Under the pieces are notes generated by a model that did not search any database, had not been told where the DNA came from, and saw nothing but the letters and a program-made list of their open reading frames with translations. The translations under genes and the position numbers were made by a program. Positions 1 to 64,000 of a DNA stretch of 64,000 bases are shown here, in pieces. This stretch comes from Amphiscolops sp. MND2022 (lineage: Eukaryota): positions 2,730,001 through 2,794,000 of the forward strand of contig OZ076409.1 of NCBI GenBank assembly GCA_964187785.1. Reading direction: 5' to 3'. Numbering within the stretch: position 1 is the first letter of the stretch; every line of letters starts with the position of its first letter.

Positions 1-202
1 TGTACGACCTTAACCTTCAATGCGCTGAGTTGGTAGTTGAAACAAACGAACCCAAACTTCACATTGAGGATTGCTGAGCCTCAGATAAAACTCACGTTGG
101 TTCAGATAAAGATTAGAAAGTTATTCTAAATCTTTAGCATGCTGTTCATTCCATTGAGGGTGTATTTGTTCCAATAAAACAGATTAGAGGTGAACTTAAA
201 GT

Positions 203-3200
203 TAGGGCCAGCATAAAATCACGCGTGAACATGCCCTAAAATCACGCACTTATTCACGGTATTTTGAATCGAAAATCACGCTAAATTCACGGAAGAAAAA
301 TTGGAGCAAAAGCTGAATTCAATTCATTTTTTACAGAATTTATATCCAAAAAAGCAGTCGTTTGATAATTTCGGGGTCCAAACCTTGGCGGTTTGAAGTG
401 ACAACATTTGAAAACTAGAATAGTTACTTCAAAACCATCATATTTCGACGATTTCTATTCTTTTCTTGTTCTATATTATTCCATTTTCTGGAATGTTCTA
501 GAATAGTTTTTTCAAAACCATCATATTTCGACGATTTCTATTCTTTTCTTGTTCTATATTATTCCATTTTCTGGAATATTCTAGAATAGTTACTTCAAAA
601 CCATCATATTTCGACGATTTCTATTCTTTTCTTGTTCTATATTATTCCATTTTCTGGAATATTCTAGAATAGTTTTTTCAAAACCATCATATTTCGACGA
701 TTTCCATTCTTTTCTTGTTCTATATTATTCCATTTTCTGGAATATTCTAGAATAGTTACTTCAAAACCATCATATTTCGACGATTTCTATTCTTTTCTTG
801 TTCTATATTATTCCATTTTCTGGAATATTCTAGAATAGTTACTTCAAAACCATCATATTTCGACGATTTCTATTCTTTTCTTGTTCTATATTATTCCATT
901 TTCTGGAATATTCTAGAATAGTGTTTTCAAAACCATCATATTTCGACGATTTCTATTCTTTTCTTGTTCTATATTATTCCATTTTCTGGAATATTCTAGA
1001 ATAGTTACTTCAAAACCATCATATTTCGACGATTTCTATTCTTTTCTTGTTCTATATTATTCCATTTTCTGGAATATTCTAGAATAGTTACTTCAAAACC
1101 ATCATATTTCGACGATTTCTATTCTTTTCTCGTTCTATATTATTCCATTTTCTGGAATATTCTAGAATAGTTTTTTCAAAACCATCATATTTCGACTATT
1201 TCCATTTCAGTTCTAAAATCACGCCTTGTCACGGAGCACTCTAATTGGCTAGAAAATCACGCACTTATTCACGGTATTTTGAATGGAAAATCACGCTAAA
1301 TTCACGGAAGAAAAATTAAGGCAATAGCTGCATTCAATTCATTTTTTACAGAATTTATATCCAAAAAAGCAGCAGTCGTTTGATAATTTCGGGGTCCAAC
1401 CCTTGGCGGTTTGAAGTGACAACATTTGAAAACTAGAATAGTTACTTCAAAACCATCATATTTCGACGATTTCTATTCTTTTCTTGTTCTATATTATTCC
1501 ATTTTCTGGAATATTCTAGAATAGTTACTTCAAAACCATCATATTTCGACGATTTCTATTCTTTTCTTGTTCTATATTATTCCATTTTCTGGAATATTCT
1601 AGAATAGTTACTTCAAAACCATCATATTTCGACGATTTCTATTCTTTTCTTGTTCTATATTATTCCATTTTCTGGAATATTCTAGAATAGTTTTTTCAAA
1701 ACCATCATATTTCGACTATTTCCATTTCAGTTCTAAAATCACGCCTTGTCACGGAGCACTCTAATTGGCTAGAAAATCACGCACTTATTCACGGTATTTT
1801 GAATGGAAAATCACGCTAAATTCACGGAAGAAAAATTAAGGCAATAGCTGCATTCAATTCATTTTTTACAGAAATTATATCCAAAAAAGCAGCAGTCGTT
1901 TGATAATTTCGGGGTCCAACCCTTGGTGGTTTGAAGTGACAACATTTGAAAACTAGAATAGTTACTTCAGAACCATCATATTTCGACGATTTCTATTCTT
2001 TTCTTGTTCTATATTATTCCATTTTCTGGAATATTCTAGAATAGTTACTTCAAAACCATCATATTTCGACGATTTCTATTCTTTTCTTGTTCTATATTAT
2101 TCCATTTTCTGGAATATTCTAGAATAGTTACTTCAAAACCATCATATTTCGACGATTTCTATTCTTTTCTTGTTCTATATTATTCCATTTTCTGGAATAT
2201 TCTAGAATAGTTTTTTCAAAACCATCATATTTCGACTATTTCCATTTCAGTTCTAAAATCACGCCTTGTCACGGAGCACTCTAATTGGCTAGAAAATCAG
2301 GCACTTATTCACGGTATTTTGAATCGAAAATCACGCTAAATTCACGGAAGAAAAATTAAGGCAATAGCTGCATTCAATTCATTTTTTACAGAATTTATAT
2401 CCAAAAAAGCAGCAGTCGTTTGATAATTTCGGGGTCCAACCCTTGGCGGTTTGAAGTGACAACATTTGAAAACTAGAATAGGTACTTCAAAACCATCATA
2501 TTTCGACGATTTCTATTCCTTTCTTGTTCTATATTATTCCATTTTCTGGAATATTCTAGAATAGTTACTTCAAAACCATCATATTTCGACGATTTCTATT
2601 CTTTTCTTGTTCTATATTATTCCATTTTTTGGAATATTCTAGAATAGTTTTTTCAAAACCATCATATTTCGACGATTTCTATTCTTTTCTTGTTCTATAT
2701 TATTCCATTTTCTGGAATATTCTAGAATAGTTTTTTCAAAACCATCATATTTCGACGATTTCTATTCTTTTCTTGTTCTATATTATTCCATTTTCTGGAA
2801 TATTCTAGAATAGTTACTTCAAAACCATCATATTTCGACGATTTCTATTCTTTTCTTGTTCTATATTATTCCATTTTCTGGAATATTCTAGAATAGTTTT
2901 TTCAACACCATCATATTTCGACTATTTCCATTTCAGTTCTAAAATCAAGCCTTGTCACGGAGCACTCTAATTGGCTAGACAATCACGCACTTATTCACGG
3001 TATTTTGAATCGAAAATCACGCTAAATTCACGGAAGAAAAATTAAGGCTATAGCTGCATTCAATTCATTTTTTACAGAATTTATATCCAAAAAAGCAGCA
3101 GTCGTTTGATAATTTCGGGGTCCAACCCTTGGCGGTTTGAAGTGACAACATTTGAAAACTAGAATAGTTACTTCAAAACCATCATATTTCGACGATTTCT

Positions 3201-4973
3201 ATTCCTTTCTTGTTCTATATTATTCCATTTTCTGGAATATTCTAGAATAGTTACTTCAAAACCATCATATTTCGACGATTTCTATTCTTTTCTTGTTCTA
3301 TATTATTCCATTTTCTGGAATATTCTAGAATAGTTTTTTCAAAACCATCATATTTCGACGATTTCTATTCTTTTCTTGTTCTATATTATTCCATTTTCTG
3401 GAATATTCTAGAATAGTTTTTTCAAAACCATCATATTTCGACGATTTCTATTCTTTTCTTGTTCTATATTATTCCATTTTCTGGAATATTCTAGAATAGT
3501 TTTTTCAAAACCATCATATTTCGACGATTTCTATTCTTTTCTTGTTCTATATTATTCCATTTTCTGGAATATTCTAGAATAGTTACTTCAAAACCATCAT
3601 ATTTCGACGATTTCTATTCTTTTCTTGTTCTATATTATTCCATTTTCTGGAATATTCTAGAATAGTTTTTTCAAAACCATCATATTTCGACGATTTCTAT
3701 TCTTTTCTTGTTCTATATTGTTCCATTTTCTGGAATATTCTATAATAGTTTTTTCAAAACCATCATATTTCGACGATTTCCATTTCAGTTCTAAAATCAC
3801 GCCTTGTCACGGAGCACTCTAATTGGCTAGAAAATCACGCACTTATTCACGGTATTTTGAATCGAAAATCACGCTAAATTCACGGAAGAAAAATTAAGGC
3901 AATAGCTGCATTCAATTCATTTTTTACAGAATTTATATCCAAAAAAGCAGCAGTCGTTTGATAATTTCGGGGTCCAACCCTTGGCGGCTTGAAGTGACAA
4001 CATTTGAAAACTAGAATAGTTACTTTTAAAACCATCATATTTCGACGATTTCTATTCTTTTCTTGTTCTATATTATTCCATTTTCTGGAATATTCTAGAA
4101 TAGTTACTTCAAAACCATCATATTTCGACGATTTCTATTCTTTTCTTGTTCTATATTATTCCATTTTCTGGAATATTCTAGAATAGTTTTTTCAAAAACA
4201 TCATATTTCGACGATTTCTATTCTTTTCTTGTTCTATATTATTCCATTTTCTGGAATATTCTAGAATAGTTTTTTCAAAACCATCATATTTCGTCAATTT
4301 CTATTCTTTTCTTGTTCTATATTGTTCCATTTTCTGGAATATTCTAGAATAGTTACTTCAAAACCATCATATTTCGACGATTTCTATTCTTTTCTTGTTC
4401 TATATTATTCCATTTTCTGGAATATTCTGAAATAGTTTTTTCAAAACCATCATATTTCGACGATTTCTATTCTTTTCTTGTTCTATATTATTCCATTTTC
4501 TGGAATATTCTAGAATAGTTTTTTCAAAACCATCATATTTCGACGATTTCTATTCTTTTCTTGTTCTATATTATTCCATTTTCTGGAATATTCTAGAATA
4601 GTTTTTTCAAAACCATCATATTTCGACGATTTCTATTCTTTTCTTGTTCTATATTATTCCATTTTCTGGAATATTCAAGAATAGTTTTTCAAAACCATCA
4701 TATTTCGACGATTTCTATTCTTTTCTTGTTCTATATTATTCCATTTTCTGGAATATTCTAGAATAGTTTTTTCAAAACCATCATATTTCGACTATTTCTA
4801 TTCTTTTCTTGTTCTATATTATTCCATTTTCTGGAATATTCTAGAATAGTTTTTTCAAAACCATCATATTTCGACTATTTCTAGTTCAGTTCTAAAATCA
4901 CGCCTTGTCACGGAGCACTCTAATTGGCTAGAAAATCACGCTAATTCACGCGCGTGATGTTATGCTGGGCCTA
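203..4973. mobile_element. TIR-bounded non-autonomous DNA element containing an internal satellite
   Basis: Left end TAGGGCCAGCATAAAATCACGCGTGAA; right end reverse-complements to TAGGCCCAGCATAACATCACGCGCGTGAA. Flanks ACTTAAAGT (194-202) and ACTTAAACT (4974-4982) form a 9-bp direct repeat with 1 mismatch. Confidence 0.8.
415..4885 (+). repeat. 83-bp satellite in six blocks separated by a conserved ~235-bp spacer (higher-order repeat)
   Basis: Unit CTAGAATAGTT(AC/TT)TTCAAAACCATCATATTTCGACGATTTCTATTCTTTTCTTGTTCTATATTATTCCATTTTCTGGAATATT recurs every 83 bp (421, 504, 587...). Blocks have about 9, 3, 3, 5, 7 and 10 full units plus a partial unit. Confidence 0.97.
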
Positions 4974-5395
4974 ACTTAAACTGGCTATGAGCAGCATCGA
5001 GTTTGCATTGAGCTTCAAATCAAATTATTTGAGCTTCAAATTTAATTATCTACCAGTAAAAAATGCCTCTTGTTTTCATTTCCCCTCTATCGATAAGATG
5101 TAATATTTGATGTTTTTAATCTATTTCTGGATTTGTGGTTTTTGAGCCATCTCATTTTTGCAGCTGAAATTATCGGAGATCAATTTTCCGGATGTCTCAA
5201 GCTCTGAGATTTTCTAAGGTTTATTCCAATCTCAACTCCAGTTGAGATTGACTATTAGCTATTTAAGACTTCTTTTTTGTTGAAGAAAACTTTAGTTGAA
5301 GAAATTCCTTGAAAAAGCTTTTAAAAATATATAAACGTTTGAACAATTTCAACTATTGATTTAAAATGCGTAATGACATTACTTTGACGTTAACG

Positions 5396-6832
5396 CCAAA
5401 AAGCTAAAGACACTCGATTTTGCGGACAAAATTTGAAGTCGCAATAAATTTTTACACAATCAATTTACACAAAAGTCCCAGAAACAAAATTTTTTCTACT
5501 TTCGATTCGAATTACAAGAGTAACAAAATTACAAAAACTATTACAGCTTTTTATGACTTGAAATTTATGAAAATTGTCAAACAATATCTCGAAAACGGCT
5601 GTTTTTAACGAAAATGTCCGGGACAAACTGGTTACCTTTGATTCAGGTCTCTAACTTTTGACTTCGACACTTCTTGTGAAAAGAGTTTATGCCACAAAAT
5701 GGTCACAAAATGCAAATTTGTTCAACTTTTACTCGGTAAAGAAATTGTTTCGCCGGATTGAAACTTTTTCTTCTTTCAAGAAAACTTTTCTTCTGAAAAA
5801 TTGTTGGAGAGAAAAGTTTTTAAATGGTGTCAGTACTACAAAAATGATCGAACAATGTTTTTCTTCTGACCAGTAGTTTTCTAGATATAGCGTAATGAAG
5901 GTGAGATTAACCAGAAATTTGGTCGTCAGAATTCTCGTCGTCGGTGATTACGTTCTATAAAACGTCGCATTTCCTCTGAGCTATTAGGAATTGTCTTATT
6001 ATTGAGTCTTATTAATAATCGATAACTGTGCAATTATTGCTATCATTGACTACTATTAGTTATGGTTTTGAGAGAAACAGTTTCGGACAATGTTCCTTAT
6101 ATTCCCAGATACACCTTGTTTCTTATCCCCCAACACGAAGTTGTTTCGACACTTAAAGCAAAAATTACCATGATTTTTTGATGATTTTCGAATAAAGAAG
6201 CAAAAACTTCCCCCTGGAGCAAGCCTAAATTGTATTTTGAAGCCCCGGTAAGTAGTTACACCGGTAGGACTGAAAATACACCATTACCCAATAAGCGTCT
6301 TGATGAGTTGATTGAATGCAATTAACTTTTTGACTCAATTTTGGTGTCAAACTGAAAATTGTTCTTAAGATCTCATTTCAATGATTGAATATTTGAATAA
6401 ATCAAAAGATATCTTTTCGTGAACGCTGTTAATGCTAGTCAATACGACGAATTTTCCGACGACGAAATTTCTGGATTTGCTAATACGACGAAATTTCATA
6501 CCACGAAATTTCATACGACGAAATTTTTGACCACGAAATTTCGGCCTCCCGAAGTTATATAGCGTATTAATAAGCTCCTCGAAATAACAAGTGGCATATA
6601 CTTAAGAAAAACTTCCATGCGTGCTTCCAGTATTTTTGTTTATCATGTTCGATTAGGGATAACTTTTTGAAATTTTGATACGATTTGAAAACAAAACATA
6701 TTTTGAAATTGTGTTGCTGATGACAATTCGAGTGACTTTTGCACCTGAAGCAGTTTCGCAAAATGAATACTTTGAAAGTTATTGCGATTTGAAAATTTCA
6801 GTTATCCAAATCGAGTGTCTTTAGCTTTTTGG
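5396..6832. mobile_element. Degenerate inverted-repeat element enclosing a Mutator-like MITE
   Basis: CCAAAAAGCTAAAGACACTCGATTT at 5396-5420 and its reverse complement at 6808-6832; weaker inverted similarity continues inward (TCGCAATAA). Confidence 0.55.
5903..6550 (-). mobile_element. Non-autonomous relative of the Mutator-like element at 52791-54576
   Basis: Ends carry GAAATTTCGTCGT-type subterminal repeats in inverted orientation. Right end CGAAATTTCGGCCTCCC matches the reverse complement of GGGAGGCGGAAATTTCG at 52791. Confidence 0.7.
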
Positions 6833-7602
6833 TACCCTAGTGTATGAGACGATTGGGCAAAATTGTTCCTTGGGAAACTTGATACAAATTATTTGACTCA
6901 ATCAAATCAATTTTTCCGAGAATAGAAAACTGTCTTTTTGTAATTAAACTGTTTTGGCCAATTGTTATCAATATTGAAATCCCCGACATTATTTTTGTCA
7001 ATGTTCAGTTTTGCTGATTGCTTTTTTATTTACGCCAAAATATTCAACTGACATGGAATTAAAAATAGTTGCTGTCAAATAATTCAATCAAATAGTCAAT
7101 CGTATGCCACTTTAGTTTGATCAATCGACAGAACTAGATACACCAATTTGAAGTTCTAATGTTTTGAAGAAAGTGTAGGATTTGTTCATGGTCTCATTAA
7201 AACGAAAACAGCAATTAGAGCTTTTTAAAATGATTAATTTCATTTAGGGAATTCTTAGACACGTAAAAATTACATTTGTCTCAATCTAGCTCAACATGTA
7301 TATAACAGTGGTTTGGTTTGTCAGCGGTATGTTGAAGAAGATTTTTTCTACCAACAGTTCGCAAAACATTAGATTTCATTTTCTACTAAATTAAGTTTGA
7401 GTTTTTCGACACTGCAGCTTTTTCCAAAAATGTCCTCAAACTAGTTTTTTCTCTGGTTTTCATTCGAGGAAAAGCGTTTTTCGAGTCTCAAGGGGTTGTG
7501 TTTTAGAACTGCGAAATTATTGAGTGATACAGTTGACAATGAAAAATTCAGTTTGAGTTGTTAATGAAATTGTGAAGCGCTTAAACTACAAGATGGCGGG
7601 TT

Positions 7603-8565
7603 GGGCGGCGATTCATCCCATGCGACGATTCGTCACAAACGACAATTCGTCCCAAATACTAAAAAGCGGCAATTCGTCCCAAATACTAAAAAGCGGCAAT
7701 TCGTCCCAAATACTAAAAAGCGACAATTAGTCCCAAATTGTTTAATTGATCAGCTTATTAACAACATTTTAATACACTAGTCTCGAAATACTGAAGAATT
7801 TGAAAGAAGATTTTCCAGTTTGCCAAAACGAGGCCCCATTAATTGTTGTTAATTTTTGGTACCGGCCTCTAAATGTAATATTTTTGGAATCATTATTACA
7901 AAGATAATAATTGGCAAATAAATTGGGGACGAAATGCAGCTTTTAAAAATTGGGACGAATTGCAGCTTTTAAACAAGACGGGATTGTCTCAAGTCGGCGC
8001 CATATCTAAGGCGCAAAAATTTTCAAAGAACAACTATTGGAAACATTTGGAAAAATTATTTTTTCAAAAAAACATTTTTGAACTTTTTTCGAAAAAAGTA
8101 TTTCTTTTAGAAAGTCGCACAATGCCGAAAAACTCAAAAAGAGGCCATTCAGGCTCATTAAACGTTTTTACAAACCGAAAACTTCAAAAAAAGCAAGGGG
8201 TTACCCTTTGATAGAATCCGAAAATTTTCGGAAAAAAGTCGTATAGTGCCGAAAAAAAAACGAAAAAAATCAAACGAAAGAAAACCTTTGGTCTCGCATC
8301 TACTTTTGGAAGCATAAAAAATTTGTGGTTTAGTGCGAGAATCGAACCCACTATCTCCGGCTTCTCAGAAAATTAGTTGAACAAATGAACAAAGATTGTA
8401 AGAAAAATGGACCATTCAGAGTGAGATTGTAGGCTGAAAAAGAAAAAAACTACCCACTGTAATAGTCGGGCTTTTTTCCTTAAGGGAAAAGGCGCCGACT
8501 ATAAATTGGGTCGAACTGTCGCCTTTTCAAAATGGGACGAACTGTCGCTTGGGACGAATTGTCGC
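7603..8565. mobile_element. MITE with repeated GCGACAATTCGTCCCA subterminal motifs, interrupted by a HINE-A copy
   Basis: Direct copies of (GCG)RCAATTCGTCCCAAA including a 30-bp tandem at 7640-7740; inverted copies TTGGGACGAATTG at 7923-7970 and 8506-8565. Confidence 0.65.
7972..8503 (-). mobile_element. HINE-A copy (Helitron2/Helentron-like non-autonomous element)
   Basis: Minus strand: 5' TAGTCGGCGCC hairpin; 3' GGCGCCGACT + AGAC..GTCT hairpin + CTTGTT. Confidence 0.8.
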
Positions 8566-9189
8566 TTTATGAGGATGGCGAGAATATTGCAACTGTGAGA
8601 TCGCGGGTTGATGGCAGATTTAAAGCTGAGGCAGCTGTGATAAAGGATGAAAAGCGGCACGTCTCATCGATAAAAGTGTTTCTCGAGAAAAATTGAGGCT
8701 TGCGGTGTTGACGTCATTTGATTGCAAGACAAAAACTTAAAATAGACAATGCTGGATGGAAATCATAACTCAAAACTTCTAGAACTTCTAGTTCAAGTTT
8801 ATCAAAAAACAATCATCGCAAACCTCCAACCCCAAACCCCCAAAATGACGAGTGTTTGGATGAACATTGTGATCACCTTATTTGACTGTTATGGGCATGT
8901 CATACATTTGAATTGATGACAATTACATTGTGTAATGATACCGCATGGGCGCATTTGAACAGACAAGAGATCCACGCTTTAGTTTGTTTACTTGAGCAAT
9001 TTCTTCCTCATTACCCGTAAACTTCATTTTTCTGAGGTACTTTTAGGGAAAAACGGCCTTTAGGGAAAAACGGCCTAATATTACAGTGGCAAATTTTTTT
9101 TTCGTCAGACAACAGAATGTATGCGTAGTGGGCACGTTTTACAGAACTACTAAACTACTGGACCGGCAACCGGAAATGCATCTAAGTTA

Positions 9190-9633
9190 GTTCAAAGGGT
9201 CCCCCTTTCATTTACTCCATTTTTAACGTAAAATACAAAACCGGACGAGACTATAGGGTCCCCCTTTGATTTTTTTCGGCACTGGGACTTTTTCACTGTG
9301 CGACTTTTTCACTGAAATTTTTTTCAAAATTCTTTTGTCTCCAAAGGGTCCCCATTTCAAGTTTTTTGATGTTATGCACCAAACTGAAGTTTCGAAAAGC
9401 ACGAAGGGTCTCCCCTTTTAAGTTTTTCGGCACTATAAAACTGTTTCAAAATTATCATTTTTCGTTTCCTTTTCAAAAATTTTTAAATGTCTCCAATGGG
9501 TCCTCCCTTCAATTTTTTGATTTTTTGCAATAAACTGGACTTTTAGAAAGCCCAAAAACTTTTACAATTTTGAAAATTTTTGCGTTTTTTGAGCTTTAGA
9601 TATAGCGCCGACTCTAGACGTTTGCGTCTTGTT
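9190..9633 (+). mobile_element. HINE-A copy, 5'-truncated
   Basis: Internal AAGGGTCCCC and TTTTCGGCACTG modules; 3' end AGCGCCGACTCTAGACGTTTGCGTCTTGTT. Confidence 0.75.
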
Positions 9634-11417
9634 ACCTAACTGTTCCTTTTGAGATATACACATTAACCATGTAGGCGTGAAACAATTGAGTAGGTGTAAT
9701 CAAGTTAGGTCTTTGGACCACCTTATTTTTCAATTCATTTCTTTACCCAGTTTCGACTTTTCGCCAAAGCCTCAGGTGTTCTCAAGATGTAAACCTTTTC
9801 AACCAAGAATTAAGCAGTGTTTAGGAACTGTTCGCAGCTTTGAGCACCGAATATATGGCGGCGCAAAGTTTGGTCAGGTAAGGGATCATGCTGTCATTAC
9901 ACTGAGGGTCGTCACACATCTGGGCACGACTGTTTTTTTTAAAAACTTTCAAAATATTGTACTTGTAATTTTATCTTTTCAGTTGAGAAATTTGCTTCAC
10001 ACTGACTGATCTCCTTGTAATTTTTTTGTCTTTGTACATTTTCGAGTTAATTTTTTGTCAGAGCGTTCACAATAAACCTTTTTCGACGTTCTGTATCTTT
10101 TAAAATTTACTTATAACAACCCTGATTTCGGAAAATTTCTTTTTCGAGGAAAAAATTACAATGTCTGGATAGTTGACGTTATTTGTTCATGACTTTCGTT
10201 TGTCCATGCATTTTGTCAAGCTTTCAGTTGGGTAATAAGAGTATGAAACTTTGGTTTGTTATAAACTTCTATGGGCCTCAAAACTGTTTCATAATTGGTC
10301 TTTGGTCTTCTTCAAATGAAGTGGTTTCGATTTCATTATTGTAAATATAGATAGGTTACACCTTTGCTTAAATGTACTTTTTTCACTCATTGACATGTGA
10401 ACAAAAATTCGAGGTCACACTTTTTTCAACTTTTTCTTTTTGCTGACTTTAAATAGAATTTTCTACGTCACAAAGTATTTGAACCCACGGACATTTTGAT
10501 GACGTCAAAACTTTTGAACCATACAGGCAAATAAAAGGAAAATCGAGGGGCATCTAACGAAACTGTAGCAGAGCAAATTGACTGAGCAAAATCTCATTAC
10601 TAAGCAGTCCATGGCCACTTTAACAATAATAACAATAATATCGCCTACTGGTATGAAGGTAGGTTATAAAATGTGTAGGTTAGGTTATATACAACGGAAT
10701 CCGGCTGGTAAACATTATAAAAACCCTCCGTTTTTTTCAGAAATGTTAATAAATGGAACCATATTTCATGGCTCCGGTGGTTGTAATAGTTTGAGGAAAG
10801 ATTCTAATTGAGAAAAAACAGTAGGCGAAAAGACGGGAAATGTAATACATGCGTGGGTTGACATTTAGGGAAAAAGTGTAAAATTGTATATTTTTGTCTG
10901 TTTTGCTAAGATGTCATTAATGCATGTATGGCAGAAGTTTCAAGCATGCTGATAAACTTAATTGACGATAATGGATTTTGAAGGCTTGTTTGCTGCGGAA
11001 TAATGTTTCACTTTTCCTTGAGATAAAAGTTCGCTACCCCACTCAAAAGTAAAAGGCGTAAACTTATTCAAAGTCATTATATTTTGAACTGATTCAAACA
11101 AATTCCTTCAAAGGCTTTGCTAGAGAAAAAAAACATTTTTAGAAAACCAAGCAAAAAAGCTTTCTTTTAAACTCGCTTCCACGAATCTAAACGATATTAA
11201 CGAATGAACGATACGATATAAATTCCATGTTTTTCAGACTTGTGGAAAATTTCACGAATCTTTCATCTTTCTACATTTTAGCATAGTTCAATTTTGTTAA
11301 GTTTGTGAAAAAACGCTGAAAATACTCAAAACCCAGTGTTTGAATAGATGAACCGTTTGCCACGGTTATGGCGAATCTTTGTGAATCATAGTAAACTAGA
11401 GTACTCGGTGAACCATA

Positions 11418-11966
11418 AACAAGCCGGGACCGGCCAAAGTCGGCGCTATATCTAAGGCTCAAAACTGTAAAAGGGAGGGCCTTTAGACTTTGTGAAACTC
11501 CAGTTGGTTGCAAAATTTGAAAAAAATGAAGGGGGACCCTTGGGAGATTTTAAAAAACTTCCGAAAAAATTTCAAAAATGAGATTTTTGAAAAGTGTCAC
11601 AGTGCCGAAAAATGTAAAACGGGGTACCATTTGGGACTTTTTGACATCCATTGTGTTGCAAAATATCGAAACAAACGAAGAGGGACCCTTTGGTGCAATC
11701 CAAAAAATTTCAAAAAAAGTCTCATAATGCCGAAAAAAAATCTAAGTTAAAAACACCTAGATAGCCAAAGTGTGTATTCGAGGTTTTGGACGTCGGTTTT
11801 GTTTCTTTTTGTGTTGGCGAGGTTCTGAGGTTTAGTGTATTAAACCTCCCTAGTTCATCAAGTTGTCGAACAAATGAACAAAAAAGTGGACCGTACGCGT
11901 CTAAAAAAAGAAAATCTACCCACTGTAAGAGCCGGGCTCATTTTCTACTAAAATGTGCCGACTAAA
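11418..11966 (-). mobile_element. HINE-A copy
   Basis: Plus strand reads AACAAGCCGGGACCGGCCAAAGTCGGCGC ... GTGCCGACTAAAAA; both family ends present. Confidence 0.8.
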
Positions 11967-13299
11967 AACGGAATGTATGAATACGTTTGAGTTTTCAAAG
12001 TTTCAAATGTTTGTCAACAAATATTTCAAAAAAAAACTCTGAACATTGCACTTCAGGTTGTCAGTCATTCATATTAACAGCTTTTCTTCGAAGCAAAAGA
12101 ACTTTCACACATCAAAAGTGTGAACGAAGTGACTGGTGAAGACGTCTACAATTTTTCTGAATGTTCGGCACATTCTCTGTTAAAGATTTCGTGAAATATT
12201 ACGTAATGAGAGGAGGATGATTGACAGATAAAGTGAAATGTTATCATTGTCTTGTTTACAAATATTACAATTTTGATGAGTGAAGGGTATTTAATGCAAT
12301 GCAACGGGAGGCCCCTGATGATCGACAAAAATTTAAGCGGTCGAGCCGCCTTTGCAGTTGCAACCGATAGGCCACCAGTGGAAATAATTCGACGTTTATA
12401 CAAAGCCAGGCAAAAAACGTAATGCGAACACAAACAGATTACTTCTAACAATCAGACCATTTATTTTGCTTGTTTTACTCGTTTTACTTCATCTAGTGAG
12501 TCATGTTCTATGAAGATGATGTTTTTCCAAGAATATTTGCAAAGCTATTCTGCTTTCCGAGGCATTCTTTGTATCCCCTTTATTGATTGTTTTGAAGAGC
12601 CAGCCTAGTTTTTCAGGTTTATTTTCATGAATCTATCGTATTTCTGTCTCAATGCTTTGTTGGGTTTACCCTGCTACTCCGATTGCGGAGGTACCGACGT
12701 TAATACAGGGCCACGGTTGACACCGGTCTGTTACCAACTCGACAGACTGTTACATCATTGACGCTCCAAAAGACAGTACCGAAAACAATCGAGACGTTAA
12801 AAACCGAAATCGACAGAAAAGAGCACATTTACTCACTAATGAGTATTTTTTGTCTCACAACGTGGAAAACAGCCACACAAGTTGATCATGAATCAGCTTT
12901 TTGCTCAGCTTATATCAAAGTCCCAAGAGGACTGTAATGGAGAAATCAATGACTCACTACGACTAAAACTTTGCATTACGACTTTTCATTCACAAGACTT
13001 ACTCAAATGCTGGCTTCTCAATAATCACGCCCAAGTTCTACAGCAACTGAATCAGCACACTGCCAAACAAAAACAAATGACCCTTAATTTACCTTGCTAA
13101 ACAAAATTAAAAGCAGCACTTTGCTTGCTAGTTCCCAAATTTTCCAGGTTCCCACTTAAGATCTTAAGCTTTCTAGCTTGCCTAGTTTCGAAACGTCACC
13201 CTGGCCTGAACTTAGTTCACTGATTCTTATTAATCCTAGATTTTCGATCGTATATAGTTACTCAACGTCAAGTTTTGTCTGGTCTAAGTTTTTGTTATA

Positions 13300-15200
13300 A
13301 GTTCTTTGAGCTCAGGTTTTCAAGCGTGCCTAGTTTTGACACTTCATACTGATCTGAACAATTATTTGTTTCTTTCTTTATACTACTTTGCTTTGGTGTT
13401 TACAAATCACATAGGTTATTTAGCTTGCGCCCTTGTTTTTCTGGTGCGCGAAAAAGTCAGTCGTGCCAAACCAAAGCCCTCCAACTGTCTAGGACACTTT
13501 GTTCCCGATAAAATTCGGCGTCTGAACAAGGCAATCTCTACCGCAATTGACGAAGAGATTCCTGCTTTTGACCTCCATCAGACACAACGAAGTTTGAAAG
13601 ATCACAATGTCGAAGTTGAACAGATGACAATGTATCTTGTTGGTCATTTGCCTGAAGACATCACTGGATATTTCTTGACTAATAGCCTTACTGATTTACA
13701 AGACGAAATTGATGACACAGTCAGGAAGTTCAAAAAATTGCACTACGAAACGAATCAACACACTGATTCACTAGAATCTTCAAAGATATAGCCACTTTTT
13801 AGCTGTTATCAACCTACCAGTCGCGACAATCAACCTTCAACAAACGCATCGACTTCATCGTGTATTTCAGGGATCATCGTCCACCTCCACAAACCCTGAT
13901 CACTCTAACCACAAGAACGCTATTAATCACCTCAAGCGACATTAAAGTAGCCAAAAACAAGGCATCAGAATGCGAATCGAAAACTGCGTTCGATACAAGT
14001 ACCATGACAGTCTTTAAATGACAACTTCTTGACAGGTTCAGACACCTCTAAACTGGTTTCTTCTTCGTCTCTTCCGCGAATGACCAATCGCTGTTTTAGC
14101 AGTAATAGAAGCCATGTTCATGCAATTTAGCATTACAGACAGAGACCAAACCACACTTCGTTTCCTGTGGTAGGCACTACACACGTTTGATATTCGGTGC
14201 TGCCTGTTCTGTTACCACAGCTGTTTGTGCTCGAAAATGATCAGCTGATCGTTTTGAGGCAGACGACGTGGCCACAAAACGGTTGATTCTCGACGAAGTC
14301 TATACGAACAATTCAGTTCATTTCTTCCTCAACACCGATGAAGCGTCTCCAAATCTCTTGTCAGTAAAGAGGCTCTTCAAAAATGTGAATTAAATTCTAC
14401 TGAAATTCGTCTCAATATGTCACAATCAACAGAAGCTTTTTCGTGATTGACGTTCCAAAGTTGCACCCATAAAATAACAGAACATACCAAGTCTGTAACT
14501 GGATGCCGCTGTTCTCGGCGTACGTTGAGTGAGTTTATTCAGTCAAGTTCATGCATCCCACTGAGATTCGTACCTTTTTGGAACGATAGTACAACAGTGT
14601 TAAACTGGATCATATCTGATCCCAAAAAACATAGGAGCTCCAACGCGTCAAAGAAGTCCTAGAAACAACGAAATCTCAACACTAACAACATGTACCCAGC
14701 TGATCATGTCACTAGCAGCAAAAAACGGAAGCCATCGAAAATTTTTGGCTTTCTCCGCCAGCGTTCCTGCTGCTGCTCAAAAAGAGTGGGTTTGTGAAAA
14801 CACTTCGTCACACGGAAACGAACCTCTGTATATCGTCCGACGTCTTCAACTGTTTCCAGTTCGAATGCTACTCATCCTCGACAAGGTTGCTTGGCGTTGC
14901 TGCAAGGTTGCAGCAAGCAATACAAGTTTCAAGAGATCGTGAAAAAGCAGCCATCAAAATCGAGCATTTCACAGAGGCTAGAAGTTACCTTTTCCGTTGT
15001 TAACAACTGTTCCTGTTGACGAAACAGCTCGAAGCATCATCAAAACCTAAAAATCTTTGCTACAATGGCAAATTCCTTCCAGTTGGACTTTTCCTAGATG
15101 ATTATGGTCTAAATCGAGCAACCGTTCGACAACCGGAGCGCCCCTTCCATGGGCTACAAAGCACCCAATTATCTTGAACACTAACTCTGACGACCGTGTC
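13300..15200 (+). pseudogene. Degenerate BEL/Pao LTR retrotransposon gag-pol relic
   Basis: Translated fragments FWNDSTTVLNWI (Pao WTDS..VL.WI motif) and NMYPADHVT (NPAD..SRG motif); gag-like ORF 13306-13791; many frameshifts; LTRs not identified. Confidence 0.65.
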
Positions 15201-17377
15201 ACAACCGTGACACACTTTTGCGCACTGTGCGATATACGTTGATTTTTTTCCATTTTGTAAAACACTTTCTGTTATATGATGACGTTTAAACGTAACAATT
15301 AATTGTAAATATTGTTCTTCATGTTAAATATTGTTTGTATCATTTAAAGTAGAGAAATAATACCCCTTGTAAGCAAAATGCTTTGGAACGATGAACTGAA
15401 GACTCTAAGAGAGGATTACCTCGTCTTTAAAGTGGAAAGCTAGACCTTCGCTGCATTGATGGAAACAAGTTTGACAACGGGAAAAAGAAATACCATCTTG
15501 ATTGTTTTCAGCGGTGCTACAAGAAATATTCAAAAATCTTCAAAAACTTTGAAGTTTGTCAAAATTATTCAAAAGGTGTTTTAATTGTAAGAAGCATTTA
15601 ATTCTAAAAAGCAGTACTTGGGTACTTTTGCGCACTGCGAAATTTATTGATTTTTTCAATTTTACATAAAAATTTTCTCGAGCCAAATTGGTCCACTTTT
15701 GAGCCAAAAATTTGGCACCGAAGTATGCTGTTCCTGGCTTCTTTCATCTTATTTCTGCCTCCTTTTGTCAGTTATACCTAGCGTGTTTCATAATTTTCGG
15801 AAACAATCCATTTCTCTGTAGCCTAAAAATATAAAAATCATCGCTGGAAGCTTCAAATTTCTTAAAAAACGAACCAACTTCTAACAAACAATTGATTGAA
15901 TGACGTAATTTTTACCACAATTTTAGTTTCCTGCATTGATTACTTTTTGCATATTGCAAAATATCGTTGAATTTATTTGCAGAATCTTTACCTATTCCTA
16001 TAGATATCTGCAATATACAAAGTCGCAATTTTCAATTAACGGCAAATTCCAGTTGAAACTAATTTGGCCATAATGAAAAGATCACGCTTCCAAATATGGT
16101 AAGAACTATTTATGCCCGAAGATAAACCACTCATCAAAAGCAGCAAGATGGAAACGATGGAAATAATAGCAACCCTTTCGTTACTGTCATTTAATGACCC
16201 GCGACCCGCGTAATTAAAACGGGATCCCCTGTAGTGATTTTACAGTAAACAATAAAATGCAATTTCCTCAAGTTTGTGTTTTCCCTCCCAAATGACCGTT
16301 ATTTCTTGCGGCTGATTGGGTAGAATTTCACAAAGTAATCAAAAAGGTTTTCTTTTCATCACGACTTCATTAGCGTCTCGCAAAACCGAGATTACAACAA
16401 TTACAAATTAATGGTCTCAATAAATCAGCTGGCGACATTTTATTTATACCAATTTGTCTCATAAAAAACTCATAATGTCAGCTCGTAATGTCTACAGCTA
16501 AAATCGATTGGTTCAGTGGTTGTTATAATTCGAATATCGCGCTCAATAATCAGTTTTTGCGGTTCATTAAAATCTAATTTTCTGATCCAAATGTACTGGA
16601 TTTTTTTAAAAAATAGAAATGAATGCACTTGAAATATTTGTTTCTAAAAATCTTTGGATCCGTTTTCATAAAAGTTCAGAAAAGATTTAGCTTTCATTCT
16701 TGATAAAAGCTAACCAAATTGATTGTTTTAAATGAATCAGAGTATATTTCTATATATATTATAATTTCTATAAAGAATTTTTCTTGAAATAACTGCTAAT
16801 ATGTAGAATTTGGCCAATTTGCTATTTAGTTTGATTTTAAAAAATTCTGCCTAGTTGAAACTGCTTTAGTATGTTCTATAGAACTTTCAAAACTTTTCTA
16901 AAAATGCACGGCAGCTTATTGAAACAAGTAAACGTTTCAAGCAGAGTGAACTCAAGCGGTTTTCAAATAAAATCCAGCCGGTTTTGCTTCAGAAAAATTG
17001 CAAAATCTCAAAAGTCTAAAATCCATAATTGGCTCCAAATATTTTGTTTTCCCTGTTTCCTTACTAAGATGCACTGGGCAAAAAATGTGGGAAGAAAAAA
17101 ATTATCGACCTTGAGTTCCATTTTTGGAAACGTCTTTCCATTTTTGTCTCTTTTCCCTGCTGACAAAAATGAATCCCCTAAGAGCAGGTGCAAATATTCT
17201 CCAGATAATTTGCAACAATTTCGAACCGGAAATTAGAAAAATTGAAAAATGGAACAAACCTAGTTTGCAAAAGTTATTATCGGCGGTACTACACAGTAAT
17301 GTAAGGAGGTATAGATCAACTGGTCGAATCACAGCAGTGACAAGTTTGAACTGGGTCATCGATGCAAAATTACTTAC

Positions 17378-17512
17378 TCCTTGTCCAGTTTTGTTGGAAA
17401 TATTTACAGCTATGTTTCTTTTTCCAGGGTTGCTAAATGCATGCAAAGCAGAATCAAACCGGTTGAGTGCCAACTCATACGTACAACAATTGATGATTCC
17501 TTCAAAAGTTTT
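17378..17512 (-). CDS. Candidate isolated host exon (45 codons, phase 0/0), product unknown
   Basis: TTTTTTAG acceptor, open frame KTFEGIINCCTYELALNRFDSALHAFSNPGKRNIAVNISNKTGQG, GTAAGT donor. Confidence 0.35.
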
Positions 17513-17806
17513 CTAAAAAAACATTGAAATTTCCCTGAAAAGAATCGAAATTTGAAGAACTTTTGCACTTTCTGGTCTTTTTTGACCTCGTTTCTTGAAA
17601 AACGTATTATTTAAAAATTAGACAAAAATTTTTTTGAATAAAGCAAAGATTCAACTTTTGTGGAATGTTTCAGAAATGTGGAAATTACGCCAATCATTTT
17701 TTATCAATCAAAATACTACTCACTCAATTGAGTAGGTCATTACCGAAAAAAGTTCAAACAAAACTGTTCTTGTGTTTACTATGGTACAGCGAAACTTTCG
17801 AATTTG

Positions 17807-18191
17807 AACAAGACGCCCGCTAAGCACCGGGATATTTTCCGCCCTGTTCGCCTTCACCAACTGAGCCATAGCTATTTTGGGAGGTGGGAATAGGATGTAA
17901 AGAATAAAATATAAAACCTAGTGATTTTACATTTTATTCCCTTTAGATCTTATTCCCGTCCTGAAATTTTAGATCTTATTCCCTTTAGATGTTATTCCCT
18001 TTTTTGATTTTAGACATTATTCCCTCTGTATGCTATTTTAGTTACTTGACTATTTTAGTTACTAGTAGCTATATAAAATAGTCAAGTAATCAAAAGGTGA
18101 TTGTGGAGATTTGGCAAAATTTGGAAAAAAACGCGTCACAGATCATGATTTTCCTCCCCCATTTATAAAATGTGGGGTCGGAAAATAATAA
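17807..18191 (-). mobile_element. HINE-B copy (second Helentron-like family)
   Basis: Minus strand: 5' TTATTATTTTCC...GGAAAAT hairpin; 3' GGAAAATA + CCCG..CGGG hairpin + CGTCTTGTT. Internal TTTAGATCTTATTCCC repeats. Confidence 0.7.
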
Positions 18192-20130
18192 ACTTCCAAA
18201 GCTAGCTTCTCGGCTAATTCGAAATACATTTCTGTTTTTTTTCCAGTTTTCGCATACTCTCCTGTTTAGTTCAAAAACTAATTGACAAATTTATTAGTCA
18301 CTTATCAGAGAAAAAAGGAAGAATATCTAGCATAGCAGATTTTTGTTAGCATGTTATCAATAGATTCACTGTCAAAAATAATCAGTCCTCACAAAAAGGA
18401 CAATTCCCATTGAATGGGAAGACCAAAAGACTTCCTTCGGGAAGTAATGCAGAATTAATTATCCTTTTCAGTCAGAAATACAAGAGAGTTCAACTCTGAT
18501 TCTCAAAATAGCTGCTCAATCTTGCTAAAGAGCAGCTAATGAGGTTTGAGTTTGTTCATCGTCTACATTATTCCTAATTCCAACAAAAAAGGTCACGAGA
18601 AGCTAATGTACCTAAAGCTATGCAGAATGAACCAAGAATGAGCTGAGCTTGGATAAATTTGGGTAAATGATTGGGATGTTGGAACGAACCTTTTATTATT
18701 TTCCGTCCATATTCCAAAACCTGCCATGTTCGAAATTTATACCCAAGTTGAAAAAAAAGTTTCACCTGTAGAAAATAACTCACGTAAACTTTGTTATGCG
18801 ATCTGTGCTGTTGACCCAAAATGACCCTAAAACAGACAAAAATTCAAAAAAATTCAATTTTAAAACATTTCTATGCAATTTTTGTCAACCTTTGTGGATT
18901 TTGTGGATTAGAACATTGCAAACGTTAAACGAATAAATTTGTTGTTCAATAGGCTTTCTCGGGATAAATGCGGTTTCGGAACAGAAAATTGTGAGAAAAT
19001 GACCCCCAAAAAGTTACAATTTTTGACTTTTTAAAGCAGGTTTTGAAAAATTATCAAGTTTTCGTGGAACAGATTTTTGAAATTGATCAACAACAGTTGC
19101 ATCCGTTGTCCAGTGTTCTTGTTGAAGAGATAAAAACACTTTTCGATAAAAATTTGCCTCAATTTGACCTCAAATTTCGAATTCATGCCGTTTTCATGCA
19201 AATTGTGTACAATTATTGACAATTTTTGTGAGCTAGAAGGTTCAAAGTCTTCAACGACAAATGTACTAGCTATGCAATGTTTTTTTTTGGAGAAAATGCA
19301 GTGTTTTAAATTGAACAGACTCTAGAAAGACTCCCAATAATTCGGGAAAAAATTGAAACATTTCGTTGATTTTATGCGAGGTTTGTAAAATTCAAATGAA
19401 AACTGGAAGATATTAAAAGTTTCAAAAGCAAAACACGGGATTTCCAGTAGGCTTTTTGTAAGTCAATTGCACGTTCACGTTAGAAAATAGCGTCAAAATG
19501 ACCCAACTTAGTCAAAAAACACAAGAGTCAAATGGGTTTCCCATTTTTCTGCAAATTTTAGGACATAATTGACACGCTTCGTGAGTTAGGTTGTTGGAAA
19601 TTTTTGAGTTTTTCGCATTTTTTTGTAAACTTCTCGAGCTGTCTCCCGAGTTAGAATGACGTAGGCATTCAACAATATCCAGTAGACGTTTTGGAATTGA
19701 CATCTGCAGTTTCATTAGAGTGCATAGGCAAGCTAAATTTGCTTAAAGCTCAATTTTGTGCTTTCAATACCTCGGATTCCACGACCATACCTTTAACCGT
19801 GCAAAATTGGCAAATTACGTCATAAGTCCCGGATTCCACGGATTTGTCGTGGGTTCCAGTAACAAATGCTTAGCTGTACGCACTGTACGCACTGTATAAC
19901 AGCAGTATTGGCGTGGAATCCAAGACACGCTTAACATCAAATGTAAATTTTGTCCTGGATTCCACGACTATTCTCAATTTTCGTGTCCCGGTTTCCACGA
20001 CAAGCAGCAAAATAGCTTGCCTATGCACTGTAATGTTCTTTGAAAAGTGCCTCAAAATGTAAAGTTGTCGAAAAATGGGCATTCTCCAGTGTTTGACACA
20101 TTCAGTGCAATGTTTTAGATTCGAAATTAT

Positions 20131-20365
20131 AACAAGACGCCCGCTAAGCACCGGGATATTTTCCCTCTTCTTAAAATAAGTCACGTGATAGCGGGATTCG
20201 AACCCACTATCTACTGCCCTGATAGGCGGATGCACTACCAACTGGGCCAAAGTAACTAAATTAGGTACTGACTGAAGTTGATGAAGATAAAAAACGCCAT
20301 ACAAATTATGATTTTCCTCCCCCATTCACAAAAAACTTTTAGGGGGGGGGGAGGGGAATGATAAA
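20131..20365 (-). mobile_element. HINE-B copy containing a tRNA-like segment
   Basis: Same AACAAGACGCCCGCTAAGCACCGGGATATTTTCC end and ATGATTTTCCTCCCCC motif as the 17807 copy. Confidence 0.7.
20190..20251 (-). pseudogene. tRNA-derived segment with Pol III A-box and B-box, not an intact tRNA
   Basis: Minus strand TTTGGCCCAGTTGGTAGTGCATCCGCCTATCAGGGCAGTAGATAGTGGGTTCGAATCCCGC: A-box TGGCCCAGTTGG, B-box GGTTCGAATCC; no clear acceptor stem. Confidence 0.6.
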
Positions 20366-20619
20366 ATGACATAATAGAAAGATAACTTCTAGCGCTGAAA
20401 CTAGTCATACGTTACGGTTTCTACGGAAACATACCTCTGAATGACGCAAGTTTTTTTACTATTTTTTGTTTTCCGCTTAGCAAGTGTTAAAGAAGTTTGA
20501 AAAAACGAATTATATTAGTATGAGTTGTGAATTAGCATAAACGTTTTCGAGCTGTAAATTATTTAACGGATTTTTCGCATAAGATAACAAAACTCACCAG
20601 TTCCACAGGATCAAAAACA

Positions 20620-21053
20620 GTTCGAAAAAAGTTTCACAAAGCCAAAATAGGCAAACGAGGGGACCCTTCAGATTTCTTTCATCATCCGGTTTGTTGCAGA
20701 AAATCAAAATAAAAACAGGGACCCTTTGGCGACATCCAGAAATTTTGAAAAGAAACGTCCAATAATGCCGAAAAAAACAGTAAAACTTTCTGAGTTGGCT
20801 AGTAACGACAAACGCTTTGAAAACCATGGTAGCCAAAGGTGGTGCAATTTTGGAAGCACCCGAGAGTGCTAGCCAGTAAGGTAGGTAGTTTACAAAATTC
20901 GCATAAAATTAATGAAATGTTTCAATTTTTTGAAGACCTAGACAAACTCTGTAAAAAGTGGACCTTCAATGTGAGTTCTGTGCTCTGGAGAAAACAAAGA
21001 GTCATTGGAAGAGTCGGCATTTTTTTTTGTTAACAGAAAATGCGACGACTAAA
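20620..21053 (-). mobile_element. HINE-A copy lacking its 3' end
   Basis: 5'-end hairpin GAGTCGGCATTTTT...AAAATGCGACGACTAAAAA and internal GGGACCCTT modules. Confidence 0.65.
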
Positions 21054-21705
21054 AACAGCATTCTACTATGAAGTCCCGTCGACTCGACCATAACAGTCCA
21101 TCAAAGATTTTGCGAAGTTTATCTTTTTCATTTAAGTCATCACAAAGAACGTCTGTGAAACAATGCAAAAATCCGACACTATTAGCGAGACCTGTTGAAA
21201 TTCCGATACTTTTACTTATGGGAAAACGGCCTGGGTAGTAGTGTCCTTTGAAAACCTTTTTTCTTTATTTTTTGATTTTTTATAGCTCTGCTCGGGATTT
21301 GGATGAAAGGACGCGCCCTAACATCTAGACCAAGTGGCTGGTATTGTCAATAACTTCAATAGTTTCTGCCGGAAAACGTTGCAGAAAAAATCAAAAGACC
21401 CCGTCAAAACATAGGGTTGTCTTTTCTTTATGAAAATTAAAAATTGAAAACGATTGGAAGCACTTTGAACGAGACGGATACGGATTTTTCTGCTACCATC
21501 TTGATTTTCAGAAAGTCGTTCTTCAAATTTGGCACAAAACATTCATAAATTGTAGTGAAAAAAGATTTCCAGCTTGTTTTTGTTTAAACATTTTTTCTAA
21601 ACAATGAGCCTAAAGTTTTCATCATTGATTTATATGTAGGCAGCTCTTTTTGGAGTGTAAAAACGAAGTATCGCAAATTCAGGTCTCATGACCCTAGGTT
21701 GCTAG

Positions 21706-22468
21706 CCCGGGTTGACCACCATACGAAAAACATGTAGATCATACGATGTCATATATGGTGTTTATGAAATCAGTTCAGCCATAAAATGACCATACAAAAA
21801 GATCTATGGTCATTTTATGAGAAACATGTTTCCCATACTATGGTCATTTTATGGAACAAATGGTTTCCATAGTATGATCCTTTTATGGACTAAAATGATT
21901 CCATACATGACAAATTAGCATAACGTAGTCAATTAACGCCCAGGTCGATGTGTTTGTTGGCTGCTCCTAGCAATGAACCAATTTTCATCAAAAACATACG
22001 AACAACATCAGAATTATCATTTTGTGGTATTTGATACTTAGTTCTTCACGATTGATCTCGTTTGAAGCACAAACCTCACTGAAAAGAGCTATGACTGAAA
22101 CAAAAAAGTTAATGCAATAATAAGATGAAGTTAAGCTAACTTGTAACAATTTTATACTTTGCGTAAGCAAAAGTCTTCAATGTATCTGTCATCGATACTA
22201 GAGGTCAGGATGGACTGATCTCCGGTCTCATCTTCAGCTTTAACAGCCGAAGGCTATTACCTTTCTAAACAAATTTTAGGAATAAACTCAGTTTTACTAT
22301 AATGTTTCATGGAAAACATGCAAACCTTTAATTGAAAACATGCAACTCATACAATGACCATATATGACAACATTAAAGTCATGACATGAACATAAAAAGT
22401 TTTTTTTGTATGGCCGCTAGTTTCCATATATGGAATTATGTATGATTTGCATGGTAGGTCAACAGGGG
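21706..22468. mobile_element. Degenerate MITE with CCATAC/ATGGTC internal repeats
   Basis: CCCGGGTTGACCACCATAC versus reverse complement of the right end CCCCTGTTGACCTACCATG; related fragment near 61790-61880. Confidence 0.45.
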
Positions 22469-22929
22469 AAGTGATAATAACATCGTAAAAATTTTCTTCG
22501 TTTTTAAAAAATACTCTCTGCTGTTCAAAAAATATGACAAGTTGATTTCAACTGACTTCTGGGTAATTTTCAAAATTGCTACTACTGTTTTTTCCGTATT
22601 CTGATGTGTTACTTTTATGACTTTATTTGTTCAGATCAATAAATAGTTGCTGTCAAAAAAAGCACGGCGTTCGTTTTGTTCCTTTTGGGACCGTATATCA
22701 AAAAATATGACCAGGTGATATACATAATGTTTACAAGACACTTCTTTCAGAATTGACTCGTAAAATGTCCATAAATCTGAAAATGGCGCTGAACAGTTAA
22801 TTGCACTGCAGTGGAATGGAGAGAATACGTTTAACCGCTAAGCCGCAGACCATTGCAGAAAGTAGGTAGGTTCAATTTTGCATGCACTGTCAAGTACGTA
22901 AGTACATGTGGTTGTTACTGGAACAATTA

Positions 22930-23359
22930 GGACCATGTTTCTTATTCTCCCAACAAAAAAGCTTCTTTTATGCTTGAGAAAACTTCTTGGGGGAATGAAA
23001 TAAAATTATATGGCTATATAAACACTTAGAGGATTGTCTCTACAGGTGTTTCGACACTTAAAGCAAAAAATTATCCGAATTTTTCGATATTTTTCTGACA
23101 AAAAAGCAAAAATTCACCTCTGAAACAAGCTAAAATTGTGAAGGAAAGCTCGTATTTACACGGATACTTTCTCTCCAATAAATTAAGTGATCAATTCTCA
23201 ACTGTGAATTAAGGTAAAAGATAGAATTATGTCGACGTCAAATATTTAATTTGTCCATAATTTAAGCGCAAACGATGTGGACATAAGGGTATTTGTAGCT
23301 TGTTTTTTTGCCTCCTCTCGCGACGGCCTGGGGGGGGGGGGAAGTAAGACACATGGTCT
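22930..23359. mobile_element. MITE
   Basis: TIR GACCATGTTTCTTA / TAAGACACATGGTC; internal GTTTCGACACTTAAAGCAAAAA segment also present at 6143-6240. Confidence 0.55.
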
Positions 23360-23995
23360 AACAACTATAAGTAGCGATCTTCTATAGCCTATTTGAGAGA
23401 CAAAACTAGCTAATAATTGATCATTTGAGGCAAATTTCTATTGAGTTTTGATCGAATATCAATACAAAAACTAGATTTTATGGTATAATTCTTTTCATAA
23501 TTCATCTAGTGTATTCAGTTTAACGGCCAGTTCCAAAACTGGACCTTCTCATTAATTTGCATCGATGATAATCCTCGGCGTCGTGGATTTTCATCCATGA
23601 ATCATGGGTTTCCATCCATGAATCATCCATGAATCATTGATATCTTTCCAAGATCATGGAATAATTCATGACATGGCGATCCATGAATCGTGGACGAATC
23701 ATGGATGAATATCCATGAATTAGCCATGATGGTTAATCTGGGGAACAAGAATGCTAACAAAATGGCAAAGTGAGCAGTACGTATTTGTCAAACAAAATAA
23801 GCAACATTATAAAACATAAATAGCAATGCCTTTTTCAATTTTATTTTAACGAATTCAAAAAATATTTCCAATAGGTTATATTTCCAAAGTATGAAAGATT
23901 TTGACGTGTCCGGGATTCGAACCATTACTGTTCGAATCTGGCGCTTTAACACCCGGCAATAACGCCTTGAAATAAATCAATTTCTATGTTTTCTT

Positions 23996-24653
23996 CCCTG
24001 GGTGAAGTTAAATGCAAATCTTTAAAGATTCTTGCCAATTTCTTGCATTTGATGGCTATCTTGCAAGATTGGGGACCTAAATTCAAATCTTGCAAGATTT
24101 TTCAGTTGTATGCGAATCTTGAAGAAATGAGATTCTTGAAAGAAAAATATTTTGCTGCAAATATCTTGCAAGATTTATGAAAAAATCTAAAGTTGAAAAA
24201 TTCGAAGTTTGGGCGCGGCCATTTTGAATTTCATCATTTTTGCTTGTCATCTTTTTCGGATGGCCAAAACGAAACCGGAATTTTAGAGCCCAATCCTACC
24301 GGAACCTAGCACTAACAGAGAGCCTACAACCCACAATATGGACATTTCTCAATTACTGAATGCTTTGCCTTTAGTAGAACTAAATGTCCGACATTATGCT
24401 TCTAATTTCATTTTGTTTCAGCTCAGGTAATGGAGAGTGTCTTTATAAATCGGATCCCTTAATTCCGTGAATACTTTTGATTTGAAAATTCAATTCTTTC
24501 AAGATTCTTTGAGAAAATGATTATATCTTGCAAGATTGTCATTGAAAAAATGTTTATCTTGAAAGATTCCTGCAAGATTTCTTCGAGAAAATGCATTTTC
24601 TTTAAAGATAAAAATGGAAGAATCTTGCAAGATAAGCATTTTTTAAACTAGGG
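23996..24653. mobile_element. MITE with ATCTTGCAAGAT palindromic repeats
   Basis: Imperfect TIRs (CCCT...AAATGC..ATCTT..AAGATTCTT at both ends) and many TCTTGCAAGA copies. Confidence 0.5.
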
Positions 24654-25017
24654 TTATCTTACCAATTTTATTTCTTGCCAACAATTACGGAATTGAAATG
24701 AGCTGCGAATTCACACGATAAGCGTTTATTTCGAAATAAACAGAGAATATTCTATTGACGAAATTGTGAAAATAGAGTTTCTTTGGAAACATGAACTTCG
24801 GAAGCCATTTTGCTGGCATCAAAATCGCGTTACAAATAAATACTGTGAGCTTGGCAAGCGATATGAGTCAAGATTTTAATCAAATTCCGGACATTGAACT
24901 GAAAAATGAATCAGCTAAATTTGTAATTCGATTCATGTTTTCAACTAATTTCAACTTATATTTGATCTTGAGAAACCCACTGTAAAGGGCCACGATAAAA
25001 CGATACTCATTATAAGT

Positions 25018-25485
25018 GATTCTGGGAAAACTCGTCGAAAACAACTTGTCGAGAACAACTCGCCGAAAACAACTGGTCGAAAATACTAGGCGGAAAACTA
25101 GTCGAAAAGCACATGGCCGAAAATTCTCCGGCGGAAAACTCGTCGGAAAGGAACAGATAATAGTCTCAGGCAAATATATTGCTAACTTTGTGTGATCATT
25201 CCGTGTTATTAAATTCTAAATTATTTCGAAGTACTGCACAGGAAACTATAAAAGTGAAACATTTCAAGCTATTATATAACTGAAAAGGCTATATTATGCG
25301 TAAAACTGAAAATTTCACGCATCAATTACCGAAAATTAATCCCTAATTAGCACTGGATAATCCGGGTGAGTAATCTGTGATTATTCGACGAGTTTGCACT
25401 CACTTATTATTCGACGAGTTAATTTTCGACCAGTTTTCAGCCCTTTAATTTCGACGAGTTGTTTTCGACGAGTTTTCTGCATACC
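25018..25485. mobile_element. Mutator-like MITE with 9-bp target-site duplication
   Basis: Perfect flanking ATTATAAGT (25009-25017 and 25486-25494); inverted subterminal arrays AACTCGTCGAAA / TTTCGACGAGTT; G...C termini. Confidence 0.85.
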
Positions 25486-25904
25486 ATTATAAGTTATTAG
25501 AAGATATTATAAACTTCACCCGGAAAGAAAAACTGAAGATTTTTTAGCTGGCTTCGTTTTGGGGCTCACTTCCGTTTGTGCCAATCGACGCTTAGAAAGA
25601 GCCTATTTATGATGCTTATGATTTTCATAGCTCATTTTGAATCCCAATTGCGTGGGTTTGTCCTTCAGAATCAAGTCTCTGTATTGTAATTTTTATAGTT
25701 CATATTTAAACAATTGCCCAAAAATTGAAACCAGATGACTCATTATACAGTTTGTAAATATTGCAAATGTTGACATCAGAAAGAGCCGATTGAAATTATT
25801 GAAAACTTATGTTGGATAAGCAAACCAAAGATGAAAAAATGAAGGTTATTGAGGTTTTTCGCACTTGAACCTAGCAAAATAACGCATGGTTTCAAGTATA
25901 ATAA

Positions 25905-26359
25905 AACAAGACGGGAACGTCTAAAGTCGGCGCTATATCTAAGGCTCAAAAAGCTTAAAATTTTTGAATATTTTTTCTTTCAGAAAATGTCGCATAGTGC
26001 CGAAAAATGTAAAAGGGAGGACCCTTTGGGCTTTATTAACGTATATTCTGTTGCAAAATATCAAAAAACTCGAAAGGGGGAATCTTTTGACACATTGAAA
26101 ATTTTTCGAAAAAAAGTCGTACAATGCCGAAAAAATCGAAAGGGGGACACTTTAGTCTCGTCCGGTTTTGTAGGTTACGTTAAAAAAGTAAAGAAATGAC
26201 TAATTTGCGCTGACCGGGCTTGGCCTTATGGCCTTAGTAGTTTTAGTAGTTTCTATTGTAAGAAAAGTGGGCCAATCAGGGTGAGATTGTAGTCTGACGA
26301 GAAAAAAAACTAGCCACTGTAACTGTCGGGCTCTTTTCACTAGAAAAGCGCCAACTAAA
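25905..26359 (-). mobile_element. HINE-A copy
   Basis: Plus strand reads AACAAGACGGGAACGTCTAAAGTCGGCGC ... AAGCGCCAACTAAAAA. Confidence 0.8.
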
Positions 26360-27550
26360 AACAGCCGCTTCATCTGTAATGAAACAACACGTGTTAGCGT
26401 TTGAACATAGAAAATCAAAAGAGCCCAAAAATCAAGTTCGAATGTAGTTCAAAAGCACAATGAATTTATCACAAAAAAGTGAGAACGAAATAATTGTTTT
26501 TTTTTCAGATTTCAGGATCCTTTTTTGACCCCCGGTCGAGTTCGAATCTTTTCGAAAATTATCCGACGTACAAATTATAAGAGGAAATATACTTAATGTA
26601 TGCTTTCTCATTGAGTAAACTAGTACAAATGGAATCAAACATTTTCTTCTATAACAGTTCTGTTTTCTAGCTAACAATTCAAACCTCCACTCTTCGGTAC
26701 AAACTTCGACACCGGTTAGTTTCGATCCCATGCATGGGGACTATTGAAAACGAAACAATTCCAAAGAACGTTGCACAATAACAAAAATAGAAGGAAGACT
26801 CCCCACGCTAAAAATGAGCAACAAAACTGGGAAAAGCCAACAAAAAATTTGAAACAGACAAGATTCTGCTGAATTGAATAAGTGTTTAAGTAAAATCGCA
26901 CAAAGCTGAAAAACATACAGACCCTATTTTTTTGAAAAAGGTAAAATTGCAAAAAGTTATTTTGAAAGAAAATTCTGAGGCACTTGAGATCCTCAAAAAA
27001 TATGGTTTAAAAATTGGACAGAAGTTTAGCCAAAGAAAGTCACACATTGCCGAAAAACCTTGAAAGATTTTCAAAAAGTATAGTGCTGGATGCGAACCCA
27101 TGTACTTCTGCTTCCCAGGTCCAGCTGAGCAAGACACCTGTGGTAACCACTAGACAAAGTTGTAAAAATTTGTTAGTCAATTTAGTTTTTTAAGGCTGTT
27201 AAAGGTCAAAAAAAAACTTAGATCCATAGATATTCTTTTTCTTTTTTCTATCTTTATCTGCTCCTTACTTTTGCAAACTATTTTTTTCGATTTTTTTTCT
27301 GGAAAAGGAAAAATCTTAGTTTTTATGGGATTATTTTTCTTTCTCTCAGATGTAAATGAGAAATAAAAGAAATGAAAAAAAGAAAATTGATTTTTGTAAA
27401 CATAACGCAATGAGATTGTTTGGGCAAAAAATATTTGGTTCATTTAGTAATAATAATTGAATTTATCCGGGTGCACTGTAGATAATAATTCATCATATGC
27501 GTACAATATATGTTATATAAATAATCGTATCGAAATATCAACATATACGT

Positions 27551-30500
27551 TATTGTAATCTCTTTGGTCAAGAAGGTTATTCAACAAAAAACTGTATTTT
27601 GTCTATCAATTTTTTCTTACTGAGTAGCATCAGGTTATTGCATATAGACAACAATAGCAGGTACTAGGAAATACAGTCAAAATAACTAATGTACTATAAA
27701 TAGCATCAGTTTGGGTCTGTTTATAGATTTTTCTCTAATTCTTTTACTTCTATTTCACTCCTTCGCCGCGATTGGGTGATGGCTGACCAATGGGGGAGGT
27801 TTGTCTTCTTTGGCTGTGTTCCGTCCATTGCTTCTTCGTTGTATCACCGGTGGTCCGCGGTTGCTCAATCGTCCGGTCGGTATGTTCTGCCTGGATTGGT
27901 CTATTGTTTGTGTTGGTTAGTATTCGAGCTGCTGGTTTTGTCCCGAATGTTTTCCTCGGTCTCTGATGTCTTCTGTGCATTAGACTGTTTCCCGTTTTTC
28001 CTGTAATCAGATGGTACGGGATTTTAAGGTCTAACAATAGGATTTGTTTTTGATAGTCTTTTTGATCTGCGCAAATTTTGATTTTTTGTTTCTTGTTCGA
28101 TTTCGGTGCTAGAGCTTAAGTTGCTAATTAGTTCTAATTTAGAAATTTCTGCTTTTGAGTTTTTTTTGTTATCTTCTTCCCCTCCGTATGTAGTGTTTTC
28201 AAAATTTTGAACTACTTTACCGTTTGAGTCTTTAATGTAAAGTTCTCTGTCCGCTTCCCTTGCGTCTTTGATAACACGGTCTACATCCGTGTCTGTCATA
28301 TTGTCCGTTATCGCGGTCAGCGGACCAAGGCTGTCTGTTGAGCCGGCAGGCGAGCCGGATTTTTGCCTGTTTTGGATCGGTTTTCCGATGAATGATCCAA
28401 ATGATCCACTCTTTCTTGCATTTAAAGTGGTTTGGCTGTCACGAAATTGTGTGCCCTCGGATATTTGCGTTGTATCCATTTGTGGTGTTGTTGGATTGCT
28501 TTTCTCCGAGTCACTGTCTGATATGGCTTTGCTTATTATTCTGCATGATTTTATGAACCGGCTGTCCACTCCTGGCAATCCCGTTCTTCTGTTGTTCTGT
28601 TCCTGTGCAAATTCAAAAATTGATTTACTGATGTGTATTCTAAGTATTTTTTTATTATCCGCGGTGTAACCGTGTGTTTTGTACCCATAATGGCAGTTTG
28701 TACTTTATTCGAATATGCACTATCAAAATTCGGTTTGTTCACCTTTTACTCAAGGAATTGGAAAGGGTATTTACTCGCTACTTTTGATCCCTTCTTCTGT
28801 TTCATCGGTAGCTGGTCAGAAGCACTGCCAGCTCCGTAGAAGGATTATACCGGTAAGGTATCTGGTTTTGCTGAAAAACAATTATTCGTTATGGTTTTCA
28901 GTGTATCTATGTTTAGTGGGTTACTGACTTCGTTGTTCGGTTCTCGTCCGTCATGTAATTCGAAAGCGGACTTTCCTAATTTTGTATGGGGAGTTTTTCA
29001 CATTACGTTAAGTGCAAAATCTAATGCTTCATTAAATTTTCCCCCGCTTTTATGTTTTAAGTAGCGTTTCTTTCAGTGTTCTCAGTCGGTGTTCGACTAA
29101 TCCTGTGGGAGGAGTATGGATGTACGGTGTTCAGTATATGAGATTTATATAGTGGTGTTTGCAAAATTCTCTGCACGTACGGCCCGTAAATGCCGTGGCC
29201 TTGTCCGTTTGTATCGTTTTGTGGATGCTGTTTAGATTTTTGTATTGTTCCATACATTTAACCGTAGTTTCACCATCTGTCGTTTTACAAACGCTTGCCG
29301 CAGGCCATTCACTATACCGGTCCACTGAAAGTAAAATGTAAAATCTTTGGTTCTTTTCGGTTATTGGACCAATAAAATCCAATTGGGATTCTTCGTTCGG
29401 TTTACTTAGTGCAGGTAATTGGTTTTTTCCCGTATTATGTAAGTTAGGATTGATGTTCTCACCGGAAATTTTGCACGAGATACATCCGTCGCATTTTTTT
29501 TGTCAGCCACCAGATGTGTTTTGCCGCCATTGACATCTTGTTGATGGGGGGATAGCCCTTTATCTGAGATTCTTCGGGACAATTATACGGTCTTCGTAGG
29601 ACACGAGGCCGTATCTAGTTGACAGCTTTCTTTTGCTTGGCAGGTATTCTTCTGGGATGGTGTCTAGTTCTTGTCTTTCAAGACACACGAGCGATTTTAG
29701 GAGGGTCGGGTGGTTTGTTGTCTCCGTCATCAGCAACTGAAGGTGGGTAGAGAAATACTTTTCTCATTCACGTACCGCATTTCCGAGGTCCCAATCGTTT
29801 GGTTTTTCGGCTGTTTTATGTATTGGACGGTATTTATGCCCACGTACTTTGCCCAAATGACTGCTGGGGTTTCGAGTGTGCAAGGATCATGATCGGAATC
29901 CAAATCTATTTCCCCATCATCCATCGGGGTTGTTTGTTGTTGTGACATTGCGTGGATTGCTGTTGACGGCCGGGGTCTGTCTTCTGGGTATTTCGGTGCT
30001 TGAGGTCTGTCTAGGTCCCAAAATGGGTCGACCGTCCATTGCTCTTGTCATCTGCAGTGCGGTTGGAATCCCCCCGTTTTGTCTTGCTGTCTCCTCTCTT
30101 CTATGTTTCTAATCGCTTGTTGGAGATGTTCCTCAATGACCCGTCTTTCATTCCTTATATATTTTGGCTTGTGGTATTTCTCTCAACGGCCACCGGATGT
30201 TTGTGAATTCAGGGCTTTACGATATCTCTCCATCCTGCGATGAGATGTCTTGTTTCTGCTGATGGATATGCTTGTTCAAGGATATCAATAGTTCTTGCGT
30301 CCATAATAGAATTGTTTTTGTAACGATTGAAATTGAGCGGTCGATGAATGATCGGTTGTGTAATTTAAGTTAATCAATGGCTGTTTGTTCACGCGTTTTG
30401 AATGGTTTCGCTTTGCGCAGTGTTTTGATTTGCGTCTCGCTTTGTGATTGGTTAAATTGGTTGCTAAGGCAACCATGTTTGGTCACAAAATCGTAGTGCG

Positions 30501-33500
30501 GGATGATGTTATTGATAACGTAATCTTCGTCGTATGCTTCATCTGCTTGTCGTGGTGCGGACGGATTTCGACAGAGAAAATCCGTGAGTGCTAAATGCTT
30601 ACCGACTTAATGGCTTACGTTAATTGAGAAATGCGCTAAGCGGTCAAGCAATCTCGTCAGCCGTGCGCTGTATGTTTTGTTGGATTGGTTGCGTTTAATT
30701 ATTGGTTCTAATGCTTGGTGGTCGGTGAGCAAATTTATCGGTGTAACGTAAATGTACAAGCAAAAATGTTCTAATCTCAATACCACTGCCAACAGTTCTA
30801 TTTCATTGATTGCATATTTTTTTTCCGTATCTGAAAGAAAGCGACTGGCAAATCCGATCGGTTCCAAGTATCCGTTTGGTTGTTCTTACCAGAGCGTGGC
30901 GCCAAGTCCTCTAATACTGGCGTCTGTGGTTATTATAATTGTGTAATCCGAATTACAATGAGTCAAAAACGGTGAATCCATGATTTTTTGTTTTATATTT
31001 TCAAACGCTTCAGTATTTTCGTCAGCCTAATTCCAAGCGTTGTCTTTTTCCAGTGAATGTCTTAGAATATCGATTTGAGCTGAGAGGTTTTCGATATATT
31101 TTGATAGGTAGTGGATTGCGCCTAAGAACGATTTTAGTTCTTTTTTGTTTTCCGGTTTCTTTAGTTTTTTTTATTGCAAGTAAAATGTCTTGCAACGGTC
31201 TGATACCAATTTGGTCGATTTTGTGACGGATCCATTCTATTTTGATTTGGAAGAGCTCTGATTTGTGTTCACTGAGCCTGTAGCCTGCGTTTTCCAGCCT
31301 TGTTAGCATGTCTCTTAATTCATCCATTTGAGTTTGTTTTGAGCCCTTGGGTACCACTATAATGTCGTCAAACAGGCTGGATGTTTAGTATCCAATGTTT
31401 GGTTCAATTTTTCTTGAAAAATAGTTGGTATGTGTTCTAGCCCGTAGAATCCTTTTAGAAAACGGTAGCAACTGGTAAAGTTTCATCCGTTTACAGCAAA
31501 GATGCAGAAGTTCATTGCCCGTTTTGATAGTTGTAATTGACCGTATGCGTATTCGATCTAAATTCGATCTAGATTTCGTCCGCCGGTCCATCTGCAACTT
31601 TACTGGATATTCTTGAGATCAGTTCCTCCAAATTGGGCATTTGTGCTTTCCTTTTTACCGTTATTTCATTCAGTTTTCGTAAATCCAGGGCTATGTTTAC
31701 CGATGGTAATTACTTTTTTCGATGGTAATTATTGCCGGGTTTACGAAGCATGTTTCATCGATGTTATTTGCTTTTTCGATATGCCCTTGACTTTTCAATT
31801 TTTCGATTTTTGTTCGACTGCGGATTGTAGGTGGATCGGGAACGGTCTACCATTTTGTTGTATCAATTTTGCCCCTTCTTTCAACCTATTATCTACTTCC
31901 ACGTTATTCCTCGCGTGATTTTCGTTAAATAATTTGTGGAACTTACGCTTAAGTGTCGTTATGTCGTGGTCTGCTGTGTTTCCCGTTTTGTTTTTGTGGT
32001 TGATGTTTGGGTTGAATTTGTCTGATTCTAGGGTGATTCCCAGCTTCCCCATCCAGTCTAGGCCAAGTCGTGGGTGTGTATTTTTGATTTTTATCAATAG
32101 TTCCAGTTGATACTTTGTACCGTCCGATTCAATGTTTGCGGTAGTTCTCCCTTAAAGTTTTGTTCTATTGTAGTTCACGTCCCGACAACCTACAGGAATC
32201 AGTTTTAGTCCTGTCATTTTATTGAATTTACTTTGGGATGAGAATTACTGGTGAGCCTGTAACTATTATTAATTTGATTGGTCGGTTATTAACCAATAAC
32301 GTCGTAGTGTAGAACGGCGGTCCGTTCTTGTTGTTTGTTGCCAGTGAATGGATTTTCTGTTGTATTGAATGTATTCTATACGGTGTCCAGTCGTATTCAT
32401 CGGCACTATCTGCTTCTTCTTCCGCTATGTGGTTAATTTTTTTCATTGAGCGGCAATTTTTGGCATAGTGTCCGGGTTTACCACATTTAGCACATTTCGT
32501 TCCTTTTTCGGACATTCGTGTTGTTTGCACCAGTTCTGTGCCCCGCATCTGTTACAATCCAATTTTCTGATTTACTTGTTTTTGTCTGCTTGCTCTTTGG
32601 TGAGTTGATATTTTCTCTTTTTTATGTATCTGATTTTCTTCTCCTCTTCTGTTTCTGGAGAGTCGTTCATTTTTTCGTACATGTATTCGTGTCTGGCATC
32701 TGTTATTGCTTCTACTGACATGTCGATTTTTCGTATCTTTTTTTAGGCTCATAGTCTCCTGTCGATTTTCCTATGAGTGATAGGAATTTTGATGCTGGTA
32801 GTTCTGCAGCTGTAATTTTTTCGAACTCAGATCTTTTTGACTTCCAGGATTCTTTTCCAGGCGTTTGCTGCTGATTCTCCGTTTTCCCTTTTCAGGTCGA
32901 AGAAGTCTCTGACCGGTTGTGCTGTACGTTCCATCCAGGTGTATAGTGTAGTCAAAAGAGGGTGTATAGTTTGTGTAGTGGAAGGGAGCTCGGTTCTGTT
33001 TCTCTTACCGCCTTGGTCATTTCGGTAAGTGCGTTTTGTCCGATTGCCCATATGATTATGACCTTTATTTTGGTTTCCAATTGTTCCCCATACTGTGGTA
33101 AGATTTTTTTGGAATTTACCATTGGTGAGATGTCAATATCTTTCGTCATCTTCACGAATTGGACGAATTTTCGCCACCATAAATTTGCACTGGAACTGTC
33201 GTTCTTTTCCAGTCTTGGTATGGATAGCTTCTGAGTGCAAGTCCGTTCTCCCGTTCTTGTAGAGGTTTCATTGAACGGTAGTTGGCTGCTTGATGTTTGT
33301 TCCAGCCTCCGGTTGGATTGTTCGCCATTTGTTGGTGGCGTGTTGTTTGGATCGTCCTTTATTTCAATATGTTGTGAATAATGGTTTTCGGCTGAGCGTA
33401 GGTTAGCCTGACTGTGCCATGTTGTAATATCTTTGGTCAAGAAGGTTAATCAGCATAAAACTGTATTTTGTCTATCAATCTTTTCTTACTGATTATTATC

Positions 33501-33627
33501 AGGTTATTGCATTTCGACAACAATAGCCGGTACTAGGACATAAAGACAATCTATTTAAGGTACTATAAATAGCATCGGTTTGTGTCTGTTTATAGCTTGT
33601 CCTCTAATTCTTTTTACTTCTACTTCA
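27551..33627 (-). mobile_element. Full-length but decayed Ty3/Gypsy (Mag-like) LTR retrotransposon
   Basis: LTRs ~27551-27757 and ~33420-33627 (roughly 80-85% identical by eye); PBS TGGCACAGTCAGG next to the 5' LTR; purine tract before the 3' LTR; domain order gag-PR-RT-RH-IN. Confidence 0.93.
28024..33400 (-). pseudogene. gag-pol pseudogene of the minus-strand Gypsy element
   Basis: Zn knuckle CAKCGKPGHYAKNC, protease IIVTGSPV, RT fragments (31022-32097), RNase H PIGFASRFLSDTEKKYAINEIELLAVV, integrase DFIGPI...SVDRYSEWP, C-terminal LRRSKR; multiple stops and frameshifts. Confidence 0.92.
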
Positions 33628-36600
33628 TAAATTGAAACGTAGAAAAAATAATATAGCCCATGAAAAGGCTTCCCATAAGCAGAGGCTTTTCGAGGAGAAA
33701 ACTTTTGAAACAGTATATTTGTTTTCATTATTTTTTTTCGATGTGGTAGAGATTGACTTTTATTCAACAGTTTTTATCTATCCAGCAAAAAATTTAATTG
33801 TAATTTTTGACTGTAAATTGTGTTTTTGAAAACTTCTTCCTTGAGAAACTCTGATTATTTTTATCATGCAAATTGATCAATGTTGATTAGTTTTTGTTGA
33901 CAAGCACAACTTATTATATACTTGTTGAATATTTCCCAGCTTGAAATAATTATAAATAGCTCTTCATCACGGTTATTACTATAACTATTACTATTAGTAA
34001 TTAAAATCATTATTCTGATTATGAAAGAAAAAATTTTTAGCGGAATCTTCATTAGTTTTCCATCAAAGAGAAAAAGCAATGAAATCGAAGATATGCAGTT
34101 AAAAATATATCGTTTGAAAAAAATTGACCGCATGATCAAACCGCAAACAGAGATGCGAAAATTTTATCTAAAAAGGTCACATTTTTGCTATTTTTATCCA
34201 TCTAGATTTCCTGCATGGTGGCTTCTTTTATTCAAACTGTTGCATTATCTCGGCGTTTGAGTGCTGATCGAAAAATTGAATTTTTGACTATGAACGTTTG
34301 CAGCGATCAAATCTTGTAACATTTCAAAACGCAGCTTCCCTTAAAAAACTAGCCGAGTTGGAAACTTGACAGGAAGATTGAATTATCTCTTGCTATTTTC
34401 TAGTTCATAACTTTTCATCAAATAGCCAACACGGCTGCGATAATTACTCAAGAATTACCGTTTTCAAACGCCAAAATGCCCATAAAAGGAAAAAATTTCC
34501 ATTTAAGGAAGTTTTTTTCAAATCTACTGGTAGTCTTATTTTCTGATAAGCGTAGACAAGTTTTTCTCAGACTCGGTAAATCAATGCTCCGGAAAAATTA
34601 TAATTAAAGCTGAAAGAAGATCAGAAAAATTTGGCGGAAGATTATAGAAACACTATTAAAATCGAAACTAGTTAATGAGCAACGCCAATTAGAATAAAAG
34701 CAAAGAATTAACGATTTTATTTGTTTACCGGGATTTATTCTAAGATGGTTACCGGGGAATGCTAGACGATTGATTTTTGCTAATCACCGTTAATCTTTTT
34801 ATGTGTTTTCATTTTCATGACGTTCGAGTTAGGCTGGTGCCTTTTTTCTGACGAGAAAAAAACTAATCGTTTGACTATTGTTTCTATCTTGGGTCTCCAA
34901 TAATTTTTTTAGATAAAGTGACCATTCAACAAAATGCATGAAAGGAATTAAATTAATGCATAATTTATTTCCAGTGTCAATCATGATTTTTTTTCGGCCG
35001 GAAAGTCTCGATTTTGAACAACATTTGAAATACGGAAAAGCTTTCGGAACACTGAACTCGGAACATGTGTCTAAATCCCAAATCAAGCCCCCGCGTACAC
35101 AATTCTTTTAGTCAAAAATCAACTTCCAGAAAAAGTGTGGATGGATTCCTATCTTTCTGTGAATGAATTCTCAATATAACAGTACCAACAAACTCAGCGA
35201 GGATTAAAAGGGTTGTTTTGCCTATATTTTTACCATACACACTAAAAAATAAACTTCTTTTTAAACTGAAAATGTTTTTTTTTTAACAATTGCACACTGC
35301 CTAAAAATTCAAAAGGCGACACTTTGAGTATCAGATTGCTTTTCATAACGAAATGCCGAGAAAACCGAAATGAGATGTTTTGAAAATGTGAAAAAAGATT
35401 GAAAAAAAAATCGCACAGTGTCGAAAAACTCAAATGAGGGAATCTTTGGGCCTGAAAGCTCTTTTTCATATCCAAAGATACAAAAATACGAAAGACACGC
35501 CTTTCGGAAAATTGAGAATTTTTCGAAAAAAAGACTTACAGTGCCGAAAATAACCTTCAAATCTAAATTTTAAACATGCTGTCTGAATCGTTATAGTTTT
35601 TGTCAGACATTGCGTGGGATTTGACTCTGAGCTGTGTTGAACCCCAAAATCTTTGAACAATGTTGCCAAAATTTTAAGTCACAACACAAAATACAGTTAA
35701 AGGCGCATATCCGAATTTTTACCGTTCCCAGCGAACTATGTTGGACCTTGCCAGTACGAAGGCAAAAATACTCATTTTTGAACAGTCGTTTGGTAACTGC
35801 ATTCGCAAAACTGCAGAAATAATTTCAGAATCTGTAGGTTTTTTTTCAATTTCAATAACTCCGTTACTTTTCGGCCAAATGATTGTGATTGAAGTCAGTC
35901 TGATTTCTTCAAAGGCGATTGAACAGGATTTACAAAAAATATCACAGTGCCACTGGGCTTTTTACTTCTTCAGTATAAAGCGGTTGTTCAGTCGAAAGCG
36001 TATTGTTTCATAATGAACTATACTATGTTAAGCTGTACTGTACTAAATATCTTTTTAAATGCGTGGGTACGGAAAACTCAACAGAGGGAAACTCCACACA
36101 GAAAACTTGACACAAAAACTCAGCACGTTTTAACACATTTAAGTAATTTTAGTTACCACCTCATTTGAATTTAACTTCTGGATTTCAAACGCAAACACAA
36201 ATGTTTTTTGAGAAATTGTGTCAAATGCATGAATTATGAGCAGTACGCACAAGGAATTAACACGTATAATATAAATCACGATTCTTATATATTTTACATG
36301 TATTCAGTATCCTAAAATCTGTTGAATTTTCTTGAGTTTAGTTTTCTGTATTGAGTTTTTTGGTAATCTTCAAGATTGAGTTAAATGCGCAAATAATTTT
36401 CTTCAATAAAAGAATTCGGTAAAGCACACAAAAAAGCAATTAAAATTGCTCCTCTAGTTTTTCCTGAACAAACATGTATTAAATTGGAAATACATACTGA
36501 TTTCAATTTATAGGGTATGAACGTGGAAAAGCATTAGTTTTATTCCCGATTTTTCAGTTTGCAACACCGAAACCAATTTGAAAGTTTGAATAATTGAATC

Positions 36601-36719
36601 ATCCGAAAACTGCTTCAAAATCAATCCAATTCCGCTCTTCAGTTCAATTTTAATTTTCATAGGTGCAGCATCAATGCAAACATGGTAAAATCTTCAATAT
36701 ATTTCGTTGCTTTTCTTAT

Positions 36720-37050
36720 CAACAACAAAGATCTACACAAGTTTGCAATTTTGTTTTGCATTAAAAATTTTAAGACTTTTTGGAATAATCGGAATTCTCT
36801 TCAAAAAAGAGTCTGTAAATTATGTAAAAATTTTGTCTTGAACTTCTGTTGATGCTATATCTAGACACTAGAATGTTTGAAAGTTGTACAATAATGGCTC
36901 AAATCGATCGATATTCAGTTTTTTGGTGTTTTTCAAACCAAAAATTTATTAAAAACGTTCATACTAAAAAGCTTTCCTTCTGAATGGCTAGTTGTTTGCT
37001 GGTATTATATATAACCCACAAAATAGTTTGAAATTGTACAAAAATTGTTT
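36720..37050 (+). repeat. Dispersed host repeat; paralog of the sequence into which the plus-strand Gypsy is inserted
   Basis: Shares ATCTACA.AAGTTTGCAATTTTGTTTT ... TTTGAAAGTTGTACAATAATGGCTCAAAT ... TATAACCCA with 38400-38681 and 46775-46965. Confidence 0.75.
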
Positions 37051-37193
37051 ATAAAAGAAAGGTCCAATTTCGCCTCTTCAATTCAATTTTAATTTTGATA
37101 GGTGCAGAATCAAAGCAAACATGGTAAAATCTTGAATCTATTTCGTTGTTTTCGAATACCGGAAATGATGATGACCTTAACTGAAGAAAATTC

Positions 37194-37230
37194 AACAAGA
37201 CGCCCGCTACGGACCGGGATATTTTCCGCT
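37194..37230 (-). mobile_element. HINE-B 3' terminus (extent of the rest unclear)
   Basis: AACAAGACGCCCGCTACGGACCGGGATATTTTCC. Confidence 0.6.
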
Positions 37231-38949
37231 AAAAATGAAACGCATTAGCAAGAAACTTGTGCGGGCGTAAAATCGCAAGATATGGAATATAGTTGAGTTT
37301 TCGTAATGTAATGATTATCTTTTTCAAAAATTAGCTTTAAAAAACAAATAGGTAGCAAAAATTAACTGTATGTATGAATGGCAGATACAAAACGTACTAC
37401 AATGCGACTATTTTAATTAAATTCTATTCGAAGTCCAATACTATTTCTGGGATTACTGAAATAAATACCCCTTCTTGGAGCTAAAAAATTATGAACTTGC
37501 GAAAATGCTTCCGGTGCGTTTCTGAGTTTCCCGTTCATTTTATTCTTCTTCGAGAAAAAAATCATATTATTCTGAACTTGAGTATGCCTAGTATGTAATT
37601 GTTTCGTTGTGGAAAACAGTGGAAAATTATGCCTATGAAAATGTCTTCAGAAAATCGCGCACAAACTGAAAATTTAGATTTTTTGGTTCTTTGTATACCT
37701 GTTTATGAAAAACCATTTTATCCGCTAGACAAGAGTATGCCGAGTAGTTAGTTAATTGCTTTGTTGTTAAATTCCGCAAATACACACACCTACAAAAAGT
37801 CAAACAAATACTGAAACAAAACGAGGAAAAATGAAAAAATTCGATTCTTCAGTTCCGTAGGGTGGAGACAGAATGAATGAGCAGTTTTGCGCTTCTAAAA
37901 TGTTGCCGCCTCTCCGGACAGTATATGCATACGAAGCTACGGTTCCATTCCTACAGCCAAGTCGTGAAGCGGTATTAGACTAGAAGCTGTGATTTTGAAA
38001 AATTCACTGAAGATCACAAATTTCTGACAGCCGTTGCTTTTTTTTGCATTTGTTTTGTCTGAGTTTTTTGTGAAACTGTTTGGGGTATTTTTTGAATGCT
38101 TCCTCTAAAAAGCGTAATGGAAAAAGTGTAAGATATTCGAACTTTCGAAAACAAATTTGAAATATGTACAAAATGCAAACAAATTCTTCTCTAAAATACG
38201 GGCTGCCTTGAAGAAGAGGTTTGTTAAAACAACAGAAAATTGGACAATAATTGCGCACAAACATCAAAAATCAAAATTTGCTCAGTCCTTTCCATCTTTG
38301 TGGGGCAATTGAGTTTTTTGAACTAAAAAAACATATTCTTCTGATGCGAAGAAAGCAAGGAGGTCAACTCTTTGATATTCAAATTTACATATCATGAAAA
38401 ATCTACAAAAGTTTGCAATTTTGTTTTATATTAAGAGTTTTAGGACTTTTTGGAATTTTTTTTTATAAAAGCGGAAGTTTCTTGAAAAAAGAGTGGGCAA
38501 TCACGTAAGAAATTGGTCTCAACCTTTTGAGGTTAAAGCCACTGGAACGTTTGAAAGTTGTACAATAATGGCTCAAATGGATCATATTCGGTTCTTTCCT
38601 TTTAATCAACCAAAAAACATCAAACGTTCAAACTAGAAAAGCTTTCCTTCTTAACGGCTTGTTGTTCGGAGGTATTATAACCGTGGAATGTAGAGGTCAA
38701 ACCATTTCACATAGACTAAACTACCATAGACAGAGAGTTGCTTGACTATACTTACAAACAAACTCTAATTGATTTCTGTCTTATTTATGTTGCTACATTT
38801 AGATACTCAGTATAAAGTACGCTCTGATACAATACAGTTTGAAAGAGATTTACTTGCCACGAATATCGTTTTTAATAGATTATAGTTAGAACCTAACATG
38901 GCGCAGTAAGCAAGATTTTATCAAACTTTCCTACTACGGCACAAAACAT

Positions 38950-41900
38950 GTTTTATCAACCTACGATTATTACAAAATGGCCGTGGCAACAAAGATACAA
39001 CTACCATACCTAGAAGATACCGGACTTGACAGAAAGAAGATCTACACACCTAAAGAATGGACCGAAAGATTCCGCAACTACATAAAAAAATCCGTAACAT
39101 CGACATCAAACCTATGCTAACGGATGACGGGTACCCACCGGTGACCCATGGGACACAAAAAAACCAGAAATTAGACAAGATTTGATCTGGGGCGCCGGAC
39201 CGTCAGCAATCGAAATTATCACAAAAGGAGAATTTAACAAGGACCCTGACACAATCAAAACCGACAAGCTGATACAACTATTCCGAGAATATTACATGCC
39301 AAAAAGGAACACATACGACAGCCGTGGAGACTTCTTCTGGGCAAAACAAGAAGAAAACGAAACACCCGAAGAACACTGGAAAAAACTAACAACGTTAAAA
39401 AAGACATGTGAATACAAAGACATCAAGCAAGAAGACCTACTCATATCGAAATTTATCACAAGCATAACCGACAAGAAACTTCGGGAAAAATTTATCCCTC
39501 AACTTAAAAACCACCGTAGAACTTGTCACACAAAACAGCTACGACCGCCGACATAAACAATCCACCATATAACCCGCATTGTCGAAAGACAGAGAGATAA
39601 ATCAAGAACTCATCCGGACAATCCAAACAAACCAATATCAAAACAACAAAAACAGAAGAAAAACAACTGTGGATTCTGCGGACGGCAAAACTGGACACCC
39701 CAACACAACTGTCCGGCTAAAACGGTAAAATGCAACAACTGCCAGAAAATAGGGCACTTTGCACGGGTATGCCGCACGAAACCCAACAAAACAAAAAAAA
39801 ATCAACTGCCTGGAACATATGACCTCCGAAGAGAACAGTGAAGGAGGGGACCCGAAGAAATACTCCAAATCACACAGATCAACAAAGTCTTACCGGACAA
39901 CAAAGATCACTACGGTGTTGAAATATTAATCAACGGGAAAAACCAAAAGTTTATCATTGACACCGGCTCTCCGGTCACTATCATGCCAAACAATCCCACA
40001 CTATACAACCCAGAAGATGTCCAACCGCTGAGGGAAAGATATCAAGACGTAAACAAAAATGAAATCAAATTCCTGGGTAAAGTATGGGTATATATCGAAT
40101 ACAACAGCAAACAAACCAAACTACCACTCCTAATTACAAAATGGACCGACATCACTCCTTTATCGGGAGTAAACTGGTTGAAACAACTGCCAATTACTAT
40201 CAACAAAATCTCATCGGACAACAAAACTGACCCATTAGAAACAACAACGATACATGCGAAATTCAAGAAACTATTCGAAACAAACCACACCATCAAGAAT
40301 ACTGAAGTGAAAATACGAATAAAGACAGGGTGCTACGCAATACAACAAAAAGCACGACCAATACCGTACCACCTACAAGACGACGTAAAAAATGAACTAG
40401 ACCGACTAATTAAATCCGAACATCTAGAAAGATTAGAAACAATCAAAGAAGACTGTTTCGTATCCCCCGTCGTAATTACGGTAAAAAAAGATAAAACGGT
40501 CAAAATTGCACTTGACGCCCGAAAATTAAATGAGAGCTGCATCAAAAAAAGACCACACATGCCAAATATGGATGAGCTACTAAACCAAATATCCTCCGAA
40601 CTATCAAAGAATGAGCTAGACACAATCTGGATATCAGTCATAGTTTTAGACTACGCTTACGGACAAATGAAACTATCACCGGGAACAAGCAAACACTGTA
40701 ATTTTGCTATTACGGGAGAGAAAATCAAAGGATACTACCGATTCCTTGACGGATTTTTGACCAATCAGAAAACACTAACAAGGCAAACATGCATGATACG
40801 CACACGCAAACAGGTACGCGCTGCAGCAAAACAAACATCAACCATTTCAATTTGAAACTGACCGCTAATCAGATCAACAACACTACATACAGTGACAATA
40901 AAACCTACACCCTTTCAAAAATATGGGACAACAACATTAACCGAAAAAAGGCGGATCGATTCACAGACGGCAGATTGAAATACCAATGGGGAGACGATGA
41001 CGAGATTATGAAAATAAACAACAGAAGAGATAAATCACCGGAGACCAAAGAATTAATTGAAAGAAGAATCAAACTGACAAACCCGGGCCACGTGCGACAC
41101 CAAAGGCACAAAACACTTGAAAGGAAAATCCTCCTCCCAAGAAAACCAGATGACGTCGACAGGAAAGAAATAAAACGGATTGACATCCGCCTACGAAGAA
41201 AAGAAGAAAACATCGGTGGCGGCTACTTTGAGAACTTCCGGAACGAAATTTCCCAAACACCCGGCACATCGGCCTAAAACAACCCGGACACCATCAGAAT
41301 CCAGAAAGCCGCACCAGACACCGAATCCACGGTCTACTCATCACCAATAGAACCGGTAATAACAGAATAACCGGGATCATACCCAGCAATCCCCGTGCAA
41401 GAAAACCGCGACGGCCCGATTGAGGAAATAGCCGTCCACTACGTGCGAGTAAATAAAATCATTGAGACAAAGGCACCGAGAAACCGTCAAGAGGAGGACA
41501 ACATCAGATCCGCGGAACTCGATTTTATGCTCGACCTGGAGACGCTAATCAAAGAAACAGCAGGCGACCCAGACTTAGTAGATGTACAATGCTGCATTGA
41601 AGACAACAACATCCAGGCCATCGCAGAAGACTACAAACAAGTAGCGAGAAAACTGACCCACCGCAGGGGAATAACAATGGTTAATGATCAAATCATCATT
41701 TCAAAAAGCCTGCGATATGCCGCACTCATCACGTTACACCTCGGCCACCCAGGAATGAACAAGATGTACAATGATGTAGTTATCTTCTGGTGGCCAAATA
41801 TGCGAGCGGACATAGAGAAGAAAGCGAAAACCTGTTCCGCATGCCTTAATGCCACGAAGAAATTATAAACACAATTACATAGTACCGAAAAATCAAAACT

Positions 41901-44242
41901 TGAACCGTCAAAACACCCAGGAGAGGAAATCCAAATCTACTTCACGGGAAATCTAAACAGTAAACACCTAGACTCCTCCCCCTTTATATTAATAGCCGTA
42001 GATAAAAACACCTGCTGTCCAGTAGCAAAAATCTGCAAAAATACAAACCACGATACGGTTATAACTTTCCTACGGGAATACATAAACAATTATGGAGTAC
42101 CGAAAACATTTAAATCGGACAATGGCAGCGCTTTTATCTCAACAGAATATTAAAGTTTCTGCAAAGAATACAAAAAAATACGCAAAGACGGCACACCAAA
42201 CCTGCACACTGGTACAGGATTGGTTGAAAGAACCATTCAATCACTGAAGAATCTGATAAAGACAAATTTAGAAGAAACACAAAATTTACGAGAAAGCTCA
42301 AACAAAGCATTATATATAGTTCGTTTTACTATACACTCAGAAATAAAAAAACCTCCTTTGAACTACCTTTTGGACGAGAACCCGAAACAAAACTATCTAA
42401 TATAAAAAATGCTATTTCAGTTGACTCCAAGGACCTATCACTGTACATCACCCGCAACAAGGCCGGCGAGATCACAGACCATCTGGTGATGTCAAAAAAG
42501 AAAATCAATTACACGAAAAACCGGAGAGGAATGACATTCACCCAAAAACAAAAACCGTCAAATACGGTAAGTAACGGGAAAAATACAGATTATCCGTTTA
42601 CTTTTTTCGGAAAAGCACGCTTGAAAGCAAATTTAGCAATAAACCGCAAATTGCAATTTCGGGAACTAAACACACGGTAACTACTGACAAGAATAAAAAT
42701 ATACACAGGAAACTAAAATCTAACCCGATACCCTTCCATGCAACAGCAACACCAACGAAAAGGATCAACACTAGACTGACCACCCCCACCACCACCACCA
42801 CCACCACCACCACCACCACCACCACCACCACCACCACCACCACCACCACCACCACCACCACCACCACCACCACCACCACCACCACCACCACCACCACCAC
42901 CACCACCACCACCACCACCACCACCACCCACCACCACCACCACCACCACCACCACCACCACCACCACCACCACCACCACCACCACCACCACCACCACCAC
43001 CACCACCACAACCACCACCACCACCACCAACACCACCACCACCACCACCACCACCACCACCACCACCACCACCACCACCACCACCACCACCACCACCACC
43101 ACCACCACCACCACCACCACCACCACCACCACCACCACAACCACCACCACCACCACCACCACCACCACCACCACCACCACCACCACCACCACCACCACCA
43201 CCACCACCACCACCACCACCACCACCACCACCACCACCACCACCACCACCACCACCACCACCACCACCACCACCACCACCACCACCACCACCACCACCAA
43301 CACCACCACCACCACCACCACCACCACCACCACCACCACCACCACCACCACCACCACCACCACCACCACAACCACCACCACCACCACCACCACCACCACC
43401 ACCACCACCACCACCACCACCACCACCACCACCACCACCACCACCACCACCACCACCACCACCACCACCACCACCACCACCACCACCACCACCACCACCA
43501 CCACCACCACCACCACCACCACCACCACCACCACCACCACCACCACCACCACCACCACCACCACCACCACCACCACCACCACCACCACCACCACCACCAC
43601 CACCACCACCACCACCACCACCACCACCACCACCACCACCACCACCACCACCACCACCACCACCACCACCACCACCACCACCACCACCACCACCACCACC
43701 ACCACCACCACCACCACCACCACCACCACCACCACCACCACCACCACCACCACCACCACCACCACCACCACCACCACCACCACCACCACCACCACCACCA
43801 CCACCACCACCACCACCACCACCGACAAGCCATCCTGTTCAAAGACAGCAGAAACGACCTGCATGTACCGCAGAAAAGAGACACCAAGACCGGAGAACAC
43901 GGAGAGCAGTGCTGATTGGTTAAAAAGAAGGGACCAACCAAGAAACGAAAAAGGCCAATTCACAAGCCCCGAAAAGTCGGCAGGAAACCAATGGATCTCG
44001 ACCTGAGCATGGTATCTGATGACGACGATTTCCAATGCTACAAGACCAGCGAAGGAAAGCCCGTCCACACCAATGTAGATGACGAACTACAGCTGCTCCC
44101 GAAGGGCACAAACTTAACACCCGAGGCAGGTATTAAAACAAATTTACCGTCCGAAGAATCCCACCAAACTGTGAGAAAATCGAAAAGAATACCTAATGCA
44201 AAACAAACCGAAAAATATCCCATACTACACAAAAAACATTAA
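38950..44242 (+). pseudogene. gag-pol pseudogene of the plus-strand Gypsy element; RT C-terminus and RNase H deleted
   Basis: Two-knuckle gag CGFCGRQNWTPQHNCPAKTVKCNNCQKIGHFARVC, protease FIIDTGSPVT, RT (KIALDARKLN) breaking off at GYYRFLDGF (~40757), integrase HLGHPG...CSAC and VERTIQSLK. Confidence 0.92.
42779..43824 (+). repeat. (CCA)n microsatellite, ~1.04 kb
   Basis: Nearly pure CCA with a few CAA interruptions and one extra C near 42929. Confidence 0.99.
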
Positions 44243-44631
44243 AAAGAAAATAAATAATAATTGTGTTTTACAGGGAAACCAGACCGATCAATCGAATCAA
44301 TCACACAATAAAGAGGAAATCAACCGTGAAATACGGACAACCAACCGCAAAATACGGACAACGATAGAAGACCAAAGCCTTAACCGATTATTTCGGAGCT
44401 ACCATCCAAAACAATCGCCCACAACCGAATCCACCCGGAGGAGGGGGAATGTGGAATGTAGAGGTCAAACCATTTCACATAGACTAAACTACCATAGACA
44501 GAGAGTTGCTTGACTATATTTACAAACGAACTCTATTTGATTTCTGTCTTATTTATGTTGCTACATTCAGATACTCAGTACAAAGTACGCTCTGATACAA
44601 TACAGTTCGAAAGAGATTTACTTGCCACGAA

Positions 44632-44633
<2 letters not shown>

Positions 44634-44702
<69 letters not shown>

Positions 44703-45652
44703 AAAGAATCAATTCACTGAAGACAGGAAGCGTAAACAACAATACGTATGAATGCTACATTTACATGTTTGAAAGATATATATTCAGGAAGAAATACGAT
44801 ATCAGGAACGACACACAGAAGATCTACATTTCACATGATAGGTACACATGTTATTGTAGTTAAACTTTGTTCTAGTCAGATTTTTCAAATATTCAGAAAG
44901 TGCATGTTTGAATTTTTCCAACGGCCAATTGAAGTCAATGATTTTATCTGTAAGTAACACATTGCTTATCCAAGGAGCACGAATACAAAACTTTTCCATG
45001 GATTTCTACTTTGAGGAGTAGCTGATTTCAAAAAGATCAAGTCGTGAATTTCTGGTTGGATTGCATTTTTGCTTCAGAGGCATCGTAATATGGAAATCGA
45101 CACGTTTGTTCACTATTTTCCAGAGAAAAAATGACATCGGCCCGAACAAGTTGATAACAAATTGGAAGGAGATCCAATCTTTCCAAGGTACATTCATAAT
45201 CCAGGCCAGGACAGATCCATAGGAGCACTTTTTTCTGGAAATTTTCCAAGCACTGTAGGCTAAAACAACAAGGGGCCCAACAAGGTGAAGCATACAAAAG
45301 AATACTCAGAACTAAAGTTTTATACAACATTAACTTCTTTCCAGTTGAGAGACTAAACGGTAACACACGTCTGATAAATTGAAACACTTTGATCCCTTTT
45401 TGGATTGCTTTTAGGATGTGATCTTTCCATTTTAAATCTTTTGATATCAGGACACTTAAATCCAATATTTGATCTACGGAAATGAATGGGTTTTCTCCAA
45501 GGCGTAACGTCAAAGGTTGCGTTGAATTTGAGCAGGGGAAAAACTTCAACTTTGTAGTATTGAACTCCATTCCGTTATCATCAGCCCATTGTAGTAGACT
45601 GTTGATATCCATTTGGGTTTCAATGTTGAAGGGTAAAGGAATATGGGTAAAG
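44634..45652 (-). mobile_element. 5'-truncated non-LTR retrotransposon (CR1/L2/Jockey-group-like) with (ACT)n tail
   Basis: RT C-terminal ORF DINSLLQWADDNGMEFNTTK...DLSVLISKDLKWKDHI...LYKTLVLSILLYASPCWAP (45037-45612), frameshifted tail to 44802, short UTR, then (TAG)n on plus strand at 44632-44701; GAATA repeated at both junctions. Confidence 0.88.
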
Positions 45653-45663
45653 GAATATCGTTT

Positions 45664-46749
45664 TTAGTCGCCGCTTTATCCTTTTAAGGAAAAATGCCCG
45701 ACTATAGCAGTGACCTTTTTAGTCGGCGCGTTTTCCTTTTAGGGAAAAATGCCCGACTATAGCAGTGACCTTTTTTTCTTTTTTTCTTCAGACTACAATC
45801 CTCACACTGATCAGTCCACTTTTTACAATCCTGAGCAGAGCACCTGAGGCCAAGTCCGCCCAAGGCAAACTTTACTCCAAAGGGTCCCCCTTTTATTTTT
45901 TACTTTTTTAACGTAACCTACAAAACCGGACGTGCCTCAAGGGTCCCCCCTTTGGATTTTTTCGGCACTGTGCGACTTTTTTTCGAAAATTTTTTAATGT
46001 CCCCAAAGGGTCCCCCCTTTGAGTTTTTTGATATTTTGCAACGGAATGTTTGTTAATAAATCCAGAAGTGTCCCGCCTTTTACATTTTTCGGCACTATGC
46101 GACTTCTTTTGAAAGAAAAAATTTTTTCAAAAATTTCAATTTTTTTTCCAAAAAAAGTGTTTTACGCTTTTTGAGCCTTAGATATGGCGCCGACTTTAGA
46201 CGTTCTCGTCTTGTTTTTTCTTCAGACTACAATCCTCACACTGAAAGGTCCACTTTTCTTACAATTCTTACAGTCTTAAAATCTTACAATTCTCACTTAG
46301 CAAATTTAAAATACTGGCGCAAAAGCTTGCGAAGTAGTATTTTTACATCATCTAAGAAACTCAAAGGACCAAAGGGTACTGCCTTAGAGTATTTTCGGCG
46401 CTGTGAGACTTTTTTTCGAAAAAAAATTCCCAAAGGTTCCCCCCTTCAATTTTTTTGGAGTTTTCCGACAGAACGGATGTTGAAAAATCCCAAAGGGTCC
46501 CCCTTTCAGTTTTTTCGGCATTGTGAGACTTTTTCTCAAAATTTTTTTTCACCAAAAGTGCCCCTCTAATTTTTTTTGATTTGCGACAGAATGGATGAAA
46601 AATCTCAAAGTGTCTCCTCTGGTGCGCCAATTCGGTTCAACTTTTGGGTGTTTCCGGTACCGTAGAAGAAACTACTTTGACACTTTGAAGTCCTTTTGCT
46701 GTTTTGGAGCCTTAGATATGGCGCCGACTTGGGCCGTTCCCGGCTTGTT
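45664..46749 (+). mobile_element. HINE-A copy (outer) inserted in the Gypsy 3' LTR
   Basis: 5' hairpin 45664-45716, remainder 46216-46749 ending GGCGCCGACTTGGGCCGTTCCCGGCTTGTT; LTR sequence resumes exactly after it. Confidence 0.85.
45718..46215 (+). mobile_element. HINE-A copy (inner) nested in a T-run of the outer copy
   Basis: TTTAGTCGGCGC ... GGCGCCGACTTTAGACGTTCTCGTCTTGTT. Confidence 0.85.
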
Positions 46750-47663
46750 AATAGATTATAGTTAGATCTTAACAGTTATATCCACTAGAACGTTTGAAAG
46801 TTGTACAATAATGACTCAAATGGATGCATATTCGATTCTTTCCTTTTTATTCAACCAAAAAACATCAAACTTTCAAACTAGAAAAACTTTCCTTCTGAAC
46901 GGCTTGTTGTTCGGAGGTATTATAACCCATGAAAACAGTAGTTTGAAGATGTACAAAAGTTGTGAAAGGAAGGTCAAAAATTGGAATTGTCGGCTATTTT
47001 TGGCTATGTTTACACAAAAACTTCAATTGTCTCTTCTAAATTGCTACAGTGCTGCTGGTTGTTTTGACATTGAATTTTGTGGATGTTCTAATTCTTAGAA
47101 ATCAGCAAAATCTGTTCATAAATTGCATGTATACGGTGAAAGATAGCAAAATTTAGGATTTTTTGGCCTATTGGGTGTCATTGGCAGGGGTGAGTTAGGG
47201 CTGTTTTAGTAATAGCTTTTTCGGAAGAAGTTCGATTGAAATTGAAGCGTACCTACTCAGTGTAAAATATCTTGAAACTCTTGCCAAGAATCCTGCATAT
47301 TCTAGAAACCCTTGGTAAGAATCTTGGTGTTCCCGTGTTGGAAATTTGTCGAACAAATCCGCAAATCATTATTTTATCCAAAAATTTTTGTCTCAACATG
47401 GAATTTCATGCTATTCCATGAATGTTTTCAAATGGTTTAATGCGATAACTTCATAGCAATAACATGCATGGATTTATATTGAACTATATTTATATTGAAG
47501 TAATGGTTTCATATATGGAATTCCAGGAAAACATCATGAATTTTGATTACGAAATTTCCATCCAACAATTACATCTGGAAACTCTACCTCACGAAAATGT
47601 TACGATAAAACGATAGATACAGCAACTATCAAAAAACTATCAACTTTTTTGTATCTATCACCA

Positions 47664-48372
47664 CCCAGTGGAAAATATCTTGAAACTCTTGCCAAGAATC
47701 TTGCAATTTCCTGAAAGCCTTTGTAAGAATCTTGACAAGATTCTTACCAAGAGCGCCAAGAATATGTACGATCTTGCAAGATCTTGCCAAGAACTTCAAG
47801 AAAAAGGCCTAATTTGTTCGACTGAAAAAACGCAGAAAAGTGTTTTTAGTACAAAAAACCTTCCAGGAAAAACCAAGAATCTTGTCAAGAAATCCAAGAA
47901 AATCCAAGAAACACCAAGAATCTTGCCAAGAAATCCGGGAAAATGCAAGAAATGCCAAGAATCTTGCCAAGAGTTTCAAGTGAAAACCCAACAAAAGTGA
48001 ATGAAAACAAACAAAAACCCACGCCAACTTCGGCTTGATCAGCGTACCTATTATACCACGGCTGTTCGCGCGACCAACCAAACTATCATGTTCTGAATTT
48101 CAATACTTTGTGTTGTCTTATATCCAATACTTCAAAGAATGATAGTGTAGCTGGAAGTGCGAACAACAGCAAAAACTTGTAAACAAAATTGTTGTTTGTT
48201 TTTATTTTCTTGACACTCTTGATAAGACTCTTACCAAGATTCCTATCAAGAATTTCAAGAGTTTTGTGTCAAGCAAGAATAAACAAGATCTTATCAAGGG
48301 TTTCAAGAGGTAACGGGAATTTGCGGGAAAATCCAAGATCTTGGCAAGAGTTTCAAGATATTTTACACTGGG
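47664..48372. mobile_element. MITE with ~38-bp TIRs and CAAGAATCTTG repeats
   Basis: CCCAGTGGAAAATATCTTGAAACTCTTGCCAAGA / TCTTGGCAAGAGTTTCAAGATATTTTACACTGGG; an additional left end at 47256. Confidence 0.8.
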
Positions 48373-49151
48373 TAGAGGGCAAATTCTTCTAGACTTTACG
48401 TTGTTGCTATTTATTTTACTATAATTAGTCTCAGTCTGAAGTACCTGTTACTGTCTAATTATGAGCATTATGTAAATTCCACTCAGTAGCTAAACAACAA
48501 AAACTGAGTTTCATGTTAAAGTCTTTTTTTAACAAAGAGATTACAAGATGGCGCAAAAAAGGTTCCATTTTTGAGGCAGTTGATTTTTGTGGAAGAATCT
48601 CTATAATTTGGGTATCAAAAAAGAACGAAACAAAGGACAGAAATGGCGGTTCAGAATGCAATGTTTTTCCATTATAGAAATTTGAACGGAACCCAACAGG
48701 GGTCATAACAAAACAACCATTGCAATGTGTTTCGCATGAAAGATGAACGGAAAGATAAAATTATGCGCCAATCGCTCAAAATGTGCTACCTTTTTTGGGT
48801 CAAAACATGTTGAAAATTTATATCCACGAAAGCTGGATTTAATGCTACATAATTGCAATTTTGGAAATTTTCATACAATTTTTGTCAAATATAAAATAAC
48901 TCAACTTTCTCACATGTATCTAAATTATCTAATTGAACGATGAAGGGGGTCTCCGATTGTGCCTCTCCTCCATCTGTCTTATCCGAATCAGGTAGATGAG
49001 AGGCTTTCTAAAAACCCAGTCTGGTTTCTCATTCAGGACATTTCGACAATACAATAATGTCTGAAGACTCAATGAGTGTATTAACACAAGACGAATTATA
49101 TGAAACTTTCCTTGGTACGAAATTATCGGGAGGTAGTACATGTTTAAAAAA

Positions 49152-49614
49152 AACAAGCCGGGACCGGTCCAAGTCGGCGCCATAACTAAGGCTCAAAAAA
49201 AGCAAAAGCACTTCGAAGTGTCAAAGTATACTCTTCTACAGCATACTAAATTTTTTTGAAAAAGTCTCGCAATGCCGAAAAAACTGGAAGGTGGAACTTT
49301 TTCAGATTTTTTAACATCCAATCTGTCGCAAACCTCCGAAGTAATTGAAGGGGGAAATTTTTTCCCGAAAAAATCTCGCAATGCCGAACGAAATTTAAAA
49401 GGGGGACCATTTGGTCTCGTCCGGTAGTGTATGCTACGCGGGAAGCATTTTGGTACAGTTCCCTGGGTCAACAGGGGCAATTTATAATTTTGTAGAACTT
49501 TGGTAGAACTATTTTGGTCAATCCAGGTGTATCGACAAAAAAATGAAAGAAATAAAAACACTGACAAAAGGCCACAACTATAGTCGGTTGCTTTCAAGAA
49601 AAGCGTCTACTAAA
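49152..49614 (-). mobile_element. HINE-A copy
   Basis: Plus strand reads AACAAGCCGGGACCGGTCCAAGTCGGCGCC ... AAGCGTCTACTAAAAA. Confidence 0.8.
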
Positions 49615-49899
49615 AATGCTGACTATTATGTCTATTACACTTACGATAATCATTGAAACGACATACTTTCAGAGGACGAAGAAAAAGATTACGTAGAAAA
49701 TGAAACGAAAAAAAAAACAAAACAAGTACACACGAAAACGCGAATTGATGGGGATCGAACAACTTCGGTATGGTTGCCAGACACCGGCCGTCCATTAGGC
49801 CAACAGCGGCATGACGTTGAAGATTATCACGTGTACACAATTTGATACACTGCACGAATCTCATGTTTGACCGCTTTTGTCCTAGAAGAAGACATCTGT

Positions 49900-50800
49900 A
49901 AAAGGGGGACGATCTTGATTAACGGTGTCGTATAAATGCTGTGTTGTTCTCAAGTTTGCTGACCGGCAATACCGTCAGTACTCTACTTGAGTTACCCAAC
50001 TCTTGCCATTGTGAAAAGGCTCCGCGTAGCGGTAGGACGAATGATCAACACTATGACGTCAGCATTCAGCATTGACTTAGCAATGTCAGGTTTTGTTTAA
50101 CCCAAATAGCCTTTAACCAGATGACCTTGCATACTCTTGGGCGCGAGCGAAGCGTTTCTGATGGTTGCAGCTGGGTTGATTGGCTGTGAGCTTGAACTGG
50201 GTCTGCCAAGCAGGAAATCGTTCGATCAGAGCGCGTCGAAATCATTGGTTGGAACTAACAGGTGTCAAGAGTCTGGCGTTAAGTGTTTATTCCATAAGGC
50301 ACAAGGTAGTTGAAAGGACATCTTCGGTTAACTTCCGGTTGTCTACGATTGCGTAAAACACACGCTAACAAGTCGTTCCCAGGACCCTCCCTGATGGGGA
50401 CTTCCAGACGGATTACACTTCCATGTCAACTTTTGTGATGAATCATTATCGTAATTCCAAAATTTACTACAAGTACGAAGCTCTTTCTCCGCACCCACGA
50501 AGTTGATCCTTATCTGACCATATCACTGATGGCGTACCACGACGTGCGATGAATCTCCCAATGCCCATCTCATAAGCGCTGGTGTCGAACGAAGAAACAA
50601 TTTCCAGATGTACAGCGCGTGTGATCAGGCATGTGAACAAGAATGCTTTTCGTTTCTCAGATGGACGTCGAACCTTAACAAAAAGGGACTGAAGTAGTCG
50701 ACGCCGATCATGGTGACGATGGAGACTGATTTGCTAACCGCTCTTTAAGAAAGTCAGCCATTATAGGAGCGCAAGTTGGATTATTAACAACGAACGTCAT
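49900..50800 (-). pseudogene. BEL/Pao integrase relic
   Basis: Minus-strand fragments GVDYFSP, LFTCLITRAVHLEIVSS, GRFIARRGTPSVIWSD, NFVGAEKEL, WKCNPSGSPHQGGSWERL. Confidence 0.88.
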
Positions 50801-52790
50801 ATAACGAACTTTGCTCGGAATTCAAAGATACCTTTAGAAAAAAGTATTTCCTCAATTCCCCGGAGGAAAGCAATTCTGTTTTTCTAAATCGGCGTCCGTT
50901 TTCATTTCCCCACAGCAAGCTATGGTACCATACTTGCAGACAAGTCAAACAATTGGGGACTGGAAACTGTGGTTAGTTCCAAAGTGATTCGCTCAAGGTA
51001 ACAAAGATCTGAGTGCTCACTGTTGCTCTTTTTCAAAAAGCGCATTTCTGTGAAGAAGAGTTATCATTTGGGTTGTCATTGACCATACCACTACGCTAGG
51101 GTCGAAGGACTTGCTTAAGGCCTAAAATTGGCGATTTGAGAGCGATTCGAGCGTCATACCGCGCCAGACTGAGAACAAGCTGAATGCTCTAACAACTACA
51201 CCATTCTCCGTAATTAATGCACCTAGGCGCTAGTTTATTCGAAGAGTTCGTGGTTACAATAGTTTCGTTTGGAGCAAAATTTGGTCGATTTCAGACATTG
51301 TTCAGTCTATTTGGTTAATAGAATTTTTTGATTTTCCTTTGAGATTTTTTGAACTAAATGATGTTTGATGAATGAAATCGGCATTGATTGTTAGACAATT
51401 GAAAATAAAGTGAATTCTTTGAAAAAAACTTGGAAAGATTTCAAAAAATCCAACAAATCGGCGCGCGAATAATTAAAAAGATGAAAATTGATGAAAGAAA
51501 CATAAAAATACTCAAAAAAAAGCATAAATGAAAGTACTTTTCATCAAAAATCACACAGATTGATTCATTATAAACACTAGCGGAGTAACAATAAGACAAA
51601 TAACGTGCAAATTTGTAGATTCGCTAGATATTGATTTCCTACAAATTGCCAATCATCCTTGCTTTCATTCTGATTTAAAGTATTCCATAAAACCCTTTCA
51701 TATATTTCAACTTCAAAGCGAACCAAAAAAAGCTTCATAGCTTCGGAGCCATTCTAAAATCGTATGTCGGCGGCTTTCAAAGAAAATGCGTAACAATAAT
51801 GCAACAATCATTTACCCACAAAATTATCTCTCCAAGCGCTGAAAACAAAATCATTGTCAGTCGCATCTGAATTTGTACAAAACTTCTAAGTAAATTTGCA
51901 GAAAAACCGCGAAATCTGCGTTTTGCCTCTGGCAGAGAGAATTGTAGTGATTGTGATTCTATTTCCATATATATAATCCCCGACATTTTAAACAATGAAA
52001 AAAAAACAATGTTGAGTTTCAGTCTTACAAAGTAGATATTGTTTTGAGAATTGAAAAGCCTAAAAGTGAAGCCTCTTGGAAAAGCGAATGAAGTAGATAA
52101 TTGTTAAATTTCCAAGTCAGGGTTGAAACGGTTCCATACGTTTTGTTTATAATTGTTTTTCAAATATATAGTTCAGTGTCCTATTTCACCAAAATCATCA
52201 AAGATTTCGGTTGTCAATTCCCGAGATTATACTCTTAACTGGTCTTGAGATTTATTAGCTTAGTGCTGTAATTTAGTGCTTTAATTGAACACGTAGCAAA
52301 TTTTAAAAACTAAATTCAAACAAAAATTCTGAGAAAATATAGAAAAGAAAGAAGTTTAGTTTGAAAGCAAACTTATCATGAGATGCCGATTTCCGGCCGC
52401 CAAGTTGCGTGAACACTTGCGAACTTAAGATTTGATTTCATAGATCTACAGTAGCGTTCTAAAATATCGCAACCTCATTGTTTAAAATGGCAAAATTGAA
52501 ATCCAAATTTCTAATGAACTGTCGCGAATACAAAAATTTGCCGTATACTAAAGGTTCTTAGAATTTTATCTAGTTTACAAAAATATTTGTTGAAATTTCT
52601 AAGAACCATACTGAAAATGCAAATTTTGGAAAATTTTAATTGAAATTTGAGTTTTTCCGAAAATTGAGTGGCTTAGAAATAAAACTTCTGGATTTTTTCA
52701 TTCAGAGACTCCCTATAAGCTCCCTAATCTATTGAATTGTTTTGATCGAGAATTTGTTTCGAATCAGGAAAAATGCACTATATTTTGTGT

Positions 52791-54576
52791 GGGAGGCGGA
52801 AATTTCGTCGCAAGAAATTTCGTCGTCAGACATTTCGTAGTCAGCAAGTTCGACGTCGGAAATTCTTGCTAATTAAAAGCGCCAACCTAATCTCCACTTA
52901 AGTAACATACTGGAAAGCGTTATTGTTGATAATTTCTAAAGTTTGATCGAATATTCATTAACACAACCAAGACTATAATTAATAGGACTCACAATTTTTG
53001 TATAAAAGAGAAACAGACGTTCAGACATCGAATTTTAAACTAACAACCGAGGCCGATCAATTGTCATTCGTCAAGGGTACTTTTACAATCTCGAAAGAGA
53101 AAGTGACATCAAAACTTTTTGACGTTGCAACTTTTTCTACAAAACTAAATTAAATGTCGATTGAAAACAATTGGATCAACCGTGCAGAAAAACTTAGTTG
53201 CCGATATAGCACCGCCTTTACTATTTGCATTGTTGACCGACTACGAGAAAGCACACATCAAAACATTTGGCAAAGCGTATCCCCTAGCCACTCTCAGTGG
53301 TTGCATATTTCATCTTGCGCAAGCAATAATGAGGAACGTCAACGAATGCGGATTGAAACACAAGTATATCAACGACCACCATTTCCTAATTCGACTGAAG
53401 TGTCTGCAAGCTCTGAACTTAATTCCTGAACCAATCGTTATATAGTGCTTTGAACTGATTGCTGGCGACTTTGAAGACGATGAATGAGCTTTGTGCAACT
53501 ACTTTGAGCGTACATATTTCGGCGCAATTAATCCTCGATGAAAAGAAAGACAGCAGCCACAGTATAGCCTTGAATTTTGGAATATGCTAGACCGATCAAT
53601 CCTAGGAGCCCCGCTGACAACCAACCACAGCGAAGGTTGGCATGCCATAATGAATTCAGCTTGCGGTCGCAATAGTCCAAATATTTGTCAAATCCTGGAC
53701 TTGCTTAAATCAGAAATGGGTCTGGTCCGTTTGGAATTACTTAATTACAAAATCGGCGGCGAATGGAGAGTGAGGACTTATGTGAATGGTTCCACAAAAA
53801 AGCTGCAATACCTTTGCTTGACAGAAATACCGAACTAAGATGACAAAAAAGAAATCTTGAAGTGTTTTGCAATGCTGTTTTAATAATTCAGAGTAAATAA
53901 TTTCTTCCCTTTGTGTTCGTGATTTTATTCATTACGAATAGAACTTTTTAATTTCGATATTGTTTTTAGAAAGAACATTTTGCAAGCTAACAAGTGGTTG
54001 CACTCTCCCCCACCGCAGATTCTGGTTAATTCCGGCAAAGATTCAGTCCTTTCAGAAGCAGCTCAATTTGAGAGTCCTTAATGACCATCTGTGCGTACCT
54101 CAGTAAACCATCATTGGTACGATGGTTTTTTTTCCGGAAGAAAGTTGCAGTACGGAGGCTTTGTATTATAATTTTCGTGAAACAAAACACGTGATTTAAA
54201 AATTCTACCATAATTGCGACACAAACCAATTTCCAATCAATTTGTTTCATCAGGTAGAAATGCAACCTAAACGTTTTTTCTTCGGAAAACAAATCATTGT
54301 CTGTAGTCAATTTCCAAAAAGAATAAATTAGAAGAATAGAATCTTGGTAAAACATGTGAAAAAATTGAGGTTGATTCAAGCTCCCACTGTGCTTTTTGTT
54401 CATACACATTATTTCATACAGTTATCAAGTGATTCAATTAAGATTGACGTCACGCGAGCTGTATTACGACTACAATTCCGACGACGACGTTTCTGACGAC
54501 GAAATTTCTTACGAGGAAATTTCTCACGACTAAAATTCCGACGACGAATTTTCTGACGACGAAATTTCTTGTAATC
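52791..54576 (+). mobile_element. Decayed Mutator-like (MULE) DNA transposon
   Basis: Inverted subterminal arrays GAAATTTCGTCGTCA / TGACGACGAAATTTC; flanks TTTTGTGT and TTTTGTAT (8 bp, 1 mismatch); internal transposase remnant. Confidence 0.82.
53161..53838 (+). pseudogene. MULE transposase C-terminal remnant
   Basis: LTDYEKAHIKTFGKAYP...GCIFHLAQAIMR (D...CxxH motif) and TTNHSEGWH...SPNICQILDLLKSE, interrupted by stops. Confidence 0.85.
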
Positions 54577-55448
54577 TTTTGTATCTATAAGTAATGAGGT
54601 ACGTGTATTAAGATAGGCTATAAGAATTGTAGCTGAAAACTTTTAAGATTTGTGACAGTTTTCAAGATATTTGGATTTGAAATTCGCACTTTTAAGCAAT
54701 AAAGTTGCGATATTTCAGAACGCTACTGTATTTCGACGTAGATTTGTATGCAACTTCTTTTCCAGTTTTCGGACTTCACAAGTTTTGCAACTTTTTGCGG
54801 GAATTCTACCAATTATGCATTTCTTACAAAAATCTTATTATAAGAACAAGAATAGCAAATTTTGAAAGCTTGCTACAATGTCGAGCATTTATTACAAGGT
54901 TATCATAACACTTTTGCTTGCAAAATTGGCATCTATTGGTAAGAAATGCGGATTATGATTTCCAGCTATGGTGTCCTTCTATCTCATGGAACTTTTAGCA
55001 GGAAACCATAATTCACATTTCATGCTGCAATTGCCTGAAATCACGGTAACTATGATACCAACCAACTGTTCCTATCACTATTTTGTGCTAATTAGGTGTT
55101 AAGAAGCTCCAGGAAACGCGGTGTCGAAAACCGTCCTCAATGCTACCCGGGCCATTAATGTAACACTGTCAGCGATATAGAGATAGATACAGATTTTGAA
55201 GAGATACATTGGAAACGACACTAGAAAAGTCCAAAGAATTTTGAACTAATTTTGGTCAAAATTTTCTTCTCAGAAAATTACACAAAATTGCATTTTCTGT
55301 ACGAATTTCATACCAATAAATGAAAATTTTTCAAGAGGGTTATAAGAATTTTGTAACAAACTTTAAAAGTTGCGATTCTTGGACAAAGTTGTAAAATAGA
55401 CTGCAATCTAGGTGTTTCTTGTTGTTATTCCAGATATATATCATTAAG

Positions 55449-55975
55449 TTGTTACAATGTTGAACATTTGTCAGATATATTGTTTCATAGATTGATTTGT
55501 AACAATGTTATAAATATTTATTTTCGGACATTGGTCAATTTACTTGTATCTGAGAAACATAGCCAAACTTAGTCCAAAAATGACCAAATGACAATAAAGT
55601 AGGTAGGTAACTTGTTTCTCAATATTTTAATCCGTTTCCGACTCCTTTACCGCACATGCGGCTGTGGTCATTGTTTTGAGAATTTAATATCTGTTACACA
55701 TAAATTGTCTCTAGACGTGACAATTTATGTGTAACAGATACTAAATTCTCGAAACAATGACCACAGCCGCATGTGCGGTAAAGGAGTCGGAAACGGACTC
55801 AAATATTGAGAAACAACTTACCTACTTTATTGTCATTTGGTCATTTTTGGACTAATTTTGGCTATGTTTCTCAGATACAAGTAAATTGACCAATGTCGGA
55901 AAATAAATATTTATAATATTGTTACAAATCAATCTATGAAACAATATATCTGAAAAATGTTCAACATTTTAACAA
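55449..55975. repeat. Long near-perfect palindrome (two ~260-bp arms, 9-nt spacer)
   Basis: Left arm ends ...CACATAAATTGTC (55709), spacer TCTAGACGT, right arm starts GACAATTTATGTG (55719); complementarity continues to TTGTTACAATGTTGAAC / GTTCAACATTTTAACAA. Confidence 0.97.
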
Positions 55976-57049
55976 ATTTCCAAAGTTTGCAAGTCTTGTA
56001 GAAAGCACAATAATGCATTAATAATAACGAACTTGTTATAATTTTTTAAGGGTAGCAAGATACAAGTCATACGATTTTGATGTCATTGCACACGCAAAAG
56101 CACCTTTGAGTGCAGAACGACTGTGCAAGTTTTTTAAAAGTCGTTTGGGCAATTTTTGAGAAATTTGATGTTTTCATTGAAAGGTCGGGAGAAAAAAGGC
56201 ACGAGTGCATAAGTAGTCGAGAATTTTTCGGACTCCTGAAAAAAGGTTTTTAAAATTCCTTTTACCCAAATTATTTTCATTTTTAAAACTGGACTGATTT
56301 AATTGAACTATGTTGTTAGCCGTGGCAGATTGTGACCCATTTCAACCTTCCGAGATTAAAAGCCCCCTGTTTTACAATTTTATACGAACAGTAAGTAACG
56401 CTTGCTTATAGGGAACAATAGTTATATGAAACGGTAGTAGAACAACTTTGGCAAAGCCCGATATATAATCCCGTAGATTCAGCCGTGTTTCGAATTTCGG
56501 CTCCTTATGTAGAATAAGTGGCTCTGAAAGGAATTCCATTATGACCTTATTTGGAAGGCTTTTCCGTTTTTGTGGTATGAATTTAGGATATTTGAATTCC
56601 CAAATCTCAGTTTCCGCCCATAAGGCGAATTTGACATGAATGTACTTCGTTTCCATAATGAGGTCTAACAGCGATTTGCATTCAGAAAAAGGGAGGTCCA
56701 ACGTTATTTAATTTTCTTTACAAATTGGAGGAACAAAGATTTTAGAAAAAGCGTCAGAAATTCAATTAAACAGAATATGTCTGTATGCGAACGTTGTTTC
56801 GACAAATTGTATTCTGTAGGGGATTTCAATTTTAGCCAGCTAATTTCAGAAAAAAAAATCAATGCTGTTGAAAAAATCATTTCAGCACTTCTTAAAAAGG
56901 CGTCGGAAATCGAATGCCAACAATGATCGAAATTTCGGAAGGTGATCTTTCAAACTGCTCCGGCGGGATTCTTGCAAGATCTTGACAAACTTGCATTTTA
57001 AGTAAGAATTTGGTAGGATTTTTCAAGGAATCCACGAAAAATGCATTAA

Positions 57050-57393
57050 CTAAGCACCGGAATATTTTTCGTGACACGCTTATTGCAAAAACGTATGGCG
57101 AAAGAGAGGTTCGAAACCACGACCTACTGGCTGGGAAACAAAAAAAATTCAAACACCAGCTCGGGTTCAAACTCTGGACCTACAACCTAAATGCGCCACC
57201 ATAATTGAAGTAACTCAGTTGTAACTATCGCTAGTAAACTAGTAAAATAGTCAAAAAACTATAAAATAGTCAAGTAACGAAGTGCCATGCACTTCAGTCC
57301 ATGGAGTGGAGATAAAGTGGAGTTTCAACAGAATTTGTGAAAGCATCACAAATCATGATTTTCCTCCCCCGTCTATGTGGGCGGAAAATAATA
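57050..57393 (-). mobile_element. HINE-B copy (terminal bases lost)
   Basis: TAAGCACCGGAATATTTTTC ... ATCATGATTTTCCTCCCCC...GGAAAATAATAA; AAAATAGTCAAGTAA shared with the 17807 copy. Confidence 0.65.
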
Positions 57394-58437
57394 ATTCATG
57401 AAATTACGAATTTCACAATATTGTCCTGTTGAATTTGAAAATAATAATCGATATTTTTTTGAAAAATGAACAATGAGTTTCGGTTGAAAATTTTTCTACA
57501 ACTGAAATTTGTTTGTAATTCCGATATGCCGCGATATAAATCATGTAGTTAATCAGATGTTTTGGTAATGGGAAGAATGTCAGAAAATCTTTCTCTGCAG
57601 TCTGGAATTTATGTTTTTCTTCCCAGAAGTAAAAACAGGAACTAAAGAAAAAGACTGAAATCAAACTTTTACAATTGTTCTCAATGTAATAGTATTCTAC
57701 AGATGAAAATGGAAAAAAATGAGAATATTTATAAACTTTCAGCAATATTTTGCATTAAAATACAAAGATTACACAGTTCATGATTACAGCTCATTCATTG
57801 TAACGGTGGTAGGTTGTACAACGGAAACGAGCTTTGAGACGAAAGAATATAAAGCCGAAGATCTACAGCCGACATCTACTCCTTACTTAATCATCACTAA
57901 CAGTGGTGAGCAGAAATGAAGATGGAAGTAATCGGAATGCAGCAACGTGGCTGTAAGTATAACAATGGCTAACTTCGTTGGCTAACATCCAATCAGATTT
58001 GAGATCGGCTTTATATCTTTCTTCTTCGGTTAAGTTCATTCAGTTATACGAACGGCTACCCATTGCAACTGAAAGTGAGAAACTACATAATTTTGTTTTT
58101 TGGAATACTGCACGGCTAAGTTGAAGCAAAATCAGATGAAACGATCTAATTGACGACTCTAGCATGAAAGGAATGAAGTTCAGTCGAAAAAAAGCCACTT
58201 TCAATCCCATTTCCTGTTACTTGTTCAACTGTTTCTCAGTTTCAGAGGTGAGTTCTAAAACAGAAGTTTCCTTTTCACAAGTGGAAATATCCAGGCATGA
58301 AAACAAGCATGGATCGAAAACCATTCTTTGATAATTCACAAAAATTCCTGTTTTAGGCCATATTTCTGTTTAAGAAACTCTCAGTTGCTATGATATACAT
58401 TTCTATATTGAATATTTTTGAAAAAGTCTCGTTTAGT

Positions 58438-58863
58438 TTTTAGTCGGCGCTTTTAGATAATAAAAGAGCCCGACTATTACAGTCACTCGTGTTTTTCTGT
58501 AAAACAGACTCGAATGCGACGAAACTTTTGTTCAGTTTGTTCAACTGAACGAACACCTGGGAAACGCATCTTATTGCAAAGGGTCCCCATTTATTTTTTC
58601 TCGGCACCATGCGACTTTTTTCCAAAAATTTTAATTGTCTTCAAAGGGTCCCTCCTTCGATTATATTGAACTCCCCCCTCGTAATATTCGGAGTTGCGCG
58701 CTATAACCGAACTTTTGACGTTTTATCCGAACTATATTGCGCTTTCGTAAGGAGGAGGCGGAGGTCCGAAAACAGGAGTTTTTCATGAAAACTTACGCAT
58801 ATTTCAAAAACTGCGTTTTTGAGCCTTAGATATAGTGCCGACTTTAGACGTTCCCGTCTAGTT
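58438..58863 (+). mobile_element. HINE-A copy
   Basis: TTTAGTCGGCGC ... GTGCCGACTTTAGACGTTCCCGTCTAGTT. Confidence 0.8.
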
Positions 58864-59846
58864 AAGTGTCTACAAACGGTTTGAAACGATAACTTTCGTG
58901 TTGTTGCAAATGTCAAAAAAGAATTTCTGTATTTGATGGTTTTTCAAATGATTTTTGAAGATTTCCGAAAATTTACTGAAAAAGCCTGTTGTCCCATTTC
59001 AAAAAAACTATTTGAAATTATGTAAAGGTTTTGTTCCTTAAGTCAACGGTTTTTAAAAATTACGAACATCTTTGTCGGTGGAAAGTGCTCGAAATTCGAA
59101 AACAAACTATATTCACTCACCACAGATAGTCCAATAGATTGTTGATAAGAAAAACAAATTGTCGTTTTCTTATATGCCTTTTGCGTTTCGTATTTTTTAT
59201 TGATTGTTAAAAAAATCGCTATCCTCATTTGAGGACGAAATCACTGTCGAGGTTAGTGAAGTTTTCGTGCTCAAAAATTTCATGCTGCGTCACTAACTTA
59301 TTCAGCTGTTTGTTCGAATTTCTCCACAATTTGGCGGGACTTCAGGGCAACAAACATCAAGTAAATTAAACCAAAATAATAACCCGCCTTTTTTAGGTTT
59401 TCGTGGACAATATCTTCAATTTTGTAAGCACAGATGCTACAATATGACGTAAACGCATAGTTTATGAATGCCAGCGCGGTAAAAAGAAGTATTCCGGAAT
59501 TAAGTTGATTTCTTTATTACGTACCAAATAACATAAGAGCAAACAACATGGAAACGAAATTATTCCCGTTTCACATATATTAGTTTCATATAACAAAAAA
59601 ATAAAACCAAACACGCGGTTTAACAATCGAACTCACGAAATTTTATCTGTAATTCTCATACTTTTTTGCAGTGAATCTTTTGAATTGTGAATTTTTTGAC
59701 CACTAAAACTTTCTTGTAAACAAGTATATTTTCATATTTAGTGAAACTCATTTCATTTTAATGGTATTTGAAACTAATATTGATTTTTATGTTATTTGCT
59801 TTTATGTTATTTGGGAGCCCATGGATTCCTGCTAAGAAATAGCAGG

Positions 59847-60117
59847 TTAAACTAACTGATAGTCCGCCATTTTAGCTCGCTTCAGAATTTGTTCGGCAAT
59901 TGATTCGGCGTCTAGTTTCGGGAGAGCTTCGTGCCTAGTAGCCGCGGTCACCGTGCTTGCTTTTCCGTTCACCTCTCTGTCCCATTTAGTAATTACTGTA
60001 GTGCCTTTACTACTTGACGCCGAAGTAGCTACTGTCGAGTCTTTGGTCGTGGGTTCGTATCCCATCGATTCCAACATTTTGCTCCTTGCTCGGATACCGG
60101 GAGTATGCAGGTTTTTC
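59847..60117 (-). CDS. Putative terminal coding exon of an unidentified host gene
   Basis: Acceptor AATTCAG|G, frame KNLHTPGIRARSKMLESMGYEPTTKDS...EQILKRAKMADYQLV-stop; phase matches the upstream exon. Confidence 0.65.
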
Positions 60118-60380
60118 CTGAATTGATGAGAATTCTTATGAATATTAAATGAAGCAAAAAAAGGATTCTGCAAATCTGTTTTTAGTCGGGCGTGTTTCAA
60201 TGATGCTGCATATGTTCTGTAGCGTACTATTAGCCGGCAATTTTTGATATTAAAATGCAAGGCTTATACTAGGTATAGTTTTTCCAGATGTCACTGAAAC
60301 CTCCACTTCTCATGAATTTTATGAAATTAACCATAAGATAAAAAACCGATCATCCGGACCGGCCAAAAGGTCCTTTCTTT

Positions 60381-60863
60381 TTTAGTCGGCGCTTTTCTTA
60401 AGAAACGAGTCGACTATAGTCGTGGCTTTTCGTCAGTGTTTTTTTCGATATACCTGAAGTGACCAAAATAGTTCTACAAGTTCTACAAAATTTTATGGCG
60501 TCAAATAGAACCATTTGGCCTAGCGAACTGAACCAAAAAGGTTTTTTCTTTTTTTTCCGCGTAACATCCTTTACTTGGCGAGACTAAAGGGTCCCCCTTT
60601 CAGTTATATTTGGCATTATGCGAGTTTTTTTTCGAAAACTTTTCCTTCCACCAAAGGGTCCCCCTTCAATTTTTTAGAGTTTTGCAACAGATTGGATGTT
60701 GAAAAATCCCAAAGGGTCCCCCTTTCAGTTTTTTCGGCATTGTGAGACTTTTTTCAAAAACTTTTTTCGGGTGCTGTAGGAGAGAATACTTTGACACTTT
60801 GAAGTCCTTTTGCTATTTTTGAGCCTTAGATATGGCGCCGACTGGGGCCGTTCCCGGCTTGTT
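60381..60863 (+). mobile_element. HINE-A copy inside the predicted host intron
   Basis: TTTAGTCGGCGC ... GGCGCCGACTGGGGCCGTTCCCGGCTTGTT. Confidence 0.82.
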
Positions 60864-60929
60864 GAATATAGTTCCTAGAAACTGGTGTTTAGTCCTCCTG
60901 GAAATTGATCTTTAACCGAAAACACTAAC

Positions 60930-61124
60930 CAGGAATTTTTCTGGCTGGAGAAGCCATTGACGGAGTTCTCGGAAGGTGAGATTCGAGGGACTGTCGCGCT
61001 TCCTTTTCTTTTGGTTAGCTTAAAATTGCCCAGACTCATTCCGTTGGCAGCTTGTTTCAAATCAAAACTCTTTGACACACTGCGTTTTAACCCGGACTCA
61101 AACTTGTCTTCCGATTTGAGAACT
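60930..61124 (-). CDS. Putative internal coding exon (195 nt, phase 2/2) of the same host gene
   Basis: TTTTTTTTCAG acceptor, frame VLKSEDKFESGLKRSVSKSFDLKQAANG...SSQKNS(W), GTTAGT donor. Confidence 0.65.
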
Positions 61125-62066
61125 CTGAAAAAAAACGAAGGGTATTCCTTACTAAGAGTGACCCTGTATATATATGTGTGGTGCCTCCGTATTTTGTCGG
61201 AATTATTATTATAACGTAGTCAGCTATGTTCACATACCCCTAGTGCCCTAAATGCAGGAGCGAATCGAAGCCGAGCGATGTGTCACATGGCCATGCCTCG
61301 ATGTTGCAGGGAGCGAAGCGACCGAGCCATACAACAAATATGCTAACATCTTCAAATCAAGTTCCATACATATTGGCTGTAACATCACTAAAAGCTAGTA
61401 TTTTGATTTCTGCTGTTTGAGATCTACTCTGTAAATTTTTGACATGTAATGTTTGCTTTAATTTTGTACAGGTAATGTTTGCTTTACGTTGGCTCTTCCA
61501 AATTTGTTAGGGACCACACTTAGTGAGGAGTACCAAAAGAAGAACTGAAATAGTTTCTGTGGAAACTTCGTCGTTCATAGCCATACTCCACAGTAAAATC
61601 CCGGATGTTACTACTTGAGCCCGAAGTTATTTTAATGCTTCTCCTTACGAATCCTGACTTCAATATTTTTCTATTACATGAAATGCCTGCATTTGGTAGC
61701 CGTTCGGATAACCGAACGAGCTTACAGAAGAACGAATGTCAAAACGAAATCACGTCCTTCTTTTAATGCTCCGGATTGACTTCCACAGCATATGGTGATA
61801 TATGCAATCAGTTCAGTCATACAATGACCATACAAGAAAAAATTTTCAAATCATACAATTAACCCCAATCGACCTGGGCGTTTTTTAAAATTTTCGAAAA
61901 ATTTTCCAAAAAAATTTCAATCATCGATATCTCCACAACTACGCGTACCAGAGGAACGAACTATAGCGCGTTTGAAAGGTCTGATATTGGGCTTTCATTT
62001 TGGTCAGGTGAGCCCCTGTCGCCGCGCGCCCCTTCCTTCAGAATTTTAGTCTCTTTTTCCGGTACC

Positions 62067-62120
62067 GCCGCTTCGCGGCAGTTCCGCACTTCGTGCGGCC
62101 CGCTGCGCGGGGGCTTGTAG
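62067..62120. other. Three adjacent GC-rich mini-hairpins, possible rolling-circle element terminus
   Basis: GCCGC-TTC-GCGGC, CCGCAC-TTC-GTGCGG, CCCGC-TGC-GCGGG, then GGCTTGTAGT. Confidence 0.6.
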
Positions 62121-62990
62121 TAACAACAGAATATTATAGGGGTTTGTTGCACTAGGACTTGTTGTGGAAGGGTATGTGGTTGGTTTTTTCTATTGATCAA
62201 AGACTTTTGAGAAAACAGCATTTCGTCAAAATCTGAATTTTGAGAAAATATAAGTCTTTTCTTGTGCAAAAAACCCATTTTTCTCAGCTTTGGAGATATA
62301 TTCCCTTTTTCTAATGCTTGTGCCATTCAAACCAATCTAGGTACCAATTACTTGTTGAAAAAAACCGTGCTAGAGAAAATGGGCTACTGGCAAAAGGAAT
62401 CAGAATTTGGAAGAAAAGGTAGGCTGCTTTAAAGCATCACTAGGTTCATTGGGGTTAAGGCCTAGGGCTTTTTATAGAGCAGTAGCATTAATCCGTACTT
62501 CAAAGGATATCTGATGTCTTTTGTTCTACCGATTGCACGATTTCGTTCACGCATATGGCATTGAAGTTTAGCAGTTGACTAACAAATTGTTAATGCACTG
62601 TTTAGGAAAATTTGTTTACACAAAAGTTTGGCTTAAACTGATTATTCGATCGCTTGTTCACGCATCTCGAAAACCATTTCAGTCTCGACCTGCGGTCTCG
62701 ATTGAAATCAATTCTCGATGCATGAACAAGCCATCGAATAACTAGTACTTAACTTCCGGTAATGGAGAAAGTTTTCACGATTGTTAAGGTCAGTTTGAAA
62801 AACGTTTCAAAATTTCTATGAAAAATTTTGGGTGGTGGAAGGAAAAGAGAAGAGGGACTCATTGTTTCGAACTACCTACTTGCATGTATGAAGTTAATCT
62901 TTACTTAGGGTATCTTTTTGAGCAAAAGTTTCGTTATTAACAAATGAGAATGGTTAAGAATGATTCACCATTATGCTCTTTTATTGTACT

Positions 62991-63476
62991 TTTAGTCGGC
63001 GCTTTTCTTTAGAAAAGAGTCGACTGTAGTCATGGCTTTTCGTCAGTGTTTTTTAAAGACCACCTGAACTGACCAAAATAGTTCTACAAAATATTATTGC
63101 ACCAAATTGCACCATTTGGCCTAGCGAACTTAACCAAAAAGGTTTTTACTCTTTTCCCGCGTAACATACCATACCGGGCGAGACCAAAGGGTCCCCCCTT
63201 TTAGTTTGTTTCGGCATTGTGAGGCTTTTTTTCCGAAAAAAATTTTTCCCCAAAGGGTCCCCTTTTCAATTTTTTTTACTGTTTTGCGACAGAATGGATG
63301 TTGGAAACCCCCAAAGGGTCCTCCCTTTCAGTTTTTTTCGGCAGTGTGAGACTTTTTTTCCAAATTTTTTTTTTCATAAAAGGGTCCCCAACTCACCAAT
63401 ACTTTGACATATTGAAGTCCTTTTGCTATTTTTGAGCCTTAGATATGGCGCCGACTTGGGCCGGTCCCGGCTTGTT
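62991..63476 (+). mobile_element. HINE-A copy
   Basis: TTTAGTCGGCGC ... GGCGCCGACTTGGGCCGGTCCCGGCTTGTT. Confidence 0.82.
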
Positions 63477-64000
63477 GTTCTAATTTTAGATTTCTATCCA
63501 AATTGCATGATTTTCTTATAATGATAAAGTTGACGTGTTCATTTGATAATCAGTCTCTGATTGGTGCCGATTAACATTCTAGTATACCAGTAAGCCAATT
63601 GTCTTAAAAAACAGGCCTAAAAACAGCACTAAGTTTTTTGCAATTAGAATGAATAATCAACTGTCTCCGGATAAATACAGAGCTTCTGACGAAATCTCAG
63701 GTACCAAAATTAGAGCAATTGAACTGTAGATCAAATTTCACGCATCTTCAGTAGTTAAATTGGCGAAATAACGACTCTTGACCTAAAAACCCGCCTGTCA
63801 AATTAACGTAAGCATCGGTTGCTTGACTTATCAGTTGTCAGCATGTGAAATATTGTGCTAGTTAGTTTACCAGAAATACAAAAGGTTAACTTGTCCGGAA
63901 AAATGCTACAAATTGTTGAACAGGGGGGGGGGGGCTTTAAGAGGGGGGGGATTGGTAGTGTGTAAAAATGAATACATGTAAAAAAGGGAAAAAAAGTAAA

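What the first reader, a model, noticed from the sequence alone, without database searches (positions are those of the whole stretch)
44450..46774. Nested insertions in one LTR, with the 5' LTR giving the empty sites
The 5' LTR reads CCACGAATATCGTTTTTAATAGATTATAGTTAGAACCTAACA. The 3' LTR reads CCACGAATA-[LINE]-GAATATCGTTTTT-[HINE-A outer[HINE-A inner]]-AATAGATTATAGTTAGATCTTAACA. The HINE therefore went into a T5 run with no TSD beyond two ambiguous Ts, the LINE duplicated about 5 bp (GAATA), and a second HINE entered a T-run of the first. The LINE and outer HINE sites are under 10 bp apart. The LTRs differ at about 9 of 217 positions, so all three insertions postdate a fairly young LTR event.
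Basis: seen in the sequence. Interest (0 to 1): 0.7.

Follow-up and report, generated by a model that had tools for sequence, protein, structure and literature searches.

The report
Nested transposons inside a Gypsy LTR
A dead Gypsy retrotransposon has had one of its two terminal repeats split by a truncated LINE and by two nested rolling-circle elements, which is ordinary transposon piling, but the element itself sits between two copies of about 150 bases of host DNA instead of the usual 4-6, probably the scar of a botched integration.

Summary
Observation confirmed. The three 3' LTR pieces match the 217-bp 5' LTR with 9 substitutions and no indels. The HINE-like pair adds only two T to a T5 site. 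Two limits on the reading: the nested pair may have arrived as one composite, and 4% LTR divergence is uncalibrated (internal stops suggest 4-5% decay per copy). New here: the Gypsy element has no 4-6 bp TSD. A 151-bp host stretch is repeated directly against both ends (93%) and the 5' LTR begins CG, not TG. Best reading: uncoupled integration of the two cDNA ends, as described for retroviruses (273 bp, PMC2857682; 61-450 bp, PMC4422153); about 60%. Rivals are a recombinant of two insertions or a deletion in an older tandem. No second family copy with flanks was found, and the scan's notes held no such LTR case. Ordinary nesting with one unusual scar.

The parts
36727..37067 (+). Older, uninterrupted copy of the host repeat (x-y-z), used as outgroup and as a model of the empty Gypsy site
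   Evidence: 75.7% to 38397-38679 and 75.8% to 46783-46978
38397..38531 (+). Host repeat, part x (left flank)
   Evidence: Matches third copy, score 118 vs shuffle mean 23, 0 of 200 shuffles
38532..38682 (+). Duplicated host stretch y (151 bp), abutting the 5' LTR; last base C can be read as host or as a changed LTR terminal T
   Evidence: 92.8% over 153 columns to 46775-46927; 9 substitutions and 2 one-base indels
38682..38898 (+). 5' LTR, 217 bp, begins CG instead of TG, ends CA; carries the empty sites at 38861-38873
38899..38906 (+). Primer-binding-site-like TGGCGCAG (tRNA not identified)
   Evidence: sequence; the second Gypsy element has TGGCACAG at the same place
38907..44436 (+). Decayed gag-pol (PR-RT-[RH]-IN order); several frameshifts and stops; about 325 codons (RT C-terminal half and RNase H) absent near 40750; (ACC)348 run at 42779-43823
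   Evidence: tblastn with P0007, Pfam map of P0007, Pfam of window ORFs
44437..44449 (+). Polypurine tract
   Evidence: sequence
44450..44633 (+). 3' LTR, piece 1 (begins TG, ends GAATA)
44632..44702 (-). LINE 3' tail, (TAG)23.7 on the + strand; first TA shared with the target
44703..45628 (-). 5'-truncated LINE: last 274 codons of the RT protein and 3' UTR; one in-frame stop and one extra base
   Evidence: 96% and 94% to P0001; a 4,002-nt contig of run X1 matches 44713-45628 with 41 other letters and 1 gap
45629..45652 (+). 24 extra bases at the LINE 5' junction, built of AAG, the LINE's next five bases and a copy of target GAATAT; makes a perfect 14-bp tandem (45631-45658)
45653..45665 (+). 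3' LTR, piece 2 (second GAATA copy, TCG, T5)
   Evidence: 0 differences in 13
45661..45715 (+). Outer HINE-like element, 5' 55 bp (subterminal repeat inside a hairpin); leading T run shared with the target
   Evidence: fold z=-2.8; alignment of 11 window 5' ends
45716..46215 (+). Inner HINE-like element, complete; boundaries lie in T runs (T5 left, T6 right)
   Evidence: 73% over 516 columns to 25903-26361; 9-bp perfect subterminal inverted repeat 45721-45729 / 46187-46195; 5' fold z=-4.2
46214..46749 (+). Outer HINE-like element, remainder with 3' subterminal repeat (46721-46729) and GCCG/CGGC hairpin
   Evidence: first 49 bp 90% to the inner copy, last 60 bp 92-93% to 60379 and 62990 copies
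46748..46774 (+). 3' LTR, piece 3, ends CA
   Evidence: 2 differences in 27
46775..46927 (+). Duplicated host stretch y' abutting the 3' LTR
46928..46978 (+). Host repeat, part z (right flank)
   Evidence: matches third copy 37024-37067, 0 of 200 shuffles

Best explanation
Step 1 (inferred, about 0.6): one Gypsy cDNA integrated with its two ends uncoupled. The U5 end (..CA) was joined normally at 46774/46775; the U3 end, which now lacks its terminal T, was joined 151 bp further along the same host repeat, by host repair or by a second, separate strand transfer, so 151 bp were duplicated instead of 4-6. Step 2 (shown from the empty site, about 0.95): after integration a LINE was copied in by target-primed reverse transcription on the opposite strand, primed at GAA(TA) with up to 2 bases pairing to its (CTA)n tail, stopped just after the FADD motif, and was sealed with 24 extra bases copied from both DNA ends, leaving a 3-5 bp duplication. 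Step 3 (shown for the site, about 0.9; mechanism inferred from structure): a non-autonomous rolling-circle element of the HINE/DINE-1 kind was pasted into the only T>=4 run of the LTR, adding two T net. Step 4 (nesting about 0.85; place of nesting open): a related element sits in the first T run of the outer one. The order of steps 2 and 3 cannot be read. Nothing suggests a function; all four elements are dead or non-autonomous.
For: LTR pieces 9/217. No direct 4-6 bp TSD: left ATAAC, right GTTAT. y/y' 92.8%, each abutting an LTR end; the third copy runs x-y-z with a single y, and y occurs only three times in the window. y/y' divergence does not differ from LTR divergence (9/150 vs 9/217, Fisher p=0.47; p=0.16 counting indels against 8/216); differences are balanced against the outgroup (5 vs 4, 2 neither); six internal stops fit 3% decay per copy (P=0.12-0.25). 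Base 38682 equals the next host base in y', as expected if the LTR lost one base. Precedents, passages read: XMRV clone with a 273-bp duplication and a damaged U3 end (PMC2857682); HIV/ASLV one-ended integration (PMC5041404); germline HERV-K loci with 61, 250 and 450 bp duplications (PMC4422153). LINE: family reads FADDFKLIAMLP-NIETQ, window only NIETQ; the X1 contig stops matching at 45628; extra bases from flanks and 5-bp TSDs are known for L2-clade LINEs (PMC4245944). HINE: T-rich target, at least two T each end, no target change (PMC4067079); 10 of 10 3' ends found in the window carry >=2 T and 8 of 8 5' ends found by the motif carry 4-6 T.
Against: y/y' is nominally more diverged than the LTRs (6.0% plus 2 indels vs 3.7-4.1%, none) and has more transversions (5 of 9 vs 2 of 9). 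The flanks form a perfect 6-bp inverted repeat (TATAAC..GTTATA; 0.0003-0.0006 per site, post hoc), which suggests that both ends were placed by a sequence-preferring integrase, as two independent insertions would be. No microhomology is visible at the left junction, though PMC5041404 says it is usual. A 28-bp z-like trace lies at 38147-38173 (0 of 200 shuffles, but 1 of 78 real tiles scores as well). The region has other long direct repeats (90 bp around the third copy). The internal stop count is high for 2.1% per copy (P=0.03-0.08). No read, second individual or second family copy covers either Gypsy junction. The subterminal repeats are 9 bp, shorter than the 12-15 bp of the mite HINEs.
Confidence: 0.6

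Rival explanations
1. The element is a recombinant (or an assembly mis-join) of two normal insertions of the same family, one after y and one before y, in two alleles or two paralogous copies of the host repeat. The LTRs then come from different integrations and their 4% is only an upper bound on age.
For: No direct TSD; flanks are reverse complements, fitting one palindromic target preference; y/y' slightly more diverged than the LTRs; intact elements without TSD are a known product of unequal recombination (PMC7251063, passage).
Against: Needs two same-orientation insertions 151 bp apart in a repeat seen only three times in 64 kb, plus a separate T-to-C change at the very first LTR base that happens to equal the next host base.
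Confidence: 0.17
2. The host repeat was already a tandem (x-y-z..x-y-z) and uncoupled integration, or a later event, deleted the stretch between the end of the first y and the start of the second. y and y' are then older than the element.
For: The third copy is bracketed by a 90-bp direct repeat with period 438, so local tandems exist; y/y' carries 2 indels and 5 transversions; weak z-like trace upstream of x. One-ended integration can delete as well as duplicate (PMC5041404).
Against: No x after z, no 90-bp unit on either side, no further y (5 of 6 non-control tests and all 3 at shuffle level; the one positive is matched by 1 of 78 real tiles).
Confidence: 0.15
3. Separate question: the nested HINE-like pair was formed elsewhere and moved into the LTR as one 1.09-kb composite, so only two insertions hit this LTR.
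For: Outer ends are intact; the two 5' ends are 93% alike while all other window copies are 62-80%, so the two are close kin in their first 100 bp; self-insertion and composites are described for Fusarium rolling-circle elements (PMC5148889).
Against: A composite must read through the inner 3' end, which is intact; the cited model predicts two 5' ends with one 3' end. No second composite in the window.
Confidence: 0.25
4. Separate question: there is no nesting; 45661-45770 is a local 55-bp tandem duplication of one 5' end, followed by a whole element and a 5'-less second element.
For: TRF reports a 55-bp unit, 2.1 copies, 93%.
Against: The second element resumes exactly at the T run where the first 55 bp stop; the alternative needs a duplication and a precise truncation.
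Confidence: 0.1
5. The 151-bp duplication is an assembly artefact at a repeat boundary.
For: No raw or long reads were available.
Against: y and y' differ at 11 places, balanced against the outgroup; a duplicated overlap would be near-identical.
Confidence: 0.04

Closest known systems
Aberrant (one-ended) retroviral integrations: XMRV clone C-3 (PMC2857682, passages), HIV/ASLV (PMC5041404, passages and Discussion), HERV-K(HML-2) loci with 61-450 bp repeats (PMC4422153, passages)
   Same: One normal CA end, one damaged end, long direct duplication of host DNA in place of a 4-6 bp TSD.
   Different: Here a Gypsy-type element without env in a non-vertebrate-like genome; only one terminal base is affected; flanks show a 6-bp inverted symmetry; an old fixed or segregating copy, not an observed event.
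HINE / DINE-1 non-autonomous Helentrons (PMC4067079, passages and section 5)
   Same: No coding capacity, asymmetric subterminal inverted repeats, 5' inverted repeat containing the subterminal repeat (as in DINE-1), 3' hairpin, T-rich target, no target change beyond T's.
   Different: Subterminal repeat 9 bp (12-15 bp in mite, 13 bp in DINE-1); it starts about 28 bp from the 3' end (38-60 bp in mite); no autonomous partner identified.
L2/CR1-group LINE inserts such as zebrafish ZfL2-1 and ZfL2-2 (PMC4245944, passages)
   Same: 5' truncation, short tandem-repeat tail, about 5-bp TSD, extra 5' bases copied from flanks.
   Different: Clade of this LINE not tested; the CR1-group label rests on recalled motifs.
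Ty3/Gypsy LTR retrotransposons (PR-RT-RH-IN order)
   Same: LTRs, PBS, PPT, gag-pol with integrase after RT; nearest relatives 75-78% identical.
   Different: No short TSD; 5' LTR starts CG; RNase H region deleted.
Composite FoHeli elements of Fusarium (PMC5148889, passages)
   Same: Self-insertion close behind the 5' end of a related element.
   Different: Here both 3' ends are kept.

Membership tests
Ty3/Gypsy LTR retrotransposon | Two direct LTRs with PBS and PPT | tested here: met
Ty3/Gypsy LTR retrotransposon | pol order PR-RT-RH-IN | tested here: met
   PR at 39842+, integrase zinc finger at 41371+; colinear with P0007, whose order is PR-RT-RH-IN; RH itself is deleted in this copy
Ty3/Gypsy LTR retrotransposon | TG...CA termini | tested here: inconclusive
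   3' LTR TG...CA; 5' LTR CG...CA
Ty3/Gypsy LTR retrotransposon | 4-6 bp target-site duplication (marks a normal integration, not the family's descent) | tested here: not met
   ATAAC left, GTTAT right; 151-bp duplication instead
Ty3/Gypsy LTR retrotransposon | RT phylogeny with named clades | not tested
   none of the 120 listed relatives carries a name
Non-LTR retrotransposon (LINE), 5'-truncated copy | RT-encoding ORF2 homology | tested here: met
   96% to P0001/P0002, which carry RVT_1
Non-LTR retrotransposon (LINE), 5'-truncated copy | Intact 3' end with tail, truncated 5' end, short TSD | tested here: met
CR1/L2 group | RT phylogeny; APE endonuclease | not tested
   label from recalled motifs and tail type only; the endonuclease part is outside this copy and was not seen in P0001 by Pfam
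HINE / DINE-1 | Asymmetric subterminal inverted repeats | tested here: met
   9 bp perfect (inner), 8 of 9 (outer)
HINE / DINE-1 | subTIR length 12-15 bp and 38-60 bp from the 3' end, as in the mite families | tested here: not met
   9 bp; starts about 28 bp from the 3' end
HINE / DINE-1 | 3' hairpin; 5' inverted repeat | tested here: met
   3' stems of 4-5 bp (z -1.7, -2.1: weak alone, but kept in 10 window copies); 5' folds z -2.8, -4.2
HINE / DINE-1 | Insertion in T-rich target with no TSD | tested here: met
   T5 empty, T5+T2 filled; a TT duplication cannot be told from two element-borne T
HINE / DINE-1 | Shared ends with an autonomous Rep/Helicase Helentron | not testable with these tools
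   no genome held; three pattern hits elsewhere were unrelated. Filed as HINE-like, not as a member
One-ended (aberrant) integration | One normal end, one damaged end, long duplication or deletion | tested here: met
One-ended (aberrant) integration | Empty allele has the stretch once | tested here: inconclusive
   only a 76% paralogue shows one y; no allele data
One-ended (aberrant) integration | Short homology at the aberrant junction (usual, not universal) | tested here: not met
   none visible at 38682/38683

The most novel reading that the evidence does not exclude
This Gypsy family has an integrase that routinely attacks two GTTATA-like motifs on opposite strands about one nucleosome length (about 150 bp) apart, so that both ends are integrase-made and the regular target duplication is about 150 bp; such elements would be missed or called recombinant by every TSD-based LTR finder. 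The perfect inverted 6-mer at both junctions and the 151-bp length allow this; one copy cannot show it.
Probability: 0.04. Interest if true: 0.7.

Novelty: new member of a known kind. Interest (0 to 1): 0.2.

Why it matters
The nesting itself is routine. It gives a clean empty site for an unnamed HINE-like family: a net gain of two T at T5 means that most of the 4-6 T seen before these elements are host bases, which fixes their boundary rule. The 151-bp flanking duplication, if made at integration, is a germline fossil of uncoupled integration for a Gypsy element; I found such cases described for retroviruses but not for Gypsy in four searches (nearest: 23-26 bp somatic TSDs of three Drosophila LTR families, PMC8090852). 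It also warns that an LTR pair without a TSD need not be a recombinant, and that dating nested insertions from it needs a check of the flanks.

Tried and rejected
No genome held, so no copy counts or other alleles. One public run held 5% of the words; its contigs gave no cover on the LTR pieces, y' or z, which is no evidence of absence; none of 15 listed joints (1 more not shown) skips the inner element or the LINE, also uninformative. LTR pattern in metagenome contigs: 0 hits. HINE 3' pattern: 3 hits, all limited to the 20-31 matched bases, taken as chance. Gypsy ORF in viral contigs: 0 confirmed of 5. Rfam 36000-48500: 0; tRNAs: 0. My own first idea that GAATAT was LINE sequence, making the TSD illusory, was rejected: the family reads LIAMLP there. 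The idea that the 8-base filler word was copied from the Gypsy interior was dropped: one more + and one - hit in 64 kb is chance level. The second Gypsy element (27552-33627) is another family (no LTR similarity) and cannot give the target motif. Papers opened without useful content: PMC7063773, PMC7497039; PMC5932611 treats double insertion at one site, not this structure. No supplements were read; the empty-site figures of PMC4067079 (additional files 2, 3) may bear on the T count. Scan look-ups returned nothing near or alike and only non-LTR long-repeat cases.
Full report
Setting. The window is AT-rich (about 35% G+C) and dense in repeats. No genome is held for it. The only public run that held part of the stretch is labelled marine metagenome and held 5% of the words. 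A repeat-rich eukaryote is inferred; the organism was not identified.

The observation. I compared the 5' LTR with the three 3' LTR pieces one by one: 7 substitutions in 184, 0 in 13, 2 in 27, no gaps, 9 of 217 in all (4.1%, 95% CI 1.9-7.7%). A PBS-like TGGCGCAG and a purine tract bound the interior. The interior is colinear with P0007, a 1,824-residue relative with PR-RT-RH-IN order; this copy has several frameshifts, six in-frame stops in 3,168 counted bases, lacks about 325 codons of RT and RNase H, and holds (ACC)348.

The LINE. It lies on the minus strand from a (TAG)23.7 tail at 44632-44702 to 45628. A search of longer proteins gave 5 relatives among 438 candidates, the best two 96% identical, with RVT_1. 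They read FADDFKLIAMLP-NIETQ where the window has only NIETQ, and a 4,002-nt contig of run X1 matches 44713-45628 and no further. So 45629-45652 is 24 extra bases. They form a perfect 14-bp tandem with the target and contain, twice, the five bases that the LINE would have next (inferred from two relatives read in different frames) and once a copy of target GAATAT. This is what copying back and forth between the two DNA ends would leave (inference); extra 5' bases taken from the flanks, and 5-bp TSDs, are reported for zebrafish L2-clade LINEs (PMC4245944, passages). Because GAATAT is not LINE sequence, the duplication is real; it is 3 to 5 bp because TA also belongs to the tail. Of the 41 differences from the contig, 39 were listed; 35 are coding, 18 synonymous and 17 not, more synonymous than neutral decay gives (p=0.002-0.007 with transition weighting). 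Part of the 4.5% is therefore lineage difference; the non-synonymous rate of about 3% bounds decay, in line with one stop and one extra base. The LINE is not much younger than its host element. CR1/L2 group is a recalled label, not tested.

The HINE-like pair. Both elements have a 9-bp subterminal inverted repeat, a 5' hairpin containing it (z -2.8 and -4.2) and a short 3' hairpin. Ten 3' ends of the family were found in the window. PMC4067079 (passages and section 5) describes HINEs as having 12-15 bp subTIRs, a 3' palindrome, T-rich targets, at least two T at each end and no target change. Target behaviour and layout fit; subTIR length and spacing do not match the mite families, and no autonomous partner could be tested, so I call them HINE-like. 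The empty site has T5, the filled site T5 and T2 (counted by hand). All 8 5' ends caught by the motif have 4-6 T; since the net gain here is two, most of those T are host bases (inference from one site). This T5 is the only T or A run of 4 or more in the LTR. The order A, A', B', B, with B resuming at the T run where A stops, is best explained by nesting. The outer element has a 5' part like the inner type (90-93%) and a 3' end like another window type (92-93%). Whether nesting happened here is open: composites from self-insertion are discussed in PMC5148889 (passages).

The five bases left of the element are ATAAC and those right of it GTTAT: no direct TSD. Instead 38532-38682 is repeated at 46775-46927 (92.8%), each copy touching an LTR end. 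A third, 76% copy of this host repeat at 36727-37067 runs x-y-z with one y, and a 21-base word of y occurs exactly three times in the window. The 5' LTR begins CG, and that C is also the next host base in y', so the LTR may simply have lost its first base (then 8 of 216). This matches one-ended integration: an XMRV clone had a 273-bp duplication with a damaged U3 end, 1 of 15 sites (PMC2857682, passages); in HIV and ASLV one end is inserted by integrase and the other by host enzymes, giving long duplications or deletions (PMC5041404, passages and Discussion); HERV-K loci with 61, 250 and 450 bp repeats show that this is inherited (PMC4422153, passages). Divergence is compatible with y and y' being as old as the element (Fisher p=0.47; p=0.16 with indels; 5 vs 4 against the outgroup).

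Against that reading. y/y' is nominally more diverged and has two indels. The junctions are symmetric, TATAAC on the left and GTTATA on the right (0.0003-0.0006 per site, noticed after the fact), which hints that integrase chose both. No microhomology is seen on the left. A weak z-like trace lies upstream of x (0 of 200 shuffles; 1 of 78 real tiles as good), and the third copy is bracketed by a 90-bp repeat. Recombination between two insertions, a known source of TSD-less elements (PMC7251063, passage), and deletion in an older tandem remain possible; I give them 0.17 and 0.15 against 0.6. These weights are my judgement, not computed.

Dating. An insertion in one LTR only must postdate integration of the DNA that carries it (established knowledge of reverse transcription), under every reading above. 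The 4% is uncalibrated; the internal stops imply 4.3-5.5% per copy (CI 1.6-12%), above the 2.1% half-divergence (P=0.03-0.08), so the element may be older than its LTRs say or was already defective when copied. 'Fairly young' holds only relative to the second Gypsy element, whose LTRs are 87% alike.

Closeness of the sites. LINE and HINE sites are 3-10 bp apart; nominal chance 0.35%, post hoc, in a window with about one such HINE-like end per 6 kb. A shared cause (open chromatin at the LTR end, or a repair intermediate) is conceivable and untested.

Verdict. A confirmed, ordinary stack of known kinds of element, with two small additions: the boundary rule for an unnamed HINE-like family and a probable fossil of uncoupled Gypsy integration. 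Four literature searches found long duplications for retroviruses and 23-26 bp somatic TSDs for three Drosophila LTR families (PMC8090852, passages) but no 100-bp-scale case for Gypsy; the library lacks most subscription papers, so this is weak evidence of novelty. The scan's notes held nothing on this genome or sequence and only non-LTR long-repeat cases by words. Interest 0.2.

Noticed in passing
window:36625-36713 and 37063-37152: A 90-bp direct repeat (90%) brackets the third copy of the host repeat; either a 438-bp tandem remnant or another long target duplication.
   Followed up: partly
window:27552-33627 (-): Second, older Gypsy element of another family; LTRs 87% alike, PBS TGGCACAG, flanks TACGT/TAAAT (a possible decayed 5-bp TSD); RT, zinc knuckle and integrase fragments.
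   Followed up: partly
window:42779-43823: (ACC)348, 98% pure, inside the integrase C-terminal region of the Gypsy element; a 1-kb microsatellite expansion within an element only about 4% old.
   Followed up: no
window:238-4883: 83-bp satellite with a higher-order pattern: runs of 83-bp units broken by a 271-bp spacing that carries a 120-bp repeat.
   Followed up: no
window:55446-55978: 533-bp near-perfect palindrome (93%), 9-nt centre.
   Followed up: no
window:7971-63479, ten copies: The HINE-like family has at least two 3' types (GACG..CGTC and GCCG..CGGC hairpins, a compensatory change) sharing one subterminal repeat; the outer copy mixes the 5' end of one type with the 3' end of the other.
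   Followed up: partly
window:6443-6542, 52447-52864, 54465-54730: 15-bp tandem units (GACGACGAAATTTC-like) in three places; 52447-52529 and 54648-54730 are inverted copies, possibly the ends of a 2.3-kb element.
   Followed up: no
window:47255-47326, 47663-47734, 48339-48375: A short repeat in two direct and one inverted copy just right of the finding, next to 10/41-bp tandem units at 47862-47972.
   Followed up: no
run X1: Summed contig depth of 1,200-2,500 over the inner HINE-like core and the 3' ends against 17 over the LINE suggests a very high copy family; the tool warns that depth is no copy number.
   Followed up: no
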